Shown: piece by piece, positions 1 to 64,000 of the stretch | How the letters are laid out: the number at the start of each line of letters is the position of its first letter | Numbering within the stretch: the first letter of the stretch is position 1 | Source: a bacterium | GTDB lineage: Bacteria; Electryoneota; JAOADG01 | Length of the DNA: 64,000 bases | NCBI GenBank assembly: GCA_963681965.1 | Contig: OY820579.1 | Location: 2,496,001-2,560,000, forward strand | Direction of reading: 5' to 3' | The notes under the pieces: model-generated | Databases searched by the model: none | Told to the model about the DNA's origin: nothing | Seen by the model: the letters and a program-made list of their open reading frames with translations, nothing else | Translations under genes and position numbers: made by a program

Positions 1-1266
1 ACTGTTGAATCACCAGACCGTAAAGCAGTTTTTTATCCAGGTGGAAAAAACTCTGCCGTACAACTTGGATCATTTTCAGAGATGGTATATCAAAGAAACT
101 CCGAACAAAAAATATCATTTGAATATCGGTGGGATTTTCAAGATACTCTTCAAATTAAAGATCCCAACTCTAAGAAAAATTACTCTGGCAACTTACTATC
201 GTTCGAAGCCATCGTCGGTAGGAAGGAAGGGTTGGATTTCTCACTTATTGTTGATTACTTCAAATATAGATTAATGGATAATAAAGATCAAAAGTTGTCT
301 ATTTCGTTACGATATAAGCCAGGTTCAAAACCTGAATATAAAGCAGAAACGGAGCAATATGACCTAACTCGTAAAATGATGAGAGCTTGGCCACTTAAAG
401 AAACCGTTCGTTTTTACGGATTTCCCGATGAACTTGTAGCGTATTATCAAAACGCAGCTTTTGTGCAGACACTGAACCTTAGACATGAAAGATTGTTTCA
501 ATCTCTTTCTTATCTTGGTCCACTCCGAACTAAAGGGGAACGATTATATTCATGGACTGGAATTGAGCCCGAAAGTGTTGGATATGATGGAGCGAATACT
601 GTTGCAGCGATTTTGGCTGCTCGCAACAGAAAAATTAGCTTAGGGAAAGGGCTCAAAACAAAGCCATTTGAGGAAATAATAGCATTAGAATTAAAAAAAA
701 TGGACTTAATCGAGGATTTTAAAGTTAATCCTATATCAAAGGAAAGACAGGAATACGAAGTAAAAGTACGATCAAAAGGGTCTAGCGATTTCGTGGACAT
801 CCCAGATGTGGGTTTTGGAATTTCTCAAGTACTACCAGTGCTTGTTCAGTGTTTCTACGCTCCTGTGGGTTCGATTATTCTTATGGAGCAACCAGAAATA
901 CACCTTCACCCGAATGCACAATCAGCTCTAGCCGACGTATTCATTGATGTTATTAATTCCAAAATTAACGGAATCGACAGAAACATCCAACTAATTATTG
1001 AAACTCACTCTGAGCACTTTTTAAGGCGTTTGCAGCGTCGAATTGCTGAAAATGTCGTTGAACAGGAGAATATCTCCGCATATTTTTCAAGTATAAATAA
1101 AACTCCTGCTATGTTAAATCAGTTAGAAATTGACATGTTTGGTAACATTAAAAACTGGCCTGAAAATTTTTTCGGCGATGAAATGGGCGACATCACTGAG
1201 CAAGCAAAAGCCGCGATGAAAAAACGACATAATTTGGCAACAGGCAGTTCGGAGACTTCTAAATGA
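1..1266 (+). CDS. AAA_21/ABC-type ATPase with DUF3696-like C-terminus (5'-truncated by window edge)
   Basis: Frame is open from base 1. ABC signature-like DVGFGISQVLP, Walker B ILMEQPEIHLHP, H-loop IIETHSEH, C-terminal GNIKNWPENFF. Confidence 0.85.
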   Translation, partial: TVESPDRKAVFYPGGKNSAVQLGSFSEMVYQRNSEQKISFEYRWDFQDTLQIKDPNSKKNYSGNLLSFEAIVGRKEGLDFSLIVDYFKYRLMDNKDQKLSISLRYKPGSKPEYKAETEQYDLTRKMMRAWPLKETVRFYGFPDELVAYYQNAAFVQTLNLRHERLFQSLSYLGPLRTKGERLYSWTGIEPESVGYDGANTVAAILAARNRKISLGKGLKTKPFEEIIALELKKMDLIEDFKVNPISKERQEYEVKVRSKGSSDFVDIPDVGFGISQVLPVLVQCFYAPVGSIILMEQPEIHLHPNAQSALADVFIDVINSKINGIDRNIQLIIETHSEHFLRRLQRRIAENVVEQENISAYFSSINKTPAMLNQLEIDMFGNIKNWPENFFGDEMGDITEQAKAAMKKRHNLATGSSETSK

Positions 1267-1796
1267 GTCTCTATCCGAGAAAATTCTTAATTGATACTAA
1301 CATTCCAAAAACCGCAAATCTAGCCACAAACCCGGATACGATACCACAAGAATTGACGTGTTGTGTTAATGCGTGCATTGAAGCTGTCCAACATGTGATT
1401 AAAAATGGTGGATTGGTTATGGATGCAGGAGACGAAATCTTCGACGAATACCGGCATAATCTATCCTTGAGAGGACAACCAGGTGTAGGCGACGGATTTC
1501 TTAAATGGGTGCATGATCACCGTTGGAGTTTTCCAGAAGAAGATAGAGTCGTAATAACTAAAGAAGGAGAGTCATACGTTGAATTTCCACAACACGATGG
1601 ATTAGCACTATTCGACAATTCAGATAGAAAATTCATTGCTGTTTCTTTCGCGCACCCAAGTAAACCTCATATTCTACAAGCGACCGACAGCAAATGGTGG
1701 GGATGGAACAGTGCGTTGAATGAGGTTGGAATTAATGTAAAATTTCTCTGCCCTGATTACATCCAAACAAAGTATCTAGAGAAGATTGGTGAATGA
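1263..1796 (+). CDS. PIN-like domain protein (putative ribonuclease)
   Basis: N-terminal LIDTNI, later DNSDRKFIAV and ATDSKW acidic motifs typical of the PIN fold; overlaps the ATPase stop. Confidence 0.6.
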   Translation: MSLYPRKFLIDTNIPKTANLATNPDTIPQELTCCVNACIEAVQHVIKNGGLVMDAGDEIFDEYRHNLSLRGQPGVGDGFLKWVHDHRWSFPEEDRVVITKEGESYVEFPQHDGLALFDNSDRKFIAVSFAHPSKPHILQATDSKWWGWNSALNEVGINVKFLCPDYIQTKYLEKIGE

Positions 1797-2473
1797 ACAA
1801 TAACTTTTTTAAGTATCCAACTACACCTCATTTAAAACTTCTAGGTGATGTAGTAGTCAGAGATGACAAAGTAATGTCAGAAACAGAGATGAATGTTTTT
1901 CTCGGTGGTGAAATTATTATAGAAGAAAAAGTCGATGGTGCAAATCTTGGAATTTCTTTTGATGATGACGGAAATGTTCGAACCCAAAACAGAGGCGGAT
2001 ATTTAAACATGCCCTATACTGGGCAATGGAAAAAGTTACCTGAATGGCTATTTCCGAGAACTGACACTCTCTTCGAAAAACTTACTAACAGATTTATTCT
2101 ATTCGGTGAATGGTGCTTTGCACAACACTCAGTAGAATATAACCGATTACCAGATTGGTTTTTGGGCTTTGACATATACGATAAATTAACTGCTCGTTTT
2201 TTATCTTGTCCACGCAGAGATGAGATTACTTCATCGATTGGAATTTTTATGGTTCCAAGAGTTGCGCAAGGTCATTTTACTTCTAGTGATGTTATAAAGC
2301 ATCTTTCAATTTCTCAACTATCTAACAATCAAGCAGAAGGTTTATACCTACGTGTGGATTGTGGTGATTGGCTAGTGAAGAGAGCCAAATTAGTGCGTTC
2401 GAACTTTATTCAATCTGTAGAAAAACATTGGTCTCATTCACCCATAAAACCTAACAAGGTGAGATTTGACTAA
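1793..2473 (+). CDS. ATP-dependent RNA ligase family protein
   Basis: KYPTTPHL, motif I EEKVDGAN, FGEW, FDI, EGLYLR and KRAKLVR nucleotidyltransferase motifs. Confidence 0.85.
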   Translation: MNNNFFKYPTTPHLKLLGDVVVRDDKVMSETEMNVFLGGEIIIEEKVDGANLGISFDDDGNVRTQNRGGYLNMPYTGQWKKLPEWLFPRTDTLFEKLTNRFILFGEWCFAQHSVEYNRLPDWFLGFDIYDKLTARFLSCPRRDEITSSIGIFMVPRVAQGHFTSSDVIKHLSISQLSNNQAEGLYLRVDCGDWLVKRAKLVRSNFIQSVEKHWSHSPIKPNKVRFD

Positions 2474-2567
2474 ATAGTGCTTATTTTAATCTCTGTTATT
2501 TTTGTGATTATTTGATATTCGTTTCAATAATAATATTTGTTGAAGCTTGGTTTGCACACTTTTCCTC

Positions 2568-2590
2568 TTTTTCCGGTATGTAACAAGTAG
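2568..2590 (+). promoter_or_regulatory. 23-bp motif TTTTTCCGGTATGTAACAAGTAG, copy 1 (putative promoter for the element-encoded sigma factor)
   Basis: Exact copy at 8380-8402; both lie upstream of operon starts. Confidence 0.5.
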
Positions 2591-2660
2591 GGGGAATCAC
2601 TTTTAGGGCTCTGGTGAGTCCGGTGGTTTCCGATTTACTTGGTTACGAGCTGGATCATTA

Positions 2661-2891
2661 ATGCATTACTCTGTACTTCCTGAAGACATGACTCCCACCG
2701 AGCGGTTCGGTGAGATTGTCTGCATATTAGCATCTACTTTCTCGCGTTTGCGCTACCCGAATTCTCATCAACAATCAATCTCTGAACACCAATACCAAGA
2801 ACCATGTAATCCAAGCGTAGCAAGCGCTTCCGGGAAGATTGCTGCTGTGCAAAAGATACCTCGCGATGACTTGACTTCTCCGCCCAGGTGA
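2661..2891 (+). CDS. Small hypothetical protein preceding DUF2924
   Basis: MTPTERFGEIVCILA..RLR resembles the short ORF typically found upstream of DUF2924-recombinase pairs (from recall). Confidence 0.45.
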   Translation: MHYSVLPEDMTPTERFGEIVCILASTFSRLRYPNSHQQSISEHQYQEPCNPSVASASGKIAAVQKIPRDDLTSPPR

Positions 2892-3451
2892 TTGCACTGT
2901 TCAAGCGGGTTAACACAGTGAGAACAATAATCGGGAGGTTGAGCTTGCGAATAGAAATCATACGAGAGATCGACAAGGTACGCACCATGACCGTTAAGGC
3001 ATTGCGGGAAAAGTATCTGGAGGTATTTGGGGAAACTACCCGCTCTGGAAACAAGGACTTTCTCTGGAAGCGGATAGCCTGGCGGATACAGGCCATCGAG
3101 GAAGGCGATTTATCGGAACGGGCGCGACGTCGCGCCGAGGAACTGGCATCCGATGCTGACTTACGAGTTCGCACCCCATCTAGCGCCCTGGCGGAACCTG
3201 TCGCGTTGAACGCGGGCATTACTGCTACGTATGCGTTTCAAGTAACTACCGACCAGCGTGTACCCATACCCGGGACAATGCTTACCCGTCAGTACAAAGG
3301 AACAACGATCCGGGTAATGGTACTGGCGAAAGGCTTTGAATACAACGGGAAGCTGTATCGCACATTGACTTCCATCTCGAAAGAAATTACCGGTTCCCGC
3401 TGGAACGGTTTTCACTTCTTTGGATTGCAGAAGGAAGGAGTTGCCGCATGA
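2888..3451 (+). CDS. DUF2924 domain protein (true start probably ~2939)
   Basis: LWKRIAWRIQAIEEGDL, PGTMLTRQYKG, SLT-like/EITGSRWNGFHFFGL motifs; directly upstream of the serine recombinase. Confidence 0.85.
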   Translation: MIALFKRVNTVRTIIGRLSLRIEIIREIDKVRTMTVKALREKYLEVFGETTRSGNKDFLWKRIAWRIQAIEEGDLSERARRRAEELASDADLRVRTPSSALAEPVALNAGITATYAFQVTTDQRVPIPGTMLTRQYKGTTIRVMVLAKGFEYNGKLYRTLTSISKEITGSRWNGFHFFGLQKEGVAA

Positions 3452-5028
3452 GACAGCGTAGTCAATTATCTCAGCCACCAGCTAGCGATACCAAAAAGCC
3501 GATCCGATGTGCCATCTATACCCGTAAGTCGACTGAGGAGGGGCTTGAGCAGGAATTCAACTCGCTGGATGCGCAACGGGAATCGGCGGAAGCATTTATT
3601 GCGAGCCAGAAAAATGAGGGTTGGGTCTGCTTGCCGGAGAAATACGACGATGGCGGATTCACCGGTGGTAACATGGAACGGCCCGCCTTGAAGAGATTGC
3701 TGGCACAGGCGGAAGCAGGCAATATCAATTGTATTGTAGTATACAAGGTTGATCGCCTCTCCCGCTCCCTGATGGACTTTGCTCGAATCATGGAGATCCT
3801 CGAACGTCAGCACATTTCTTTTGTCTCTGTTACTCAGCAGTTCAATACGACTCATTCGATGGGACGACTGACCCTCAACATTCTGCTCTCTTTCGCACAG
3901 TTCGAGCGCGAGATCATTTCCGAGCGCACCCGTGATAAAATGAGTGCTGCCCGCAAGAAAGGGATGTGGATGGGCGGTATTCCGGTGCTTGGATATGATA
4001 TCCATCCGCAAAACAGAAAGCTGGTCGTCAATCCGGAGGAAGCGCTTCGCGTAAAGGAAGCCTTCAGTTTATACCTTGATCACGAATCTTTGCTCGCTAC
4101 TGCACAGGAGTTGAACCATCGAGGTTGGACGACAAAACAGTGGACTACAAAGAGTGGAATCGCAAAGGGTGGATTGGCATTTGAAAAGGTCAATTTGTTT
4201 CGGTTGCTGACAAATCTGACTTACATCGGGAAGTTGGAGTACAAGGGGGAACTATACGAAGGTGAGCATGAAGCAATCGTTGAATCGGATGTTTGGAATC
4301 GAGTCCAGGCACTTTTACATCGCAACGGCAAGAGTGGTGGTGTAGAGGTCCGGAACAAGTTCGGTTCTTTACTCAGAGGCATCTTGTTTTGTGACTCTTG
4401 CCATGCTGCAATGGTGCATACGTACACTGCAAGAAAAGAGTGCAAGATCTACCGGTATTACGTTTGCTCGAAAGCGCAGCACAGGGGCTGGCACACTTGT
4501 CCCACCAAATCGCTTCCCGCCGGTGAGATTGAGCAATTTGTAGTGAATCGGATTCGCTCCATTGGTAGTGATCGGGGACTGATAACAGAGACACTCAACC
4601 AAGCGAGACAACTGGTTCAAAGTGATATTACGAAATTGGAAAACGAGCTTACCGTTGTACAACACCAGTTGGAATATCTTGGTGCGGAAGTTCCAAAGGT
4701 GCTCTCCTCGCGAAATGGTTCGAGACGAAGTGTTACGCAAACAGACCCTTCCGAATTGGAAGAAAAGATTCGAATAGCTCGTCAACGAGCAGAAGAGTTG
4801 TCGGCTGAGATCGCATTACGAAAAAACGATTGGATCACTGAGAGTGATATTGAGACTGCACTTGGAACCTTTGATCCAATGTGGGAAGCAATGAATGCGA
4901 AAGAGCGTACCAAGTTAATTCATCTGCTGGTTGAGCGTGTTGGCTATGAAGGGTCCGCTGGAAAATTGAGTATCACATTCCGGCCGAGTGGAATCAAATC
5001 ACTGGGTCAGGAATCATTCGCAGCATAA
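3448..5028 (+). CDS. Large serine recombinase (integrase)
   Basis: CAIYTRKST catalytic Ser, VYKVDRLSRS, recombinase domain, zinc ribbon CDSC...YYVC, C-terminal coiled coil. Confidence 0.95.
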   Translation: MRQRSQLSQPPASDTKKPIRCAIYTRKSTEEGLEQEFNSLDAQRESAEAFIASQKNEGWVCLPEKYDDGGFTGGNMERPALKRLLAQAEAGNINCIVVYKVDRLSRSLMDFARIMEILERQHISFVSVTQQFNTTHSMGRLTLNILLSFAQFEREIISERTRDKMSAARKKGMWMGGIPVLGYDIHPQNRKLVVNPEEALRVKEAFSLYLDHESLLATAQELNHRGWTTKQWTTKSGIAKGGLAFEKVNLFRLLTNLTYIGKLEYKGELYEGEHEAIVESDVWNRVQALLHRNGKSGGVEVRNKFGSLLRGILFCDSCHAAMVHTYTARKECKIYRYYVCSKAQHRGWHTCPTKSLPAGEIEQFVVNRIRSIGSDRGLITETLNQARQLVQSDITKLENELTVVQHQLEYLGAEVPKVLSSRNGSRRSVTQTDPSELEEKIRIARQRAEELSAEIALRKNDWITESDIETALGTFDPMWEAMNAKERTKLIHLLVERVGYEGSAGKLSITFRPSGIKSLGQESFAA

Positions 5029-5042
5029 TTTTAGGAGCATGT

Positions 5043-5453
5043 ATGTCATTGACTGTTGATTGTACCATTCATTTCAAGAGCGGAGCAGCCGGTAGAAAGC
5101 GCATCATTGCTGGCAATGAACCAGCTCAACTGGAACTCAATCCTGGAAACACGCCACGCATTACTAAACTGATGGCTCTGGCAATAAAACTGGATCGGTT
5201 GGTTGCTCAGGGAGAAGTGGTTGATTACTCTGACCTTGCTAGGTTGGGACACGTAAGTCGTGCTCGTATCACGCAAATCATGAATCTGCGGCTTCTTGCA
5301 CCTGATATTCAAGAAGCAGTACTCTTCCTCCCTCATACTCTCAAAGGTCGAGATCGGATTCAAGAGCGAGATCTTCGTCCAATCGCGGCTACACCGCAGT
5401 GGAACCGACAACGCAAAATGTGGAACAAATTATCCACCGAAATAACTCCATGA
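5043..5453 (+). CDS. Conserved recombinase-associated HTH-like hypothetical protein
   Basis: DLARLGHVSRARITQIMNLRLLAPDIQEAVL; RBS AGGAG; typical neighbour of DUF2924-recombinase modules. Confidence 0.75.
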   Translation: MSLTVDCTIHFKSGAAGRKRIIAGNEPAQLELNPGNTPRITKLMALAIKLDRLVAQGEVVDYSDLARLGHVSRARITQIMNLRLLAPDIQEAVLFLPHTLKGRDRIQERDLRPIAATPQWNRQRKMWNKLSTEITP

Positions 5454-5834
5454 TTCTTCGTTTGGAGATCGTACTTCACTTCACATAGCTGCTCAGAATC
5501 ACGACCCTATTTTTCATTTTTTCTACACATCTTTGTTCCAGCAATCCGGGAAAATTATCTTGATGAGTGATTTCAACGACAACTTCCGGTGACTCACTGG
5601 AGGTTCTTCTTGTAGGAGAGTAGCAACTGAGTTCGGACAATATTTTCATTGTAACGTGGTCAACCGCGCAAACAATATTTGACCCCTGCTGATCGAATCT
5701 AACCGGTCGGCATTTACTTTCTGTGTCCGACTGCCTGACTCTTTTTCAAACGTCCATCGTGTGAACAATCGCATCAATATTTCACCCACTCAATAAGTGG
5801 AGTACCCTTTTACCAGACCTGAATAGGATGTTTC

Positions 5835-6047
5835 ATGTCGACGTATATTCTTCGCCGATTCGCCCATGTTGATGGTCTTAAATCGATTGCCATCAATCAC
5901 CTCCACTCACTTCTCTCCAGTTATGATTCTTACTTGCACAGACGTGGATTCACACTCACACACTCTGTTGACGCAGTGAACGTCGATGAATGGTTTACAA
6001 AACGCAGTTTCATTATCAGTGAGCGGGATGATGAAGAAGAAATCTAA
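5835..6047 (+). pseudogene. Short ORF, probably an internally deleted remnant of a longer conserved element protein
   Basis: RBS AGGA; N-terminus resembles the start and C-terminus (EWFTKRSFII) the end of a longer protein recalled from related elements. Confidence 0.4.
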
Positions 6048-7098
6048 CCCAACTAATTTTTGGTTCGCACTCGAATCCATAATCGGTTTATCGGCTGTTG
6101 CTGATGAATGGCGAAAGTACTCTGGTAGTGAATTTGAATCAATCCAATCCGTTCTTCGTCCCAACGGTCGAATTGCCGCATCACATCCTTGTCTGCAACC
6201 GCGTGACTGTGGGTGTAGCCATAATGTTGTGATACATACACCGAAAGACATTGTAGCGGTCTGCAGATGTGGACTTGAATGCGATACTTTCCCACTGAAA
6301 AGTACACAACTAGCAATCTATGAGTTGGATCGTCCTAAGCTGGATTTAGCCGTTGCGACAGTTTTCAATCTTCAACAGGCAAGCGTCCAGATAAAAAATA
6401 TGATTCGCACCTCCTGTGTCGGTCAGCTTACGATGGGATATATTTCCATACCGGTATTCTTGACCATACAGCCCGGTAGTATAGAGTATTCGCTAATTGC
6501 TGATTTGCTACTCTCCATGAACACTTCGCCGTTTATACTGTTGACACCGTTACCGGATTTAATCACTCCCGAATGCATCACTCAACTTTCGTCGCGTGGT
6601 TGTTATGTTTTATCGCTTGCTGAAAGCACAGTGATCCAGGTGAAATTCAAACTTGTACTGAGTACTTTAGGTTCCCAATTCCTCGAACGAATTAGAACGC
6701 TACCAGTTGCATTGTCTCCGAATGTTACAACTGTTCGGAACATTTCTGATCGTGGTTCATCCGACCAAATTATACTAGAACGAAGGGAAGTTGATGGCGA
6801 TATCCACTGGTATGTGAATGGCTTTGATAAAGGAGTTTTCGCTGCGCACAATAACTCAAAGAAAAACTCCATATTGACGATCCTGTATGATGAAATCGGT
6901 AATGGTTGGGTGAAGCATGATCGATTTATAACTGCATGCGGGTGGAAAAAGGAAGAGTACTTTGGAGCTGGAAATGGAGTGACTGGTCGCATGCAAAAGC
7001 AGTTAAATATTATCCGAAAGTTTCTTGGAATGAAGATCGAGTTTGTTACTAGCAAGGGAGTAAAGTTTCCAGCAGAAGTCGTCAAGTCCAGAGGATAG
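6028..7098 (+). CDS. Hypothetical protein, possible C-terminal winged-helix DNA-binding domain
   Basis: Long ORF with Cys cluster (CLQPRDCGC..CRCGLEC) and a C-terminal wHTH-like segment. Confidence 0.65.
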   Translation: MMKKKSNPTNFWFALESIIGLSAVADEWRKYSGSEFESIQSVLRPNGRIAASHPCLQPRDCGCSHNVVIHTPKDIVAVCRCGLECDTFPLKSTQLAIYELDRPKLDLAVATVFNLQQASVQIKNMIRTSCVGQLTMGYISIPVFLTIQPGSIEYSLIADLLLSMNTSPFILLTPLPDLITPECITQLSSRGCYVLSLAESTVIQVKFKLVLSTLGSQFLERIRTLPVALSPNVTTVRNISDRGSSDQIILERREVDGDIHWYVNGFDKGVFAAHNNSKKNSILTILYDEIGNGWVKHDRFITACGWKKEEYFGAGNGVTGRMQKQLNIIRKFLGMKIEFVTSKGVKFPAEVVKSRG

Positions 7099-7135
7099 TC
7101 CAGAAAATATTTACTAACATTCTACTTAATCCACT

Positions 7136-7172
7136 CGACCGTCAATCCCGTATTGGCGGTCGTGTTTGTTTT
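7136..7172 (+). terminator. Rho-independent terminator
   Basis: CGACCGTCAAT / ATTGGCGGTCG stem followed by TGTTTGTTTT. Confidence 0.6.
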
Positions 7173-7284
7173 AGTCTTCTAACTCATTTCTGGACAGTCT
7201 AGGAAATAGTCCAGAAAACCAGACCCTCTAAAAACCACCCTTATGCTATATCCAAGATCAATCTCATCGGAAAGGGTGTAGCAA

Positions 7285-7608
7285 ATGGAATTCACAAAAA
7301 ATAATGTAAGCACCAGTCGACAGGAGCTGATTCGTCTGATGCAACGACTCAACTTCGGACGAATTGAAGGACTGCAGATCGTCAATGGCGATCCGGTTCT
7401 TACCCCCCTCCCCCGTGTCGTTCAATGTGTCAAGTTTAAGGGCGACAATAATCCGCGTCCTGAACTCCGCAGCAAGGATTTTGTCCTCAAGGATGAACTC
7501 GTCGAACTGTTTTCATACTTCAATGAACTGAACAACGGGACAATAGAGACCATCGAAGTCAAACACGGACTTCCCTTCAATATGAATATCGAGATGGTGT
7601 TTCGGTAA
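7285..7608 (+). CDS. Conserved hypothetical protein of DUF2924-type elements
   Basis: LMQRLNFGRIEGL..GDPV..IEVKHGLPF motif. Confidence 0.75.
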   Translation: MEFTKNNVSTSRQELIRLMQRLNFGRIEGLQIVNGDPVLTPLPRVVQCVKFKGDNNPRPELRSKDFVLKDELVELFSYFNELNNGTIETIEVKHGLPFNMNIEMVFR

Positions 7609-7640
7609 TACATTCCGATTCAAATTTTCACCAGGCAATA

Positions 7641-7770
7641 GACTAGACGCATAGCGGAGGTCGTTGTGGGTGTCGCTTACCGGCGAACTCACAGCATCTC
7701 CGCTTTTTCATGTTAGTCTTTCCGGACTTATGCCGACACCCACGCGGGCTCCTCAACCGAGGAGACTCAA
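7641..7770 (+). promoter_or_regulatory. Structured leader / attenuator upstream of the sigma factor gene
   Basis: Stem AGCGGAG(7653)/CTCCGCT(7698)+T5; alternative pairing of 7666-7675 with 7734-7743; hairpin CTCCTC/GAGGAG covering the SD. Confidence 0.55.
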
Positions 7771-8349
7771 ATGGAATCAGCATTTCGCAATGATGGCGTC
7801 GATGAGTATGCCATTCAGTTGATCAAGTACAAAGCCCGTCATTTGGTAGGGCAAGCGGGATTTACAGCCGATGATCGCCAGGACATTGAACAGGATTTAA
7901 TCATTGACCTGCTGCAACGGTTATCAAATTTCAACCCGGATAAGGCACAACACAACACCTTTGTAACAAGAGTAGTGGACAACAAAATCGCTTCAATGAT
8001 AGAGGCTCGAACTTCGATAAAGCGTGACTATCGCGTGATAGTCATCTCGATTAACGAACCATTGGTCGATACAGGTGGAGAAGTAATGGATCACTCTGAA
8101 ACAATAAGTCAAGACGACTATTTCTTCCGAATCAACTCTTCTATTCGATCCACTGTTGATCAACATGATCTCAAGATCGACTTACATGCTGTGATCGAGC
8201 AACTACCTGAAGAGCTGCAACGGATGTGCGAGCTCCTCAGTCAAGGCTCCATTTCTGAAGTATCGCGAACCACCGGCTGCAGCAGAACAAAAATGTACAG
8301 TGCTCTCAAACGAATACGGAAGGTATTTGAATTCAATGAAATACGATGA
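7771..8349 (+). CDS. Sigma-70 family (ECF-like) RNA polymerase sigma factor
   Basis: Region 2 DRQDIEQDLIIDL..FNPDK..FVTRVVDN; region 4 HTH SISEVSRTTGCSRTKM. Confidence 0.85.
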   Translation: MESAFRNDGVDEYAIQLIKYKARHLVGQAGFTADDRQDIEQDLIIDLLQRLSNFNPDKAQHNTFVTRVVDNKIASMIEARTSIKRDYRVIVISINEPLVDTGGEVMDHSETISQDDYFFRINSSIRSTVDQHDLKIDLHAVIEQLPEELQRMCELLSQGSISEVSRTTGCSRTKMYSALKRIRKVFEFNEIR

Positions 8350-8379
8350 CGATCCAATGGGAGAAATACAACTTTAGAA

Positions 8380-8402
8380 TTTTTCCGGTATGTAACAAGT
8401 AG
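8380..8402 (+). promoter_or_regulatory. 23-bp motif, copy 2
   Basis: Identical to 2568-2590; sits just upstream of the replication operon. Confidence 0.5.
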
Positions 8403-8422
8403 AGGGGTATGAAAGGAAAATC

Positions 8423-8740
8423 ATGGTTCCGTTTTACAAATACTGTTTCGATCCAAAACTACCGGTCAAGGAAGTTGAGGAATCATTGTTGCTGGCAGTG
8501 CTGGCAGTTGAATGTCTGCATGGCCGATCTAAGGTTCGATTGGACGCATCTTTTTCGTTAGATGCCAAAGCACATACTTGCATCGTAAACGCTTCCACAG
8601 AAGTTGGTTGTGCCATTGCGCGAATCTTTACCGGTTTTCTGAATAATGAATTTGGTGAACTGGCATTCAAAGTAGAGCGCATTAACGAAGGTAATAGCGA
8701 AGTCGAATCACCAAAGGTTGCTGAGGTGTCCCATGAATAG
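8423..8740 (+). CDS. Conserved hypothetical protein
   Basis: RBS AAGGA; LLLAVLAVECLHG..VRLDA..EFGELAFKVER. Confidence 0.75.
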   Translation: MVPFYKYCFDPKLPVKEVEESLLLAVLAVECLHGRSKVRLDASFSLDAKAHTCIVNASTEVGCAIARIFTGFLNNEFGELAFKVERINEGNSEVESPKVAEVSHE

Positions 8741-9752
8741 AGCGATCCTCACCTACTCGGCAATGTCCTCTTTTCTCAATTGTAACCGCCAATATTACAA
8801 CCGTGACATTCGAATGCTGGTTACGAAGGATCGTGATCCGGTTTTGGATTTTGGTTCCGTATGGCATGGTGCCTTAGAGCGGTGGTACACATCTGGCGAT
8901 CAGGTTGCCAAGATTCGTGGAATTCTCAAATACATCGATGATAGTTTCCCGAACCGAGAACGTGACCCGCAACAGAAACGTGACTGGTTCATGCTGCATG
9001 CCATGTTTGAGGAGTACCTCGAACGTTATCCCGAAGAAGCATTCGACGTCATTGCTGCCGAGACCAAGTTCGTACTCCCTATTATTAATCCTTCGTCGGG
9101 TCGTATTAGCCGCACGTTTTTACTCTCCGGTAAAGTCGATGGACTGATCCGTATGAAAGACTCTGGCGAGCTGTACGTAATGGAACACAAGACCGCAGCC
9201 AAAGTCGATGAATCATACCTTGAAAAGCTCCCGCTTGATTTTCAAATCAACCTCTATTCCTATGCTCTGTCGCGCCATTTAAATCAACCGATTACCGGTG
9301 TGCTGTACAACGTGGTACAGAAAACCACCATTCGCCAGAATCCCGGTGAATCGGAAGACGACTTCGAGAAACGCCGGGCAGTATTAATTGCTAAATCCAA
9401 GACTGGCACGACCACCGCCAAACGTCAGTTACCGGAATCGGATGATGAATTCCGGGACCGGATGCGCTCAAAGTATCACGAACCGGAAATGTTCATACGT
9501 GAGCAGCTCTTGATTTCACGCGCTGATCTGAACCGTACCGAAGACTATGTCTGGAAAATTACCCAGAAGATCCTAGCTGAAATGAAAGCCGGAGACTGGC
9601 TCGGTAATGGTGGTTGCTGCTTCAAGTATGGCAAACCATGCCAGTATTGGGCGCTTTGCCGCAGTGGCGACAACGATTTGGTGCGCGAGAATTGTTATGA
9701 CGTAAAGCAACCGCACGAAGAATTGGCGGAAGAAGCAACCCCTTTGTTTTAA
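8733..9752 (+). CDS. PD-(D/E)XK (RecB/Cas4-like) phage exonuclease
   Basis: TYSAMSSFLNC, FGSVWHGALE, GKVDGL..MEHKT, QINLY, C-terminal Cys cluster. Confidence 0.85.
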   Translation: MNRAILTYSAMSSFLNCNRQYYNRDIRMLVTKDRDPVLDFGSVWHGALERWYTSGDQVAKIRGILKYIDDSFPNRERDPQQKRDWFMLHAMFEEYLERYPEEAFDVIAAETKFVLPIINPSSGRISRTFLLSGKVDGLIRMKDSGELYVMEHKTAAKVDESYLEKLPLDFQINLYSYALSRHLNQPITGVLYNVVQKTTIRQNPGESEDDFEKRRAVLIAKSKTGTTTAKRQLPESDDEFRDRMRSKYHEPEMFIREQLLISRADLNRTEDYVWKITQKILAEMKAGDWLGNGGCCFKYGKPCQYWALCRSGDNDLVRENCYDVKQPHEELAEEATPLF

Positions 9753-9767
9753 TTGAAAGGATACAAA

Positions 9768-10511
9768 ATGTCGTTACTACCGACCGCCAAAACGCCACCT
9801 AATGTGACGCTGGCAAATCAGACAGTTCTACTTTGGGGTCCTGCAAAAGTAGGAAAAAGTGAATTCTGTTCTCAAGCGGAACCGGCACTTTTTCTTGCTA
9901 CTGAGGCAGGGCTCAACCACCTGAACGTTTTTCAAACACCCATTGCTAGTTGGGACGATTTTCTTTCGGCTTGTAAGGAAATCGCTGAGGGTAATCATTC
10001 CTTCCAGACCATCGTGGTTGATACTGTCGACAATGCTTACCGGATGTGTACCGAATACATCTGCAAGTTGCACAATATCAAACACGAGTCCGATCTCGGT
10101 TACGGCAAGGGTTACGCGCTCGTCAACAACGAATTCTACCGCGTGCTGAACAAGTTATCACTTCTACCCTACGGTTTGTTTTTGATCTCCCATGCACAGG
10201 AAAAAGAAATCGAGTCGCGTACCGGCAACTACACCAAGATGGTCCCAACGTTGCCAGAAAAGTCGCGCAAGATTGTACTCGGAATGTGCGATCTGATTCT
10301 ATTTGCCGATTTCGAGGATGTGGTGAATGAAGATGGGAGTGTTACGCAACGTCGTGTCATTCGTACTAAACCGACCAAATACTACGAAGCCGGTGATCGT
10401 ACCGGTAATCTCCCGGAAACTCTTGAACTCAATTTCAACAAATTCATCGCTGCATATCGCGATGCGGTAGCTGCCAATTCCAACACGCCCAAGCCAGTTG
10501 AGGTGAACTAG
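9768..10511 (+). CDS. AAA_24 / Sak4-like ATPase (single-strand annealing)
   Basis: Walker A GPAKVGKS, TIVVDT, LISHA; lies between the nuclease and DUF669. Confidence 0.85.
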   Translation: MSLLPTAKTPPNVTLANQTVLLWGPAKVGKSEFCSQAEPALFLATEAGLNHLNVFQTPIASWDDFLSACKEIAEGNHSFQTIVVDTVDNAYRMCTEYICKLHNIKHESDLGYGKGYALVNNEFYRVLNKLSLLPYGLFLISHAQEKEIESRTGNYTKMVPTLPEKSRKIVLGMCDLILFADFEDVVNEDGSVTQRRVIRTKPTKYYEAGDRTGNLPETLELNFNKFIAAYRDAVAANSNTPKPVEVN

Positions 10512-10513
10512 CC

Positions 10514-11017
10514 ATGACTCCAAACAATGAAGCCGTCGATCTCTCCCAGTGGGATGAGGAATATGAACAAGCACAAGTCGAAGAGCGCAGTCACGAAGAA
10601 GTTCCTGATGGTAAGTATCAGGTAAAAGTCGACATGGCTGAGTTAACCAGCACCAAAACAACCGGTGATCCAATGTTGAAATGGACATTCGTGATCCTCG
10701 GACCGCAATTCGCTGGACGCAAACTGTGGAAGAATGCAGTTATTCGCGGTGAAGATTCAGTGAAGTACATCAAAGGTGATCTGGCTGTATGTGGAATCAC
10801 CTTGCCGAAATTTTCCGCACTTCCACAATACACCGAAAAATTGCTTGATCTCCAACTTGAAATTTCGAAGCAAACCCGTGGTGAGTATTCCAACATCTAC
10901 ATCAACAAGCTGATTTCAGGTGATGCCGCGACTCCCACTCCGAAAACCGGTAACGCCAAACAGAAACCATCTACCAGTTATGCGAAAGCGTCTCAAGATG
11001 CCAGTAAACCGTTCTAA
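10514..11017 (+). CDS. DUF669 family ssDNA-binding protein
   Basis: VPDGKYQVKV..SKTTGDPMLKWTF..GRKLW. Confidence 0.8.
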   Translation: MTPNNEAVDLSQWDEEYEQAQVEERSHEEVPDGKYQVKVDMAELTSTKTTGDPMLKWTFVILGPQFAGRKLWKNAVIRGEDSVKYIKGDLAVCGITLPKFSALPQYTEKLLDLQLEISKQTRGEYSNIYINKLISGDAATPTPKTGNAKQKPSTSYAKASQDASKPF

Positions 11018-11456
11018 TCGATTGTCAATCCTAGTCGACACTCGTGAGCAACATCCATTCGAGTTCGATCCAGCTAGAGTGGAATCCATTCGATTGGGGC
11101 TGGATGCCGGTGATTATTCACTCGCCGGATTCGAACCATTGGTATCTGTTGAACGAAAGTCACTGGAAGATTATGTCTCCAGTTTGATCAGATCGCAGCA
11201 ACGCTTCCTGCGTGAGATGAAAAAACTGTCAGTGATGCAGCACAAATGTGTCGTCGTGGAAGGCGATCTAGTGGATATCCAGCAGCATCGCTATCACTCC
11301 GGTGTTCATCCATCGGCAGTGATTGGAGCAACAATGATGCTCATAGTCGACTTCGGTGTACCGGTATTGTTCTGTTCGAATCGTCAACTGGCATGTGCTG
11401 TAACGGAATCATTTCTGGCTCGTTCGTGGAAGCAACTGACGAAGGAGAATGTGTAG
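10998..11456 (+). CDS. ERCC4-domain nuclease
   Basis: VDTREQ, GDYS, VERKS motifs. Confidence 0.9.
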   Translation: MPVNRSNRLSILVDTREQHPFEFDPARVESIRLGLDAGDYSLAGFEPLVSVERKSLEDYVSSLIRSQQRFLREMKKLSVMQHKCVVVEGDLVDIQQHRYHSGVHPSAVIGATMMLIVDFGVPVLFCSNRQLACAVTESFLARSWKQLTKENV

Positions 11457-11458
11457 CC

Positions 11459-11683
11459 ATGGGACGATTAGTCAATGTGGGTGACACAGTGGAAATCCTG
11501 AATGGACGGTTTGCTGGCGCAATTGGTCGCCTCGTTCAAACTGGTTTTTCCGAGCCGTGTGTTGTGGAAATTCTTTACCCATTGATTGTCGTTGATGTTG
11601 GCGAACAGATCCAAGTGCAGCCTTGTCAGATGCGAGCTGTAGAGATAGTTCCAGAAGAAAAACAGACACGGAGAAAACGATGA
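11459..11683 (+). CDS. Small KOW-motif protein
   Basis: VGDTVEILNGRFAGAIGRL; RBS AAGGAG. Confidence 0.6.
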   Translation: MGRLVNVGDTVEILNGRFAGAIGRLVQTGFSEPCVVEILYPLIVVDVGEQIQVQPCQMRAVEIVPEEKQTRRKR

Positions 11684-11880
11684 CCCGATTTTCCGAAGTG
11701 ATTAGTATCGAGCTATCTCCGGATGAAGCTGATGCATTGTTACTCATTCTGAATGAGGCGCGACAAGAATTGTCACTTCCAGTTGATGCAGTCGTGTACA
11801 GGAACATAATGGAAAAGTTGGGAAGTATTCATGGAGAGCGATCTAATGAAATCCAAAGCAAAGTCACAATCAAACAGTGA
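11680..11880 (+). CDS. Hypothetical protein
   Basis: ATGA overlap with the upstream gene; RBS GGAG. Confidence 0.5.
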   Translation: MTRFSEVISIELSPDEADALLLILNEARQELSLPVDAVVYRNIMEKLGSIHGERSNEIQSKVTIKQ

Positions 11881-14074
11881 ATTGGAACGTCGAAGTGGAT
11901 TCGTTGAGACGGTATTCTATACCAACCCGTCTTATACCACCGGTCGCTTTCACGATGATGATGGTAAATCATTTTCATTTGCTGGCTCAATTCGGATAGT
12001 CGAGAATGAGCCAGTTGTTCTGTTTGGAAAATTTACCATCCATCCTAAGTATGGACGACAGTTTACCGTTGATCGCTTTGAGTATGACTTTCATCCTTCG
12101 GTGGAAGGATTGACCGTCTATCTCGCAAATCATCCTGATATCAAAGGCATCGGCCCGGTAAAAGCAAATAGTATTGCCAGGCATTTTAACGATCACTTTG
12201 AAGCAACTCTGCTTGAGCATCCTGAAGTTATAGCGGAATACGCACAGGTGCCGTTCAGCGCTATTCAACAGTTACAAGCGATATGGACTAAGAACCGTTC
12301 AGAAAACGCCGCTGCTACCTACCTGTCGCAGTATGGGCTCACACACTTTCAGGTTAAAACGTTGCTCGATGAATTTGGCAATAATGTCATCGCACTGTTC
12401 AAAGAAAATCCCTATCAGGTTATCGCTGCTCTTCGTGGATTCGGCTTTAAAAATATTGACATGATTGCCCGCAAAATGGGAGTTCAAAAGGCTTCTCCCG
12501 ACCGCATTCGCGCCGGATTGGTGCACGCAGTTAATGAACAGGTAGATGCTGGACACTGTTGGGTTTCATTCGATGATCTGGTAGAACATGCCAATGAATT
12601 ATTGATTCTCGATACCCTTGATAGTCATGATCAGATCGTTCGTGAGTTGGAGTACTTGCTCGAAGCGAAACAGTTGGTCGAGATGGATACGGATGACCAG
12701 CGTATCGTTGCTCGTCCGGATTTGTATGCAAAAGAAAGAGAACTGACTTATTGGTTTGCCGAGAACAAAGGGGGAAATCCACACTTTCCATCACTGATGC
12801 CATTAGAAGGTATGAACTTGGATTATGCAGAAACGATGAATGAAGGTCAGCTTTCTGCGTTACTAGCAGCAACACATCATCAGATTTCGGTTATCGCAGG
12901 TGGTGCAGGAAGTGGTAAAACCTTTACCGTTGCAGTGATTACGAAAATACTCGAACAGACAGGCTTGAAAGTGACTCTTGCTGCTCCTACCGGTAAAGCA
13001 GCGAAACGACTCGAACAGATGATCGATCACGAGGCGGTCACTTTGCATCGGTTGCTTGGATACAATGGACGCTTTTTTTCAGCTTGTCCAGAGATGCCCA
13101 TCGATACTGATGTGCTGATTGTTGACGAATTCTCGATGGTTGATGTCCCGCTTGCTTGGCAAATGCTCAGCGCTATCGATTGGGATCGTACAGCCATCAT
13201 TTTGGTTGGAGATCCGAATCAGTTACCTCCAGTCGGACCCGGTAACATCCTGCGCGACCTACTGTCAACGAAATTGGTTAAAACCACTGTTCTGGATCGA
13301 ATTGTACGACAAGCAGGACTTCTTAAAGAGAATTGTACAGCAATTCTATCCGGTGAAGTGCGTAAAACTGCTCCTGAAGTTACCGGTCAAACCCGTAAAC
13401 CTTGGTTTATGATCGATCAATTCACCGATATGGAACATGTACGTCAGTTCTTGTTGGAAATGTACACAAAATTACTTTCCGAACGGCTCGGTTTCGATCT
13501 CTTGCGAGATGTGCAACTCATTACACCAACCAAAAAGGGTCCACTCGGTACAGTTGAGCTAAATACTGTTCTACAGCAATTACTCCAGAAAAAGCTCTTC
13601 AATGTTGATGTCACTCCTCCAAAGGTTGGACAACAGCAACGCCGTTTCTATCGGCACGACAAAGTCATCCAGACCCGCAATAATTATGACACCAATGTGA
13701 TGAACGGTTCCATTGGATGGGTGCTGGACAACGACCCCAAGGGCGGTCTTACAGTTGAGTTCGAGAATGGTACTGTGACTGTTATTGAGCAAGGATCGCA
13801 TGAACTTTCGGAATTGTCACTCGCCTATGCACTTACGGTTCACAAAGTTCAGGGTTCAGAATTTCCATGCGTGATTGCTGTGATTCACAAACTGCACACC
13901 TTTATGCACCATCGAAATCTATTCTACACCGCAGTAACTCGTGCCCGCGAAACCGCCATTGTCATAGGCGACCGATGGGGGTTAAAAAATTGTGCTCGGA
14001 TCGTTCAAACCGAGCGGCGACGCACTTTTCTTTCCTTGATTAAAACAAGTCAACCTTCAAAGGTCGCTGTATGA
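11846..14074 (+). CDS. recD2: RecD2-like SF1 helicase
   Basis: HPKYGRQF, HhH GIGPVKA, GGAGSGKT, APTGKAAKRL, DEFSM, GDPNQLPPVGPG, YALTVHKVQGSEF, YTAVTRAR. Confidence 0.93.
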   Translation: MKSKAKSQSNSELERRSGFVETVFYTNPSYTTGRFHDDDGKSFSFAGSIRIVENEPVVLFGKFTIHPKYGRQFTVDRFEYDFHPSVEGLTVYLANHPDIKGIGPVKANSIARHFNDHFEATLLEHPEVIAEYAQVPFSAIQQLQAIWTKNRSENAAATYLSQYGLTHFQVKTLLDEFGNNVIALFKENPYQVIAALRGFGFKNIDMIARKMGVQKASPDRIRAGLVHAVNEQVDAGHCWVSFDDLVEHANELLILDTLDSHDQIVRELEYLLEAKQLVEMDTDDQRIVARPDLYAKERELTYWFAENKGGNPHFPSLMPLEGMNLDYAETMNEGQLSALLAATHHQISVIAGGAGSGKTFTVAVITKILEQTGLKVTLAAPTGKAAKRLEQMIDHEAVTLHRLLGYNGRFFSACPEMPIDTDVLIVDEFSMVDVPLAWQMLSAIDWDRTAIILVGDPNQLPPVGPGNILRDLLSTKLVKTTVLDRIVRQAGLLKENCTAILSGEVRKTAPEVTGQTRKPWFMIDQFTDMEHVRQFLLEMYTKLLSERLGFDLLRDVQLITPTKKGPLGTVELNTVLQQLLQKKLFNVDVTPPKVGQQQRRFYRHDKVIQTRNNYDTNVMNGSIGWVLDNDPKGGLTVEFENGTVTVIEQGSHELSELSLAYALTVHKVQGSEFPCVIAVIHKLHTFMHHRNLFYTAVTRARETAIVIGDRWGLKNCARIVQTERRRTFLSLIKTSQPSKVAV

Positions 14075-16773
14075 TCGATCCCCGGGTTGAACTGCTGCAA
14101 CATTACTTTTTCTCGCGCACTGACAAAGTTGCGTTCTTTGCTTCGTGGGAAAAACCGCAACCAACGCCAGGCGGCGAACTGCTGCCTGCATTGTTGGATG
14201 CGCATATTCGCGGCAGTAAGGCACCTTGGGTAGAAGTCACATTCACCAATCAGAAAGGAAGTGGCTCGAATAAAGGTCGTTTCCGAATTGGATCATACAC
14301 ACCGACTCAAGACGGGTTAACGAAATGGCTATGTATCGATTTTGATGGCGGTCCAGGTCACGCGAATGGACTAATCGACCCGAAAGCTGCAGTCATTGAA
14401 GCATATAAAACTGCATCAAGTCTTGGCATTACCTCACACATCGAATGTTCCGGCGGTGGTCAAGGGTGGCATCTTTGGGTATTCTTCGATCCAATGGTTT
14501 CTGCGAAACAAACCCGAGAATTGGGTTTACTGGTTTGTCCCCGGGACCAACGCTGTCAAAATGGTGAGATGGGTGATCCACTTTCTAATCGTGGACTTGA
14601 GATTTTTCCTAAGCAACCTAAGATAAAATCCAGTGGATTTGGTAATCTCGTCTGGCTCCCCTGGTGGTGGAATGCTGCTGAGGGTGGTAATGAATTTTAT
14701 CAATTCGATGAATCAGATGTGCTTGTTCGTTATCAACCGGAGTCCTTCTCTACGGTAACACCCGAACAACTCACTCAGACAATTGCTGCGCATGTTCGAA
14801 TTGCACCAGAATCGGCACCGACACGTCGAAACACACGGTCAACACAGCTGCCACACACCCCGAAATCGAACAGTTCCGCTTGGGATGAATGGCGCTCGAA
14901 AGCATTATCGAAACTGCCGTTGGAAACAATCTATGGTGACTATTTAACCGGTGGTCATTCGAGTCCTGATTGGCTCGAGTGCCGCGATCCGGCATCGGCT
15001 TCCGGTGATCAGAATCCATCCGCAGGTGTTTCTACCGGAACAGGATCGGTCGAGCGTGGATCATTCCACTCATTTCTCACCGGTGAAACGATCTCGATTT
15101 TCGATTTTCTGATTCGAATCGGAAAGGCATCAGACTTCATTTCAGCTCGCGAAATCGTTACCAGTCTTTCCGGTGTAGCACCATTTGTAGAATCATCTAC
15201 ATTGCATTCTTCACTTCCAGAAATTGCTGTTAACAATCGGCAGCTTTCTAATATTGTAGATGATGCTTGGAATGCAATTCACCATTGGAACAAACCACCT
15301 AAAATGTTCCAACGAGGTGGTACTCTCGTTCGTTTGCAAAAGTCTCAACTATCCGAGCGTTACCAGCTTGAAGTGATTAATGAACCGGCCGCCTATGGTA
15401 CACTCTTCCGGACCGCGCGATGGATAAAACATGTGGATGGAAACGTCACGGATGCACATCCTCCGCATGATATCGCTAAGGATTTACTCTGTAATGTAGA
15501 CCCAAAACTTCCACCCATTGAAGCGGTAATTCATACACCGGTTTTCGGTCGTGATGGGACACTACTTACAACCTCAGGCTACTGCCCTAACGATTCGCTT
15601 TGGTTGCAGTTACCAGATCAATTATCTCATCTGGAAATTCCCCAGCATCCATCTTCACAACAAATTGTTGATGCAGTTTCCCTGTTAACGAATGAGTTAC
15701 TGGTCGACTTTCCATTTGTGTCCGATTCCGACCGTACCCATGCAATTGCAGCGATGATACTTCCATTTGTTCGTCCGATGATTACTGGTTGCACACCACT
15801 TCATCTAATCGAAGCGCCAGTCGCCGGTTCAGGTAAGGGACTGCTTTGCAACATTATTTCGATCATTACTTCCGGCTATTCTGTTCCATCGCGAACACTT
15901 CCAAATGACGATGATGAACTGCGAAAAATGATCACTTCGGAGTTACTGAAGGGTAACCCAATTGTCCTACTCGATAATGCCGATGAACGGAAGCGCCTCA
16001 ACTCGCCAACCTTGGCATCGGTGTTAACCGCTGAATACTGGACAGATCGATTTCTCGGATCATCCAAAATGGTGACGATGCAAAATCTTCCATTGTGGCT
16101 GCTCACTGGAAACAACGTACGCATGTCGCAAGAATTGATTCGTCGCGTCTTGCGTTCCCGATTTGATACCCGTGTTGAACAACCCTGGCTTCGCGAAAAC
16201 TTCCGCCATGATGATTTGCGGGAATGGACACGTGAGCATCGTCCAGAGCTGGTGGCGGCCATTCTCACAATCATTCAGACTTGGATTAATGCCGGTAAGC
16301 CAGCAGGTAAAAAGAAACTTGGTTCCTACGAAGAGTGGTCAAAAGTGATTGGTGGAGTTCTATCTGTTGCTGGTATTCCCGGTTTTCTCGGAAATCTGGA
16401 GGCTCTGTATGATTCCTCTGACCCTGATCGTGACATGTGGCGTGAACTTGTAGCTGCCTGGTGGGAAGAATGGCGTGAAACCCCGGTCAAAGTTTCCGAC
16501 TTGAATGAATTCTGTGAACGGACGGAATTATTAAATGGACTACGCGGTGATGGCACCCCTCGTTCGCAACAAACAAAACTTGGCACCGCAATTCGCCGCA
16601 TAGTCGACCGGGTATTTCTGAACTATCGGGTAGAGCAATCGAAGGATTGGAAAGTCACCAATGGAAAAACGATTGCCTACAAGTTGGTCGAATTGCCTCA
16701 AAATGGTGCTGCAGAAATTAATGGCGAATCTGAACCCAAGATTGACCTTAGCAACTTCGATTGGGATGAATGA
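14071..16773 (+). CDS. AEP-family (TOTE-like) primase fused to a C-terminal P-loop helicase-like domain
   Basis: WLCIDFD, ECSGGGQGWHLW, GNLVWLP; C-terminal APVAGSGKG, LLDN, TGNN. Confidence 0.8.
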   Translation: MIDPRVELLQHYFFSRTDKVAFFASWEKPQPTPGGELLPALLDAHIRGSKAPWVEVTFTNQKGSGSNKGRFRIGSYTPTQDGLTKWLCIDFDGGPGHANGLIDPKAAVIEAYKTASSLGITSHIECSGGGQGWHLWVFFDPMVSAKQTRELGLLVCPRDQRCQNGEMGDPLSNRGLEIFPKQPKIKSSGFGNLVWLPWWWNAAEGGNEFYQFDESDVLVRYQPESFSTVTPEQLTQTIAAHVRIAPESAPTRRNTRSTQLPHTPKSNSSAWDEWRSKALSKLPLETIYGDYLTGGHSSPDWLECRDPASASGDQNPSAGVSTGTGSVERGSFHSFLTGETISIFDFLIRIGKASDFISAREIVTSLSGVAPFVESSTLHSSLPEIAVNNRQLSNIVDDAWNAIHHWNKPPKMFQRGGTLVRLQKSQLSERYQLEVINEPAAYGTLFRTARWIKHVDGNVTDAHPPHDIAKDLLCNVDPKLPPIEAVIHTPVFGRDGTLLTTSGYCPNDSLWLQLPDQLSHLEIPQHPSSQQIVDAVSLLTNELLVDFPFVSDSDRTHAIAAMILPFVRPMITGCTPLHLIEAPVAGSGKGLLCNIISIITSGYSVPSRTLPNDDDELRKMITSELLKGNPIVLLDNADERKRLNSPTLASVLTAEYWTDRFLGSSKMVTMQNLPLWLLTGNNVRMSQELIRRVLRSRFDTRVEQPWLRENFRHDDLREWTREHRPELVAAILTIIQTWINAGKPAGKKKLGSYEEWSKVIGGVLSVAGIPGFLGNLEALYDSSDPDRDMWRELVAAWWEEWRETPVKVSDLNEFCERTELLNGLRGDGTPRSQQTKLGTAIRRIVDRVFLNYRVEQSKDWKVTNGKTIAYKLVELPQNGAAEINGESEPKIDLSNFDWDE

Positions 16774-16840
16774 AATGCGAAGTCATTGCCTAAGCATGGT
16801 TTGTATTGTTTTCCTGTGGCTCGGCGCTCCGGTGATTTTC

Positions 16841-17133
16841 CCCGAACCTCCGAACCTAGCCGAACCTTCGATTTTGAGGTTCGGGGAACCGGAAAAGCTT
16901 TATCAGAGCGGCTTCAAAGACTTTACCCGAACCTCCGATCCTATGGCTATAGTCAACGTACGTGCGCACGCACGCGCATACGCATGCACACGCGCATGTG
17001 AGTGTAAGGGTACCAAAAAGGTTCGGGTAGGTTCGGAGGTTCGGGTAAGCTTTCTTCAACTCTATGAAAATAATGAAGATGAAATTTCAAAAACTACCCG
17101 AACCTCATGATGCTAGGTTCGGGTGAGGTTCGG
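16841..17133. repeat. Putative replication origin: CCGAACCT iterons, 28-bp inverted repeat, alternating purine-pyrimidine core
   Basis: About 10 copies of CCGAACCT/AGGTTCGG; 16841-16868 vs 17018-17045 match 27/28 as an inverted repeat; immediately downstream of the primase. Confidence 0.65.
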
Positions 17134-17175
17134 GGTACGAATAATCAATCAGTTGATTCAATTGTGGGTAGCATT

Positions 17176-17682
17176 ATGCAATTCGGACTATTTCAAACCG
17201 CTGAGCAATACGACCTCTATGTCGCCATCGATCTGACAACAAAGTCGATGCCGGTATCTGGTAGCACTTCAGCCGAAATCTTGGAAGGGACAAAAACCTT
17301 CCGTCGGCTGGATGCAACGTATCTGCTTTGGCTGGAAAGCCGAGTTGCCAATATCGAATCTGCTTATCGCAAAGGAAAAGCGTCCGTTGGACTATACAAA
17401 ACGGTTCAGCAGCGCTTCGTCGATGTTCAAAAGTGGGCAAGAAATAACATAGATGCTGCCATTCTCGATGCATTGCGCAAAAACTTCGATCCGAAATCAT
17501 ATAGTCCGCCGGTGTCGGAACCTACACCACCAGTGACAGAAAGCTGGTCAGATAATATGCGCGAAGCTTTTGAGGAACGAGCTGCAATCATGGAATACGA
17601 TGGTGGAATGACCCGTGCCGAAGCAGAACGTGCAGCCGAACGAACCGTACGAAATGCTTTTCAACCTGTAATGGGAAGATAG
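17176..17682 (+). CDS. Hypothetical protein with EERAAIMEYDGG motif
   Basis: C-terminal AFEERAAIMEYDGGMTRAEAE motif, common next to phage primases. Confidence 0.7.
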   Translation: MQFGLFQTAEQYDLYVAIDLTTKSMPVSGSTSAEILEGTKTFRRLDATYLLWLESRVANIESAYRKGKASVGLYKTVQQRFVDVQKWARNNIDAAILDALRKNFDPKSYSPPVSEPTPPVTESWSDNMREAFEERAAIMEYDGGMTRAEAERAAERTVRNAFQPVMGR

Positions 17683-17688
17683 AATACA

Positions 17689-18348
17689 ATGACGAAACCC
17701 AGTAAAATCAATACTTCCGTGCGAAACGACCGCGCAAACAAGCCCGCGCTACCGGCTCCAGTTCCGAATTTGCAAGTAAGCGTAAACGAGAAACAGACGC
17801 TGAACGGTGCTGCGATCTGTGGTGTGGTTTCGAAGAAAGGAAACGAGTGCAGCCGAGCAGCGATGGCGAACGGTCGCTGCCGTTTTCATGGCGGGAAACT
17901 GTCCGGAGTAATGATGGCTCGCCCCGGAAATCGCAATGCAGTCAAGCATGGTGCATTTCTGCCTGATATCCAGGACGAACGCGAACAGAATGCGTTCGAT
18001 CTGTTCTTGTCCGATCTTTACGAAGTCTTCCCGGATCTGAACAAAGCGAGCGATCTCCGACATGCTCAGCTGGCTGCCATTACCTATATCCGTTTGCTAC
18101 GTGCGCTTTGGGGCGAAGCTTCAAGCTCTACGATAGACGATCTCTCCCGAGCGTTCACGCGGCACCTTGCGGCAATACGGGTAAACCGTGACCAACGGGT
18201 GAGCGAGACCGATGCCCACGCAGGTCCGAGATCGCCTGCCGAATATGCGGTTGAGATCATTCAGCAGGTTCGGATGTATTCGAAGGGTGGTGCTTCTCCA
18301 GTTTCAATCGATCCCGTTTTGCTCGGGTTGGACGTAGAAAATGACTGA
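17689..18348 (+). CDS. HGGxSTG-domain protein, putative terminase small subunit
   Basis: C..C..NGRCRFHGG and PGNRNAVKHG; position upstream of terL. Confidence 0.7.
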   Translation: MTKPSKINTSVRNDRANKPALPAPVPNLQVSVNEKQTLNGAAICGVVSKKGNECSRAAMANGRCRFHGGKLSGVMMARPGNRNAVKHGAFLPDIQDEREQNAFDLFLSDLYEVFPDLNKASDLRHAQLAAITYIRLLRALWGEASSSTIDDLSRAFTRHLAAIRVNRDQRVSETDAHAGPRSPAEYAVEIIQQVRMYSKGGASPVSIDPVLLGLDVEND

Positions 18349-18480
18349 GATGCTTCAGGGGCTAAAGTGTCATAATTCTATCGCTTGTGATTTCAAAGCG
18401 ATAGAAATGAATGATTCTAATCTGGATTATAATAATCAGGATTATAATCTTTCAGCACGCAGGCATGACATGCAGGCAGG

Positions 18481-18738
18481 TCAAGCATCGAGGTCGTCAA
18501 GCCCATCTCCGATTGTGCACTCCCATTCCTTACCGACCTGTTCGATCAAATCGGAATGTAAACGCAGCGATTCTGCAAACTCTTTTTGTCGTGCTTCGTG
18601 TACTACGTTCACCAATGCTTCCCTGCAAAATGCGGCAAGGGATATTCCTTTTGACCTTGCCATCTTCTGTGCAGCCACTTTTAGTTCCAGCGGAACCGTG
18701 ATCGTCATTCGAACCATGCGTTCTGATATTTTTGCCAT
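18481..18738 (-). CDS. Ribbon-helix-helix (CopG-like) regulator
   Basis: RMTITVPLELKVAAQKMARSKGISLAAFCREAL; RBS GGAG. Confidence 0.7.
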   Translation of the reverse strand: MAKISERMVRMTITVPLELKVAAQKMARSKGISLAAFCREALVNVVHEARQKEFAESLRLHSDLIEQVGKEWECTIGDGLDDLDA

Positions 18739-19321
18739 GTTTACTCCTGGGTTAGATCGCCACAGAATGCGTCTCCCGAATTGCCAAATCAAGTGTCGCC
18801 AGAAAAACGGAAAATACCCATCGCAGACCATCGCAAATTCGTTACGAGAAATCGCGACTTACGATCTAACTCGTGAGAATATCAGCAGGGAATCGGTATT
18901 CTGCGATTGTACCTCGGGCGGGGTGGCAGCTGCGTCGTCTTGGAATTCTGTTCAAATTCCGACGTGTGTCTGCTGTGTCCAGAACGTGTCAGAAGGTCGC
19001 TCTGATCGAAAATACAAAGACTTAGTAGATTTGCTGGTATGTCACGCTGGCGAATGTGTTCAAACGGCAGGGGTGGATTATGGAAATAGTTATGGATCAA
19101 ACTGCATAACTCGCAACAATTCAAAGGTTTGGCGATCTGTTCGAATATGTTCTGTCACCGTAGTGAAGTTTCGTTGGCCCAAGTTCTGGATCTTTCAATC
19201 GCAACCGCGAAACGCAACCGGCAAAGCTCGAAGCGAAAAACGCAGGGTAGCCCCAAAGGGGGTGTCTGGCAGGGTATTAGGGTCAAAATTCCGAATCAAC
19301 AGTGAAACTCTGGCTCGAAAC

Positions 19322-19501
19322 TCATTTGGCGAGCTTCTTCAAAGTTGCATCTTGCTCACCCATCAACCGTTTGGTTGCGATAGCAACTTTCTTCCGGTGG
19401 CGTTTCCGTTCAGGTTTCACCACCAGATCAGTATTGCTATTTGCTGGAATTTCTTCGACAGCACTGAGACGTTTCGATTTCAATGTTCGCCGATTATTCA
19501 T
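19322..19501 (-). CDS. 59-aa antitoxin-like peptide (not in the ORF track)
   Basis: RBS AAGGGA; ends ATKRLMGEQDATLKKLAK, similar to C-termini of Doc-associated antitoxins. Confidence 0.4.
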   Translation of the reverse strand: MNNRRTLKSKRLSAVEEIPANSNTDLVVKPERKRHRKKVAIATKRLMGEQDATLKKLAK

Positions 19502-19600
19502 GGTAGTCCCTTACACGAAAATTCCTGCAATTTTGCATTTCAAATGCAAATATACAGGCTTACTCAATGTGAATACAGAATTCAAAGCAAGAGTAATCAT

Positions 19601-20509
19601 CTAGTTAAATCTGGCTGTTCGGCTTTCCATCGCTTCTTCGAACGACTCGTCGGTTATATGAGCATAAATCTGCGTATGGACGATGCTGCGATGTCCGAGC
19701 GCCTTCTGTACAACCAGAATATCGTGGTTCTTAGCATACAGCGAAGTGGCAAAGGTGTGCCGGAGTTTGTGGGGAGTGACTTGCTTCAGGATGCCTGCTC
19801 GTTTTACCCACTTCGACACGACGATTTGAAAGCCTCTGCTCACCATTCGACCGTATTGCTGGTTTACGAAAAGAGCATTCACGTTGCTGTCAGTTGCGAA
19901 GTGTTTTCGTTCACCTTGGATGTACTGATCTATGGCATCGCGAGTGATCGATGGAAGAAATTTGCGAATGGGGTTGCCACCTTTTGCTCGCTTGATGAAA
20001 AGATGTTTATCGGAGATATCAGCCAGTTCGATCTGTGCCAGCTCACCTACCCGGATTCCGGTATCGAGCAACACCCGGATGATCGCGTAGTCCCGTTGCT
20101 GATGAATATTGCGCGGGTAATCTCGCAGACAATCGAGCAGTTGCTTCTCCTCAGCTTCATTGAGGTAGGTCGGCGGCAACGGCTCAACATGTTTGATCTG
20201 CACGTGTTCCGCCGGGTTATCGGGAATATGACCATTTCGCTTTGCCCAGAGGAAAAACGATCGCAGTGCAGCCTTCATTCGGTTAATGGTATTCGCGTGT
20301 TTCATCGAGCCATCGGATTTGGTAGCGAACAATACGACAAAGCTGTCAATATCGCCGCTGGTAACGTTCTTGATAGTGGATATACCGGTAGCAGCAAAGA
20401 ACTCGAAGCAATGACCAAGGTCAGCAGTGAAGTTCTTGATAGTATGAGGCGACTTACTCTGAGCCAGCAAGTACGTCCGGTAGTCGACAATCAGTTGCTC
20501 AAAGCTCAC
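19601..20509 (-). CDS. Tyrosine recombinase (XerC/D-like)
   Basis: DTGIRVGEL, HKLRHTFAT, LGHRSIVHTQIY catalytic R-H-R-H-Y residues; N-terminal SAM-like domain. Confidence 0.93.
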   Translation of the reverse strand: MSFEQLIVDYRTYLLAQSKSPHTIKNFTADLGHCFEFFAATGISTIKNVTSGDIDSFVVLFATKSDGSMKHANTINRMKAALRSFFLWAKRNGHIPDNPAEHVQIKHVEPLPPTYLNEAEEKQLLDCLRDYPRNIHQQRDYAIIRVLLDTGIRVGELAQIELADISDKHLFIKRAKGGNPIRKFLPSITRDAIDQYIQGERKHFATDSNVNALFVNQQYGRMVSRGFQIVVSKWVKRAGILKQVTPHKLRHTFATSLYAKNHDILVVQKALGHRSIVHTQIYAHITDESFEEAMESRTARFN

Positions 20510-20715
20510 TGTTCATCCTCCTCGATGGTGAACCATGTCCAGTTTGTGGCATGGCGGAACCACACTTCCAATCGTTGTCCTACGAACTCCGTCAGATCGA
20601 GGCACATTCGGAAATCGCCATACAATACAAGTTCTTTGCCATTGTCTCGTAAAAAATTGAATTGCAGTATCGATCCTTCTTGGGAAAAAGACTGCAGGGT
20701 TGCGAAACACTCCAT
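20506..20715 (-). CDS. Hypothetical protein
   Basis: RBS AAGGAGG; coupled to the recombinase start. Confidence 0.6.
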   Translation of the reverse strand: MECFATLQSFSQEGSILQFNFLRDNGKELVLYGDFRMCLDLTEFVGQRLEVWFRHATNWTWFTIEEDEQ

Positions 20716-20725
20716 TGTATCCTCC

Positions 20726-20998
20726 TTATCGTTTCAAACCGGCGACTTTACCGTCTTCGCCGAGGGTCAAGTTCGAGAAATAACCAGAGCGCAATCTCTT
20801 CCACTCACTCTTGGCGTGGTAACTAGGGACGTTTTCAAAGACGATTTTCACTTCGTAGCGGACCGCTACTCGGGAAAGTTTGAAGCGGTAAAATCGCGGT
20901 TTCCCATCGGCACCAGGGAAAGAGTTTTGCAGGTGCCCGTAACTGTCAAGTTTCCAGCCTTTGCTCTGTGCCCAGTCAATGAATTGTTCTCTGGTCAT
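20726..20998 (-). CDS. Hypothetical protein
   Basis: RBS AGGAG; overlaps the upstream stop. Confidence 0.65.
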   Translation of the reverse strand: MTREQFIDWAQSKGWKLDSYGHLQNSFPGADGKPRFYRFKLSRVAVRYEVKIVFENVPSYHAKSEWKRLRSGYFSNLTLGEDGKVAGLKR

Positions 20999-21297
20999 TG
21001 GTTATCTCCTGTGGTGATGGGTTCTAACTCTTCGCGTCGCACTTCGACCTGTACAAACGATCCGGTAAAGCCAATCTCAATCGCGAAATACAACGCGGGG
21101 TCTGGTGTACCGGGTGCGATTAGCAGTTGGGGGTATTGATCGATGTTGTATCTGGTTAAAAAAAGATTGGCTTCGGGATCGCTTGGTTCCGGTTGGTTCA
21201 TAAAGAAGCCGGTAATCTCGGCATTACGCGGGTGGGTCAAGTATCTCACTTGCTGTCCAAGCCTGTACTGGATTGGGTTTGCGGGTTGTGCTGGCAT
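20995..21297 (-). CDS. Hypothetical protein
   Basis: RBS AAGGAG; preceded by a sigma70-like promoter at 21323-21356. Confidence 0.65.
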   Translation of the reverse strand: MPAQPANPIQYRLGQQVRYLTHPRNAEITGFFMNQPEPSDPEANLFLTRYNIDQYPQLLIAPGTPDPALYFAIEIGFTGSFVQVEVRREELEPITTGDNQ

Positions 21298-21375
21298 GAT
21301 GTCTCCTTCGTTTTTGGTGTGGACACATTACAGTCCCTGTGGCGGGAAAGCAAGTCTGGATAAGGGTTTCGGGAT

Positions 21376-22950
21376 ATGAGTGGAAGTGTAAAGAAAGCAA
21401 AGGCTTCGCAGGGCGCATCCGTCGCAATTCCATCGGGATTAGCCAGTGTTTTTACCGTTCTGGTCGATCCTGCGGTATGGGGGGAGCACTACCTCAAGAA
21501 CCCGGATGGAACGAGGCGTAGCTACTGGCAGCATCAATACAGCGACTTACGGTCACCGGCAAAACAGATTATCCATCAGGATGGTCGCGAGGTCGGCAAA
21601 ACAATCGTGTTAACTACTCTGGTGCTGCATTACGGATTTACGACTCATAATGGTTCGGGCTTGGTGGCAACCCCGCATCAAGGACATCTCGAAACAATTA
21701 TCGATGAGATCGAGCAGCAGATTTTCAACAATCCAACGCTGCTGGCAAGTGTCGCAAAAAACCGTTATGGCAATCCCGACATCAGCCAGAAACCGTATTA
21801 CCGCATCCGGTTCTCGACCGGGACAGTAATCCATTTCCGGCAGGCGGGCGATTCCGGTCAACCATTTCGGTCGTTGCATGTCGACCGGGTCTGGGTCGAT
21901 GAGGCAGCCTGGATGACTGAGCGGTCTTGGAAAGCACTTCGGCGTTGTCTGAATGAGGCAGGTGTGTTTCGGATTTATTCGACACCGAATGGTCTACGCG
22001 ACACCACTTACTACCGGTTAACGCAGGATAAAAATAAACGGTGGCAGGTGGTGCGATGGCCATCGTCACTGCATCCCAACTGGACCGTAGCTCGCGAAAA
22101 AGAACTGATGGAATTCTATGGTGGTCGCGATACCTCCGGTTTCCAGCATGAGGTATTAGGGGAACATGGCAGTCCAACGTACTCGGCATTCCCAGTTGAT
22201 TCGATTCGCATTGCATTGACTGACATCCCGGAATACCAACGCGTGATTCTCACCGGTAATGAATTATCCGATTGCGAAACTGAGGATGCGATTCGGGCGA
22301 GACTCGATATGCTTGTCGGTCTGACTCCACAAAAAGGGAAGTTTTGGCTCGGTGGCGACCTCGGTTATACATCCGATCCATGCGAATTATTGGTGTGGCA
22401 GGAAGATGAAACCGGCAAGTTGTCACTGGTCTACCGGTTACATGCCGAGCATGTCGCCTATCCGATTATCGCGGAGCTGATTGCGGTGATGGATGATTAT
22501 TTCGGATTTGTAGGACTCGGTGTTGACGAAGGTGGTAATGGACTGGCGGTTGTTCAGGAACTGACCACACTCGACAAGTTTTCCGATGCGCGTTTCTCCG
22601 ACCGTTTACTTGGTTTCAACTTCGGAAGTTCGACTGTGATCGGATATACCGACGAAGGGAAGCAACGAAAAAAGCGCACCAAGGAGTTGATGACGAGTCT
22701 GATTAATGGTCGACTGTCGCAACGAACGATTCGTTTTCCCAACGACGATCCTGAAATCGAGGATCAGTTTACCACTCACACCTACAGCATGTCCGAAGGA
22801 AAGATCATCTATTCCAAGGGACGCGACCACATTATCGATGCAACGCGCTGCGCGATGCTGCGGGTGTATCTGGAAGAAATCAAAGAACTGAGGCCGGAAG
22901 TCGAAGAGGCAGCCTTAATGCCGCTTACCACTGATCCGTTATTTACGTGA
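21376..22950 (+). CDS. terL: Terminase large subunit
   Basis: GREVGKT Walker A, VDEAA Walker B, STPNG, RNase H-like GGDLG, DHIIDATR. Confidence 0.9.
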   Translation: MSGSVKKAKASQGASVAIPSGLASVFTVLVDPAVWGEHYLKNPDGTRRSYWQHQYSDLRSPAKQIIHQDGREVGKTIVLTTLVLHYGFTTHNGSGLVATPHQGHLETIIDEIEQQIFNNPTLLASVAKNRYGNPDISQKPYYRIRFSTGTVIHFRQAGDSGQPFRSLHVDRVWVDEAAWMTERSWKALRRCLNEAGVFRIYSTPNGLRDTTYYRLTQDKNKRWQVVRWPSSLHPNWTVAREKELMEFYGGRDTSGFQHEVLGEHGSPTYSAFPVDSIRIALTDIPEYQRVILTGNELSDCETEDAIRARLDMLVGLTPQKGKFWLGGDLGYTSDPCELLVWQEDETGKLSLVYRLHAEHVAYPIIAELIAVMDDYFGFVGLGVDEGGNGLAVVQELTTLDKFSDARFSDRLLGFNFGSSTVIGYTDEGKQRKKRTKELMTSLINGRLSQRTIRFPNDDPEIEDQFTTHTYSMSEGKIIYSKGRDHIIDATRCAMLRVYLEEIKELRPEVEEAALMPLTTDPLFT

Positions 22951-22958
22951 GGATTCCA

Positions 22959-24398
22959 ATGAAACTATGGCCGTTTACTACTGCACCAAAACCGATGGAA
23001 ACAACCACGATCACGATTCTCGATGATTCGATGGGTGCTGCCGCCGATATCTCCGGAACATTTTCGTCGGAATACACTGTGCAAGGGATTCCGACCATCT
23101 GGGAGGAACGCGGCAAGCTCGCCTGGCAATACTACACCGAGGAACCGATTGTCAACAACGCGATCAATGCCTGGCGTACGTTCGCTATCGGTGATGAGAT
23201 ACAGGTGACTTCCGATGATGAAGAAACCCGTAAAGCCGCACGTGATCTGTTCAAGCGACTAGCGTTGAATGACTTCGTTCGCGACATGATCCTGCAATTG
23301 CTGGTCAAAGGCGAATGCATGGGTTACAAGACCTACGGTGGACAGAAAAAGAAAACCGTTGGCGGTAAGGAAGGATATTCCGAGATCGAACAGATCTGGT
23401 GTCTGAATCCGGTTTCGGTTCAGTTCCAACTGGATAAGGGCGAGATCGTAAAGATTATTCAGAAAACCGAAGATGCTGTTGGCATTACCTCCGGTAGTGA
23501 GATCGAACTCAATTCCGGACAGTTCTATCACCAGAAATGGAACAGTCCCCAGTTTAACTCGCGTGGCAACTCGATGGTACTCCCGGCATTCGAGTCGATT
23601 GAGCTGATGCGCGACTACCGGCGTGCCGAGCGTGCCATCGCCAAGCGGTGGACGACTCCGCTTCGTTTTATCACGGTTGGTGGCAAGTTCGGTGATAAGG
23701 TAGTAATGCCGACGCAGAAGATGCTGCAGCAGGTGCGCGATACGATCAATAAAATGGATTTAAAGTCGGGTATGGTCGTTCCGTTCTATGTCGATGTGAA
23801 AACCTACGGCGCCGAAGGAATTGTTCTCAATACCGAAGAGAAAGTCAAAGAGATCAAATCCGATATCGTTGTTGCCCTCGGTTTTGTCAAATCACTGATT
23901 ACCGGTGAGGGTCCCAACTTTGCCACCGCCAGTGTCGGTTTCTCCAAAGTTATTCTGATGCTGAAGGAGATCAAGCAGATTGCTCGCGACGTGTTGACCT
24001 GGATTTTCGACGACTGGAAGGAATTGAACGGCTGGCAGGACAAACACATCGACTTCATTTTTTCCGATATCGATCTCACCAATGAAGATGGTCAGAAGAA
24101 GATGCTGGTCGAGCTGTATGATCGGAAAATCATCTCCATCGATACGCTACAATCGAAGTTGGGTCTGCGCCCCGAAGTGGAGGCTGCCAATCAAGTCGAG
24201 GAGCGGAAGAGTACCATCGATTCCCTCACGATCAAGGACATCGCGACTCTGATCGCATCAGGAGTGGTCTCGGTGCAGACCGTACAGGAACATCTCGGAC
24301 TTGATCCTGTTACCGAGGATAAAAACATGAAACAATCCGATGCGCAGAGTGTAGCAGACATTTATGCATCGGTTGATTTGCCGGATGTTCTCCAATGA
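22959..24398 (+). CDS. Portal protein
   Basis: Follows terL; ~480 aa; EPIVNNAI, RGNSMVLPAF, NFATASV. Confidence 0.8.
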   Translation: MKLWPFTTAPKPMETTTITILDDSMGAAADISGTFSSEYTVQGIPTIWEERGKLAWQYYTEEPIVNNAINAWRTFAIGDEIQVTSDDEETRKAARDLFKRLALNDFVRDMILQLLVKGECMGYKTYGGQKKKTVGGKEGYSEIEQIWCLNPVSVQFQLDKGEIVKIIQKTEDAVGITSGSEIELNSGQFYHQKWNSPQFNSRGNSMVLPAFESIELMRDYRRAERAIAKRWTTPLRFITVGGKFGDKVVMPTQKMLQQVRDTINKMDLKSGMVVPFYVDVKTYGAEGIVLNTEEKVKEIKSDIVVALGFVKSLITGEGPNFATASVGFSKVILMLKEIKQIARDVLTWIFDDWKELNGWQDKHIDFIFSDIDLTNEDGQKKMLVELYDRKIISIDTLQSKLGLRPEVEAANQVEERKSTIDSLTIKDIATLIASGVVSVQTVQEHLGLDPVTEDKNMKQSDAQSVADIYASVDLPDVLQ

Positions 24399-27300
24399 CA
24401 CAGCAAGAACGAATAATAGCGGAAACGGCGAAGAGTCTGGCAGCAGTCGACAAATACAGCGACCGCCAGATTAAGTCTTTGTTGCAATCGCTCCAGCAAT
24501 CCTCCGTCCAGATCAGGGGTGAGCTGCTGTCGCTCGCCGGTCGTGGTTCGGCAACGCCGGGATTGCAGATTCGTCAGGATCAACTGCTGGCGATTCAGAA
24601 GCGCATCGATGCGATTATCAGTCAGCTCAATGAACAGCAATCGGTTCTATTTACTGGGATAACAAAAGATTCGTTCCAGAATGGTGTGCATTCCGCGATC
24701 AGTGAGTTCGGTAACATTGGTTTCCCAACATACGATTCGCTCAATCAATCTGACCGGTTGGCATTAGCTACCGATGCCATGAGTGTGATCGATACCCAGG
24801 CGCTTGATTTTCTTACAAACTATCATCTGCAACTGCTTGGAAATGTTTCGCAGCAATTAGCTGACAGTATCAAGCAGGAATTAAACACCGGAATCATTAC
24901 TGGTTCTAGTATCGCCGACGTGGTCGAAAAAATTGGTGGTGTCATACCCAACCCAGACGAGTTCCGGGTAGCTGGTAAGACCGTTTTCAAAACTGCACAA
25001 CAGCGCATCGAAACGATTACCCGCACCGAGATCTTGCGGGCGCATAACCAAGGTCGGGCAAAATTCTACCAAACAGTTGGTGTCCAGAAAGTTACCTGGA
25101 TTACGGCGCAGGATGAACGCACCTGCCGGGAATGTGCCCCGCTCGATGGTAAGGAATTTCCTATTGCGGAAGCACCATCACTTCCCCGTCACCCGATGTG
25201 CCGGTGTACCACTTTCGTTTCGGCACCGCTTACGATCTGTGGACAAGGTGAACCAATTGCGATGGCAGCAGCAACGGGGGCTGGATGTATCATGCCTGCC
25301 ACCCAAGTTCAGCAACTGTCGAAAGTGCAACAAGCCAGTACTGCCAAGGTACAGCAGGCATTCCAGAGTGGTGATCCGGCACAGTTGCAACTTCTCACCA
25401 TCAAAGAGATTCAGGGTCTGGCAATGCAGAATGGAGTCGCCATTGCCCGTACCAAGAGTGATTTTATTGCATTGCTGGATCAAGCGGAAATCGGCATCGA
25501 TCATTCGCAGCTTGGTGGACCCGCACTCAAGGCGAAACTGGCACAGTATAAAATCGGAGCGCTCCGCAGCAAAGACGAACTAGTCAAGTTGCTGCTCCAG
25601 AAAAAGCAATCCGTTTCCCAAGTTGTCACCCAAACAATACCCGTCGTGCAGCAACAGGCGCTGATTGATCTCGCAAAACAAGAACTAGATCAGTTGACGA
25701 GTGCAGTATCGTTTCCAACGAGCGTTACAGATTATCAGTCGTTTCTTGCATCGGTATCTGCGGTGGAAAGTAAGATTGCTGCTCTTTCCGGTGATCAGGC
25801 TTATGTGAACATTATCAGTCAGCCGTTGCAAAATATGCAACAACTGAAATCAAGCTGGCAGGCATCGCTTACCGCAAAATCATCCAGTGATCTGAAAACA
25901 CTGGCTAAGGATGCGAAACTTACTCACTGGCAATGGGCATCGAAAGATGAAGTAGTAACACTTCTTTCGTCGAACGATCCGGTACAACGGCAGGGTGCGG
26001 TTGCATCCATAGAGTCCAAGTATGCAAAATGGGCAGAAAAACATGGCGGTAAGTCAGTTAAATCGCAGGCGATCCTTCCCTCGCCACCTCGCGCCCCCTC
26101 GTTGCTCAAGCCAGCAGTTAAACCTATTACTCAAACAGTTGTTACTCCGATTCCACTTTCCCGTTATTTCGATCCAACGGCAGCACTCACTCATACCGAA
26201 CGAGATCAATTGTGGGAGCAGGTTCGGCTACAACCAGATCAGCATTTCAAGTTCAAACGGCATGCGAATGATCTTGGTGGTGGACACCCAAAGGATATTT
26301 TCGTTGATGCTCGAGGACAGGAATGGATGTTCAAGCCAGTAGATGCTGGTTCCGAATTTGCTGCTGAGGCGGAAACTGCTGCCTACAAGATCGGTCGCAT
26401 CGTCGATGACAATATGGTGGAAGTTCGGGTTGTCAAATTAAATGGACAAACCGGAACGATTCAACGAATGATCGCCGAACTGTCAGACAAATCCGATCTC
26501 ACTTTTTTCGAACCCAGTAAATTTAGTGCTGACGAAATTGAGCAACTGCAGCGCCACCGCGTTATCGACTGGTTGGTCTCCAATCACGATGGTCACGTTG
26601 CCCAGTTCCTTCGTACCCAGGATGGTCGTCTTATCGGAATCGATAAGGGACAGGCGTGGCGATACTTCCCGAATGACAAGCTAGGAATCGACTATCATCC
26701 CAATAGCCGGTTCGGTGAACGGGAGCCGGTATACAACACACTGTTCCGGATGCAGAAAAATGGTGAGATAACTCTCCCATGGCAGCCGATTCTCGATACG
26801 ATCAAGCGACTGGAACAACTCAGTGATGATGAATTGTGGTCGTACGTCGAATCCTATGCGACCGGTCGTTTCCAAAACGACAGTGCCGGTCTCCGTAAAT
26901 TCAAACTGATGCTGGTCGACCGCAAGAACAACCTGCGCAGGGATTTTGAAGCATACATCAAGACCGTTGACAAAAAGTTCAAGGGATTTGATGCCGTAAC
27001 TGCAGAATCGAAAGCGAGCGGAAAAGTTGTTGATCCAAAACGGAAACAAGCCGAGGAATTAATCAAGAAAGTCGATGATGCAGGTTGGCAGGGAGTCACC
27101 ATAGATTTTGATAGTGGCGATGTAGAAGACATGAACCTGCTCGTATTCACTGAAAAAGTAAACGGTAAGCCCCGCACTGCCGTGAAAATGAAGTTGTTGA
27201 AAGATGCCGATCAACGGGTACATAAACTGATCAAAGGGCTAATTGAACCAGATGCAGCAGTAGGTCAACCACTTCCGGAAGATCACTACTTTGACACAAT

Positions 27301-28708
27301 TGTATCTGCATTGAAAACGATTCAATCTGGTTCCAAAAAAACTACCAAAATTGATGCGGCAACTAGTTTCCTGAATGAATTGAATTCGCTGCGCGTTTCC
27401 AGCGATCCTGACATCAAGGCAATGGCGGAGCGTTACCATTACTGGATCAATGTGATCAAGAATTGGCAGAATGCTGGTAACACAGGACTTATACCAGAAA
27501 TCGAAAGTGGTCAACATCTTGATCTGTATCTCAAAATGCCGCCAGCTAAAAAGGCGGGCAAGAAGACTGCTTCATTTTCTGTAAAAAAGGGGACTGTTAG
27601 CTTTGAATCGCGGGTCGCCAAGGGGAAAGAAATCGAGGTAAAAGGCAATCGCCGAGGCGCTGGTCAGATCTTTCATCGCGGTGACACCTCTGTTCAGTAT
27701 CAGATTGACTTTGGTGACGGGACTACCGCATACTATACCCCCACTGTATCAGCCAACAACAGTTTATTCGCGGTGAATGGTGAAATCGAGTTCTTTGTCG
27801 ATGGAAAAGCAACTCCTGAACTTTTAGATCGCATTATTCAGCACTCGAATACACTTGGTATCAATGGTAAAATAGCGACTGACGAGGACATCGAATTGAT
27901 GTATTTGCTTAAGCATGGGTACGTCTTGAAGGATGTGGAACAATCCGGTTACAAACAACTTCTGGATAATTTCGAATCTACCAAAGCATCCACAACTGAG
28001 CGCATCCGAGTATTGCGTGACTATTGGTCGAAAAAAATGGGTGTGAAGGATGTAACCAAGGTCCCAAGTTATCAGCCACAAGGTGTATTGCAATTCGGCA
28101 CCACCGGTGGCATCCAACAAGCTGGTCATCGGGTACAAATGCGGTTCGATTTGAGTGATGCAATGTTGGAAAAGCAGTTGCCTGGTGTCTCGCTAGTACA
28201 CTCGCTTACCAATGATTATGGACATATTGTTGAGTTTTTCGATCAAGTGTTGGCTGGCAATGGAACACTCGTAAGTACGGTGGAAAAGTTGCGTTGCGGA
28301 ATACCGGTGGGTGGAATGTCGCCTGCAGAAGATATGTCCAGTGGTGGTGCTACCTATGTATTTACTCGCATAAAATCTGCTACTGACAGTCGATCAGAAG
28401 GTATTTACTTCAAAAAGAGCATGCTTAGAAGGCTCGATGCGATCAGTTACGATCATGATAAGTACGGTCGAGTCACTGGTAATGACGTGATCGAGAATCG
28501 GCACAGTACGATTGATGGATTTCGTCACTGTGCAGGCCGTTCTGGTAATGAAACCATTTTCAAATACACAGTGACATTATTGGATAACATTGAGGAAGTT
28601 CGGGTTAATCAGGGTCGTCGTAGTAAGATGCTGGAAGTATTCAAGAGGCATGGCATCAGCCGGTTGCCAGATGGTAGAAAAGTCGAAGAAGTAGTTAAGG
28701 ACTCCTAA
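24395..28708 (+). CDS. MuF (SPP1 gp7-like) head morphogenesis protein extended with Rho-N/HeH-like repeats, a HipA/CtkA-like kinase and a putative ART-like C-terminal domain
   Basis: MuF ITRTEILRAHNQG..W..DERTCREC..PRHPMCRC; kinase LGGGHPK..WMFKP..AETAAY..DWLVSNHDGH..IGIDKG; C-terminal LVH..YVFTR..NETIFK. Confidence 0.85.
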   Translation: MTQQERIIAETAKSLAAVDKYSDRQIKSLLQSLQQSSVQIRGELLSLAGRGSATPGLQIRQDQLLAIQKRIDAIISQLNEQQSVLFTGITKDSFQNGVHSAISEFGNIGFPTYDSLNQSDRLALATDAMSVIDTQALDFLTNYHLQLLGNVSQQLADSIKQELNTGIITGSSIADVVEKIGGVIPNPDEFRVAGKTVFKTAQQRIETITRTEILRAHNQGRAKFYQTVGVQKVTWITAQDERTCRECAPLDGKEFPIAEAPSLPRHPMCRCTTFVSAPLTICGQGEPIAMAAATGAGCIMPATQVQQLSKVQQASTAKVQQAFQSGDPAQLQLLTIKEIQGLAMQNGVAIARTKSDFIALLDQAEIGIDHSQLGGPALKAKLAQYKIGALRSKDELVKLLLQKKQSVSQVVTQTIPVVQQQALIDLAKQELDQLTSAVSFPTSVTDYQSFLASVSAVESKIAALSGDQAYVNIISQPLQNMQQLKSSWQASLTAKSSSDLKTLAKDAKLTHWQWASKDEVVTLLSSNDPVQRQGAVASIESKYAKWAEKHGGKSVKSQAILPSPPRAPSLLKPAVKPITQTVVTPIPLSRYFDPTAALTHTERDQLWEQVRLQPDQHFKFKRHANDLGGGHPKDIFVDARGQEWMFKPVDAGSEFAAEAETAAYKIGRIVDDNMVEVRVVKLNGQTGTIQRMIAELSDKSDLTFFEPSKFSADEIEQLQRHRVIDWLVSNHDGHVAQFLRTQDGRLIGIDKGQAWRYFPNDKLGIDYHPNSRFGEREPVYNTLFRMQKNGEITLPWQPILDTIKRLEQLSDDELWSYVESYATGRFQNDSAGLRKFKLMLVDRKNNLRRDFEAYIKTVDKKFKGFDAVTAESKASGKVVDPKRKQAEELIKKVDDAGWQGVTIDFDSGDVEDMNLLVFTEKVNGKPRTAVKMKLLKDADQRVHKLIKGLIEPDAAVGQPLPEDHYFDTIVSALKTIQSGSKKTTKIDAATSFLNELNSLRVSSDPDIKAMAERYHYWINVIKNWQNAGNTGLIPEIESGQHLDLYLKMPPAKKAGKKTASFSVKKGTVSFESRVAKGKEIEVKGNRRGAGQIFHRGDTSVQYQIDFGDGTTAYYTPTVSANNSLFAVNGEIEFFVDGKATPELLDRIIQHSNTLGINGKIATDEDIELMYLLKHGYVLKDVEQSGYKQLLDNFESTKASTTERIRVLRDYWSKKMGVKDVTKVPSYQPQGVLQFGTTGGIQQAGHRVQMRFDLSDAMLEKQLPGVSLVHSLTNDYGHIVEFFDQVLAGNGTLVSTVEKLRCGIPVGGMSPAEDMSSGGATYVFTRIKSATDSRSEGIYFKKSMLRRLDAISYDHDKYGRVTGNDVIENRHSTIDGFRHCAGRSGNETIFKYTVTLLDNIEEVRVNQGRRSKMLEVFKRHGISRLPDGRKVEEVVKDS

Positions 28709-28710
28709 TC

Positions 28711-29172
28711 ATGAACATGAATTTGGCAGATGAAATTATTCGCATTCAGGCAATCTTCGATGATATTATGAAATCAGGTTCGTGGATTCTAGTGGAATTC
28801 GCGAAGGACGATACCCTGGATCTCGATATCGGATGTTACTACAAAGTGTTAAAGGTGATGCCCGGCTTCGATGCAGCAGGCAACCTGATAGATACTGATT
28901 TCTGGTTGCTCTTTTGTACTGCAGGTTATGAAGATGACAGCCATCATGGACACGTCAAGAAAATTCTTGACATGACAAATACTGAGTTTGGTGTCGACTT
29001 GCAGACTTCGGATGGTGAATATCTCCACATTGAGCGGATTTGCTTTGGTGTGGATACACAGCATGAATCGAGATGGCAACAGTACCAGCGGTTGGTTGCT
29101 GACAATCCTGAAAAGTACACGGAATTACAGATTGCGTATGTCGCTGATGCGCTATCACGGATGGAGGACTAA
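28711..29172 (+). CDS. Hypothetical acidic protein, candidate immunity protein
   Basis: Starts 2 bp after the MuF stop. Confidence 0.65.
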   Translation: MNMNLADEIIRIQAIFDDIMKSGSWILVEFAKDDTLDLDIGCYYKVLKVMPGFDAAGNLIDTDFWLLFCTAGYEDDSHHGHVKKILDMTNTEFGVDLQTSDGEYLHIERICFGVDTQHESRWQQYQRLVADNPEKYTELQIAYVADALSRMED

Positions 29173-29510
29173 TGAGAGTCAAATATCTGATCGATGCGCT
29201 ACTCGTCGATGATATCGCTGGCGGTCTCACCTGGAAACCGGTTGGTGTCTGGGCGGTAGAAATCGGCGCAACCACGCTGGCATTTGAGTGGAAGTACTTA
29301 CCCATTAATCCGGAACGGGATGCCGAGGCTGACCGGATTGCGACTGCGCTGGTGGAAAATGGAGTGACTGTTTTGCCAGCGGACTTTCTGGAGTATCACC
29401 AGATTGCTTACAATTCCTACACCGGACAATTCTACGGTCCGTTTGAGGGGGAGTTTGCCAACTTGCCTGCTTGTTGTGATAAAATCCTCAGATCTTTCGG
29501 TGGGGTGTGA
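29172..29510 (+). CDS. Hypothetical protein, candidate second immunity protein
   Basis: TAATG coupling; RBS GGAGG. Confidence 0.65.
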   Translation: MRVKYLIDALLVDDIAGGLTWKPVGVWAVEIGATTLAFEWKYLPINPERDAEADRIATALVENGVTVLPADFLEYHQIAYNSYTGQFYGPFEGEFANLPACCDKILRSFGGV

Positions 29511-29513
29511 TCG

Positions 29514-29729
29514 ATGCGGACGTTAATGAAATTGCTGAACGAAGTTCTGAACAAGCCATTTTTCGGAAAGATCACGATCTTTGTCAACAACGGCCGGATT
29601 TCTTCCATTGAAAAACAGGAAACCGTTCAGGTGAAAGAGGGAGGCAACAGTGAAAGCCTTACGACCATCATCGACCAGAATTCGCAGTTGTATCGCGAGC
29701 TAATTGGAGGTAATGATCTGCGAAAATGA
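29514..29729 (+). CDS. Small DUF2292-like protein
   Basis: FGKITIFVNNGRISSIEKQET. Confidence 0.5.
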   Translation: MRTLMKLLNEVLNKPFFGKITIFVNNGRISSIEKQETVQVKEGGNSESLTTIIDQNSQLYRELIGGNDLRK

Positions 29730-30034
29730 TTCGTCGAAGTACCGTATCGTTAGGTATATCAAGCTTATACAGGATTAGTTGTGTAAAAATGGACTGCGAG
29801 TACATATTTACACATGTTTTGTTGTAACCAGTTTATAATTCAGTAATTATGACGTCTGTTTTTTGCGTTGTGTTGATGTTCTTTATTCGTCTTCTCGCTC
29901 TCCAATAATAAATTGATAACGAATAATCATGTACTTAGTTTTTCTGAACGCACTTGCACACCCTTTCTTTGTTTTGTATTGTACATATACTTCGCGTTTC
30001 GCGAATTGCAAATTGAAGTTGTAAAGGAAAGACG

Positions 30035-30553
30035 ATGAAAAAGAGTTCGGTAATGAGACCGCAAGACATCGTGATTCTACTAAAGTTAGTAGCTATTCGT
30101 GATGCGGAAAAAAGAATGATTGACCTTGCGAATGAATTGTTTATCAGTCTTTCAGAAGTATCAGAATCGTTGAACCGTTCTTACATCTCTGGGTTGATAG
30201 GATCAAATAAAAGGGATGTCCATAGAAAAGCATTTCTGGAGTTTCTGATCTATGGAATTCGGTATGTTTTTCCTCAGTACCCAGGTGCAATTGTAAGAGG
30301 TATGCCTACGGCGCACTCGGCATCACCGATGAAAGAGAAGATTTCTTCGCATGCTGGCGAATATTTCGTATGGGAGGATGTCGATGGCGAAGTTCGCGGT
30401 CAAAAGATTGAACCGTTATTCATTTCAGTGCCTAAAGCTGCAAGAATCGACCACGACCTTTATGAGTTATTGACGTTAGTTGATTCCCTTCGAGTAGGTC
30501 AACCCAGGGAAATTGCTGTAGCGCAACACCTTCTCAAGGAAAGGTTTCATTAG
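30035..30553 (+). CDS. wHTH protein resembling type IV TA (AbiEi-like) antitoxins
   Basis: MRPQDIVILLKL, HTH, LLTLVDSLRVGQPRE; RBS AAGGA. Confidence 0.6.
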   Translation: MKKSSVMRPQDIVILLKLVAIRDAEKRMIDLANELFISLSEVSESLNRSYISGLIGSNKRDVHRKAFLEFLIYGIRYVFPQYPGAIVRGMPTAHSASPMKEKISSHAGEYFVWEDVDGEVRGQKIEPLFISVPKAARIDHDLYELLTLVDSLRVGQPREIAVAQHLLKERFH

Positions 30554-30555
30554 TT

Positions 30556-31011
30556 TTAATGTGATAATTGACGAGCGTTGTGTCTTGTAGATTGGGAATT
30601 GCTTTTAGACCTCGTCCCAACAGCGCTTGATCGTTTCTTACCCGAACTTGTTTCGAACAAGTATGAAACTGGAATGCCCAATCCTTCGTGGATAGCGCTG
30701 ATCATTTTCTTGCTAAGTTCGCGCTTGCCAGATAGCACTTCATACACTCGTGTTCTTGTCCCAATGAATGGAATGAGATCCTTGTTGGTTAATCCCTGTT
30801 GTTCCATCACGAATCGGATCATTTCAATCGGGGAAACTTTCAAATCTCTCATTGAGCTGTGCGCATCGTCGAAGTGTTGCATTAGAACAGCAATTAACTC
30901 AATCTCATTTGCTTCGGGTGAATTAGGTTGCGGATCGAGCGCAATCAAGCTGTCCATCTCGTTGAGAGCAGCCTGGTAATCTTCCGCAGTTTTAATTAGT
31001 TTCAGTTCCAT
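30556..31011 (-). CDS. higA: HigA antitoxin (XRE HTH)
   Basis: IKTAEDYQAAL, PIEMIRFVMEQQGL..GTRTRVYEVLSGKRELS. Confidence 0.9.
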   Translation of the reverse strand: MELKLIKTAEDYQAALNEMDSLIALDPQPNSPEANEIELIAVLMQHFDDAHSSMRDLKVSPIEMIRFVMEQQGLTNKDLIPFIGTRTRVYEVLSGKRELSKKMISAIHEGLGIPVSYLFETSSGKKRSSAVGTRSKSNSQSTRHNARQLSH

Positions 31012-31019
31012 AGTTTCCC

Positions 31020-31307
31020 CTATCCTAACCTAAGTTTATCATACTCCGCGTGCGTTCCAATCCAAACGACTCGCACGACACCAGCAACATACACTACCTG
31101 TACTACCAACCGATGCTTGTTTCCACGTATGTTAAATATGACACGGTTATCGTGTAGGAAACTAGCAGTCGCGAACCTAAGCTTAATATCATGAGTGGTT
31201 TTCCACTCTGCTTCGGTTATCAGCATAACCCACGCTTTCAAAGCAATGGCTACGTCAGCATGAGATCGGCAATAGTCGTCGATTAGTTTCCGGTTTGCGA
31301 TTAACAT
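31020..31307 (-). CDS. higB: HigB toxin (mRNA interferase)
   Basis: RVIFNIRGNKHRLV..WIGTHAEYDK. Confidence 0.92.
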   Translation of the reverse strand: MLIANRKLIDDYCRSHADVAIALKAWVMLITEAEWKTTHDIKLRFATASFLHDNRVIFNIRGNKHRLVVQVVYVAGVVRVVWIGTHAEYDKLRLG

Positions 31308-31396
31308 GCTACAATATAATACGTACCCATTTTGGGAACAAGTGGTAAACGTGTAAATTCTGATTTTGTTTTCAGCGTATGTTCATAGCGGGGTTC

Positions 31397-31425
31397 TTGA
31401 CAGAGAGTTCCGGTTTTCGTAAATT
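31397..31425 (+). promoter_or_regulatory. Sigma70-type promoter for the head operon
   Basis: TTGACA-17 bp-TAAATT. Confidence 0.6.
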
Positions 31426-31482
31426 GATTGTGACATTATTCGCCCCATAAGGGGAAAGCGCTGGTAGCGGGAAACACCCAAC

Positions 31483-31532
31483 CCGGCATCATACTTCTGA
31501 GGAAGAGGTATGGTGCCGGTTTTTTTGTTTTT
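31483..31532 (+). terminator. Terminator/attenuator hairpin in the leader of the head operon
   Basis: CCGGCATCATAC / GTATGGTGCCGG 12-bp stem (one G-U pair) followed by a T-tract. Confidence 0.7.
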
Positions 31533-31542
31533 AGGAAAATTG

Positions 31543-34035
31543 ATGCACCTCGATTCGCAAATTCGTTACTTGCTCCAGACTCATGCTGAACTGCGTTCAG
31601 TAGCTCAGGATAAGGCTGAACAGGTTTCGTACGTAACCAATTACATCGGCTCGAAACAAAAACTTGTCGAGTGGATTTGGTCACACACCCCCCACGGTGT
31701 GCAGAGTGTGCTTGATGCGTTCAGTGGCAGCTCCGTTGTTGGTTATATGTATAAGCGGCAGGGCTTGCGGGTCGTGGCTAACGACCGTTTGAAGTACGCA
31801 TTTCACATCGCCCGGGCGATCATTGAGAACAACGATACGACTCTTTCAGAAGGCGATATCGATGGATTGCTCGCGGATAACTCAAAGGCGCGAACCTTTG
31901 TCCAGGACAACTTCAAGGGGTTGTTCTTCGCCAAAGGTGTGCATGCAGCTATCGATAACATTCGCACCAACATAGATGATCTGCGCGGGTACAAAAAGGA
32001 TATCGCACTGTTCGCACTTGCGAAAGCGTGCATCAGTGGCAAGGGCGGTTTCGGCCATTTCCAATCGTCGGTACGGTACGGAAAATTCGAAGATACTCTG
32101 GATGAATTCACCAAGCGATTCCGCGATAACTGTGCGACGATCAACCAGCTCGTGTACGACAACGGCAAAGAGAATCGTGCCGAAAACTCCACCATCGATG
32201 AGTTGCTTCCCGGTGTTAAAGTTGATCTAGCCTATTTCGATCCACCGTATGCGACCGAGTTCTCGACCACCAATTACGAAAGCTATTACCACTTTGTCGA
32301 AGGACTGATGACCTATTGGGACGGTCTGACTATCAATATCGATAGTGCCACCCACAAGTTCATTGAAACCGGTGAACAGACGGTAACGCAGGCATCTGCC
32401 GAAGCATTTTTTGAGACGTTTCTGAAGAGTGCCGCTGGTATCGGATGCTGGATCATTTCTTATCGCGATCATGCCTTTCCCAACGAAGCGAAGATCAAAT
32501 CTCTAATTGCGGATTCCGGTAAAGTGTCCCGAATGTTTTCGAAGGATCACTCTTACCAGCTCGCCGGAAACGACCGTCGTGGCGATGCCTCACAAGCCAA
32601 AGAGCGGATATTCGTCTGCGGACCAACTGAGACAGCAATACGAGTTGTAGCAGATTTGGAAGAGGAAGTATCTCAAACTTCACAGGGAGTATCTGAGCAA
32701 TTTCCAGCAAGTGGTTTTCGTGACGAGAAACACTGCAAAGCAACGATCACTGCCAATATCAAGTTGGTTGCCGATGCGAAAGTCGCCGGTGTCGCTGATA
32801 CAGATCCTGAGTTTGTATTTGTACTAACGCACGTCGGCACCAATCTCAACGGTGATAATTTCACTCGCGACGAACTGATCAAAGCTGCACCTACTGCGAT
32901 TTCACGCAAAGTCGATCTCAAACATTCGCAGGATCTCACTGACATCGTCGGTGGCATTACCGATTCCCAGTGGAAAGATGAAGAGGGCGGTTTGATAGAA
33001 TGTACCGGTCGTCTCTTTGTTTCTGATAATCCGCACGCCCAGCTCGCTTACCGGCTCATGAAGGAAGGGATCGTCAAGCAGGTCTCAATGGAATGCCAGT
33101 ACGATGCAGGTGAGTGTTCGATCTGTGGAAAGAAATTCTCTTCTAAGGCTGACTACTGCATCCATCTCCGCAAATACAAAGGTGCCACTTATCAGGGAAA
33201 ACCGGTATTTGAAATCCTGCGTGGTGTCGTGTTTACCGGTGTGGGATTGCTTTCCGATAAAGGTGCCGACGAACGTGCGGTAATCCGTTCCGTTGCTGCA
33301 ACTGGAGACAAAATGAAAACACAGGCATTGTCTTTTTCCGAATATTTCCTCCAGCAACAGCGCAGTATGACGCTGTGGGACGTCGTGGGAGGATTACAAA
33401 GTTATCTGGGCGACCTACTTGGCAAAGTGAAGAATGAAGACCTCACCAACGACCAGGCCTTTGAACTGATGCAGAGTGGTGTTGAGCAATTTCGTTCCTC
33501 GCTGGAGGAGCTGTTTCAAAATCCAGCCGATTTACCAACTGTGGAGGCAAAGAAAATGAGTGATCAGAAACCACCGGAAACCCCTCCGGCGAGTGAGGCA
33601 GCTCCGGCAAGCGAACAGATCAAGACGCTGACGCAGGAGAATGCCGATTTGAAAAAGCAGGTCGAAGAGCTGGCGAAGCAACTTGACACGCTGAAGAAAG
33701 CTGCTGCTCAAGAAAAAGCGAAGGCAAAAGCGACGGAATTAGTGAAACGATTCGAACTCAAGGGTCGCACGTTCGCCAATGATACCGAGCGGGAAGCTGA
33801 GATTGAACGTCTATCAGCGCTTTCTGAAGATGCGCTCGCTGCAGTCGAAAACAGTCTTGCCGTTATCCCGGACATGAGTGCGCAGGCGAATCGCCAGCCG
33901 GTACTCAAAACCGATGCCGGTGTAAAGCCGGTCAATGTTCCCGATGCACCTCCCGGTGATTCACTGGGCAGCGAGCTGAAGGAAGGGATTCTGGCTGCTT
34001 ACAAACACAATCGTGGCGAACCGGTAAACCCCTAA
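31543..34035 (+). CDS. Fusion of D12-class N6-adenine DNA methyltransferase, prohead protease and scaffold
   Basis: NYIGSK, LDAFSGS, DPPY; then NLNGDNF..DLKH..VSMEC..CSIC..GADERA protease; coiled-coil C-terminus; upstream of the capsid genes. Confidence 0.85.
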   Translation: MHLDSQIRYLLQTHAELRSVAQDKAEQVSYVTNYIGSKQKLVEWIWSHTPHGVQSVLDAFSGSSVVGYMYKRQGLRVVANDRLKYAFHIARAIIENNDTTLSEGDIDGLLADNSKARTFVQDNFKGLFFAKGVHAAIDNIRTNIDDLRGYKKDIALFALAKACISGKGGFGHFQSSVRYGKFEDTLDEFTKRFRDNCATINQLVYDNGKENRAENSTIDELLPGVKVDLAYFDPPYATEFSTTNYESYYHFVEGLMTYWDGLTINIDSATHKFIETGEQTVTQASAEAFFETFLKSAAGIGCWIISYRDHAFPNEAKIKSLIADSGKVSRMFSKDHSYQLAGNDRRGDASQAKERIFVCGPTETAIRVVADLEEEVSQTSQGVSEQFPASGFRDEKHCKATITANIKLVADAKVAGVADTDPEFVFVLTHVGTNLNGDNFTRDELIKAAPTAISRKVDLKHSQDLTDIVGGITDSQWKDEEGGLIECTGRLFVSDNPHAQLAYRLMKEGIVKQVSMECQYDAGECSICGKKFSSKADYCIHLRKYKGATYQGKPVFEILRGVVFTGVGLLSDKGADERAVIRSVAATGDKMKTQALSFSEYFLQQQRSMTLWDVVGGLQSYLGDLLGKVKNEDLTNDQAFELMQSGVEQFRSSLEELFQNPADLPTVEAKKMSDQKPPETPPASEAAPASEQIKTLTQENADLKKQVEELAKQLDTLKKAAAQEKAKAKATELVKRFELKGRTFANDTEREAEIERLSALSEDALAAVENSLAVIPDMSAQANRQPVLKTDAGVKPVNVPDAPPGDSLGSELKEGILAAYKHNRGEPVNP

Positions 34036-34053
34036 CCTGGAGCAAAGTCTCTT

Positions 34054-34473
34054 ATGGCAAACTATCTCAATGCCACCTTGCCGGGAATTGCCTACGGCAA
34101 TGGCGAACTGCAGGGTCCGGGTAACCCCGGGCAAATCGTGAAGTTGATCGGTAACGATCTCTTCGCTGTAGTCAGTAATGCGAACGATGAACCGTTTGGC
34201 ATCATCGGACGCACCAACCGCACCAAGAATTCACCGACCCCGGGACCGAATGACAAGGTACTGGCAGTGGTGTTTGTTGGCGACGGTATCTACGAAACCG
34301 ACAATTTTTCCGGTTCGATCACAGCCGGTGATGCGCTCACCTTCGATGCGACGCTCGGCAACCTGAAAGTTGCTGGCGCCGGAAGCCAGATTATCGGTCG
34401 TGCGCTGTCGGTATCGGATGGGCTTTTGAAGTTTCAGTGGACGAATCACGGGACCAGTGTCCCCTCGGCGTAA
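34054..34473 (+). CDS. Capsid decoration/cement protein
   Basis: Small Gly-rich beta protein between scaffold and major capsid. Confidence 0.65.
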   Translation: MANYLNATLPGIAYGNGELQGPGNPGQIVKLIGNDLFAVVSNANDEPFGIIGRTNRTKNSPTPGPNDKVLAVVFVGDGIYETDNFSGSITAGDALTFDATLGNLKVAGAGSQIIGRALSVSDGLLKFQWTNHGTSVPSA

Positions 34474-34483
34474 GGAGTAATCA

Positions 34484-35350
34484 ATGAATAGCACCGAAGT
34501 GAACTCCCGCGAATTCATGGAGAAAATGGGTCGATTGATGACCCGTTCTCTGGAGAGTCCGGAGGGAATGAAAGCGATGGCGGAAGCGATTGCTCCCCCG
34601 ATTGAGATGGAACTCAACCGCAGGATCATTACGCCGTTGCTCTTGACCGAACACCCGTTACCTCCCGGACAACCAGCGAAGTACCAGAAGGTTGCCGGTA
34701 TCAAGGCACATTGGATCGCCACTGGTGGACAGGTGGTTTCCAGTGAAATTGCGGACAATGACGAAGTTGAATTTCCGGTGGACCGTATCCCGGCAAATCC
34801 GATGGTCGATATCTCGGCATTGCAGAGTGGCAACGTCGGCACGCTGACAGACCACCAGAACAAAGCCGCCGATGCCATCCGCAAGGAAATTGATAAACGG
34901 ACGATGGCACTACTTTCGGCTGCCGTTCCCCAGTCGAACATCGTGACCATTACCAGCGGTGGGAAGCTCACCGAAACCGCCTTTTATCAGGCAATCGCCA
35001 AGGTTGAGGATCTCGAACTCAATCCGCGATACATCGTGATGCGTGGTGCCCGAATGGCCGATCTCAAGAGCTGGTCGAATCTCGATCAACAGTCCAATCG
35101 TGAGCTGTTCGAGAAGGGTGTCGTCAAGTCGATGGGTGGCGCTGGTCTGATCAATACCGCCAGTGCGTCGCTGTCGGAAGTGATTCTGATCCCCGATTAC
35201 GAAATCGGAAAGTATGCGATCCGGACTGCAATCACCGCCGAACCGTACAAGGATGTGCAGAAATTCAAGGTTGGCTGGGTCGTCTGGCTCGAGTGTGCGC
35301 TTGGCATTACCCGTCCCGATTTGTTGTTCAAAATCGTCATCAACGGTTAA
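34484..35350 (+). CDS. Major capsid protein (HK97 fold)
   Basis: Size, position, and C-terminal GWVVWLECALGITRP. Confidence 0.82.
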   Translation: MNSTEVNSREFMEKMGRLMTRSLESPEGMKAMAEAIAPPIEMELNRRIITPLLLTEHPLPPGQPAKYQKVAGIKAHWIATGGQVVSSEIADNDEVEFPVDRIPANPMVDISALQSGNVGTLTDHQNKAADAIRKEIDKRTMALLSAAVPQSNIVTITSGGKLTETAFYQAIAKVEDLELNPRYIVMRGARMADLKSWSNLDQQSNRELFEKGVVKSMGGAGLINTASASLSEVILIPDYEIGKYAIRTAITAEPYKDVQKFKVGWVVWLECALGITRPDLLFKIVING

Positions 35351-35354
35351 TCCG

Positions 35355-35555
35355 ATGGCACAGATCAAAAATAGTTCCGGGACGACGTTGGTGTTCCCTT
35401 CGGGTTTAGTCTTGCTGCCGGACGCATCGCATTCTCCGAGTCGTTTGACTCCCGAGTTAAGCGATGCGCTGGCAAGCGGACTGCTTACCGAAGAGAAACC
35501 GATGGAAGCGACCGGCGAAGTAGAAACGACAACAACCGGTAAGAAAAAGAAATGA
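35355..35555 (+). CDS. Small head-associated protein
   Basis: Follows the capsid gene; Lys-rich end; coupled to the next gene. Confidence 0.55.
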   Translation: MAQIKNSSGTTLVFPSGLVLLPDASHSPSRLTPELSDALASGLLTEEKPMEATGEVETTTTGKKKK

Positions 35556-35980
35556 CACCGTTGTCCGAACTCACGGCGAAATTGCGTCTCGACTACCATG
35601 ATACGCTGAGTGATCCGGCACACGATCTGTCGGACGAGCAATTGTGTCGTTGTATCGAACGGGGATTGCTGTTCCTGAATCGCGACTTCGCTGCAGTCTA
35701 TACGGTGACTGGTGATTCAATCGACCCTGTATTGACGATGGAACACCGCGAACTGCTTTTGCTCAGTTCGCTCGCACTGGTTTGTGAAACGATGGCAGCA
35801 AAATCGTCGCGGCAGGTTTCATTCTCTTCCGGCGATAAATCGGTGACGCATGGCGATGAAGCTCGTATCTGGCTCGCACTGGGTGAGCGCAGTATGTCGA
35901 GATACGATGCCGCAGTTGAGGCTTGGACAGGTGGAGTCGGCAGCCTGCAGCCATTGCTGTATGGTGATTCGGAGTCATGA
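35552..35980 (+). CDS. Head-tail adaptor protein
   Basis: LRLDYHD..LSDEQL, SFSSGDKSV; position. Confidence 0.65.
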   Translation: MTPLSELTAKLRLDYHDTLSDPAHDLSDEQLCRCIERGLLFLNRDFAAVYTVTGDSIDPVLTMEHRELLLLSSLALVCETMAAKSSRQVSFSSGDKSVTHGDEARIWLALGERSMSRYDAAVEAWTGGVGSLQPLLYGDSES

Positions 35981-36351
35981 CAACTTTTCTGACCATCGCA
36001 CAAGCGAATCAGATTCTTGCCGACATGAAAGTGCTCATTGAAAGTAGCGGCGAATCGGCAACTCGCTCCCGGCAGGTAATAAACCCGGTGTTATACGGTG
36101 GGCAACCTATCGGTGAATCGATCGACCAGATTACTTTTCCAATCCTGCGCAAGCAACTGCCGGAAAGCGATCTGACCGTTTCAGGTAATGCATTCGTGAT
36201 TTCGGTGTTACCGGAGATCGATATCGGTGAAATTGATATCGTCACAATTGGCAGTACGCATTACGGAGTCGTGGAAGTAACGCAGCACAATCTGTTCGGG
36301 GTCATAACGCATCTGGATGTAAAACTGGAACCGTACCGGAGCAATCAGTGA
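35977..36351 (+). CDS. Head closure/stopper protein
   Basis: Position and beta-rich profile. Confidence 0.55.
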   Translation: MTTFLTIAQANQILADMKVLIESSGESATRSRQVINPVLYGGQPIGESIDQITFPILRKQLPESDLTVSGNAFVISVLPEIDIGEIDIVTIGSTHYGVVEVTQHNLFGVITHLDVKLEPYRSNQ

Positions 36352-36821
36352 AAATTGTCGTCGACACTCGTGCATTTGCTAAGAGCAAAGCGGTGCTTCG
36401 CAAGCATCCGTTGTTGCTGCAAGCTGCATTACAGAGTGCGATGGTGACGCTTGCCGAGGATGTTCGTAAGGTTGCGGTGACTAAACTTCGTGATAGTGGT
36501 GCAGTCGATTCCGGTTTACTGATGAACAGTATTTCGGTAGTCCCGGAAAGTAAACGGAAACTTACTGTCGGCACCAATGTCGCGTATGCGGCTGCTGTGG
36601 AATTTGGTGCACGGGGTCACTGGCTCCATATCGATTCCGTTCCTGGTATGAGGCTCTGGCTCAAACGTCATGGAATACCGGGGTGGAATACGAGGAAGTT
36701 TTTCTATGTAGCACCCAAGCCGCGTCCCTATTTCGAACCGGCATTTGTGCATGGAAAAGCGGTTGCACCAAAAGTGATCGAAGTGGCATTTGGTAATGTG
36801 TTACTGGGACTCCATTCGTGA
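36348..36821 (+). CDS. HK97 gp10-like neck/tail completion protein
   Basis: VDSGLLMNSI..VGTNVAYAAAVEFG..PRPYFEPA. Confidence 0.85.
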   Translation: MKIVVDTRAFAKSKAVLRKHPLLLQAALQSAMVTLAEDVRKVAVTKLRDSGAVDSGLLMNSISVVPESKRKLTVGTNVAYAAAVEFGARGHWLHIDSVPGMRLWLKRHGIPGWNTRKFFYVAPKPRPYFEPAFVHGKAVAPKVIEVAFGNVLLGLHS

Positions 36822-37348
36822 AGCTAGAACTCGCATTAGCGCAGTGGATTACTAGTAATCATCCAGAGCTGCATGTGTTCAAGGATGATTTGGCGCATAC
36901 GGCAGCCGGGTATCCCTATCCACTTCTGCTCATTACTGAAATTGATGCTAGGCGCATGCAGATCGGAACGGGACCATACGATGTAGTGGATGGTTCTACC
37001 GAGCAAAAATGGTGGAATGTTGACAGGACGTTGCGGTTTACAATGCGCTCACCGGCAGATAAACAACATGATGGCAACACGATTGTACATGCGCTGATTG
37101 AGCAGATCGACAATGAGCTGCAGTCGCTTTTTCGTACCGGATCGGTCGACTTACTACTGGGCGATGATTCAGTACACGTCGCAATGGCGAATCACGCAGG
37201 TTTTCATGAGCTGCCTGCTATCACCGATAAGTTGCCATTCGTGTATCAGCGAGCACTGTCATGGCGTTTTCAGGAAATGACCTGTCAGGAGTTTGAAGGA
37301 GTGCCTCCACTGATCGCGGTGCATTTCGAGATGGGAGATTTCGAGTAA
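36818..37348 (+). CDS. Tail terminator-like protein
   Basis: Position before the sheath; YPYP motif. Confidence 0.55.
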   Translation: MKLELALAQWITSNHPELHVFKDDLAHTAAGYPYPLLLITEIDARRMQIGTGPYDVVDGSTEQKWWNVDRTLRFTMRSPADKQHDGNTIVHALIEQIDNELQSLFRTGSVDLLLGDDSVHVAMANHAGFHELPAITDKLPFVYQRALSWRFQEMTCQEFEGVPPLIAVHFEMGDFE

Positions 37349-37590
37349 TGAACAGACGTACGAACGGGGATTCTGAACCGGTAACCGACTTGATCGCTCC
37401 CGTTGAAACGACAATTACTGTCGCTCCGGAGTATCGGGTGAATGTGTTGCTTCCCGAATTAAAGCAGTATCCGACCCATGTCATGAACGCCGTACTGGCG
37501 CAGCATGGATTGACACCGATGAGTTTGATTTCGAAGACGCGCCTCGTCGAATTGATCGAGTCGTGGTTAAAGGGGGATGCCAATGGCTGA
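37348..37590 (+). CDS. Hypothetical tail-region protein
   Basis: Coupled on both sides. Confidence 0.55.
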   Translation: MNRRTNGDSEPVTDLIAPVETTITVAPEYRVNVLLPELKQYPTHVMNAVLAQHGLTPMSLISKTRLVELIESWLKGDANG

Positions 37591-39007
37591 CCGCATTATC
37601 AAGAATGTGTACACAGATTATAAGTCGGGTCCGGTGGTCCCTTCCGTCATCCCGACCAACATCGAGTTCTGTGCAGGCACCGCCAAGCGGGGTCTGCTTG
37701 AACATGTCTATCAAGTGTCGGATAAGGCGACCGCGAAGGAACTCTTCGGTAGTGGCGAATTGCTGAAAGCGCTGGAAGAGAAGATCGACGCTTCGCAAGG
37801 ATCGGCAGTCCTGTATGTACTTCGTATCGCGGGTGCCACTGCTGCCGCCGCGACCTCCAATCTGATGGATGCGACTTCCGGCACTGCCATTCCCGCAATT
37901 GTCCTCACGGCAAAGGAAAAGGGGACGTGGTTTAATAGTGACCGAGTGAACGTCGATGTGATCGCCGATTCGAACGACCGCACCATCGTAATTACCATCG
38001 GTGAACAGATTTATCGCTTCACAGGTACGACCAATACTGCCCTGGTAGAATCGATCAACGGCAACAGTAACTGCCCAGTTAAGGCTGTCGTTGCCAGTGG
38101 TTCACCTACGGTGGTGAAAGCGCAAACTGGTGTACACCTAGCTGGTGGGGACGACGGTGATACACTCGCCAACAGTGATTACACCAATGCGATCACACTT
38201 TCCGAAACATACACCGATGCGGCATGGGTGCATTTCGTCGGTGCGACCTCGGTTGCGCTCTGGACTTCGATCCTTACTTCCTGCGCCAACATGATTGCCA
38301 GTAATCGTGGTGAACGATTCGCCATTCTCGATTTTCCGACGATTACGGCAGTCGACAAAATGCAACCGACTGCTGCCGAAATTGTCACTTATCTCGCTTC
38401 TTGCAAGACCTTGTACGATGCGGTTCGCGACCGTAATGCAGTGTTCTGTGTCGGCGAAGGGAAGTTCATCGCTTCCGATGGCACCGTCTATACCAACCGG
38501 CTCACCAATACACTGACTGGACTACTCGCCAATATCGATATCCAGAAGAGTTTGCTGGGTGAAAAGCCAGTCAACTTGATCAATCTCACTACCCATTTCA
38601 CCAATGCGCAGCAGACTTCGTTGGTGACCGAAGGTATCAATTACTTCCGGTTCCAACCGGGATTTGGCACCATCGTAGCGTTGTCGCAGAATCGTTGTCC
38701 GGTGGGTGATACTTACAACCGGGTTGAGAAACTTCGCGCGGTCTACACCGCCGGGAAGAAATGCCGGGCGGCAGCGTTCCCACATCTCGGTCGTCCCAAC
38801 GATTCACAGGGGCATGGCATCAAGTTGCTCGAAACCGACATGAAGAAACCACTCCAGATCATGCAGGATGCCGGGCAGATCGACAGTTACGATCTCTTCA
38901 TCGAATGCACACAAGAAATGCGCGATCTCGGTGAAGCTCGCGTCGTGCTCACTGTGAATTCGATGAAGGCGTTCGAGATCATCCTTAACGAAATCTACCT
39001 GCAGTAA
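37577..39007 (+). CDS. Tail sheath protein
   Basis: GTAKRG, ELFGSGEL, YVLRI, TAKEKGTWFN, LAGGDDG, GINY. Confidence 0.85.
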   Translation: MPMADRIIKNVYTDYKSGPVVPSVIPTNIEFCAGTAKRGLLEHVYQVSDKATAKELFGSGELLKALEEKIDASQGSAVLYVLRIAGATAAAATSNLMDATSGTAIPAIVLTAKEKGTWFNSDRVNVDVIADSNDRTIVITIGEQIYRFTGTTNTALVESINGNSNCPVKAVVASGSPTVVKAQTGVHLAGGDDGDTLANSDYTNAITLSETYTDAAWVHFVGATSVALWTSILTSCANMIASNRGERFAILDFPTITAVDKMQPTAAEIVTYLASCKTLYDAVRDRNAVFCVGEGKFIASDGTVYTNRLTNTLTGLLANIDIQKSLLGEKPVNLINLTTHFTNAQQTSLVTEGINYFRFQPGFGTIVALSQNRCPVGDTYNRVEKLRAVYTAGKKCRAAAFPHLGRPNDSQGHGIKLLETDMKKPLQIMQDAGQIDSYDLFIECTQEMRDLGEARVVLTVNSMKAFEIILNEIYLQ

Positions 39008-39028
39008 GCGGAGAAAGGACGCATAGAT

Positions 39029-39487
39029 ATGCCGAATCAAGAACCGATTGGCGTAATGGATGGCATCGCCGAGAACAGTATCAAACTGTTCATCGACGGG
39101 TTGCCGGTCTTCGCCCTGAAAAATTTCAATTGGAAGATCTCACATCCGAAAAAACCGCTTTATGGCGCTGGTTTTCCCAAGGCTCATGGCGTGACCCGTG
39201 CGGTCCACAAAACCTATGAGATCGATTTCGAGATTGCGGAAGTGCTTTCGAATAAAGCATTTGTCGCATCACAATTGCTAAAGAACACCGCACTGCAAGC
39301 GCCGTTCAGTGATCTCACTGATATTCGCGATGCCACCATTATTGCCATGTATCCTGGCGCTGCGATTGGTGAGAGTAAACTATTCACCGGTGTCGAAATC
39401 ACGGATTACGAAGGTGGTTTCGAGGATTCCGAAGATGCGAAACCAGTTGGTATCAAGTGCAAGGGCTTTGCCCTCGAGAAAGTGTAA
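39029..39487 (+). CDS. Tail tube protein
   Basis: Follows the sheath; ~150 aa; PLYGAG..HGV. Confidence 0.75.
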   Translation: MPNQEPIGVMDGIAENSIKLFIDGLPVFALKNFNWKISHPKKPLYGAGFPKAHGVTRAVHKTYEIDFEIAEVLSNKAFVASQLLKNTALQAPFSDLTDIRDATIIAMYPGAAIGESKLFTGVEITDYEGGFEDSEDAKPVGIKCKGFALEKV

Positions 39488-39498
39488 CGAGGATTTTA

Positions 39499-39888
39499 AT
39501 GGAAACACTCAGCGATAACACCGTCATTCCACCGTTTCAGGTGCAGGAATTGACTCCAGAGATTCTCGCACAACTGCAAGAGAAGTGGAAACAGTACACG
39601 CTCCATGAAATTGAGTTGCCAACCACCGAGCAGAAATTCGTGGTTCGCAGCAGCAACTGGACAGAATTCTCCAAGATGCAGACGTTCCTGTCGAACAACC
39701 AGCAGACTGCCATTACCCGGGCGCCGGTGATGTATATCTCGCAGTTTGTAGTCTTTCCCGAAATCAATGCGATGGAGCTGGAAACCAATACCAGTGGCTT
39801 CTGGCAACCGGGACTCATTCTTTCGCTATTCCTGAAAATTCAGGAAACACTGGGACACAAAGATGGTGGTTCGATAAAAAAGCTCTGA
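39499..39888 (+). CDS. Tail assembly chaperone (G)
   Basis: Between tube and tape measure; ends in the slippery site A AAA AAG. Confidence 0.75.
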   Translation: METLSDNTVIPPFQVQELTPEILAQLQEKWKQYTLHEIELPTTEQKFVVRSSNWTEFSKMQTFLSNNQQTAITRAPVMYISQFVVFPEINAMELETNTSGFWQPGLILSLFLKIQETLGHKDGGSIKKL

Positions 39889-40091
39889 GGCGTGAGCGCG
39901 AGCGAATCGATCACGAATGGTATCTCCAACTGCGGGCTGTGATCTGCAAATGGTTTCCGGGATACACCTTTGCGGTAGTCGATACACTGCCGTTTGAACA
40001 GGTATATGAACTGTATGCCAGCGCCGAGTGGTTATCCGATCAGGAATCGAAGGCCGTTGAACAAAACAAACCGAAGCGGGGACGAAGGTAA
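39876..40091 (+). CDS. Tail assembly chaperone -1 frameshift extension (GT)
   Basis: AAAAAAG at 39876-39882; the -1 frame is open to TAA 40089-40091 (..ALRRERERIDHEWYLQLRAVICKWFPGYT..). Confidence 0.75.
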   Translation, partial: KKALRRERERIDHEWYLQLRAVICKWFPGYTFAVVDTLPFEQVYELYASAEWLSDQESKAVEQNKPKRGRR

Positions 40092-40097
40092 AAAGAG

Positions 40098-43000
40098 ATG
40101 TCGCAAGGGTTTACACAAGCGATTCACATTGCGTTGGTTGGCACTGCCGATCTAGCTGCATTTGATATGGCTACCCGGCAACTCAACACCCTCGAGTCTA
40201 CCCTTCACAAAGCCTCGACCACTCTTGCTAGTCTTGGTCTGAAGTCAACACTGTTCGGTGCCGGCATGGCGTTCTCGGTCGGCACTGCCATCAAATCGGC
40301 AGCTGATTTCGAATCGGAACTTGCAATGGTGAGCACCCTGCTTACTGCCCAGACCGAACAGTACCTCCCGAAATATAAAAAAGAACTCGTGGATCTCGCT
40401 GCATCGTCTCCCAAGGATTCGCTGGAAGGGTTGACGAAGGCGCTTTACCAGACGATCTCCGCCAACGTCCCGGCGAGCGATGCCATGCGGGTGTTGACTA
40501 TTGCTTCGCAATCAGCTGCTGCCGGTCTCACTGATACCGAGACAGCGGTCGATGGCATTACCAGCGTCTTAAATGCCTACCAGATGAGCGCAAAAGAAGC
40601 AACCCGCGTCTCCGACATCATGTTTATGGCGCAGAATTTAGGTAAAACCACCTTCGGCGAAATGGCGAAAGAGTTGGGTGGTGTATTAGGTACGGCATCG
40701 GCAGCCGGCGTGTCGTTTGAAGAAATCGCAGCAGCGATTACGACGATTACGAAGCGTGGTATCAACACTGCCGAATCGGTTACCGCCATCAACATGGCAC
40801 TACAGGATATCATTGCACCCTCAGAAAAAGCAAAACGTGCCTCAGCAAAATTCGGTATCGAGTTGTCACTATCGAAAATGCATGCGATGGGATTCCAGAA
40901 ATACCTGCAGTACCTCTCCAGTGGGGTCGGCGGCAGCATCGAAAACATCGCGCAACTGTCCGATAATGTGCGTGGGTTAAAGGCGATTCTTGCGCTGACC
41001 GGTAAAAATGCAAATGAAGCGGCAAGTGATTTGACTGCGATGACAGTATCGGCGAATGCGACTCGCGATGCATTCGCGAAAGTATCCGATACGGTGAAGG
41101 CGAAATGGAATCATGTCACCAATGCACTAGCAACCTTGAAAGAGACCCTTGGCGAACCATTGCTTTCTCCAATGGCGGTAGTACTAGATAAAGTGGCATC
41201 TATTGTCAACGCGTTTCGACAGTTCGCTGCAGTGCATCCCACATTAGTTTCGGTTGGCGCTTCGTTTATGGCAACCAGTGCATCGGTGTTCCTATTCGGG
41301 GGATTACTGCTACTCTCTGCCAGTGGTGTGACTGCGCTTGCAGCAAACTTGCTTGCCATTCCTACTAAGCTGAGTGCGCTTGCCACCGCCATGAAACTTT
41401 CACTTCCCGCCGGGACCGGAATGCTTGGTATCCTGAAAGCCATCAGTGGAACGATTCTATCGGTCGCATCTCCTGTACTAATTGCTGCTGGTGTGGTGGC
41501 AGGATTGTTCGTCGCCTGGAAGACTAACTTCCTCGGACTACGCGATGTCGTTACCGCGTTCTGGACTGCGATAAAACCGCTTCTGACTGCGCTGTGGTCA
41601 ACTTTCAAGCTGCTTGTTACCGATGTGGTGTACCAGATCCGAGATATTGCACAGGCTGTTACTGGTTGGTTTACGACTTGGAACAGCTCGTTTACTGGTA
41701 TGCAGTCACCACTGATCGCTTTTGCAATGGTTACCGCCTATACCGTTGGATTTACCATCGGACTATTTCGTGGATTCTTCGATCTGCTGCGCACGTCACC
41801 AGTGATGGGGACACTACTGGCAACCGGACTGGGAATTGGGATTTTCAAACTGTGGGGAATGTCGTCGGCGATTGGTGGGATCATTTCACTACTCAAAACG
41901 CTTCCCTATTACACCCGCGTCTTCGGCGCTGAATTAAAGTACCTCAGTATTAAACTGGCTGAGATTGCTGCTAATCCAAAACTTGCCTTCGAGATCCTGC
42001 GCAATGCCATGACCAGTGGTGCCGGTACGGCGAAGAACTTTGCTGTTTCCGTTTACTCCTCGTTTCTCACTGCTTTGAAAGGGATGTGGCAGTTTACGCT
42101 ATCAGCAGCTCAGGGCATCTGGCAGTGGGCACTTTCGCTGGGATCGTCGATTGCATTCGTGGTCAAGAATCTGGCGATGCTCACCTGGAACTTAGCGGTC
42201 GCAGGAATGAAAGTCGTCTGGTTCGGCATGCAGTGGCTAATCACGAAAGCGGTAATGCTCGCCCATGCGATAGCCACCGGTGTTGCCACCAGCGCTCAGT
42301 GGCTACTCAATGTCGCGATGACTGCCAACCCCATCGGTTTGATAATCGCCGGGGTCGTCGCGCTTGGTGCCGCATTCTACCTACTGTACAAACATTGGGA
42401 CACGGTATGGGGTTGGATCAAACAAGCGGCACTCGTTGCCGTACTCGGAATCGTCGCACCATTCTATTTGCTCTGGAAACACTGGGATACCGTACTCGGT
42501 TGGCTGAAAATCGGATTTACTGCCGTTGGTGACTTTTTTTCCGGTATCTGGGACACAGTTAAGCAAGCTGGTATGAATGCTGCTGACTGGGTAATCGAGA
42601 AAATCAACTGGCTCATCGGCAAGATTAATTCCGTTTCGTCCTATCTCGGATTTGAGATTCCGCTCATCCCGACCTTTACCGGGAAAGCCTCGATCCCGAC
42701 CCAACCGGCAGTCATTCCGGTGGAAGTACGCACGTTTACCAAGGACAGCAATCTCGTCCACAACTCGCCGTACACCATTCTGACGCAGCAGGCACAAATT
42801 CCGGTGGCAGTGACGCTCGACGATTTTTTCCTGCGGCTTCAGGATTCGCTGACAAAGACGCTCACCAATCTGCTAGATCTGATGACGCTGCGGTTAGAAC
42901 AGTTTGTGATGACAACGCAGCAACTCTCTAGACTACAGCCATCGCTTTCATTTGCTGGTGGTTCGTTTGATGTCGGTACTCCTCCATCCAGTTCCAGTAT

Positions 43001-43193
43001 CGTATCGAGCCGGATTTTCAATACGCAGCGAAGTCATCGTTCGACCAGCATCGACCGTAGCATTCGCATCGATGCGATCAACATTTCCGGCGTGTCTGGT
43101 GAACAAGGTGAATCGATTCGCGATCAGATTATTGCTGCACTATCCGATGCGCTTTCCGCGACTGACGGGGTCGAGGAGGCATCCATTGGCTGA
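40098..43193 (+). CDS. Tape measure protein (TP901-like core)
   Basis: AADFESEL, ALYQTISA, LGKTTFGEM, ANPIGLII, W-repeats. Confidence 0.93.
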   Translation: MSQGFTQAIHIALVGTADLAAFDMATRQLNTLESTLHKASTTLASLGLKSTLFGAGMAFSVGTAIKSAADFESELAMVSTLLTAQTEQYLPKYKKELVDLAASSPKDSLEGLTKALYQTISANVPASDAMRVLTIASQSAAAGLTDTETAVDGITSVLNAYQMSAKEATRVSDIMFMAQNLGKTTFGEMAKELGGVLGTASAAGVSFEEIAAAITTITKRGINTAESVTAINMALQDIIAPSEKAKRASAKFGIELSLSKMHAMGFQKYLQYLSSGVGGSIENIAQLSDNVRGLKAILALTGKNANEAASDLTAMTVSANATRDAFAKVSDTVKAKWNHVTNALATLKETLGEPLLSPMAVVLDKVASIVNAFRQFAAVHPTLVSVGASFMATSASVFLFGGLLLLSASGVTALAANLLAIPTKLSALATAMKLSLPAGTGMLGILKAISGTILSVASPVLIAAGVVAGLFVAWKTNFLGLRDVVTAFWTAIKPLLTALWSTFKLLVTDVVYQIRDIAQAVTGWFTTWNSSFTGMQSPLIAFAMVTAYTVGFTIGLFRGFFDLLRTSPVMGTLLATGLGIGIFKLWGMSSAIGGIISLLKTLPYYTRVFGAELKYLSIKLAEIAANPKLAFEILRNAMTSGAGTAKNFAVSVYSSFLTALKGMWQFTLSAAQGIWQWALSLGSSIAFVVKNLAMLTWNLAVAGMKVVWFGMQWLITKAVMLAHAIATGVATSAQWLLNVAMTANPIGLIIAGVVALGAAFYLLYKHWDTVWGWIKQAALVAVLGIVAPFYLLWKHWDTVLGWLKIGFTAVGDFFSGIWDTVKQAGMNAADWVIEKINWLIGKINSVSSYLGFEIPLIPTFTGKASIPTQPAVIPVEVRTFTKDSNLVHNSPYTILTQQAQIPVAVTLDDFFLRLQDSLTKTLTNLLDLMTLRLEQFVMTTQQLSRLQPSLSFAGGSFDVGTPPSSSSIVSSRIFNTQRSHRSTSIDRSIRIDAINISGVSGEQGESIRDQIIAALSDALSATDGVEEASIG

Positions 43194-43959
43194 TCTCGTG
43201 TTCGGTATCATCAACCTGCTCCGCCAGAAGGAAGATGATTCAGCAAGGCTCAAGTCGTTGCAGGATAAAGTGAAGGCTAAGCGTACTAGTCAGTGGGATT
43301 CCCGCGAGTATTCTACTGCCGGAGAACTGATGTTGAAGCGAGGTGATACCGAGCTTCACTTATATCCGAAAAAAGTAGGGATCAAGCAGAGCATCAAGAT
43401 CGATGAGATCGAGATTCCGAAATCGTCTGGTAAGATTAAACAAGTACTTGGATACGAAGACACGGAAATCACGGTCACCATCGAGCTGATCAATCTCGAA
43501 GAAAATGGCAAAGTAGTAAAACCCCTGCGTGAGCGGGTCGAGTCGCTTCAAAAGTTATACCGCGAAGGAAAACAAAAGTTGCCGGTGCCATTGACGCTGG
43601 TTTCACCACTTCCCGAAATCGCCGGAATTGATCAGGTGTTCTGGAAAGAATTGCAGCTCGAGGATGATCCGGAGGGATACAACCTCGTCACTGCGCAGTG
43701 TGTTTTTGTCCAGTTCAATTCGATCAAGACTCAACTGGAAAATCAAGCAGCGTTACAAAGCGCACAACAATCGGCACAAAGTGATGCGACTGCGAATATG
43801 CCAAGTGAAATGCAACGACCTGATACGTCACAGGATGATGCACTGGCTCAACGGTTAGGTGCGACAGCGAAGAGTGGCGAGCGTGCCGGTTATACCCTGG
43901 GTTCGCTTGGCGACAGTATGCCCGAACATCCGGCTGCCGACGCATCGGTTACACACTAA
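43186..43959 (+). CDS. Tail tube initiator / baseplate-proximal protein
   Basis: TTG start with GAGGAGG RBS; after TMP; SGKIKQVLGYEDTEITV. Confidence 0.65.
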   Translation: MADLVFGIINLLRQKEDDSARLKSLQDKVKAKRTSQWDSREYSTAGELMLKRGDTELHLYPKKVGIKQSIKIDEIEIPKSSGKIKQVLGYEDTEITVTIELINLEENGKVVKPLRERVESLQKLYREGKQKLPVPLTLVSPLPEIAGIDQVFWKELQLEDDPEGYNLVTAQCVFVQFNSIKTQLENQAALQSAQQSAQSDATANMPSEMQRPDTSQDDALAQRLGATAKSGERAGYTLGSLGDSMPEHPAADASVTH

Positions 43960-43971
43960 GGATTCATTTTT

Positions 43972-44757
43972 ATGGTTTTAGAACCTTATCAACTTGCCAA
44001 TCGAACACCGGTCACATCGGTCAAGTACAAAGACCTCGAGATCGGGGATGCGGTTAGTGTATTCGAAGTGACTTCGTTTCGTCGCGGCACTGGTGATACC
44101 GCCTGGCTGAAAATCCCGATTGCCACCGGATTCGATGGGGAATTTTTCGAACGGGGTGCACCAGTAATAATCCAATGGGGACTCGATAGCACTGACAATC
44201 TGGTGCAAATCTTCGATGGTGTGGTCCGCGAAGTGAAGGAGTTGGATCAAGCAATTCGGGTCGAGTTGGTCGACTATATGACATTGCTTCACGCCAAGCA
44301 GATCACGACCACCATCGAAGATGAAAATTCCGAAGCGATTATTCAGCAACTGGTAAAGCACACAGGACTCGCTGTTAAGCTTGAGACATCCGGATTGGAG
44401 TTGAAGAAGTTTCCACTGTTCAACCGGACACTCTTTGAAGCAATGACCCATCTGGCTGAGCGGGTGAAATTCGAACTGGGTAAAACGATGCTGTTCTGGA
44501 TACGAAACAGAACGCTGCTTTGGCAATCTCCCAAACCACCTGCCGAACCGGTCGTTTCCTTCGTTACCGGTTTGAACATCAACAACCGTGGGTCAAGCAA
44601 GTTGCAAGGATACTCTTGGCTCACTACCGGCATTGCTCCAGTGCACCACGGTGACACCATTGAAGTGGATGGTGAAGCGGTTGTGGCGGAACGTGTGTAC
44701 TACAAGTGGTCTCGTGGCGGCCGCAGTAAGATTTACTGGAAGCATGTCAGTGACTGA
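43972..44757 (+). CDS. Baseplate hub (late control D-like)
   Basis: VIIQWG..IFDGVVREV; position. Confidence 0.65.
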   Translation: MVLEPYQLANRTPVTSVKYKDLEIGDAVSVFEVTSFRRGTGDTAWLKIPIATGFDGEFFERGAPVIIQWGLDSTDNLVQIFDGVVREVKELDQAIRVELVDYMTLLHAKQITTTIEDENSEAIIQQLVKHTGLAVKLETSGLELKKFPLFNRTLFEAMTHLAERVKFELGKTMLFWIRNRTLLWQSPKPPAEPVVSFVTGLNINNRGSSKLQGYSWLTTGIAPVHHGDTIEVDGEAVVAERVYYKWSRGGRSKIYWKHVSD

Positions 44758-45412
44758 AACGTGCGAACATGATCTGCTGCAGCTCCTGCGCAAGGCGATG
44801 GAGACGATGCGTCCCGATCTATCTGGGTATATGCGCTTTCCGATGCGAGGAAAAGTGGTAGCAGTCGATGCGGATAAGTTCACAGTCGATGTACAGCCTG
44901 ATGACGAGTCAACACCACTGCTTCCTAAATGTCAGATTCTGACGCTTTGGGCAACCAACAGTCAGCGGATTGTGATTCTTCCGAAGATCGATGACGCAGT
45001 CGTGGTCGGCTTTCTCTGGGGAGATCCAACCCAACCATTTGTGATGGGATTTGTAACGGACACAGGGACATGTGGTAAACATCTCATCATCGAGCAGGGT
45101 AGCAGCCGGATTGAAATCGCGGAAGGTGGAGCAATCCTGATCGCAACTGATGCAACGCTGAATGTTACTGCCGGTGCGAAAATCATGATTAGTGGTGATG
45201 CCGATATCGATGTGATTGCTGCCGGAAAAGTGAAACTGTCGGCTCCGCAGGTTGAATTTGGCAGTAGCGCACAGGAAAAAGTGGTACTGGGTGATTCGTT
45301 CTTGAGCTATTTCAATACGCACATCCATACCGGAAATCTTGGTGCACCGACCTCGCCACCGATTCAACCGATGATGACAACGATGTTATCGGAAGTATCA
45401 AAAACGGAATAA
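44744..45412 (+). CDS. Baseplate spike (gpV-like)
   Basis: OB-fold GKVVAVD..PKIDDAVVVGFLWGDPTQP; C-terminal HIH metal motif. Confidence 0.85.
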   Translation: MSVTETCEHDLLQLLRKAMETMRPDLSGYMRFPMRGKVVAVDADKFTVDVQPDDESTPLLPKCQILTLWATNSQRIVILPKIDDAVVVGFLWGDPTQPFVMGFVTDTGTCGKHLIIEQGSSRIEIAEGGAILIATDATLNVTAGAKIMISGDADIDVIAAGKVKLSAPQVEFGSSAQEKVVLGDSFLSYFNTHIHTGNLGAPTSPPIQPMMTTMLSEVSKTE

Positions 45413-45414
45413 TC

Positions 45415-45777
45415 ATGGCGCTTTCGGCAACACTACTCAAGGAATTGATCGGACAGCAGTATGACTCGCTGGATGCGGACGGATCGTCGTTAGCTGGTTT
45501 GATCGAACAGCATATCCGGCAGGAATTGGGTAGTGTTCCCGCATTTGCCGGTGGTAGTTATCTCGATCCTATTCCCAAGATGTCGCGTGCGATAGCTCAT
45601 GCGGTACATCAGAATACCAAGACCAGCTTCGCTGAAGCGGTGGCGACAGCCGTGGTGCAGCATTTCGTAAGTGCTGGAGTGGTTACGGTAGCAGCAGGAA
45701 TTGCGGTATCTACTGCTGGTAGTCCGGCAGCACAGACTGGTGCGACGACTGCGCCGGGTATAGGTACGATTGCATGA
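45415..45777 (+). CDS. Baseplate/spike-associated hypothetical protein
   Basis: C-terminal GIAVSTAGSPAAQTGATTAPG; follows the spike gene. Confidence 0.6.
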   Translation: MALSATLLKELIGQQYDSLDADGSSLAGLIEQHIRQELGSVPAFAGGSYLDPIPKMSRAIAHAVHQNTKTSFAEAVATAVVQHFVSAGVVTVAAGIAVSTAGSPAAQTGATTAPGIGTIA

Positions 45778-45778
45778 T

Positions 45779-46789
45779 TTAGAACAGGGTGTAGTAAACG
45801 CCACGCCCTTTTCCGTGTTGTTGCAGCAATCCGTTCTTAACCATGCTTTTCAAATGACTCTTTACAGTATTGCGATTGGCTTGAAGTTGGTCGGTGATAT
45901 CGGTGATTGATGCCCGACCTCGCTCTTTTACAAGTTGACGAATTGATTCCGGCAGAGACATAACCTGTGTTTGTCGTTGCTGATCAAGCCGAGTTGAGAG
46001 ATGATCTTTCTGGCGCTTGAGTGATAGTAGAAAGAACTCATTCCAGGCTGGATCATCAAATTTTGTCTGTGTTTTACGCAGTGCGAGATAGTAATCCTGT
46101 TTGTGAAGTTCGATTTGCTGTTCAAGCGATGCGTACTGAATAAAATCATAACCAGATCGAAGTAGTAACAGGTTCGTAAGAATGCGCGATAATCTCCCAT
46201 TGCCATCCTGGAAGGGATGAATCGCAAGAAAGTGAACTACAAAATCAGCGACGATCAACAGTGGATGTTCTTCCATTGATGCGAATCGTGAAGCAATCTG
46301 TTCAATTAGCGCTCTGGTTTGATGAGGTGTTTCCAGTGGTGTGGTCGTCTCGAAAACGATTCCGATTTCTACTCCGGTTTCGTCAAATGCGGCAACGTGA
46401 TTCGCATGATGTTTGTAACTGCCAAGGTGCCATTGGTCTTTGCTCGAATGTTGGAGTAAAAGCTTATGCAGGTACATGACGTTGTTTTCAGTCAAAGGGA
46501 TATCACTATGCGATTCGGAAATCAATTTCATTGCGACAGCGTATCCAGCGACTTCCTCTTCGTCACGGTTGCGAAACGATTTTACATCGAGTCCGCGCAG
46601 AAGAGTCTCAATTTCTAAATCAGATAGCTTTGCCCCTTCGATGCGGGTTGAAGATCCGATGGATTCAATGGTGGCAAAACGACGAAGAGTAGTCAGTGTC
46701 TCAATGGACAAACCAGAGAGACCACGCCAATACCCTTTGAATTCATCAATCTCGGCTATTAGCCGAAGAATGGACGGAGTGAGTGTCAT
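45779..46789 (-). CDS. fic: Fic family protein with C-terminal HTH
   Basis: HPFQDGNGRLSR Fic motif; N-terminal inhibitory SSTRIEG. Confidence 0.92.
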   Translation of the reverse strand: MTLTPSILRLIAEIDEFKGYWRGLSGLSIETLTTLRRFATIESIGSSTRIEGAKLSDLEIETLLRGLDVKSFRNRDEEEVAGYAVAMKLISESHSDIPLTENNVMYLHKLLLQHSSKDQWHLGSYKHHANHVAAFDETGVEIGIVFETTTPLETPHQTRALIEQIASRFASMEEHPLLIVADFVVHFLAIHPFQDGNGRLSRILTNLLLLRSGYDFIQYASLEQQIELHKQDYYLALRKTQTKFDDPAWNEFFLLSLKRQKDHLSTRLDQQRQTQVMSLPESIRQLVKERGRASITDITDQLQANRNTVKSHLKSMVKNGLLQQHGKGRGVYYTLF

Positions 46790-46901
46790 TTACAGGTATT
46801 CCTATATCCAGTACCACCCAATTATACCCAATTAGCAACGTCAATACAAGAATATGGATGTAAATAGGTGATATCGATACTAGAAATGAAGGGTTAAAAG
46901 T

Positions 46902-47342
46902 TTGGAACAACATCTCGGCACTGACTTGAAATTTGATGACTTAGGAGATTTAGCCGTCTCCACGACCGGTGATATTGCATTGGTCTCAGGTCGGGACTGT
47001 CTGTTGGGCGATCTGGCAGATGCCCTACGGACACAACCGGGTGATTTGTTCCCTCATCCCGAATTTGGCTGTGGTTTGCTTGGCATGCTAGGCGTGAATG
47101 ATACACCGCTCAACCGGACGCTGGCACAGCGATTTATCACAAAGACTCTGGAGAATGATCAACGGGTGAAACAATCAACGATACAGGTGGAGCTGCTTTC
47201 GTTCAGTAGCGAGGAAAAGACCTTCCGGGCACGGTTTGAAGCAGTCGGTGATACCGAGACTCACACACTTGTCTGGGGCTATGGCATTAAAAGCATCGAA
47301 GATCTAAAACGGAATTCTACGAATTATGAAATCGTACAGTGA
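46902..47342 (+). CDS. Baseplate wedge gp25/GPW-like protein
   Basis: GDLAV..GDIALVSG..HPEFGCGL..DQRV. Confidence 0.8.
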   Translation: MEQHLGTDLKFDDLGDLAVSTTGDIALVSGRDCLLGDLADALRTQPGDLFPHPEFGCGLLGMLGVNDTPLNRTLAQRFITKTLENDQRVKQSTIQVELLSFSSEEKTFRARFEAVGDTETHTLVWGYGIKSIEDLKRNSTNYEIVQ

Positions 47343-48528
47343 CATTCGCGATGAGTTGATTACGAAGGTGGCGGCGAAAACTCCGTTCACTAATTTCTCG
47401 ACCTCGAGTGGGATACGGAACCTGCTCGAAATTATCGCGTATGTCATCGCGTCACTCTACAATTTTGTTTTCAAGGTGTCGCAGCAAGGTTTTTTGATGA
47501 CTGCTACTGGTGAGTGGCTCGACCTGCGTGCTCGCGAATGTGGTGTGGAGAGGTTGCCCGGCAGCAAGGCACAAATTTGGATCACATTCTACCGTGCACA
47601 ATCGCCGAACACTCTTACCATACCAGCCGGAACAATCGTTAAAAGTCGTGCGGATTCCAGTGGAAATGAATACCGTTTTTCCACGATCCAGGCAGCATCA
47701 ATTCCAGCCAATGAAGCATTTATTCGAGTACTGGTTGAAGCTGAAGTGATTGGCACCTGCTGCAATCTTGGCGCGGGAACCGTTACCCGAATCGTTACCT
47801 CGATTTCCGGTGTTACCAGTGCCATCAATGAGAATTTTGAAGCTAACGGTAAGCAAGTATCGGCACTCTTTCGCGAAGGTTCGGATCGCGAAACTGATAC
47901 GGCACTTCGCAAGCGAGCACAACTGGCTTGGCAGACTCTTGGTGTCGGTGGTAATCGTGCCGCTTATGAGCAATGGGCACTGTCAGTTCCGGGGGTTCGA
48001 GCTGCCCAGATCCTCGATGATTTTCCGTTTGGACCCGGCACCGTCGGAGTCGTGGTTCTTGGTGCCAGCGGCATGCCAACACCGCAGCTACTGTCCGATG
48101 TCTTGATTTACTTGCGAAAGCGTAAACCGCTCACTTCCGATGTTCGAGTGGTTGGTCCCAGTAAACGCACGGTAAATGTTTCAATGAAAGTGTGGCGATT
48201 AGCGAGTGCCGACCGTGACCGTATTGATACGGCAGTCAGTCAAGTGGTGGCATTGCATACCAGCAAATTGCTGCTTGGTGAAGGATTGCTGGTTGCCCGG
48301 TTATTGCAGGCAATTCTTAGCATCGATGGTGTCTACAACGTTCACATCGAACAGCCACAATCCGATTTGCTGTGTGGTCCCACGGAGTTTCTGGAACTGG
48401 GTTCGCTAACGATTGAACATTATCTGAAGGGGCGCAGTTACCAGGACACTGGCATCATTACCGAACCTGTAGAATCGACAAATGGCGATGAGGTACTGGC
48501 GCTTCGCAGGGAGAATTTTTACGCATGA
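47326..48528 (+). CDS. Baseplate J-like protein
   Basis: ATGEWLDLRA..GSDRETDTALRKR..YEQWALSVPGV..GPGTV. Confidence 0.92.
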   Translation: MKSYSDIRDELITKVAAKTPFTNFSTSSGIRNLLEIIAYVIASLYNFVFKVSQQGFLMTATGEWLDLRARECGVERLPGSKAQIWITFYRAQSPNTLTIPAGTIVKSRADSSGNEYRFSTIQAASIPANEAFIRVLVEAEVIGTCCNLGAGTVTRIVTSISGVTSAINENFEANGKQVSALFREGSDRETDTALRKRAQLAWQTLGVGGNRAAYEQWALSVPGVRAAQILDDFPFGPGTVGVVVLGASGMPTPQLLSDVLIYLRKRKPLTSDVRVVGPSKRTVNVSMKVWRLASADRDRIDTAVSQVVALHTSKLLLGEGLLVARLLQAILSIDGVYNVHIEQPQSDLLCGPTEFLELGSLTIEHYLKGRSYQDTGIITEPVESTNGDEVLALRRENFYA

Positions 48529-49196
48529 GCGCCATTGGAGAGTTTCTCTGGATGCTTCTGCCCGGTATCCGCAAACAAAAGGACACAGAGCATTCCGTGT
48601 TGTATGGATTGCTTACTGCAATCGGTGAATTGCTCGACGATGTGAAATCGGATATCCGGCGCATGCGATTGTCGTGGTATGCACAGACGATTGAATCCAG
48701 TAACAGTTACTACCAGCAACCCGAACGTAGTAATGATCTCGATGAGATTGCATTAGGAAAATCAACTCGCAGATATCCAGATGAATCGAATGAATTACTG
48801 GCAGATCGGCTCACCGACTGGACGAATTTATGTAAATGGAATGGCACCAAGCCGGGACTCAAATTGTTGATCGAATCGCAAGGATTCGTCTGCCGGGAAA
48901 TCGTTGAAAGTTATGCCGATAGTCAAGGTTTAATACTACTGTCTCGTGTCGATCAACCGCTCGAAGCGGAGATCAATCTGACGCATCTGTTTTCATCTGG
49001 TGATGCGCAGAAGGAAGAATACCAAGAATATCGGCAGAACCGAGTCTACCGTGCCAGTGAGCTTGTGTGGAATTTCTGTTTTGCGGTGAGTGTCGGAAGT
49101 AATGGATTACCGGAACACCGACGTGAACAATTGCAACAAGCGATTTATGAATTCAAACCGGCGCATACCCGCGCCCAAATCATGTTTGTGGACTGA
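48525..49196 (+). CDS. Baseplate wedge / tail protein I-like
   Basis: GTKPGLK..FKPAHT. Confidence 0.75.
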   Translation: MSAIGEFLWMLLPGIRKQKDTEHSVLYGLLTAIGELLDDVKSDIRRMRLSWYAQTIESSNSYYQQPERSNDLDEIALGKSTRRYPDESNELLADRLTDWTNLCKWNGTKPGLKLLIESQGFVCREIVESYADSQGLILLSRVDQPLEAEINLTHLFSSGDAQKEEYQEYRQNRVYRASELVWNFCFAVSVGSNGLPEHRREQLQQAIYEFKPAHTRAQIMFVD

Positions 49197-49200
49197 ATAA

Positions 49201-51321
49201 ATGAAGAAACTACTGTACTTCTCCGGCATCAAACCGACCATCGAAGATCTCGAATTCCAACAGGACGGGATAGAACTGGCGTTGTCTTCGCTGCAATCCG
49301 ATCTGGTAAGTGATGGGATCGTGCGAGGACTATCGGTCGGGGAAGGCATGAATACCGGTGAATACGTTGTATCTCCCGGTGCCGCATTTGTTAAAGGAAA
49401 ACGAGTTGAAGTTCCGGAAGCGACGACTTTTCAATCTGCAGTGAACCGGTTTGTGGTATTGCAATACTCGCAGTCTACCAGTAATGAAGTATCACATTTC
49501 CTGACCGGTGAGAAACATGCAATTTACGGAGATGACAGTTTTGCTATTGAAGTTCGTAGTACCGATGCAATCACAGTCGGTGAAATACTGCTCGCGAAAA
49601 TCGAGTCGGATGGATCAGTATCTGATCTTCGCACTCCAGTTTCGCTACTAATTGATGAACGACTTCATTCACTGAACAGCGATACCCATACGATATCGCC
49701 GGTGTTCCGCATTGGTGGAGCAAACGGACCTGCCGCGTTAACGGTTGCAAATCTATTGTCCGAATCGCCCGAGCTGCGCAATTTGCTGCGTAATGGACTC
49801 GTCAATTATCTCGATGGTAAAGGTGACCAATTATTGTTAACCCGGAAGATTCCATCACAGCCGAATGCGCCGGTGCTGTTGCTTTCGAATGTCCAGCTCA
49901 AAGTGTATGGACAGTCCTCCCGATCCACTGAATTGTCGCTGGCACTCGATTCGTATCAAGCAGCCTCGATAACCGGACAGCAGTTATCTTCGCATGTGTC
50001 GGCGATTTCTGAACTGCGTTCACTGGTTGTTGCCAAACAAATCGCAGGTCTCACACTCGATCAACTTCGTGGCGACGTGACACTACCGGGTGGAACCTAT
50101 GATCATGAAGTTCGCATCCGAAAAAATGAACTAATCCGAAGCGGTGTGTTGGCGAATACTAGGTTGCCGGGAACGGTATCGGTATCGAGTGGTTCGCAAG
50201 TCTTGACTGGCATCGGAACCGCATTCGACAACAGCTATATCGGCAAGCGAATTCTGATTGATCCCGGTGCGACAGGAACTCCGGTAGAATTACTAATTTC
50301 GTCTGTTTCCGATGCGACTCACGCGTCACTTTCTTCGGCATCAACCGTCAACATTTCGAATGGGGTGTTCTATTTTGCCGATGTACCGGAGATTGGATTT
50401 GGTGGTTCGATTACAACGATTTCTGCGATGCTTGGCGGTATCGATGCGGTTAAATCCGGGAAAGAGCAGTCCCGTTCACTGGCGCTTCAACAGCAGACTG
50501 ACGCTGCCACGATTGTCAGCAGCCATGCCGTAAAACTATCGCAACCGGTCAGTAACCAGTATGGTCTATTTCTCACCTGGGCAAAACCCGTACTCGTGGA
50601 TCGCGAGGAGATTACCCACTATCTCGTCCGGGTTGTGGAGCTGATTTCCGATGCTGGTTCACTATCCAACAATCTGACTGTGGAAACCCTGGAAGCGAAT
50701 CATTCCGATCTGATTTTTCGGGTTGCCGAAAGCGTTACCAAGAAACGCCAGCAAATCGAAATCGATGATGCTGTCACGACTGTTGCCACAGGCTCCACCA
50801 CTCAGCAGATCGTTTATACCGGCAATGTGTCCATCGCATTGAATCAGCGCATCGTTATCGGAACCGAAAGCGCTATTGTTCGTTCGGTCGATCCGGCGAC
50901 CAAGACGATCCAGCTTCTAACACCTTTATCTATTGTACCCATCGCTAACACTCCCTTGGTAACGAAGAAATTACTGTTCGAATCCGATGTCCGGACGGAA
51001 AGTTTCTCACTTCCGGTAGAGCCGGGACAACGTTTGCTGTTGTTTGTTCGGGCTGTATCCGAGTACGGTGTAGCGTCCCAATGGAGCAACGCACTGGCAG
51101 TGGATGTGAATTCACTGGCAACAGGTAGTGGCAAAACGGTATCCCAGTTGGCGGAGAGTGAACGACAAACGCTTACCATTGCCAAACAGATCGAACGCGA
51201 ACAAGTAACTCGTGATCTTTCCGAACAACTCTTTGCCCTGCAACGCGCTATCGCTGAAGCACCAACACAGGAGCAACTCGACGCGATTGCCAGCTCGATC
51301 AGTACAGGAGCGGCACTCTGA
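49201..51321 (+). CDS. Tail fibre / baseplate-attachment protein
   Basis: GIVRGLSV..VSPGAAFVKGKRVEV N-terminus; GTVSVSSGSQVLTGIGTAF; FnIII-like VRAVSEYGVASQWS. Confidence 0.7.
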   Translation: MKKLLYFSGIKPTIEDLEFQQDGIELALSSLQSDLVSDGIVRGLSVGEGMNTGEYVVSPGAAFVKGKRVEVPEATTFQSAVNRFVVLQYSQSTSNEVSHFLTGEKHAIYGDDSFAIEVRSTDAITVGEILLAKIESDGSVSDLRTPVSLLIDERLHSLNSDTHTISPVFRIGGANGPAALTVANLLSESPELRNLLRNGLVNYLDGKGDQLLLTRKIPSQPNAPVLLLSNVQLKVYGQSSRSTELSLALDSYQAASITGQQLSSHVSAISELRSLVVAKQIAGLTLDQLRGDVTLPGGTYDHEVRIRKNELIRSGVLANTRLPGTVSVSSGSQVLTGIGTAFDNSYIGKRILIDPGATGTPVELLISSVSDATHASLSSASTVNISNGVFYFADVPEIGFGGSITTISAMLGGIDAVKSGKEQSRSLALQQQTDAATIVSSHAVKLSQPVSNQYGLFLTWAKPVLVDREEITHYLVRVVELISDAGSLSNNLTVETLEANHSDLIFRVAESVTKKRQQIEIDDAVTTVATGSTTQQIVYTGNVSIALNQRIVIGTESAIVRSVDPATKTIQLLTPLSIVPIANTPLVTKKLLFESDVRTESFSLPVEPGQRLLLFVRAVSEYGVASQWSNALAVDVNSLATGSGKTVSQLAESERQTLTIAKQIEREQVTRDLSEQLFALQRAIAEAPTQEQLDAIASSISTGAAL

Positions 51322-51944
51322 TGTCCGATGCCATTCTGAATCTATCGGGACTGCCACCAAAGCGCGCAGCAACACTGTTCGATCTGCTGGCACGTACTCG
51401 TCGCGATAGTAAATGGCAATCGATTCCGGTGCGGGTGGTATCAGTATCAGACGATGGAACGCTCACCATAAATGGTCTTCGGGATAGTCGGTATGCGTTG
51501 CTGTTTTCAGATCCGACTGCTATGTCGTTTTCCCGTTTCAAACTTGATGTTGGCGATAAATCGAAGTACCGGACGATCTATCTGAGTGATCCAATTCCGA
51601 CACCGGTATTGCAATCGGTTGTTGGTTCAGTTCGGCTTAATGAAATCATCGCCCGTTTGAGCTGGACAATCCAAAGTGATGTCGCCGTTACCGCGTTCGA
51701 TGTTTACTGGAAGTGTGAGAACGAACCAGCATTTACTCTCGCAAGTACAGTTGCTGATCGGACAGCACGATCCTGTGAAATATTCGGACTACAAGCCGAG
51801 AGCCGGTTTCGCTGGTACATCGTGGCACGAGGAGCTGGATCAATGAATCGTAAGTCGAATACTGTAGAAATGTTAACACCGGTCTCACCAGTCGCTGAAC
51901 CGAATTTGATCGTGAATGGAAATTTTGAGACTGCCATTTGGTAG
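51321..51944 (+). CDS. FnIII-like tail protein ending in the first strand of a CBM4/9-like domain
   Basis: LSWT..FDVYWK..GLQAESRF.WYIVA; C-terminal NLIVNGNFETAIW. Confidence 0.7.
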   Translation: MSDAILNLSGLPPKRAATLFDLLARTRRDSKWQSIPVRVVSVSDDGTLTINGLRDSRYALLFSDPTAMSFSRFKLDVGDKSKYRTIYLSDPIPTPVLQSVVGSVRLNEIIARLSWTIQSDVAVTAFDVYWKCENEPAFTLASTVADRTARSCEIFGLQAESRFRWYIVARGAGSMNRKSNTVEMLTPVSPVAEPNLIVNGNFETAIW

Positions 51945-51961
51945 TTAGGAGATGATATAAC

Positions 51962-54577
51962 ATGGCACAACCGATTAAAATTTCAACTGTCGAAAAACTG
52001 TTCGGCAACCAGTCGATGGAAATCAATCCGGATGGAAATGCCGGGAGTGTATTGACCGACCTGACTAAGACCAACTTTGTCAATCTACAAGGTTTGACAT
52101 CGGTTACAGTATCCGGGTACATCAATGCGAAGACATACACTGGCGGTTACATCGTTGCCCGGGCAGTGTTCTTCGATGTCAATGATGCACAGCTTGGCAC
52201 CCATGACTGGATAACACTTTCGGCAACTACTTCCGGATTCACCCGCTTCTACCAGACCTATTACCTGTCGCAAGCACCGGTTCCTGCCAATACCGTCAAG
52301 ATGAAATTGCAGTTCGGTGGTATCCAGAAAACCGGGGTCAATCCGAACTTCGATGCATTCATCGATGGAGTAAAAGTCGAGCAGGGCGACAAGCTCACCG
52401 CCTATACCGACTATACGCTGAAAGAAAACGATTCACTTGATCTGGTTGGCGATGGTGTCATTTTCAAAAAGATTACCGGTGTCAGCAGTAGCAATCAGGT
52501 CACCGCGAACTCAATTGAATCTGCTGCTGTTACTTCAGTGAAAATCGCCGATGGTGCAGTCGCCACAGCGAAAATTGCTGCCGGCGCAGTTACGACCAAT
52601 GAACTCGGTGCCAATGCAGTTACAACCGGTAAACTGGCGACTGGAGCCGTTACCAGTAACGAGCTGGCTGCCAATTCGGTCATTGATACGAAGATTGCTA
52701 GCAGTGCCGTAACCAATGCGAAAATCGCAACCAACGCGGTCGACAGCACCAAGATAGCTGACAGCTCGATCTCGACGGCTAAGATCAATGCTGGCGCAGT
52801 CGATGGAACCAAGATCGCTACCGGTGCAGTTGATAATGCACAATTAGCTAACAATGCGGTCGATAATTCAAAGATTGCGGATAGTGCAGTATCGAACACG
52901 AAGCTCCAGGACGGTGCAATTACCAATTTGAAGATCGCATCGGGATCGGTGGCTGAGGATCGTTTGAACACTGCGCTCACGACTAAACTATCCAAGCACC
53001 TTACGGACGGAAATTTCAAGGGCGATGTATTTGCCAGTGATGGTACTACTAAGCTCATCGATGCGACTACCGGAAAAGTAACGACTGCATTACAGACTTC
53101 CAGTGGTGCTTCGCTAAACGACCGGGTTGAGGCGATCTACAGCGATGTCTATAACAAGGATGTCGCACTCCCAGTCATCGATAAAAATGTCAACAAATCC
53201 TTGGTGCATGCCACCTACAAGACCTATCGTCCCGGAACGACCACAGCCGATCTGAACATTGGTGTTACCGGTGACGCCTGGGATAGTCTGTTCGATCTTA
53301 CCCGTGCTGATAATGGTGAGGATTTGCTCGATGCATCTGGTGCACCGATTAAAGTAGTTGCGTTGTGGGGAAAACAAACTAAAGCGAGTCCAATTTCGGC
53401 AGGCAGTGATCCGAATGGTGTCGGGGCTGGATGGTCTCGCAACGATGGTGATGGCACCACTAATTCGACCTGGTTTGAATTATCTGCGGTCCCGACTGCA
53501 AACTTCAACATCGTTTATTCTATCCGTAAGAAACTGTCTACGCTACAGACTCGCGACTTGGTTACCGTTGGTGTCATTAAAGGTGGTCAATCCGACGCCA
53601 ATATTACCGGCGCACTGCAGGATCTGAAGGGCACAACCAACTGGAACGATGCGGTTCCGAGTGGCCGGAAACTCACCGATCTTACCACGACCAAAGATGC
53701 CGGGGCAACCTATATCATTGCTGATGGTAAGGTTAAGGGAACCTCGATTGTCGCTGGTGAAGTCGGAACGACCCAGCTCGCTGATAATGGTGTCACCACC
53801 GCCAAGCTTCCCGATAACGCGATTACCACTCAGAAAATCAATGCCGGAGCGGTTACTGGTGCAAAGATCGCTTCGGCGACGATTACCGGTTCCAATGTTG
53901 CCAATGCGACCATAACTGGTACTCAGATTGCATCGAGTACGGTAACTGGCAGCAACATTGCCTCGGCAACCATTGCGCAGGGTAATCTCGCGAACAACAG
54001 TATCGGGTCCGCACAAATCGTCGATGCAAACATTACTACTGCGAAAATAGCGGCACTAGCAGTTGACAATACTAAACTCGCAGATGGATCTGTTACCAAT
54101 GCCAAGATCGGTGCAAATGCGGTTGATGCAGCCAAACTTGCGAATGGTGCCGTTGGAACGACTCAACTTGCCAACTTGGCTGTCGATAATACCAAGCTTG
54201 CCGATAGCAGTGTCGGTACGAGTAAGCTCGCAAACCTCGCGGTTGACTCAATCAAGATTGCTGACAGTGGTGTTACCACAGTGAAGATTGCGGCAAATGC
54301 GGTCGATGCCTCGAAAATTGCCTCGGGTGCTGTAGGAACCACTCAGCTTGCTAATAGCGCAGTTGATTCAACCAAGCTGGCAAACAATGCGGTCACTGCC
54401 GGAAAGATTGCGACAAACGCGGTTGTGAACGGCAATATCGCCGATGGTGCGATCACCGATACCAAGATTTCCGATGGATCGGTAACCACTGCCAAACTGA
54501 ATGCGACCGCGCTTTCGGTATTCGATGGTCGCAATCTGGTGCAGAATCCTTCGTTTGAATCGGGAGCGTGGGTCTGA
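51962..54577 (+). CDS. Tail fibre with CBM-like N-terminus and two blocks of 10-aa AVTxxK(I/L)AxG repeats
   Basis: RBS AGGAG; FIDGVKVEQG; decapeptide repeats; C-terminal NLVQNPSFESGAWV. Confidence 0.8.
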   Translation: MAQPIKISTVEKLFGNQSMEINPDGNAGSVLTDLTKTNFVNLQGLTSVTVSGYINAKTYTGGYIVARAVFFDVNDAQLGTHDWITLSATTSGFTRFYQTYYLSQAPVPANTVKMKLQFGGIQKTGVNPNFDAFIDGVKVEQGDKLTAYTDYTLKENDSLDLVGDGVIFKKITGVSSSNQVTANSIESAAVTSVKIADGAVATAKIAAGAVTTNELGANAVTTGKLATGAVTSNELAANSVIDTKIASSAVTNAKIATNAVDSTKIADSSISTAKINAGAVDGTKIATGAVDNAQLANNAVDNSKIADSAVSNTKLQDGAITNLKIASGSVAEDRLNTALTTKLSKHLTDGNFKGDVFASDGTTKLIDATTGKVTTALQTSSGASLNDRVEAIYSDVYNKDVALPVIDKNVNKSLVHATYKTYRPGTTTADLNIGVTGDAWDSLFDLTRADNGEDLLDASGAPIKVVALWGKQTKASPISAGSDPNGVGAGWSRNDGDGTTNSTWFELSAVPTANFNIVYSIRKKLSTLQTRDLVTVGVIKGGQSDANITGALQDLKGTTNWNDAVPSGRKLTDLTTTKDAGATYIIADGKVKGTSIVAGEVGTTQLADNGVTTAKLPDNAITTQKINAGAVTGAKIASATITGSNVANATITGTQIASSTVTGSNIASATIAQGNLANNSIGSAQIVDANITTAKIAALAVDNTKLADGSVTNAKIGANAVDAAKLANGAVGTTQLANLAVDNTKLADSSVGTSKLANLAVDSIKIADSGVTTVKIAANAVDASKIASGAVGTTQLANSAVDSTKLANNAVTAGKIATNAVVNGNIADGAITDTKISDGSVTTAKLNATALSVFDGRNLVQNPSFESGAWV
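52493..54502 (+). repeat. Degenerate 30-bp coding repeats (blocks ~52493-52968 and ~53732-54502)
   Basis: Translated period of 10 residues, e.g. AVTSVKIADG / AVDSTKIADS / SVTTAKLNAT. Confidence 0.85.
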
Positions 54578-55323
54578 TGAGTTACTTCGATACTGATAAT
54601 TCACATTCCGTGTTTGGTGGCAGTTCACTGCGGTTGGTCGGTGATTCGACCACACCGAATGTCATCACCGGACACAGCAATGATATTCCTGTTGCCAACC
54701 GGGATTCGGTTGTTATTTCCGCTTATGTGTTCGCTCCGGCAATTACTGCTGGCACATCATTCACAGGCAAAATAGAATACGTCGACAAGAACGGCAGCTC
54801 GCTCGGAAGTGGGGACTGGTTAAAACTTACATCATCGAACAGCCAGTTTACCCGGTACTATGCGATCAAGGATGTAACCACTTTTCCCAAGGATACCGTT
54901 GCCATCCAATTGTCATTCTCCCTAACCGAGAGTGCCGGGAAACCAACTGGTACGGTTTACGTCGACTGTGTTAAGTGTGAGTATGGCAACAAACTGACTG
55001 GATATTCCGAGTCAGTGTTCTATGAAGAAATCTACCAGCACATCGGTGGCTTCGGGATTTCGAAGATCGGTACATCACAAATTGACAAGGATGCTGTAAC
55101 CAGTGAACAACTAGCAATCGACTTTACCAGTCTGGAAAAAATAACTGACACCGCACTGCAGTTCGATGGTTCAATCCTGACCACCAACAAGCAATTGAAT
55201 GCTTGCGCTGGAATGTCAGCTAACGGGAAAACCGGCATTACACAAACAATCGATGTGCCGGATACTGGTGGCGGGAAATACACCATTGCTATTACCGATG
55301 GCATCATTACGAGCATCACATGA
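54577..55323 (+). CDS. CBM-like distal tail-fibre protein
   Basis: TGATG coupling; FGGSSLRL..YVDCVKCEYG, paralogous to the N-terminus of the 51962 protein. Confidence 0.7.
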   Translation: MSYFDTDNSHSVFGGSSLRLVGDSTTPNVITGHSNDIPVANRDSVVISAYVFAPAITAGTSFTGKIEYVDKNGSSLGSGDWLKLTSSNSQFTRYYAIKDVTTFPKDTVAIQLSFSLTESAGKPTGTVYVDCVKCEYGNKLTGYSESVFYEEIYQHIGGFGISKIGTSQIDKDAVTSEQLAIDFTSLEKITDTALQFDGSILTTNKQLNACAGMSANGKTGITQTIDVPDTGGGKYTIAITDGIITSIT

Positions 55324-55607
55324 GCGAACCGGAACACATTGAACATTCTCAACTTGAGCCGCCATACTCCTGCCAGTACCACCTGGCAAAAATGGAGCAG
55401 GTTTCTCAACAACTAGCCGATCTACGCGATGCGGTGAAAGAACTAAACTCATCGATTAAAGGGAATGGTAAGGAAGGTATCATCGTCAAGGTGGACCGCA
55501 ACACCAACTTCCGGTTGCTGATGACGAAGCTGCTCTGGGTGTTATTTACGCCACTGTACGGTGGTTTGATCGCATTCGTTTTTCAACATTTTATGGCACA
55601 TCACTGA
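55320..55607 (+). CDS. Coiled-coil + single-TM lysis-region protein
   Basis: GNGKEGI, C-terminal hydrophobic helix. Confidence 0.6.
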   Translation: MSEPEHIEHSQLEPPYSCQYHLAKMEQVSQQLADLRDAVKELNSSIKGNGKEGIIVKVDRNTNFRLLMTKLLWVLFTPLYGGLIAFVFQHFMAHH

Positions 55608-55614
55608 GGTAAGC

Positions 55615-56031
55615 ATGAGCCTATTAACTGCCGTGCCCATTGTGGGACAGATCATCGATAAAGCCGCCGGTATCATCGACAAGTGGGTGCCGGACAAAGA
55701 CCTTGCTGCAAAGTTGAATCACGACCTGCAGGCGCAGATGCTTTCGCTCGACTACAGTGCACTCGAAAAGGAAATCGATGCCAAGGCGAAAGTACTGGTC
55801 GCGGAAGTACAGGGACAGAGCTGGCTGCAACGCAACTGGCGACCATTGCTCATGCTCGTGTTCACATACATCGTTGCACACAATTTCGTGATCGCACCGA
55901 TCTTCGGTATCACGTCAGTACCCGTACCGGAGCAAATGTGGACATTGCTTAATATTGGCATTGGTGGTTACATCGTTGGGCGCAGCGCTGAGAAAATTGC
56001 GACTGTTGTGAAAAAGGATGATGCAAAATGA
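55615..56031 (+). CDS. Holin (3TM/GTA-holin-like)
   Basis: SWLQRNWRPLLML..IGGYIVGRSAEK. Confidence 0.85.
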   Translation: MSLLTAVPIVGQIIDKAAGIIDKWVPDKDLAAKLNHDLQAQMLSLDYSALEKEIDAKAKVLVAEVQGQSWLQRNWRPLLMLVFTYIVAHNFVIAPIFGITSVPVPEQMWTLLNIGIGGYIVGRSAEKIATVVKKDDAK

Positions 56032-56594
56032 CCTTCGATGAAATTGAATTTGTTCCTGCTGCACAAGGAAATTATTCTTCACGTCCTCGTGGTACAGCGA
56101 TTGATACCATCGTCATTCATTACACCGCGAATGGCAGTATCGAGGATACGATTGCATGGTTTCAGAATCCGGCGAACAAAGTTTCCGCGCATTATGTAGT
56201 TGGTCTTGATGGTCAAATTGTTCTAATGGTGCCGGTTGCCAAGCGTGCCTATCATGCCGGTGTTTCATCATTGAGTGGTCGCACTGGTGTCAATGCATTT
56301 TCCATCGGTATCGAACTTGTCAACTGGGGTCCCATCAAACTTCGTGACGAATCCTTTTTCGCATGGCCTGGCGATTACACGCACCATTTTGAAGGGGATA
56401 CACCGTTACTTATCGCTGGCGAATACTGGCAACCCTACCCAGAACCGCAGCTAACTGCCCTGGAGCAGCTGATACAACTCCTCCGCGAAGAGCATCCAAT
56501 TCAGTGGATTGTGGGGCACAACGAGATAGCACCCGAACGCAAGATGGACCCAGGTCCAGCGTTTCCGTGGGAGCGTATTCGCTCCAACGTTTGA
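56028..56594 (+). CDS. N-acetylmuramoyl-L-alanine amidase (Amidase_2) endolysin
   Basis: IVIHYT, VSAHY, AYHAG, SIGIELVN, GHNEIAP.RK.DPGPAFPW. Confidence 0.93.
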   Translation: MTFDEIEFVPAAQGNYSSRPRGTAIDTIVIHYTANGSIEDTIAWFQNPANKVSAHYVVGLDGQIVLMVPVAKRAYHAGVSSLSGRTGVNAFSIGIELVNWGPIKLRDESFFAWPGDYTHHFEGDTPLLIAGEYWQPYPEPQLTALEQLIQLLREEHPIQWIVGHNEIAPERKMDPGPAFPWERIRSNV

Positions 56595-56751
56595 CCTTCT
56601 CTACACTTCCATAAACATCCATAATTACACCCCTTCTAATATCCTGTAAGCCTTACCAGTAAAGCGTTTGCAGGTATTGCCTTGACTTGACTTCGGCAAT
56701 CACTTCCTCGTAATGTGTTGCCAACGAGTTGTTCTAACACAAGGCAATACC

Positions 56752-57666
56752 ATGATATACACGATATACAACCAACGCTTCGGTGTCGAGATTGAGACTG
56801 TAGGATGCGAACGAGCCAAGATTGCCAAGGCAATTGCAGAAGTCGTAATCGGTCAGATATCACTTGATCCTACTGGTGCATACAACGCAACGCTGGTAAC
56901 GCAAACGGATGGCAGAATCTGGCGCATCCAAAACGACGCTTCGGTAGCAACAGTGAATGGAGTAAAGGGGTCGGAAATTATCTCACCGATACTCCTTTAC
57001 AGCGATATAGAGAATCTACAAAAGATAGTAAGAGCGGTTCGCAATGCGGGTTGTAAGACTTCATCCTCATGCAGTGTCCACGTGCATGTTGAGGGCGCTC
57101 CGCATACACCGCAAACGCTTAGCAACCTTGCCAAGCTCTATTACCGCAACGAGGATTTACTGTTTCAAGCGGTTGGAACATTGCCATCCCGCAAGGTGCG
57201 CTTCACCAAGCCGATGGAACAGGATTTTATCGACCGTATTGCCAGTAGTCGACCGACGACGATGGATGAATTTAACAAGTTGGTTTTCGGTCAATACACG
57301 CCGCATCCGGAACATTACAACAATAGTCGATACCGAGCGATCAACTGGGTGAATCTTTGGAGACCAATCAACACGGTCGAGTTTAGGCTCTACAATAGCA
57401 CGTTAAATGCCTTGAAGGTCACCGCCTGGGTGCAACTCTCGCTAGCACTGTCGGTACGCGCTCTCAACATGAAGCAGACAACCCATACCAAGATCAATAC
57501 CGACAATCCCAAGTTCAACTTCCGGGTCTTCCTTGTATCCTCACTTGGCATGATTGGCAACGAGTTTAAGTCGACCCGCAGCATCCTACTCAAGAATCTA
57601 CCGGGCAACAGCGCTTGGCGATACGGTAAGCCAGAAAATCATGTTGAGGTCGCCAATGCCAAGTGA
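56752..57666 (+). CDS. Putative amidoligase (COOH-NH2 ligase type 2)
   Basis: FGVEIE, DAS, EIISPIL, CSVHVHV, RYRAIN, TVEFR. Confidence 0.88.
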   Translation: MIYTIYNQRFGVEIETVGCERAKIAKAIAEVVIGQISLDPTGAYNATLVTQTDGRIWRIQNDASVATVNGVKGSEIISPILLYSDIENLQKIVRAVRNAGCKTSSSCSVHVHVEGAPHTPQTLSNLAKLYYRNEDLLFQAVGTLPSRKVRFTKPMEQDFIDRIASSRPTTMDEFNKLVFGQYTPHPEHYNNSRYRAINWVNLWRPINTVEFRLYNSTLNALKVTAWVQLSLALSVRALNMKQTTHTKINTDNPKFNFRVFLVSSLGMIGNEFKSTRSILLKNLPGNSAWRYGKPENHVEVANAK

Positions 57667-58111
57667 TACTTGCACCATACCGTATTTCGCGTACGGGGCG
57701 AATCTCAATCTGGTTGGAATGGACTGCCGTTGCCCTGGTCATCTTCCTCGCTGTATTGCATACATCGAAGATTACCAGCTCGTCTTTCGAGGTGTAGCAT
57801 CCATCGAGCCAGCGGAGGGACACCGGGTGTATGGCGCATTGTACTTACTCGATGAAAAACATCTTGCCGCACTTGACCGTTTCGAAGGATACCCGCGACT
57901 GTATCGCCGTGAGATTTTATCACTCCGCAAAGCCGGAAACAACCACCGTACGGAAGCATGGGTGTACCTCATGAATGCTGAACGCAACGATTATTACCCA
58001 CCATCCGGCGGATACCTGAGCACCATTATCGACGGCTGTCACGACTGGGGAATTCCCAATATATACATCCGTGAAATTCACTCAATCGCAAGGAGAAGCA
58101 AACAATGGTAA
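57656..58111 (+). CDS. Gamma-glutamylcyclotransferase (GGCT/AIG2-like)
   Basis: YFAYGANL, LDRFEGYP.LY, AWVY. Confidence 0.88.
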   Translation: MPSDTCTIPYFAYGANLNLVGMDCRCPGHLPRCIAYIEDYQLVFRGVASIEPAEGHRVYGALYLLDEKHLAALDRFEGYPRLYRREILSLRKAGNNHRTEAWVYLMNAERNDYYPPSGGYLSTIIDGCHDWGIPNIYIREIHSIARRSKQW

Positions 58112-58374
58112 CCAAACACGAACTCGTGAATGACAATGCGGTCTTTGTCGGCTCAGCCGCCGAGATTGTCGAACAACTTCGCACGCAGGCATACTTCGAA
58201 CGGTCACTGCCGTTTCGCGAGTATATCTGCCAACTCGCAAATGTGGTCGAACAACTGACTAGCGCACAGATCGTCAAACCACTTTTCGAACAATCGGACA
58301 TGCTCGATGACAATCAATTGGCGGAGCATTTCGTTCAACACCTCATCGCAAATGGAATGTTCAAAGAAGCGTGA
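58105..58374 (+). CDS. Hypothetical protein
   Basis: RBS AAGGAG; FVGSAAEIVEQLR. Confidence 0.65.
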   Translation: MVTKHELVNDNAVFVGSAAEIVEQLRTQAYFERSLPFREYICQLANVVEQLTSAQIVKPLFEQSDMLDDNQLAEHFVQHLIANGMFKEA

Positions 58375-58461
58375 ACGACTTGACAATTACACCCCGCAAC
58401 GTACATTGCGACCCCGCAATCCGGGCGGATTCCCAACAACCAAGCTAAGAAAGGAAGTACA

Positions 58462-59175
58462 ATGAATCAGCAACCACAACGCAAGAAGCAAGTCGGCGAC
58501 TGGGTCGTCGTCACAGGCGGACAAAATCGCGGTATTGCCGGTGAAATAACCGTGATCAACCATCCTCGAATAACAGTTACCACTGCAGATGGAAATGAGA
58601 TCCATACCACCAGTGGATGGTTGGAATTTGCTAAGCGACCCGCAAAAAGAAAAGTGGAAGTGTCGTCGTTAGATGCACCAGTACCTGCGAGCGAACCAAT
58701 CGATTTATCTCGTGTCGCATTTGTTCACAGTGTAACTACCATCGAGTCGGAACCACCAGTTATTGAGCCGTTTGAAACTGTGGAAACGACACTGTCCGAA
58801 GTGGAACCCTCTCTCATCCCGGTGCCTGAGCCGGACGTCTCTTCCATTGCCGAGCCCGTATCTGTGCCACCGGAGTTAGTTACCGAGCAATCATCCGAAC
58901 CAGCACCGGAAAATGCCACTGTAGCCATCGTGGCTACGAACCCCTACAGCGAAATGACGGTCGTGCAACTGCAGTTGCTCGCCAAAGAGCGCGGCATCAG
59001 TATTGCCCGAACCAAGAGCGACTTCGTTCGGATTCTTACTGCTCAAGTTCCGGATATCGATGTCACTACGCTGAAAGGTCCCGAGCTATACAACAAGGTC
59101 GCAGAGCACCATATCTCTAGGCTCCGCTCCAAACACGATTTGGTTGATTTGCTGTCGCAAGGGGTTAGCCAATGA
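58462..59175 (+). CDS. KOW/SH3-like N-terminus, Pro/Glu-rich linker and tandem Rho-N/HeH-like domain shared with the MuF protein
   Basis: VGDWVVVTGGQNRGIAGEI; C-terminal IARTKSDF..LRSKHDLVDLL. Confidence 0.75.
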   Translation: MNQQPQRKKQVGDWVVVTGGQNRGIAGEITVINHPRITVTTADGNEIHTTSGWLEFAKRPAKRKVEVSSLDAPVPASEPIDLSRVAFVHSVTTIESEPPVIEPFETVETTLSEVEPSLIPVPEPDVSSIAEPVSVPPELVTEQSSEPAPENATVAIVATNPYSEMTVVQLQLLAKERGISIARTKSDFVRILTAQVPDIDVTTLKGPELYNKVAEHHISRLRSKHDLVDLLSQGVSQ

Positions 59176-60755
59176 TCCAACGCTTTGAAAATCTGAGTGC
59201 AACAGGTACGCCGCCGCTTCATGCAGTGGCGTATCTGCGCAAGTCGACGCGGGAGATGCAAGAAAACTCTATCTACAACCAACAGCTCGCGATTGACAAG
59301 TTTGCACAACACCACAATATCAAGATCGTAAAATACTTCATCGATGATGGCATCTCCGGTCTCACCATGCAGAAACGGGATGCCTTCAAGGAACTCATTA
59401 ACGATTACGTCGTTGGTGGTAAAGATCATTTTAGCATCATCCTGGTGCTGGATGTAACTCGCTGGGGTCGCTTCCAGGACATTGACGAATCAGCGCACCT
59501 GGAATTTCTTTGTCGGAAGCATGGCAAGGAAATCATCTATGTGACTGAGGAATTCAAGAACGATAATTCGATCATGGATTCACTGATCAAGGCGCTGAAA
59601 CGAGCAATGGCTGCTGAGTATTCCAAGAATTTGAGCGACAAGGTCCTTGCCGGTTCACTTACCATAGCAAAGCAGGGATTCCGAGTCGGTGCGCCTGCTC
59701 CCTACGGATATGAACGAATGCGCCTCGACCAGCAACGTAATCCCGTTGGAATTCTTCGCGATGGTGAACGAAAAGCGATTGCCAATGAACGTGTTACCCT
59801 TGTACCCGGTTCACCGGAAGAGACTGAAACCATTCGCCACATATTTTCCGCATTTACTGAACGTGGTCTGCGTGAAGGTAAAATTGCGGTTGAATTGAAT
59901 GAACGAAAAGTTCCCTCACCGGGTGGAGGTGAGTGGTCGGAAAATACGATCAGGGTGCTACTGCGCGATGAAACGTACACCGGTACTCTGCGGTACAATC
60001 GTACATCGTCGCGACTGCATGGACCTACGAAGAAAAATCCGCGTGACCGGTGGGTACTGGTTCCGCAGGCATTCGAAGCGATTGTCTCTCCGGATACCTT
60101 CGTGCAAGCCCAACAGATATTTCAAGAGCGACATCCAGTTTGGAATGATCAGGATATTATTCTCCGTTTACAGGAGCTGTTTCAGAAGCATGGAAAGCTG
60201 ACTGGATTGATCATTGAATCAACACCGGAGATGCCTTCTACCACCATCCTGAAAAAGCGATTCGGTTCGTTGTTCAATGCCTACAAATTGGTCGGGTATG
60301 TACCACCCTATGATATCCGATTCTTCGAATTGAAGGACATGGTAAAATCCATCGAAGAAAAATTGTGGCAAGATGTACTTGCAGCACTTAACGAGATGGG
60401 ACTCACCGTAGTTGATCATGGCACTCACCTTTGTCTCAATGAACAGCTCAACATTCAACTCATGGCTTCCAGTATCCGTAATAACAATGGGAAGAAACGC
60501 TGGGCATACCGCTTCGACCATCAGGTTGATATTGATCTGACTCTTGCTGTACGCCTTGCTGATGACGAAGGAAACATTCTTGATTTCTACTGTTTCCCAA
60601 CTATCGCAATGGAGACGGAAAAATTATTTGTCTCGTGGTCAAACGGAATCTACATCGATGCGTTTCGGTTCGATACCCTGATCGATGTGTACGATTTGTT
60701 TGGTGACACTGACCGTATTAGAAAGGAGGAACCAACGTATGAAAACCGTTCGTAA
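59172..60755 (+). CDS. Second large serine recombinase
   Basis: AVAYLRKST, DDGISG, DVTRWGRFQD, MAAEYSKNLS, APYGYER. Confidence 0.93.
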   Translation: MIQRFENLSATGTPPLHAVAYLRKSTREMQENSIYNQQLAIDKFAQHHNIKIVKYFIDDGISGLTMQKRDAFKELINDYVVGGKDHFSIILVLDVTRWGRFQDIDESAHLEFLCRKHGKEIIYVTEEFKNDNSIMDSLIKALKRAMAAEYSKNLSDKVLAGSLTIAKQGFRVGAPAPYGYERMRLDQQRNPVGILRDGERKAIANERVTLVPGSPEETETIRHIFSAFTERGLREGKIAVELNERKVPSPGGGEWSENTIRVLLRDETYTGTLRYNRTSSRLHGPTKKNPRDRWVLVPQAFEAIVSPDTFVQAQQIFQERHPVWNDQDIILRLQELFQKHGKLTGLIIESTPEMPSTTILKKRFGSLFNAYKLVGYVPPYDIRFFELKDMVKSIEEKLWQDVLAALNEMGLTVVDHGTHLCLNEQLNIQLMASSIRNNNGKKRWAYRFDHQVDIDLTLAVRLADDEGNILDFYCFPTIAMETEKLFVSWSNGIYIDAFRFDTLIDVYDLFGDTDRIRKEEPTYENRS

Positions 60756-61638
60756 TGTCGTTGAAATCAAGATCGACAGAATCAAAATCATCAATCCACG
60801 CGAGCGCGATCCGGCGAAGTTTGCAGAAAATGTCGCCAGTATTCAGCGCCTCGGTTTGAAACGTCCGATTGTCGTCAATTCCCGCTTCATCAAGGAGCAT
60901 GGTAAGTACGAGTTGGTTTGTGGTCAAGGGCGCATTGAAGCATTCCAGAAATTGAAACGTGACACTATTCCAGCATTAACCGTAGATGTCGACCGCGAGA
61001 CCGCACTCATCATGTCCATCGCGGAGAATGCTACCCGGAGCATGCCACCACCCATCTGGTTCGCACAAGTAGTCAAAGGGCTCGTAGAAAGTGGAATGTC
61101 GATTGATAACATTGCTGTTATTGTTGATCGGAGTCCGGTTGTGGTTAGAGACTACTTGACCTTGATTGAGCATGGTGACCGGCGACTAATTAATGCCGTA
61201 GAACAACAACGGATAGCCGTTCGAGCTGCGATAGCAATCTCACGAGAGCCTAATGGGGAGTTGCAACAACTTCTGGCGAAAGGAATCGAGAGTGGTTTGT
61301 TTGACGCAAATGAGATTTCTGCTGTGCGAAAAATTATCCAGAACCGGATGCGTTTTCTACAAGCCAACCAGGCAAAGAAGGAAAGTAAGAATTCCGGGAG
61401 ATTGGAGCTTTCAATAGAGGCACTGCGAAAGGAAATCAAGCGGAAACTCGACAAATGGGATGACTTCATTCGCAGGTCTCGTCGTAACGAGAATCAAATA
61501 ACAATCCTCAGCGATTCCTGTACCCGGTTGTTTGAAGATTCCGACTGGTTAGAAGTGATCGAAGCACAGAAACTTACGGAATTTCCAAAGTTGCGTGGCG
61601 ACGATTTGAGTGTACTCTTCCCAACAATGAAAAAGTGA
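60739..61638 (+). CDS. ParB/RepB-like N-terminal domain protein 1
   Basis: NPRER..SIQRLGLKRPIVV..LVCGQGRIEA..ENATR. Confidence 0.85.
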   Translation: MKTVRNVVEIKIDRIKIINPRERDPAKFAENVASIQRLGLKRPIVVNSRFIKEHGKYELVCGQGRIEAFQKLKRDTIPALTVDVDRETALIMSIAENATRSMPPPIWFAQVVKGLVESGMSIDNIAVIVDRSPVVVRDYLTLIEHGDRRLINAVEQQRIAVRAAIAISREPNGELQQLLAKGIESGLFDANEISAVRKIIQNRMRFLQANQAKKESKNSGRLELSIEALRKEIKRKLDKWDDFIRRSRRNENQITILSDSCTRLFEDSDWLEVIEAQKLTEFPKLRGDDLSVLFPTMKK

Positions 61639-61645
61639 GGTTATT

Positions 61646-62506
61646 ATGCGCAAGCATGCTTTCGAAACGAACACAGTATTACTTCCGGTCTGCGACCTGA
61701 ATGCGATGTTCACACGTAACACCAAAAGCTCAAAAACGATGCTCTACCAGCGCATCCTATCATCAATCCGTGAAGTCGGACTCATTGAACCACTCGTCGT
61801 TGTGGAAAAAGAGGGTCGGTACTTCATCAAGGATGGATACTTGCGGTATAAGGCACTGCAGGAGCTGAACATCGATTACGCGGAGTGTTTGATTAGCTCC
61901 GATGATGACGTGTACACCTACAACAAGCGTGTTAATCCCCTCTCAGCCTCCGAGGCACATACCATGATCAATAAGGCGATTACCGAAGGGGTTAGTATCG
62001 ACAAAATTGCGAAGACATTAAATGTGGAAAAGCAGTGGGTTCGCCAAATGGATAATCTACTGGTCGGAATTGCACCTTCTCTGGTTGGTGTACTGAAACA
62101 GCACAATGTTTCGAAATCCATCTACGAAGAGCTGAAAAAGGTAACCCAGGCTCGTCAAATCGAGATCGTGGAATTCCTCCGGACTACCAATGACTTTTCC
62201 CTGCGGTACACTCGGATGCTGGTAGGTGCCACGCCGAAAGAGCAATGGGTCGAATCCAAGCTGCCAAAGAAATCCATCGACGAGGAAATCAAGCGTGAAC
62301 TTGCCGGGAAACTCTACAAGATGGAAGAGTCCTTCAAAAAGGCAACCGACACCTTTCGGGACAATGTGTTCAATCTGGTTATGCTGTCCGGGTATCTACG
62401 TCAAGTGATCAGCAACCCAACTGCAAAGGGGTTCCTTGACCAGAATTACCCTGATATCCTGGTTACGTTCGAGAAGATTGTCAAAGACCCAAGTCTGGAT
62501 GTGTGA
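61646..62506 (+). CDS. ParB/RepB-like protein 2
   Basis: SIREVGLIEPLVV..DGYLR..YTYNKRVN. Confidence 0.85.
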   Translation: MRKHAFETNTVLLPVCDLNAMFTRNTKSSKTMLYQRILSSIREVGLIEPLVVVEKEGRYFIKDGYLRYKALQELNIDYAECLISSDDDVYTYNKRVNPLSASEAHTMINKAITEGVSIDKIAKTLNVEKQWVRQMDNLLVGIAPSLVGVLKQHNVSKSIYEELKKVTQARQIEIVEFLRTTNDFSLRYTRMLVGATPKEQWVESKLPKKSIDEEIKRELAGKLYKMEESFKKATDTFRDNVFNLVMLSGYLRQVISNPTAKGFLDQNYPDILVTFEKIVKDPSLDV

Positions 62507-62556
62507 GCCACTAACTTATGAAATAACAAGATGTAACGTATCTTTAAGTAGCTATA

Positions 62557-62585
62557 TTGACATTGACTGTCTATTATGTTACTTT
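62557..62585 (+). promoter_or_regulatory. Sigma70-type promoter
   Basis: TTGACA-17 bp-TACTTT with extended TG. Confidence 0.5.
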
Positions 62586-62605
62586 GCGGTACGGAGGAAA
62601 TTATC

Positions 62606-63757
62606 ATGGCAACTCTCCAGCTATCATCCAATCTAAAACGCATCCGACACCATTGTAAACTCACTCAACCTGAGGTAGCGGAGAAAGCTGGTCTTTCTCT
62701 TGCTGCGTACCGCAAGATTGAATCAGGCGTTTCGGAACCGCGTGTAAACAGCTTACAAGCTATCGCGAAAGCGCTGAGTACTAATATACCGGAGCTTCTG
62801 CTGCCAGTGCAGCAGTTGAGTGCGGTACGATTCCGGTCGAGTAAAAAACTAAGGAGCCGCGAGCAGATTCTCGCACAAGTCGGAACTTGGAGTTCGAACT
62901 ACCATTTACTGGAAAAGCTACTTCACGATTATAGTAAATCAAAGTTACCAGCCACTTCTAAGTCTTCACGTCGGTCAACTTCCTCGGTTGAAGAGCTAGC
63001 GATGTCGATCAGATCTGCTTTCGGTATAAGGGGCGACGAACCGATACAAGATATCTGCGGTTTGATAGAAAAAAATGGCATCAAAATCGGAACCTTACGT
63101 ATTGCTTCACCTGAATTCTTTGGATTGTCGATTTCCGCTCGCGACGGTGGACCTGCAGTGGTAGTAAATACTTGGGAAAGAATCTCGGTTGAACGCTGGA
63201 TATTTACCACTGCTCACGAGCTTGGGCACTTAGTAATGCATGACTCAGATTACGATGCTGAACAGAAAGACGAAGAGGCAAGGCACGAGCAAGAGGCTAA
63301 TCAATTCGCATCTTACTTTCTGATGCCGCGAGATGCTTTTCTGAAAGAATGGGATGAACCATACGGGTTAGCTTTTCTTGACCGTGTGTTGAAAGTTAAG
63401 CGTCTATTCAAAGTCAGTTACAAAACGATTCTCTATCGTCTGGTAGAGGAGAAAAAAGCAGATTCTGATGTTTGGGCTAGCTTTCACTTTGAATTCAAAC
63501 GGAAATATGGTCGTTCTCTCCTACATCACGTTGAGCCTAATGCGATATCACAGGATGCGTTTCGTTCTAATCAACCAGCAGTACTCGCAGCCGATGAACC
63601 GGAAGGAGTTTCTAAGTATGAATTTCCAGGTGATCGTTACTCCCGTCTTGTTCGAAAAGCAGTGGAAGAAAGTCACATTTCACTTAGCCGAGCAGCTGAG
63701 ATGATTGGTTGTTCGTTATCAGAAATGAGACAACGTGCTGCTACGTGGGTAGCATAA
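62606..63757 (+). CDS. XRE HTH + ImmA/IrrE metallopeptidase
   Basis: N-terminal XRE HTH; FTTAHELGH; EQEANQFASYFLMP. Confidence 0.92.
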   Translation: MATLQLSSNLKRIRHHCKLTQPEVAEKAGLSLAAYRKIESGVSEPRVNSLQAIAKALSTNIPELLLPVQQLSAVRFRSSKKLRSREQILAQVGTWSSNYHLLEKLLHDYSKSKLPATSKSSRRSTSSVEELAMSIRSAFGIRGDEPIQDICGLIEKNGIKIGTLRIASPEFFGLSISARDGGPAVVVNTWERISVERWIFTTAHELGHLVMHDSDYDAEQKDEEARHEQEANQFASYFLMPRDAFLKEWDEPYGLAFLDRVLKVKRLFKVSYKTILYRLVEEKKADSDVWASFHFEFKRKYGRSLLHHVEPNAISQDAFRSNQPAVLAADEPEGVSKYEFPGDRYSRLVRKAVEESHISLSRAAEMIGCSLSEMRQRAATWVA

Positions 63758-63758
63758 A

Positions 63759-64000
63759 ATGAAAACGCCCCCACATCGACTACTTTTAATGGACGCGAAT
63801 GTACTGATCGACTTTGTCAAATCCGATGCTTCTATGCTTCCCGTTTTTTCTGATACTCAGACCAGTTGGATACCGCCGACTTCCCACCACGGTTGCACCT
63901 GTCGCAATTCCTCTACCCATCCAAGCTACTATCGATTCTACGTTTCAGTGCCACCTGAACGCAACCTGTCGCGAACTCGACGAGCGTCAGGCTCCAGTTG
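63759..64000 (+). pseudogene. PIN-domain gene start, apparently interrupted after ~30 codons (frame runs off the window)
   Basis: LLMDANVLIDF PIN motif; sequence after ~63850 no longer looks PIN-like. Confidence 0.45.

Follow-up and report, generated by a model that had tools for sequence, protein, structure and literature searches.

A phage MuF head protein with a conserved cassette of predicted kinase and ADP-ribosyltransferase folds

What does a phage head protein of 1,437 residues carry behind its head-anchoring domain, and what might that cargo do? The question is raised by a 64,000-nucleotide stretch of contig OY820579.1 (assembly GCA_963681965.1; here, the window), from a bacterium of the Electryoneota. 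The open reading frame concerned starts with ATG and was verified as real from the list of open reading frames and the translation. It has 147 homologues at E <= 0.001 among 2421 candidates, which is not a chance result; the relatives show about 45% identity and come from hosts of many phyla. Genes for a terminase and a portal protein lie directly upstream in the window, and the MuF gene sits 3' of both:

21376..22950, + strand: terminase large subunit gene, context (phrog_2, E 2e-24)
22947..24398, + strand: portal protein gene (phrog_2739, E 6.9e-45)
24395..28708, + strand: whole gene of the 1437-aa MuF polyvalent head protein (open reading frame, translation, 147 homologues)

The end of the portal gene overlaps the start of the MuF gene, and a place after the portal gene is the one expected of a MuF head protein. 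Among 160 related loci, 125 have a portal homologue on the same strand, about 6 kb ahead of the MuF stop, and 103 have a homologue of the terminase large subunit. The 1437-residue protein is a head protein of a temperate myovirus-type prophage.

The N-terminal part consists of the head anchor, a series of small helical units and a linker:

24395..25294, + strand: MuF / SPP1 gp7 head-anchoring region, residues 1–300, Pfam core 158–273 (PF04233, TIGR01641, phrog_115)
25382..25489, + strand: SAP/HeH unit 1, residues 330–365 (alignment to the Pfam SAP match of relative P0008)
25508..25606, + strand: HeH-like unit 2, residues 372–404 (conserved block in the alignment, by eye only)
25871..25975, + strand: Rho_N/HeH unit 3, residues 493–527 (alignment to the Rho_N match of relative P0106)
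26072..26170, + strand: Pro-rich, poorly conserved linker, residues ~560–592 (translation)

Pfam Phage_Mu_F (PF04233) matches residues 158–273 (E 5.8e-15; 56.4 bits against a cut-off of 29.6), and NCBIfam TIGR01641, phageSPP1_gp7, matches the protein (E 6.1e-15; 55.6 bits against 39.65), confirming the MuF domain that the first-pass annotation had placed in the N-terminal ~275 residues. The region also matches the minor head protein family phrog_115 (E 2.1e-28). Scores above both curated cut-offs, together with the portal-adjacent position in the packaging module, place the protein in the MuF / SPP1 gp7 family. Three Rho-N/HeH-like units had been proposed at the same time; the first and third stand through the SAP and Rho_N matches of relatives that align with them, and the second was recognized by eye and has no family match. 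The 1437-residue protein itself has no Pfam match to SAP or Rho_N at E <= 1; among 51 relatives, Rho_N was found in 16 and SAP in 11. A profile search of the PDB with unit 1 returned only the SAP region of Ku70 (E 0.24). The Pro-rich linker, also noted earlier, is visible in the translation and has a gap fraction of 0.46–0.49 and an identity of 0.15–0.19 in 105 relatives.

This layout resembles that of SPP1 gp7, Mu gp30 and the MuF toxins treated by Jamet et al. (2017; PMC5576092): an N-terminal MuF domain encoded beside the portal in a temperate phage, with a C-terminal extension and a small downstream open reading frame. Unlike in the MuF toxins described there, the extension is about 1100 residues long, comprises several modules and is conserved rather than polymorphic, and whereas the toxin hosts given in that source are mainly Firmicutes, those of the relatives here span many phyla.

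The first module of the extension has the appearance of a kinase:

26192..26989, + strand: atypical kinase domain, residues 600–865 (model, structural matches, invariant residues)

The predicted structure of residues 596–1020 (pLDDT 87) has the two-lobed kinase fold of the PI3/4K–CtkA–HipA group, with catalytic residues that look intact. Its best structural matches are PI4K type II alpha (4hnd_B; Z 14.7, rmsd 3.9, 233 residues aligned), CtkA of H. pylori (3akk_D; Z 14.7, rmsd 3.7, 219 residues aligned) and HipA (Z 10.5), from which it differs in sequence (11–16% identity) and in lying within a phage head protein. Against this model, 110 of 1000 chains reach Z >= 8, and Foldseek gives at least 500 matches at E <= 0.001. 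The motifs listed in the first-pass annotation are all present (LGGGHPK at 627–633, WMFKP with K647, NHDGH at 730–734 and IGIDKG at 747–752); its helix-C Glu had to be corrected, as the Glu column with the best conservation corresponds to residue 661, a Thr here, next to E660. The landmarks are K647, the catalytic loop N730-H-D732-G-H734 and D750 of IDKG; this is a loop of the D-x-H-x-x-N/Q type followed by I-D-x-G, which we take to be the arrangement in PI4K type II alpha, CtkA and HipA. Residues G629, H631, K647, N730, D732, H734 and D750 do not vary across 114 aligned sequences, and in a set of 24 much more distant relatives the columns matching K647, D732 and D750 are likewise unchanged in all 24. 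Judged by motif position, K647 would be the ATP-binding Lys, D732 the catalytic-loop Asp and D750 the metal-binding Asp.

Neither HipA_C nor PI3_PI4_kinase matches above its Pfam cut-off. HipA_C scores of 13.2–17.9 bits all fall below the required 30.5, and weak HipA_C matches, the best at E 7.3e-05, occur in 25 of 51 relatives. Kinase-PolyVal (PF18762) is absent from the gene, the sole match in the genome lying elsewhere (E 0.043, below the cut-off). The kinase of polyvalent proteins, in the section of Iyer, Burroughs, Anand, de Souza and Aravind (2017; PMC5512222) that treats it, is without the whole C-terminal subdomain, whereas the model here has a helical C-lobe.

At the other end of the extension lies a putative ADP-ribosyltransferase (ART):

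27815..28705, + strand: ART module, residues 1141–1437, a helical subdomain plus an ART core at ~1251–1437 (model, DarT1 match, invariant triad)

Fold and conserved residues both point to a DarT-like H-Y-E ADP-ribosyltransferase fold at the C terminus. The first-pass annotation had tied its reading to predicted kinase and ART folds; alongside the kinase matches at Z 14.7, the ten best matches of the ART-region model (residues 1040–1437; pLDDT 85, pTM 0.83) among 48,161 chains all belong to the ART superfamily. The best is DarT1 (8baq_A; rmsd 3.4, 155 residues aligned), whose Z of 7.8 is middling and falls short of 8, where the tool stops advising caution; the ten comprise DarT (four chains, Z 7.1–7.8), SopF (5.9), CopC and OspC3 (4.7), Tpt1 (4.1) and CteC (3.8). 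Foldseek on the PDB also places DarT on top (E 0.067, probability 0.94), with 0 matches at E <= 0.001. In a viral library, the module has seven matches at E <= 0.001, including iridovirus and phage polyvalent-type proteins, and weaker baculovirus matches; a language-model search led to OspC, DarT/PARP and Arr, all with scores below 0.9. The spaced His, Tyr and Glu pointed out at first pass prove to be invariant (H1269, Y1321 and E1386, 120 sequences), and in 24 divergent relatives the three columns hold His in 22 (Gln in 2), Tyr in 24 and Glu in 24. The triad is predicted to sit at strand ends or starts (model strands 227–230, 282–288 and 347–351).

The 25 Pfam families listed as matching 51 relatives at E <= 1 include no ART family, and a genome-wide search with the DarT profile (PF14487) at E <= 1e-10, in which one candidate was scored, found nothing. 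ART-PolyVal (PF18760), of the H-Y-D clade, is absent from the gene, its sole genome match lying elsewhere (E 0.67), and the triad here ends in Glu. An alignment of the module with 27 DarT sequences by hhalign has a probability of 3%; within it, the Glu strand NETIFK matches up locally with QAEFLI in the DarT profile, a stretch that presumably holds the catalytic Glu of DarT. DarT, the toxin of DarTG, is the nearest solved fold (Z 7.1–7.8, 143–155 residues aligned, rmsd 3.2–4.1) and is assigned to the ARTD-type H-Y-E class (PMC11543638). Unlike DarT, the module shows no sequence-level membership of that family and has no macrodomain or NADAR antitoxin partner by Pfam among the neighbouring open reading frames (28711–30553). 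The ART clade treated in the corresponding section of Iyer et al. is H-Y-D (PMC5512222), in contrast to the H-Y-E triad found here. T4 Alt, which travels in the phage head and is injected along with the DNA (PMC5512222), is another ADP-ribosyltransferase to compare; unlike the DarT-like H-Y-E fold of this protein, Alt is of the R-S-E type and is fused to neither MuF nor a kinase.

Two further modules separate the kinase from the ART:

27080..27454, + strand: module D4, residues 896–1020, three strands plus a helical part (model, conservation, travels with the ART module)
27572..27805, + strand: module D5a, residues 1060–1137, a six-stranded sheet (model, travels with the ART module)

D4, whose strand part is modelled at pLDDT 54–81, has invariant Q899-G900, D906, E911, D912 and K933 and nearly invariant G897 and W898. 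D5a has invariant Y1114 and E1132, and its structure search gave noise-level matches only (Z ~3, several of them CYTH-type chains). Kinase, D4, D5a and ART form one conserved cassette, the C-terminal 840 residues. All four modules are present in 106 of the 113 representatives that have an ART module and are at least 1000 residues long, a count obtained with HMMs built from 24 of the same 113 proteins; 111 of the 113 have the kinase. The sources of these representatives were 818 clusters at 50% identity, together with 206 viral contigs and 143 species genomes. The first-pass annotation had seen two enzymatic cargoes; both folds stand, as parts of this four-module cassette and not as separate cargoes. 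What varies is the N-terminal equipment, with MuF in 18, NUDIX in 7 and Zeta_toxin in 2 of 24 long relatives. Throughout, the catalytic Lys, Asp and Asp of the kinase and the H-Y-E triad are invariant or nearly so at 16–46% mean column identity.

Immediately downstream are two small genes whose acidic products have no family match:

28711..29172, + strand: conserved acidic 153-aa gene, candidate ART-module binder or inhibitor (conservation, pI, predicted complex)
29172..29510, + strand: conserved acidic 112-aa gene (homologue in 124 of 144 loci, pI 4.5)

The 153-aa gene (pI 4.4) begins 3 nt past the MuF stop, and the 112-aa gene overlaps the stop of the 153-aa gene. Among the 144 loci with at least 900 nt downstream, 105 have a homologue of the 153-aa gene, at a median distance of 35 nt from the MuF stop; the median identities of the small downstream open reading frames are 27% and 37%. 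A predicted complex of the 153-aa protein with residues 1056–1437 scored 0.51 (runs 0.50, 0.80 and 0.51), and the best of three controls scored 0.00; at least 59% of contacts agree between runs, with a partner pLDDT of at least 81. The prediction was run on alignments of our own, so the benchmark counts apply to it only roughly: of 80 solved complexes 58 passed the mark, as did 2 of 110 mismatched pairs, with passing scores of 0.60 or less confined to 7 of the 80 solved complexes and both mismatches. By the tool's own account, most passes in this weak range are wrong when the pairing was not already likely, and the prediction lends weak support to binding of the 153-aa protein to the ART module.

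How might these parts work together? We consider the best explanation to be a head-packaged polyvalent effector that modifies host molecules early in infection (probability roughly 0.6), and the earlier interpretation as a virion-delivered polyvalent effector is supported by fold and context. In SPP1, the portal targets gp7 to the procapsid interior, and gp7 supports the start of infection (PMC6316719). By analogy, the MuF domain would bind the portal and carry a few copies into the procapsid, where the SAP/Rho-N units, as their families suggest, would hold the protein on the packaged DNA ahead of the flexible Pro-rich linker. The protein would then leave the capsid along with the DNA, as in T4 Alt and the polyvalent-protein model, and early in infection would phosphorylate and ADP-ribosylate widely conserved host proteins or nucleic acid in favour of the phage. 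In the producing cell, the 153-aa protein may bind the ART module so that it stays inactive or folded up to the time of packaging, a weakly supported step. We infer packaging, ejection, enzyme activity and host targets from SPP1 gp7, T4 Alt and the polyvalent class, itself defined in silico.

Polyvalent proteins belong to phages and conjugative elements (Iyer et al. 2017; PMC5512222). Our protein shares with them a multi-domain build, encoded in the head module, in which a MuF anchor is joined to HeH units, a kinase fold and an ART fold, and a predicted route by packaging and injection. It unites several effector-type domains in one phage polypeptide in a packaging-gene context, and its longer relatives gain NUDIX and Zeta-toxin modules. 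It fits the class of polyvalent MuF effectors, yet falls outside the Pfam families Kinase-PolyVal, ART-PolyVal and DarT. The idea of delivery is already known, whereas the very widespread kinase–ART cassette appears unstudied, although the family may figure in the full architecture lists of Iyer et al. (PMC5512222).

Alternatively, the enzymes may act on the phage itself, in the producer cell or the capsid: for example, a SAP-tethered DarT-like transferase could place ADP-ribose on phage DNA, or head proteins could be substrates of the kinase, for protection from restriction or control of ejection. The DNA-modifying DarT enzymes as nearest solved folds and the DNA-binding SAP/Rho-N units are consistent with this, as is a D12-class adenine methyltransferase-like gene that is a conserved member of the head module (present in 88 of the 92 loci that extend 6 kb or more downstream); identity of ~45% across many host phyla would also fit a target carried by the phage, or a role in the assembly or DNA handling of the phage itself. 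However, DarT uses single-stranded DNA (PMC11543638), whereas the DNA in the capsid is double-stranded; T4 Alt and other known ARTs carried in phage heads modify host proteins (PMC5512222), and similarity of fold does not fix the substrate. We regard a phage target as unlikely. A toxin–immunity pair of the kind treated by Jamet et al. (2017), in which growth-inhibiting enzymes act on competitors or superinfecting relatives and the downstream protein is the immunity protein of the lysogen, seems to us quite unlikely. Toxin-type enzyme folds do follow MuF, and the score of 0.51 for the 153-aa protein, against 0.00 for the best control, weakly favours such a pair, but every module is kept in 105 of 105 full-length relatives and the cassette in 106 of 113 divergent representatives. 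The small open reading frames are conserved with the head module rather than exchanged as cassettes and, because they lie within a late head operon, would not be expected to be expressed in a lysogen. Because the C terminus is constant and not polymorphic, inter-strain competition, which the first-pass annotation had offered beside anti-defence, is the weaker half of its inference.

It is highly improbable that this is a large internal head protein whose kinase-like and ART-like modules lack activity and have a structural or scaffolding role. Neither reaches a curated family cut-off, and the MuF protein of phage Mu has an inactive PBECR domain (PMC5512222); against this, little but catalysis or ligand binding would readily account for the retention of Lys/Asp/Asp and H-Y-E at such low column identity.

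Another reading is more novel. Kinase, D4, D5a and ART might be a co-evolved machine and not a collection of independent effectors: a virion-borne, DNA-tethered, DarT-like nucleic-acid ADP-ribosyltransferase, coupled to or gated by the kinase and silenced in the producer by its acidic neighbour, that marks host or incoming DNA or RNA upon ejection. This proposal is speculative and on balance doubtful; if true, the machine would stall host replication or blunt defence.

The kinase also occurs in another setting. Mycobacteriophage proteins annotated as 'minor capsid and ADP-ribosyltransferase fusion' (McProf gp54 and Aikoy gp15) have a homologous kinase domain with ~30% identity (E 1e-40 to 1e-41 against the kinase HMM of the cassette). 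They too end in a C-terminal ART, but of the R-S-E type ADPrib_exo_Tox, and are without D4, D5a and the DarT-like module. As part of the speculative reading above, the pairing of the same kinase family with an unrelated R-S-E ART suggests an undescribed functional coupling of phosphorylation and ADP-ribosylation. In the records of both mycobacteriophage proteins, the kinase domain is unannotated.

The MuF gene begins with ATG, encodes 1437 residues and overlaps the end of the portal gene, bearing out the open reading frame (ORF) that the first-pass annotation had called. It lies among the following features:

21376-22950, large terminase gene (phrog_2, E = 2e-24)
22947-24398, portal gene (phrog_2739, E = 6.9e-45)
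24395-28708, + strand, MuF gene
28711-29172, + strand, ORF of 153 aa
29172-29510, + strand, ORF of 112 aa
34484-35350, major head protein gene of the prophage

The window belongs to a 4.24-Mb single-contig genome, and approximately 60 kb around the MuF gene constitute a temperate, myovirus-type prophage that encodes a large serine integrase, exonuclease, helicase, primase-polymerase, tail sheath, tape measure and tail fibres. Across 160 related loci the gene order is terminase (103), portal (125), MuF gene (160), homologues of the 153-aa ORF (113, at a median of 35 nt past the MuF-gene stop), of the 112-aa ORF (128) and of an 841-aa methyltransferase-like protein (127), and capsid (85). The methyltransferase-like gene is kept in 88 of the 92 related loci that have at least 6 kb downstream.

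The C-terminal 840 residues of the MuF protein form a cassette of a kinase, two middle modules (D4 and D5a) and an ADP-ribosyltransferase (ART) module. The kinase model (residues 596-1020, 114 aligned sequences, pLDDT 87.3) has at least 500 Foldseek matches in the PDB at E ≤ 0.001, and all of the 50 matches listed are kinases. In a second structure comparison, PI4KIIalpha (4hnd_B, Z 14.7, rmsd 3.9, 233 aligned) and Helicobacter pylori CtkA (3akk_D, Z 14.7, rmsd 3.7, 219 aligned) share the top position, followed by Fam20 (Z 12.4), Vps34 and other PI3Ks (approximately 11), actin-fragmin kinase (11.0), HipA (10.5) and CotH (10.4). Seven residues are invariant in the 114 aligned sequences (G629, H631, K647, N730, D732, H734 and D750). 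Among 51 relatives, HipA_C is weakly matched in 25 (best E = 7.3e-05) and PI3_PI4_kinase in two, all below the cut-off. The structure matches, the invariant residues and the weak HipA_C matches show that the original label of 'HipA/CtkA-like' is correct at the level of the predicted fold (CtkA Z 14.7, HipA Z 10.5).

Three mycobacteriophage proteins carry the same kinase family at approximately 30% identity (E = 1e-38 to 1e-41 against the kinase HMM): McProf gp54 (L001), Aikoy gp15 (L003) and Phrappuccino gp195 (L198). The kinase domain is unannotated in these records, which bear only ADP-ribosyltransferase/minor-capsid fusion or hypothetical labels. In two of the three, McProf gp54 and Aikoy gp15, the homologous kinase is paired with a C-terminal ADPrib_exo_Tox domain of the R-S-E type, whereas the ART of the MuF protein is of the H-Y-E type. 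A search for shorter kinase homologues returned 15 matches, largely members of this family truncated at contig ends, and no named stand-alone form.

The ART module was modelled within residues 1040-1437 (120 sequences, pLDDT 85.2, pTM 0.83). Foldseek gave no PDB match at E ≤ 0.001; its top match was DarT (7omw, E = 0.067, probability 0.94), and CteC and SopF were also present. In an independent search of 48,161 chains, the first ten entries all belong to the ART superfamily and are well separated from the unrelated rows beneath. The best is DarT1 (8baq_A, rmsd 3.4, 155 aligned, model positions 212-398) at Z 7.8, where values below 8 are middling by the tool's own note; three more DarT entries (Z 7.1-7.8), SopF (5.9), CopC and OspC3 (both 4.7), Tpt1 (4.1) and CteC (3.8) follow. 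H1269, Y1321 and E1386 occupy consecutive strands in the model and are invariant in the 120 sequences, and 16 distant relatives keep the triad, save for the histidine in one. These ten superfamily matches, the best of middling Z, and the invariant triad point to an ART fold with H-Y-E residues, as had been proposed from the sequence.

A viral structure library yielded seven matches to the ART model at E ≤ 0.001, including an iridovirus protein and large polyvalent-type phage proteins; baculovirus matches were weaker and fell below this cut-off. An arthropod-virus ORF28 family is termed DarT-related in one report (PMC9503650). Language-model neighbours of the module fall in OspC, DarT/PARP, DarT and Arr clusters, all below 0.9, and serve as leads only. 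Membership of the DarT family at the sequence level was rejected: the DarT Pfam model has no match anywhere in this genome at E ≤ 1e-10, and hhalign against 27 DarT sequences gave 3% probability, pairing only the NETIFK strand with DarT QAEFLI. A search for shorter ART homologues gave 66 matches, again mainly family members cut off at the ends of contigs, and no named stand-alone form.

Between the two enzymatic modules, D4 (residues 896-1020) is modelled as a small sheet with helices and D5a (1060-1137) as a six-stranded sheet, with invariant acidic residues on their strands (D906, E911, D912 and E1132). Residues 880-1140 have no Pfam match at E ≤ 10, an Atlas search of residues 890-1215 gave no usable match, and neither module has a family or convincing fold match; the two were folded as separate models, from which a domain spanning both would escape detection. 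The cyanophage protein Pan1 gp15 has no kinase, and its D4 strand part (501-556) leads directly into D5a (559-642) and then the ART (647-917); D4 and D5a therefore belong with the ART module, and they may form one domain. A literature search for this Pseudanabaena phage found just a passing citation. D5a (27572-27805, considered together with 27080-27200) drew only matches with Z of 2.9-3.4, several of them to CYTH-type chains (2dc4, 3bhd, 2fjt and 2een); this is noise level, and we treat them as a lead only and do not claim a triphosphate-tunnel fold.

We found 147 homologues of the MuF protein among 2,421 candidates, most of the 120 listed being 1,500-1,550 aa long and named merely 'minor capsid' or 'head morphogenesis'; 105 full-length homologues are conserved end to end. 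Relatives are encoded by 206 viral contigs and 143 species genomes, from Armatimonadota, Acidobacteriota, Desulfobacterota, Nitrospirota, Verrucomicrobiota, Planctomycetota, Gammaproteobacteria and others, including cultured strains of Desulfosarcina, Syntrophus, Desulfobulbus and Ectothiorhodospira, among them Desulfosarcina alkanivorans PL12, Syntrophus buswellii DM-2 and Ectothiorhodospira shaposhnikovii DSM 243. Megablast of phage records with the MuF gene gave no match, and tblastn matched 68 records, none covering at least 80% of the protein. Curated families cover neither the kinase nor the ART module.

An exhaustive search with the ART module (residues 1160-1437) recovered 818 representative clusters (50% identity) at E ≤ 0.001, 508 at 1e-10 and 197 at 1e-30, with the module nearly always C-terminal in proteins of up to 3,181 aa. 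Among the best 150 representatives, 113 are at least 1,000 aa long. Profile HMMs, used in place of a single-sequence phmmer census that under-detected the kinase and built from 24 of the same 113 proteins that they scored, assign kinase-D4-D5a-ART to 106, kinase-D4-ART to five and D4-D5a-ART to two. Throughout 24 long divergent members, the kinase Gly/Lys/Asp/Asp and ART Tyr and Glu columns are invariant and 22 members retain the His; Pfam matches MuF in 18, NUDIX in seven, Zeta_toxin in two and single further domains. The family thus joins an unchanging 840-residue cassette to a polyvalent N-terminal part that varies. Several members, including P0212, P0259 and P0261 (up to 3,181 aa), place the cassette behind extra modules, and DUF3626, KOW, AAA_33 and ATLF each have a single match among the 24 long relatives.

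The N-terminal third of the protein is that of a head protein, as annotated: Pfam Phage_Mu_F matches residues 158-273 above its cut-off (E = 5.8e-15), NCBIfam phageSPP1_gp7 matches 195-274 (E = 6.1e-15) and many PHROG head-morphogenesis families also match. Of three proposed Rho-N/HeH units, two were recovered through relatives. SAP and Rho_N have no match in the 1437-aa protein itself; Rho_N is matched in 16 and SAP in 11 of 51 relatives, and the family alignment maps these to residues 493-527 and 330-365, respectively. The third, at 372-404, is recognized by eye only. Most relatives carry one extra SAP/Rho_N pair, near residue 410, that this protein lacks, which accounts for the length of 1437 residues compared with approximately 1,520. 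The expected Pro-rich linker is present at residues ~560-592 and poorly conserved. Sequence searches of solved structures gave no match to the whole protein at E ≤ 1, and the family profile found nothing beyond a Ku70 SAP stretch (E = 0.24) and titin (E = 0.52). Elsewhere in the window, a stretch at the end of a 237-aa ORF, read through one TGA (58948-59187, + strand), shares 41% identity with residues 332-411, the HeH region; after it comes the second of two large serine recombinases (59172-60755, + strand, Resolvase and Recombinase domains), the first being at 3448-5028.

Both small downstream proteins are acidic (pI 4.4 for the 153-aa and 4.5 for the 112-aa protein) and have no family match. 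A predicted complex of residues 1056-1437 with the 153-aa protein hints weakly at an interaction: it scored 0.51 (runs 0.50, 0.80 and 0.51; controls, best of three, 0.00) against a mark attained in 58 of 80 solved complexes and in 2 of 110 mismatched pairs, with scores of 0.60 or less past the mark comprising just seven of the 80 solved complexes plus both passing mismatches, counts that apply only roughly because custom alignments were used. Agreement between the runs is at least 59% of contacts, with partner pLDDT of at least 81, and no interface is given. Searches with the 153-aa HMM and, by jackhmmer, with the 112-aa protein returned no match at E ≤ 1 in the loci of Pan1, McProf, Aikoy and Phrappuccino.

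Effectors packaged in the head act earlier in the infected cell than most phage proteins and, to our knowledge, only a handful have been characterized experimentally (T4 Alt, P1 Dar and N4 vRNAP). We favour, with a probability of roughly 0.6, a role of this kind: the MuF protein would be packaged in the head, anchored at the portal and associated with DNA; the kinase-ART cassette would be ejected into the host together with phage DNA and, if enzymatically active, would modify conserved host molecules; and the 153-aa protein might restrain the ART before entry. Alternatively, the cassette would act on the DNA or proteins of the phage itself, which we consider unlikely. A toxin-immunity pair used in competition, with the 153-aa neighbour as the immunity protein, is slightly less likely still; because the C-terminus of the MuF family is constant, we reject a polymorphic toxin as the main explanation. 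That both domains are inactive and structural is very improbable, given the conservation of their catalytic positions. If the cassette is active, it would represent a new and widespread coupling of phosphorylation and ADP-ribosylation in host takeover, and its ART might be a nucleic-acid-modifying enzyme new among phages, encoded together with a dedicated inhibitor.

The idea that MuF proteins carry enzymes into the capsid for injection is published (PMC5512222, PMC9503650, PMC5576092 and PMC6316719), and the first of these reports describes a kinase in polyvalent proteins together with an ART clade of the H-Y-D type. Neither of the Pfam models that bear the names of this polyvalent kinase and ART (PF18762 and PF18760) has a match in the MuF gene. 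The literature searched offers a general in silico framework only and no study of the kinase-ART cassette; the full lists of PMC5512222 lay outside this search and may name the family.

Immediately upstream of the terminase gene, a 932-aa ORF (18341-21139, + strand) matches no Pfam, PHROG or NCBIfam family, and none of the 160 related loci has a homologue of it. Approximately 2 kb between the 112-aa and methyltransferase-like genes (29514-31307, both strands) are likewise without counterpart in these loci; they contain a 71-aa DUF2292-like ORF, a 172-aa ORF with faint matches to HTH regulators and two minus-strand genes, for a 151-aa HTH_3 regulator and a 95-aa product, and look like a moron or regulatory insertion within the late operon. 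The 841-aa protein itself (31510-34035, + strand; phrog_27806, E = 6e-203) combines an N-terminal D12-class N6-adenine DNA methyltransferase domain (PF02086, E = 4.9e-22) with a C-terminal coiled-coil stretch and, because its gene occupies the slot expected for one encoding a protease or scaffold, could be a methyltransferase associated with the head.

Follow-up and report, generated by a model that had tools for sequence, protein, structure and literature searches.

A Dam-like DNA methyltransferase joined in one reading frame to the capsid maturation protease and scaffold in a prophage head module

Organization of the head module and of the fused frame

The window, that is, the whole 64,000-nucleotide stretch of DNA analyzed here, contains an apparently complete myovirus-type prophage of ∼55 kb, in which an intact gene joins a DNA methyltransferase (MTase) to a maturation protease and a scaffold (Table 1). 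A second, decayed copy of this gene is present in the same genome (L002). The open frame in full extends from 31510 to 34035 (841 aa), but the true start is most likely ATG 31543, since the corresponding methionine is where two close relatives, P0002 and P0003, start, and ATG 31510 sits within a 16-pair hairpin with a T-run (31483-31519). In the promoter/terminator scan, neither promoter-like sites (5 versus a mean of 8.3) nor terminator-like sites (7 versus 7.1) exceeded the numbers found in shuffled sequences.

Table 1. Coordinates of the fusion gene, its parts and its neighbors in the window
Feature	Position	Strand	Remarks
Portal gene	22947-24398		Fusion gene placed between portal and major capsid protein
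Fusion gene	31543..34035	+	830 aa; MTase-linker-protease-scaffold polyprotein, uninterrupted ORF
D12-class (Dam-like) N6-adenine DNA MTase domain	31543..32625	+	aa 1-361; Pfam PF02086
NYIGSK, motif X	31639-31656	+	aa 33-38
DAFSGS, motif I	31714-31731	+	aa 58-63
DPPY, motif IV	32239-32250	+	aa 233-236
Flexible linker	32626..32811	+	aa 362-423; candidate processing site
Acidic cluster DLEEE	32653-32667	+	aa 371-375, in linker
Linker motif, local form HCKATITANIKL	32731-32766		Form in relatives, ..AANFHTSIPV[ED]I..
Capsid maturation serine protease domain	32812..33297	+	aa 424-585; assemblin/prohead protease fold
Putative catalytic His461	32923-32925	+	Protease domain; in DLKHSQ (32914-32931)
Putative catalytic Ser515	33085-33087	+	Protease domain; in VSMEC (33082-33096)
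CxxC..CxH Zn-type insert	33115-33165	+	Within protease domain
Internal ribosome-binding site and ATG 33313	33304..33315	+	GGAG (33304-33307) 5 nt upstream of ATG
Predicted nested scaffold product	33313..34035	+	240 aa; same frame as polyprotein C terminus
Second start candidate, ATG 33556	33543..33558	+	GGAGG (33543-33547) 8 nt upstream
Long scaffold helix	33610-33759	+	Within nested product
C-terminal scaffold helix LGSELKEGILAAYKHNR	33964..34014	+	Conserved ..SLEDxLxxGFMAAYxxR; predicted contact with major capsid protein
139-aa head protein	34054..34473	+	Between fusion gene and capsid gene; possible decoration or minor capsid protein
HK97-fold major capsid protein (MCP)	34484..35350	+	288 aa; NCBIfam NF042927

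The MCP was assigned by NF042927 (E 1.1e-60, 205 bits versus a cut-off of 80) and phrog_2522 (E 1.5e-56), and its alignment (A4) showed 81% mean column identity. For its part, the 139-aa protein gave a weak match to phrog_673 (E 9e-7) and one below the cut-off to PF23982, the XM1 gp53 minor capsid family (E 0.0011). Among 160 related loci, the MCP was found downstream of the fusion gene in 133 and a homologue of the 139-aa protein in 139. Synteny with portal, MuF, small head protein and capsid genes is conserved across the loci, and the order portal, protease gene, MCP is common to the relatives and phage G gp19. Besides the MuF domain, Pfam revealed no enzyme domain in the 1,437-aa MuF protein, and Pfam scans of its C-terminal region in chunks yielded nothing above noise. 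The idea that this protein is an effector, which would have brought to three the modifying enzymes loaded into the head, thus finds no support in Pfam.

The family search returned 465 homologues at an E value of ≤0.001. Among the 120 matches listed, 117 had the architecture MT-MT-PRO-SCAF and 2 had MT-PRO-SCAF, and 1 was a fragment. Relatives are encoded on 176 genome and 195 viral stretches. Loci were scanned with alignments; single-sequence scans of the C-terminal half gave only coiled-coil noise. Of the 160 loci kept, 138 contained one ORF, 14 were cut by contig ends and 8 were split or otherwise different. The fusion is therefore intact in 138 of 146 complete loci, from many phyla, with the MTase always N terminal to the protease. 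The design occurs in the cultured strains (according to record titles) Desulfosarcina alkanivorans PL12, Ectothiorhodospira shaposhnikovii DSM 243, Syntrophus buswellii DM-2 and Sulfidibacter corallicola M133, and it is thus directly testable. Among GenBank phages, a set from which records near the window may be missing, no fused relative was found (four weak partial matches with tblastn, none with megablast), and a full-text literature search retrieved no paper describing a methyltransferase-protease-scaffold fusion.

These data settle whether the fusion could be artefactual or recent and accidental, the sequence having been misread or a stop codon lost. The decayed copy L002 shows that such genes can break. 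However, the fusion is common to hundreds of relatives, and PHROG 27806, which matches aa 38-598 of the 841-aa frame (E 6e-203), itself treats MTase and protease together as a single family. Furthermore, a 1,228-nt contig spanning 32223-33450 was recovered with zero differences and zero gaps from runs X1 and X3, which belong to two studies and one of which may be the source sample, so that the linker is crossed without an indel. A search for RNA runs containing this stretch returned none. The fusion is no assembly artefact, and the relatives' loci together with the junction-spanning contigs refute this explanation. The earlier note had read the gene as one uninterrupted ORF, and this reading held: the frame runs from 31543 to 34035 without a stop codon, and all the motifs it named are present. 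It had also reasoned that a stop codon in the linker of relatives would speak against the fusion, yet a split between MTase and protease was observed in just one of the eight split loci (L152).

Methyltransferase, protease and linker

The N-terminal domain matches PF02086 (E 4.9e-22, 79.3 bits versus a cut-off of 22), and confidence in the full-length structure model is high from about aa 40 to 375. NYIGSK (motif X), DAFSGS (the FxGxG-like, SAM-binding motif I) and DPPY (the catalytic motif IV) appear in that order and are invariant in an alignment of 30 sequences (A1). With Foldseek, the domain gave 15 matches to solved folds at an E value of ≤0.001 (8e-6 to 9e-4), headed by Mcbe1 (7m6b, 7.9e-6), Escherichia coli Dam (4rtn, 1.7e-5) and DpnM (2dpm, 9.7e-5). 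The domain thus shares with these D12 enzymes the Pfam family, the motif order, the DPPY tetrapeptide and the fold, but it is ∼100 residues longer, is fused to head proteins and has no solved relative detectable by sequence: searches of PDB sequences with the C-terminal half, the MTase domain and the family profile returned only C2H2 zinc-finger or coiled-coil matches and one unrelated methyltransferase.

At the sequence level, the catalytic motifs of the MTase are intact. DPPY is kept in 125 of 125 unique fused relatives, once in each of the 100 forms with a single MTase and twice in each of the 25 dual forms, and motif I is kept in 97 of 100 and 24 of 25, respectively. This conservation bears on the proposal that the MTase is a structural passenger, a bulky N-terminal extension tuning protease activity, copy number or capsid size, whose catalysis would be irrelevant. 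Within the same protease clade, some representatives lack any N-terminal addition or have instead a ∼78-aa domain, single or duplicated, which suggests that the N-terminal position tolerates varied content. We looked for MTase-free close relatives in the same head module, but the MTase was present at every one of the 10 loci retrieved with P0132; MTase-free and MID-only representatives may therefore be truncated gene calls. A passenger role is at odds both with this result and with the motif counts and the confidently modeled Dam-like fold, and we regard it as very improbable.

The protease domain was modeled with AF2 at a pLDDT of 90.8 and a pTM of 0.82. In VIA-align, the model was closest to the varicella-zoster virus (VZV) protease (Z 11.4, rmsd 2.6, 114 aligned) and T4 gp21 (Z 11.2, rmsd 2.8, 127 aligned), followed by the HCMV (Z 8.6) and KSHV (Z 7.6) proteases, with the next unrelated fold at Z 6.8. 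The BFVD matches, at E values of 1e-8 to 1e-10, are named prohead protease or COG3740. Foldseek against the PDB gave no match at an E value of ≤0.001 (best, 4e-3 and 6e-3) and still ranked the assemblin/prohead protease families first. The histidine, a glycine and the serine of the domain are invariant in 66 diverse sequences (alignment A2), His461 and Ser515 also in A1, and SMEC and CxxC..CxH are kept in 125 of 125 unique fused relatives. The residues proposed from the first reading, His, Ser and the cysteine-rich insert, were thus found, with the fold backed by VIA-align, BFVD and the AF2 model. With sequence models, the curated cut-offs of Pfam and NCBIfam were not reached: TIGR01543 (HK97) gave an E value of 0.007 and 16.5 bits versus a cut-off of 59, no Pfam protease family appeared at an E value of ≤0.01, and Mu-like_Pro (PF10123) and the HK97 S78 models were below their cut-offs. 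The protease is accordingly assigned to the fold class but to none of the sequence families TIGR01543, S78 and Mu-like_Pro.

The linker had been described as acidic, which holds for its DLEEE cluster but not for aa 376-419, where 5 acidic and 5 basic residues balance each other. This stretch is disordered in the model (pLDDT of about 30). The linker motif given in Table 1 is conserved across the linkers of 130 fused ORFs. A cleavage motif P-x-[DEN]-[IV] shared by linker and scaffold tail was considered and dropped, because the two sites showed no consistent covariation (in L010, E occupies the one and N the other).

Nested scaffold start and predicted capsid contact

In the full-length model, the scaffold forms helices at aa 598-659, 690-739, 747-774 and 807-823, and weak Pfam matches of coiled-coil type fall at aa 699-741 of the 841-aa frame. 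The window and L010 alone carry a ∼75-aa insert in this region (alignment A3). According to the same alignment, the nested product holds the conserved C-terminal motifs.

In the column-wise test, a start codon was found near the column of ATG 33313 in just 7 of 116 relatives, a failure due to the poor alignment of the region, and conservation was counted without alignment instead. An ATG or GTG preceded by a Shine-Dalgarno (SD) match of at least 5 nt lies within 60 codons past the protease in 118 of 127 unique relatives, at a density of 37.5 per 1,000 codons versus mostly 0 to 2.5 per 1,000 in other bins. The consensus is aAGGAG[a/g], 6 or 7 nt, ATG, and the nucleotide signal is conserved while its peptide context varies. 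Some peaks run counter to this signal: a spurious one of 71 SD-plus-start sites within the MTase, at its EGLM motif, one of 48 sites over the last 25 codons of the protease, many of which are a GTG with a 4-nt SD lying 3 codons ahead of the protease end, and smaller ones of 19 and 8 sites further upstream. SD-like strings can arise from conserved Gly and Glu codons.

ATG 33313 matches the family-wide conserved nested start, of which it would be the local version, and initiation there is predicted. For ATG 33556, a start codon near its column was found in 2 of 116 relatives, with L010 having a GTG with an SD; it follows the insert unique to the window and L010 and, on this evidence, is confined to the window's sublineage. 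Thus, both in-frame ribosome-binding sites with ATG pointed out in the earlier note exist; the first is conserved, and the second is specific to the sublineage.

The last scaffold helix is predicted to bind the N-arm of the MCP. In the complex prediction, residues 218-233 of the nested product meet MCP residues 5-43 and 118-126. The pair scored 0.62 (0.66, 0.61 and 0.62 in the individual runs) versus 0.01 for the best control. Among solved complexes, 116 of 157 reach the mark used, and among mismatched pairs, 2 of 215 do so; the score was built on our own alignments, and solved scaffold-coat complexes could make a pass a likeness. The runs agreed in at least 41% of contacts, and the partner pLDDT was 48 to 49, so that its fold is uncertain.

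Proposed mechanism and comparison with known systems

The reading that we consider likely is that the gene serves late head assembly in a temperate myovirus-type prophage and gives a polyprotein and a nested scaffold; its MTase would be loaded into the head, freed there and used against restriction. The full-length 830-aa polyprotein would comprise the Dam-like MTase, the disordered linker, the maturation protease and the helical scaffold, and the internal ribosome-binding site and ATG 33313 would supply abundant free scaffold of 240 aa. Both products would co-assemble with the HK97-fold MCP via their common C-terminal helix, so that each protease entering the procapsid would pull along one attached MTase. 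Since this helix is predicted to bind the MCP N-arm, uptake of the MTase into every new capsid is probable. The protease would then digest the scaffold and probably cleave the exposed linker, and the freed, folded MTase (∼40 kDa) would be too large to exit via the capsid pores. As we infer them, encapsidation and cleavage would be followed by methylation either of the phage genome during packaging or, the enzyme being ejected with the DNA, on entry, and both routes would protect against restriction. MTase activity inside the capsid would need S-adenosylmethionine there.

A phage methylase can also act in the cytoplasm, as orphan phage methylases normally do, and packaging is therefore not required for protection. 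The fusion could then serve co-expression only, tying the synthesis and dose of the enzyme to late expression: the MTase, in unassembled or self-cleaved polyprotein, would methylate replicated DNA in the producer cytoplasm before packaging, and any enzyme inside the shell would be degraded with the scaffold and have no role in the virion. The linker is exposed, so release before assembly is conceivable. However, a timing device would need no covalent link to the module that builds the shell, whereas the two are kept in one ORF, in constant order, in nearly all complete loci. Moreover, no separate protease start is conserved (21 SD-plus-start sites in two linker bins of 127 ORFs), and the full-length protein should be drawn into the capsid if its C-terminal helix binds the MCP as predicted. 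We judge co-expression alone unlikely.

Within the capsid-loading reading, we advance a more specific version tentatively. The MTase would be virion cargo, targeted through its covalent link to the scaffold, freed by the protease, kept beside the genome and ejected with it, methylating incoming DNA in cis before restriction can act. It would be a counterpart of the multiprotein Dar system of P1, but encoded by a single gene whose product loads and releases itself, found in hundreds of prophages from more than 10 phyla and frequently with a pair of methylases that differ in specificity. If so, temperate phages infecting anaerobes and environmental bacteria would possess a widespread, overlooked route to pre-arm their genomes against restriction, a second and mechanistically different example beside P1 Dar, and the annotation of such genes as 'DNA adenine methylase' alone would be explained. 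If the enzyme rides in the capsid, the gene would also be a natural cargo-loading device, in which anything fused before the protease-scaffold is encapsidated and then freed.

Nested in-frame protease/scaffold genes are known from Mu (I/Z) and lambda (C/Nu3). The same arrangement is described for KS10 gp28/gp29 and BcepMu gp32/gp33 in PMC2628397. Like these phage genes, the fusion has the protease N terminal and the scaffold C terminal in one frame, with the scaffold predicted to arise from an internal start, and its order of protease/scaffold, small protein of ∼120 aa and major head protein is that of KS10 (PMC2628397). Unlike KS10, BcepMu, Mu and lambda, it has one or two complete DNA MTases before the protease, and its protease bears the CxxC..CxH insert and misses the Mu-like_Pro and S78 models.

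In P1 Dar, as presented in PMC12810830 and PMC5512222, the DNA MTase-bearing DarB is built into the head during morphogenesis and DarA is trimmed by the prohead protease. The gene arrangement suggests for the fusion, too, an MTase entering the head in morphogenesis. However, DarB, as portrayed there, is a separate protein of ∼2,000 aa (methylase plus helicase) that is recruited via DarA/Hdf and is not fused to protease or scaffold. The DarB-type methylase is paired with SWI2/SNF2 (PMC5512222), whereas the fusion is of the Dam-like D12 class and no helicase domain was found in its ORF with Pfam or PHROG. The fusion may thus work like DarB by analogy, but it is no member of the DarB family.

Assemblin-like peptidases were placed at the ends of polyvalent proteins by Iyer, Burroughs, Anand, de Souza and Aravind in 2017 and were proposed to process them in virion assembly (PMC5512222, whose introduction also cites T4 Alt). 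The fusion is likewise a multidomain protein with such a peptidase. The passages of PMC5512222 consulted name no MTase-protease-scaffold architecture, nested scaffold start or capsid link, and its supplementary architecture lists may include the family. Here, unlike in the polyvalent proteins as described there, the peptidase is not terminal, and the scaffold comes after it.

Alt and the capsid-targeted internal proteins of T4 are taken up by the prohead, undergo cleavage by its protease and accompany the DNA on ejection, their targeting relying on a short N-terminal peptide on separate proteins. The course proposed here from the genes would be similar, in that an enzyme would be loaded, released by proteolysis in the head and passed on with the ejected DNA; unlike in T4, however, targeting would depend on the entire protease-scaffold, attached as a C-terminal fusion.

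Prophage layout and start of the fusion gene

The window corresponds to positions 2,496,001-2,560,000 of a single-contig bacterial genome of 4.24 Mb, and a myovirus-type prophage occupies it from about 3.4 kb to 56.6 kb. The fusion gene lies in a single open frame spanning 31510..34035; its start codon was placed at ATG 31543, giving 830 aa, because the equivalent Met begins the closest relatives and because ATG 31510 is buried in a hairpin with a T-run. Ahead of this hairpin there is a promoter-like site, a layout reminiscent of a late promoter and then a terminator needing antitermination; overall, promoter and terminator scans showed no enrichment compared with shuffled sequences. Where the HigB cassette is inserted in the head module, on the strand opposite to the head genes, relatives carry only about 1 kb of small plus-strand ORFs.

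An earlier note had proposed that the head would load three modifying enzymes, counting the MuF effector, a claim left unsupported because the MuF protein shows no enzyme domain besides MuF, its only recognisable domain. No Pfam family matched its about 1150 C-terminal residues, and MuF lengths in relatives were bimodal, clustering near 300 aa and near 1530 aa.

Features of the window, in gene order
Feature	Position (strand)	Remarks
AAA_15/AAA_21 ATPase with DUF3696; RNA ligase-family gene	82-2473	Upstream of prophage integrase; possible defence island at prophage border
Serine recombinase		First in prophage
RecD-like helicase, AEP primase		After serine recombinase
932-aa ORF	18341-21139	Just upstream of terminase; no Pfam or PHROGs match
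Large terminase	21376-22950	
Portal	22947-24398	
MuF protein	24395-28708	1437 aa; MuF domain, aa 158-273
HigB toxin (PF09907, E 3e-25) and HTH antitoxin	30556-31307 (-)	Between MuF region and fusion gene
Promoter-like site	31397-31425 (+)	TTGACA, 17 nt, TAAATT; 10/12
Hairpin	31483-31519	Strong, 16 pairs, plus strand; directly upstream of ATG 31543
MTase-protease-scaffold gene	31543-34035 (+)	Between MuF and 139-aa protein
Terminal scaffold helix	33964-34014	
139-aa protein		Between fusion gene and capsid gene
Major capsid protein	34484-35350	
Sheath, tape measure, baseplate		Downstream of capsid gene
Fic/DOC-family gene	45779-46789 (-)	Winged-helix repressor-like tail; amid baseplate genes
Holin, amidase		Last in prophage
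Amidoligase, gamma-glutamyl cyclotransferase-like gene	56713-58111	After lysis genes
Second serine recombinase, ParB/RepB-like genes, HTH-M78 peptidase regulator	59172-63757	Possibly a separate adjoining mobile element

Domains and conservation of the fusion

The motifs named in the earlier note (those of the methyltransferase [MTase], the protease His/Ser and the CxxC..CxH cluster) were all found where it had placed them. The N-terminal domain scored 79.3 bits against the Pfam D12 adenine methyltransferase family (cut-off, 22), and no relative was detectable when solved structures were searched by sequence with this domain and its family profile. The full-length model had a mean pLDDT of 73.7, mostly 80-96 within the MTase blocks, and the solved folds that best matched the modelled MTase were those of Mcbe1, E. 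coli Dam and DpnM (E, 8e-6 to 1e-4). Among 125 unique ORFs, DPPY occurred once in 100/100 forms with a single MTase and twice in 25/25 dual forms, and motif I was present in 97/100 single forms and doubled in 24/25 dual ones, a conservation that points to selection on MTase catalysis.

None of the curated protease profiles recognised the middle domain (TIGR01543 gave only E 0.007, 16.5 bits versus 59), which was therefore tested by structure. A model built from a 66-sequence alignment (pLDDT, 90.8; pTM, 0.82) was compared exhaustively with 48,161 chains, rendering the VZV protease as top match (Z 11.4, rmsd 2.6, 114 aligned) and T4 gp21 as second (Z 11.2, rmsd 2.8, 127 aligned); the HCMV and KSHV proteases scored 8.6 and 7.6, and unrelated folds started at 6.8 and fell. 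Foldseek placed the same families on top, yet none at E<=0.001. In a viral structure library the matches were proteins named prohead or head-maturation protease, together with Bacillus phage G gp19 (E 2e-16), whose gene sits between portal and capsid gene. His461, Gly and Ser515 were invariant in both alignments of protease-bearing sequences, and the CxxC..CxH cluster lay downstream of the serine in 125/125 unique fused relatives. Distant homologues (representatives P0175-P0268) carried the protease domain N-terminally in proteins of 750-1840 aa whose remainder had no Pfam match; one, P0245, contained an intein with a LAGLIDADG endonuclease within that domain.

A word-indexed search returned 465 proteins at E<=0.001; among the 120 matches listed, 117 were MTase-MTase-protease-scaffold proteins (1140-1402 aa), two had a single MTase (the window gene and representative P0003) and one was a fragment from this genome. 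Alignment-based scans of species-representative genomes and of viral contigs yielded 176 and 195 relatives, respectively; 80 from each set, 160 loci in all, were examined. The search for the same fusion in other phages, suggested in the earlier note, found it as one ORF in 138/160 loci, the MTase being single in 113 and double in 25; the other 22 comprised 14 cut by contig ends and 8 split or otherwise different. That relatives might carry a stop codon in the linker was not borne out, as only one locus (L152) was split between MTase and protease. Judged from these sequences, the fusion is conserved among relatives. The window's own junction is genuine DNA: a 1228-nt contig from runs of two studies spanned 32223-33450 with zero differences or gaps, one run possibly being the source of the assembly. 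No RNA run containing the stretch was found. The linker, described as acidic, does contain a local DLEEE cluster, but aa 376-419 have 5 acidic and 5 basic residues.

Neighbouring genes were also shared: a capsid-gene homologue (133/160) and a small head protein (139/160) downstream, MuF (117/160) and portal (104/160) upstream. Labelled hosts, which may err for metagenome-assembled genomes, included Desulfobacterota, Armatimonadota, Hydrogenedentota, Verrucomicrobiota, Planctomycetota, Nitrospirota, Acidobacteriota, Myxococcota, Gammaproteobacteria, Chloroflexota and others. One family model, PHROG 27806, covers MTase plus protease and is named only 'DNA methyltransferase'. The MT1 type was retained in 99/100 single forms, and the nearest dual relative (P0002/L010) shares 89% identity with the window gene over MT1 and 86% over the protease; the window's fusion is a derivative with a single MTase.

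Some representatives, perhaps incomplete genes, apparently lacked the MTase or had only a domain of ~78 aa; in the loci retrieved with one apparently MTase-less representative, the MTase was present in 10/10. The ~78-aa domain (starting WEETENEIRY.. in P0047) matched no Pfam family. In many dual forms it separates the two MTases, in some forms it comes after a single MTase, and in representatives apparently devoid of an MTase one or two copies precede the protease; it was noted in L068, P0047, P0015 and L066 and in representatives P0126, P0127, P0141 and P0133-P0136. A second gene copy in the same genome (L002; G000:C1:1264238-1266445), 85% identical to the window gene, is a decayed prophage remnant, with its first 91 residues missing, including both SAM-binding motifs, and its scaffold part interrupted by an in-frame TGA; the Shine-Dalgarno (SD) sequence and ATG of the nested start are nevertheless retained.

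Predicted capsid targeting and nested scaffold start

The last 240 residues, the scaffold, were modelled as helical with disordered breaks, and their most conserved part is the C-terminus (..DAGVRPxDVDD..SLEDxLxxGFMAAYxxR); the capsid protein is strongly conserved (81% mean column identity). Complex prediction with the capsid protein and the last 101 scaffold residues, using author-built alignments, gave a score of 0.62 (runs, 0.66, 0.61 and 0.62) versus 0.01 for the best of three controls, although likeness to solved scaffold-coat complexes may contribute to it; in the benchmark, the mark was reached by 116/157 solved complexes and 2/215 mismatched pairs. Agreement between runs was 41% of contacts or more, with a partner pLDDT of 48-49. 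The prediction supports binding of the scaffold to the capsid protein, its interface being the terminal helix against capsid residues 5-43 and 118-126.

An SD-like string precedes both in-frame ATGs, 33313 and 33556, that had been proposed as nested scaffold starts. A column-wise check found start codons near the 33313 column in 7/116 relatives and near the 33556 column in 2/116, in a region that aligns poorly. When in-frame ATG/GTG codons with an SD of at least 4 nt were counted free of alignment, in bins along 127 unique ORFs, the 25 codons after the protease held 37.5 sites per 1000 codons, most other bins holding 0-2.5. Four bins elsewhere were higher: 71 sites inside the MTase, due to conserved EGLM codons; 48 within the last 25 codons ahead of the protease end, many of which, among the sites listed, were GTG with a 4-nt SD, 3 codons before that end and beside a stronger downstream ATG; and 19 and 8 further upstream. 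Within 60 codons after the protease, 121/127 unique ORFs had an SD and start (SD of at least 5 nt in 118/127), with the consensus aAGGAG[a/g], 6-7 nt, ATG and a variable encoded peptide; the signal lies in the nucleotide sequence. Predicted nested products have a median length of 191 aa. Site 33313 is the local version of this family-wide start (ctGGAGacaaaATG), whereas ATG 33556 is a lineage feature, since it comes after a ~75-aa insert carried behind the nested start by the window gene and L010. No comparable conserved start was found ahead of the protease (21 sites in two linker bins of the 127 ORFs), and the protease is apparently synthesised only in fusion with the MTase.

Proposed assembly route and known systems

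Overall, the gene resembles a standard nested protease/scaffold gene to which one or two MTases, predicted to be active, have been added N-terminally. On the most parsimonious reading, the tail of the scaffold would pull the protease, and hence the attached MTase, into the procapsid. Cleavage of the linker, which is disordered in the model and bears a conserved motif in relatives, would follow, leaving the folded MTase inside the shell. There it might methylate DNA during packaging, be ejected with the DNA or simply be destroyed; ejection with DNA is described for the P1 Dar proteins (PMC12810830).

Full-text literature searches found no account of the MTase-protease-scaffold architecture. Iyer et al. 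2017 (PMC5512222) report that some polyvalent proteins carry an assemblin-like peptidase C-terminally, which probably processes them during assembly, and count N6A methylase as a hub domain; the architecture tables of that work may already include this family. For its part, the KS10 paper (PMC2628397) calls the nested embedding of protease and scaffold common, and the gene order of KS10 is identical to that found here.
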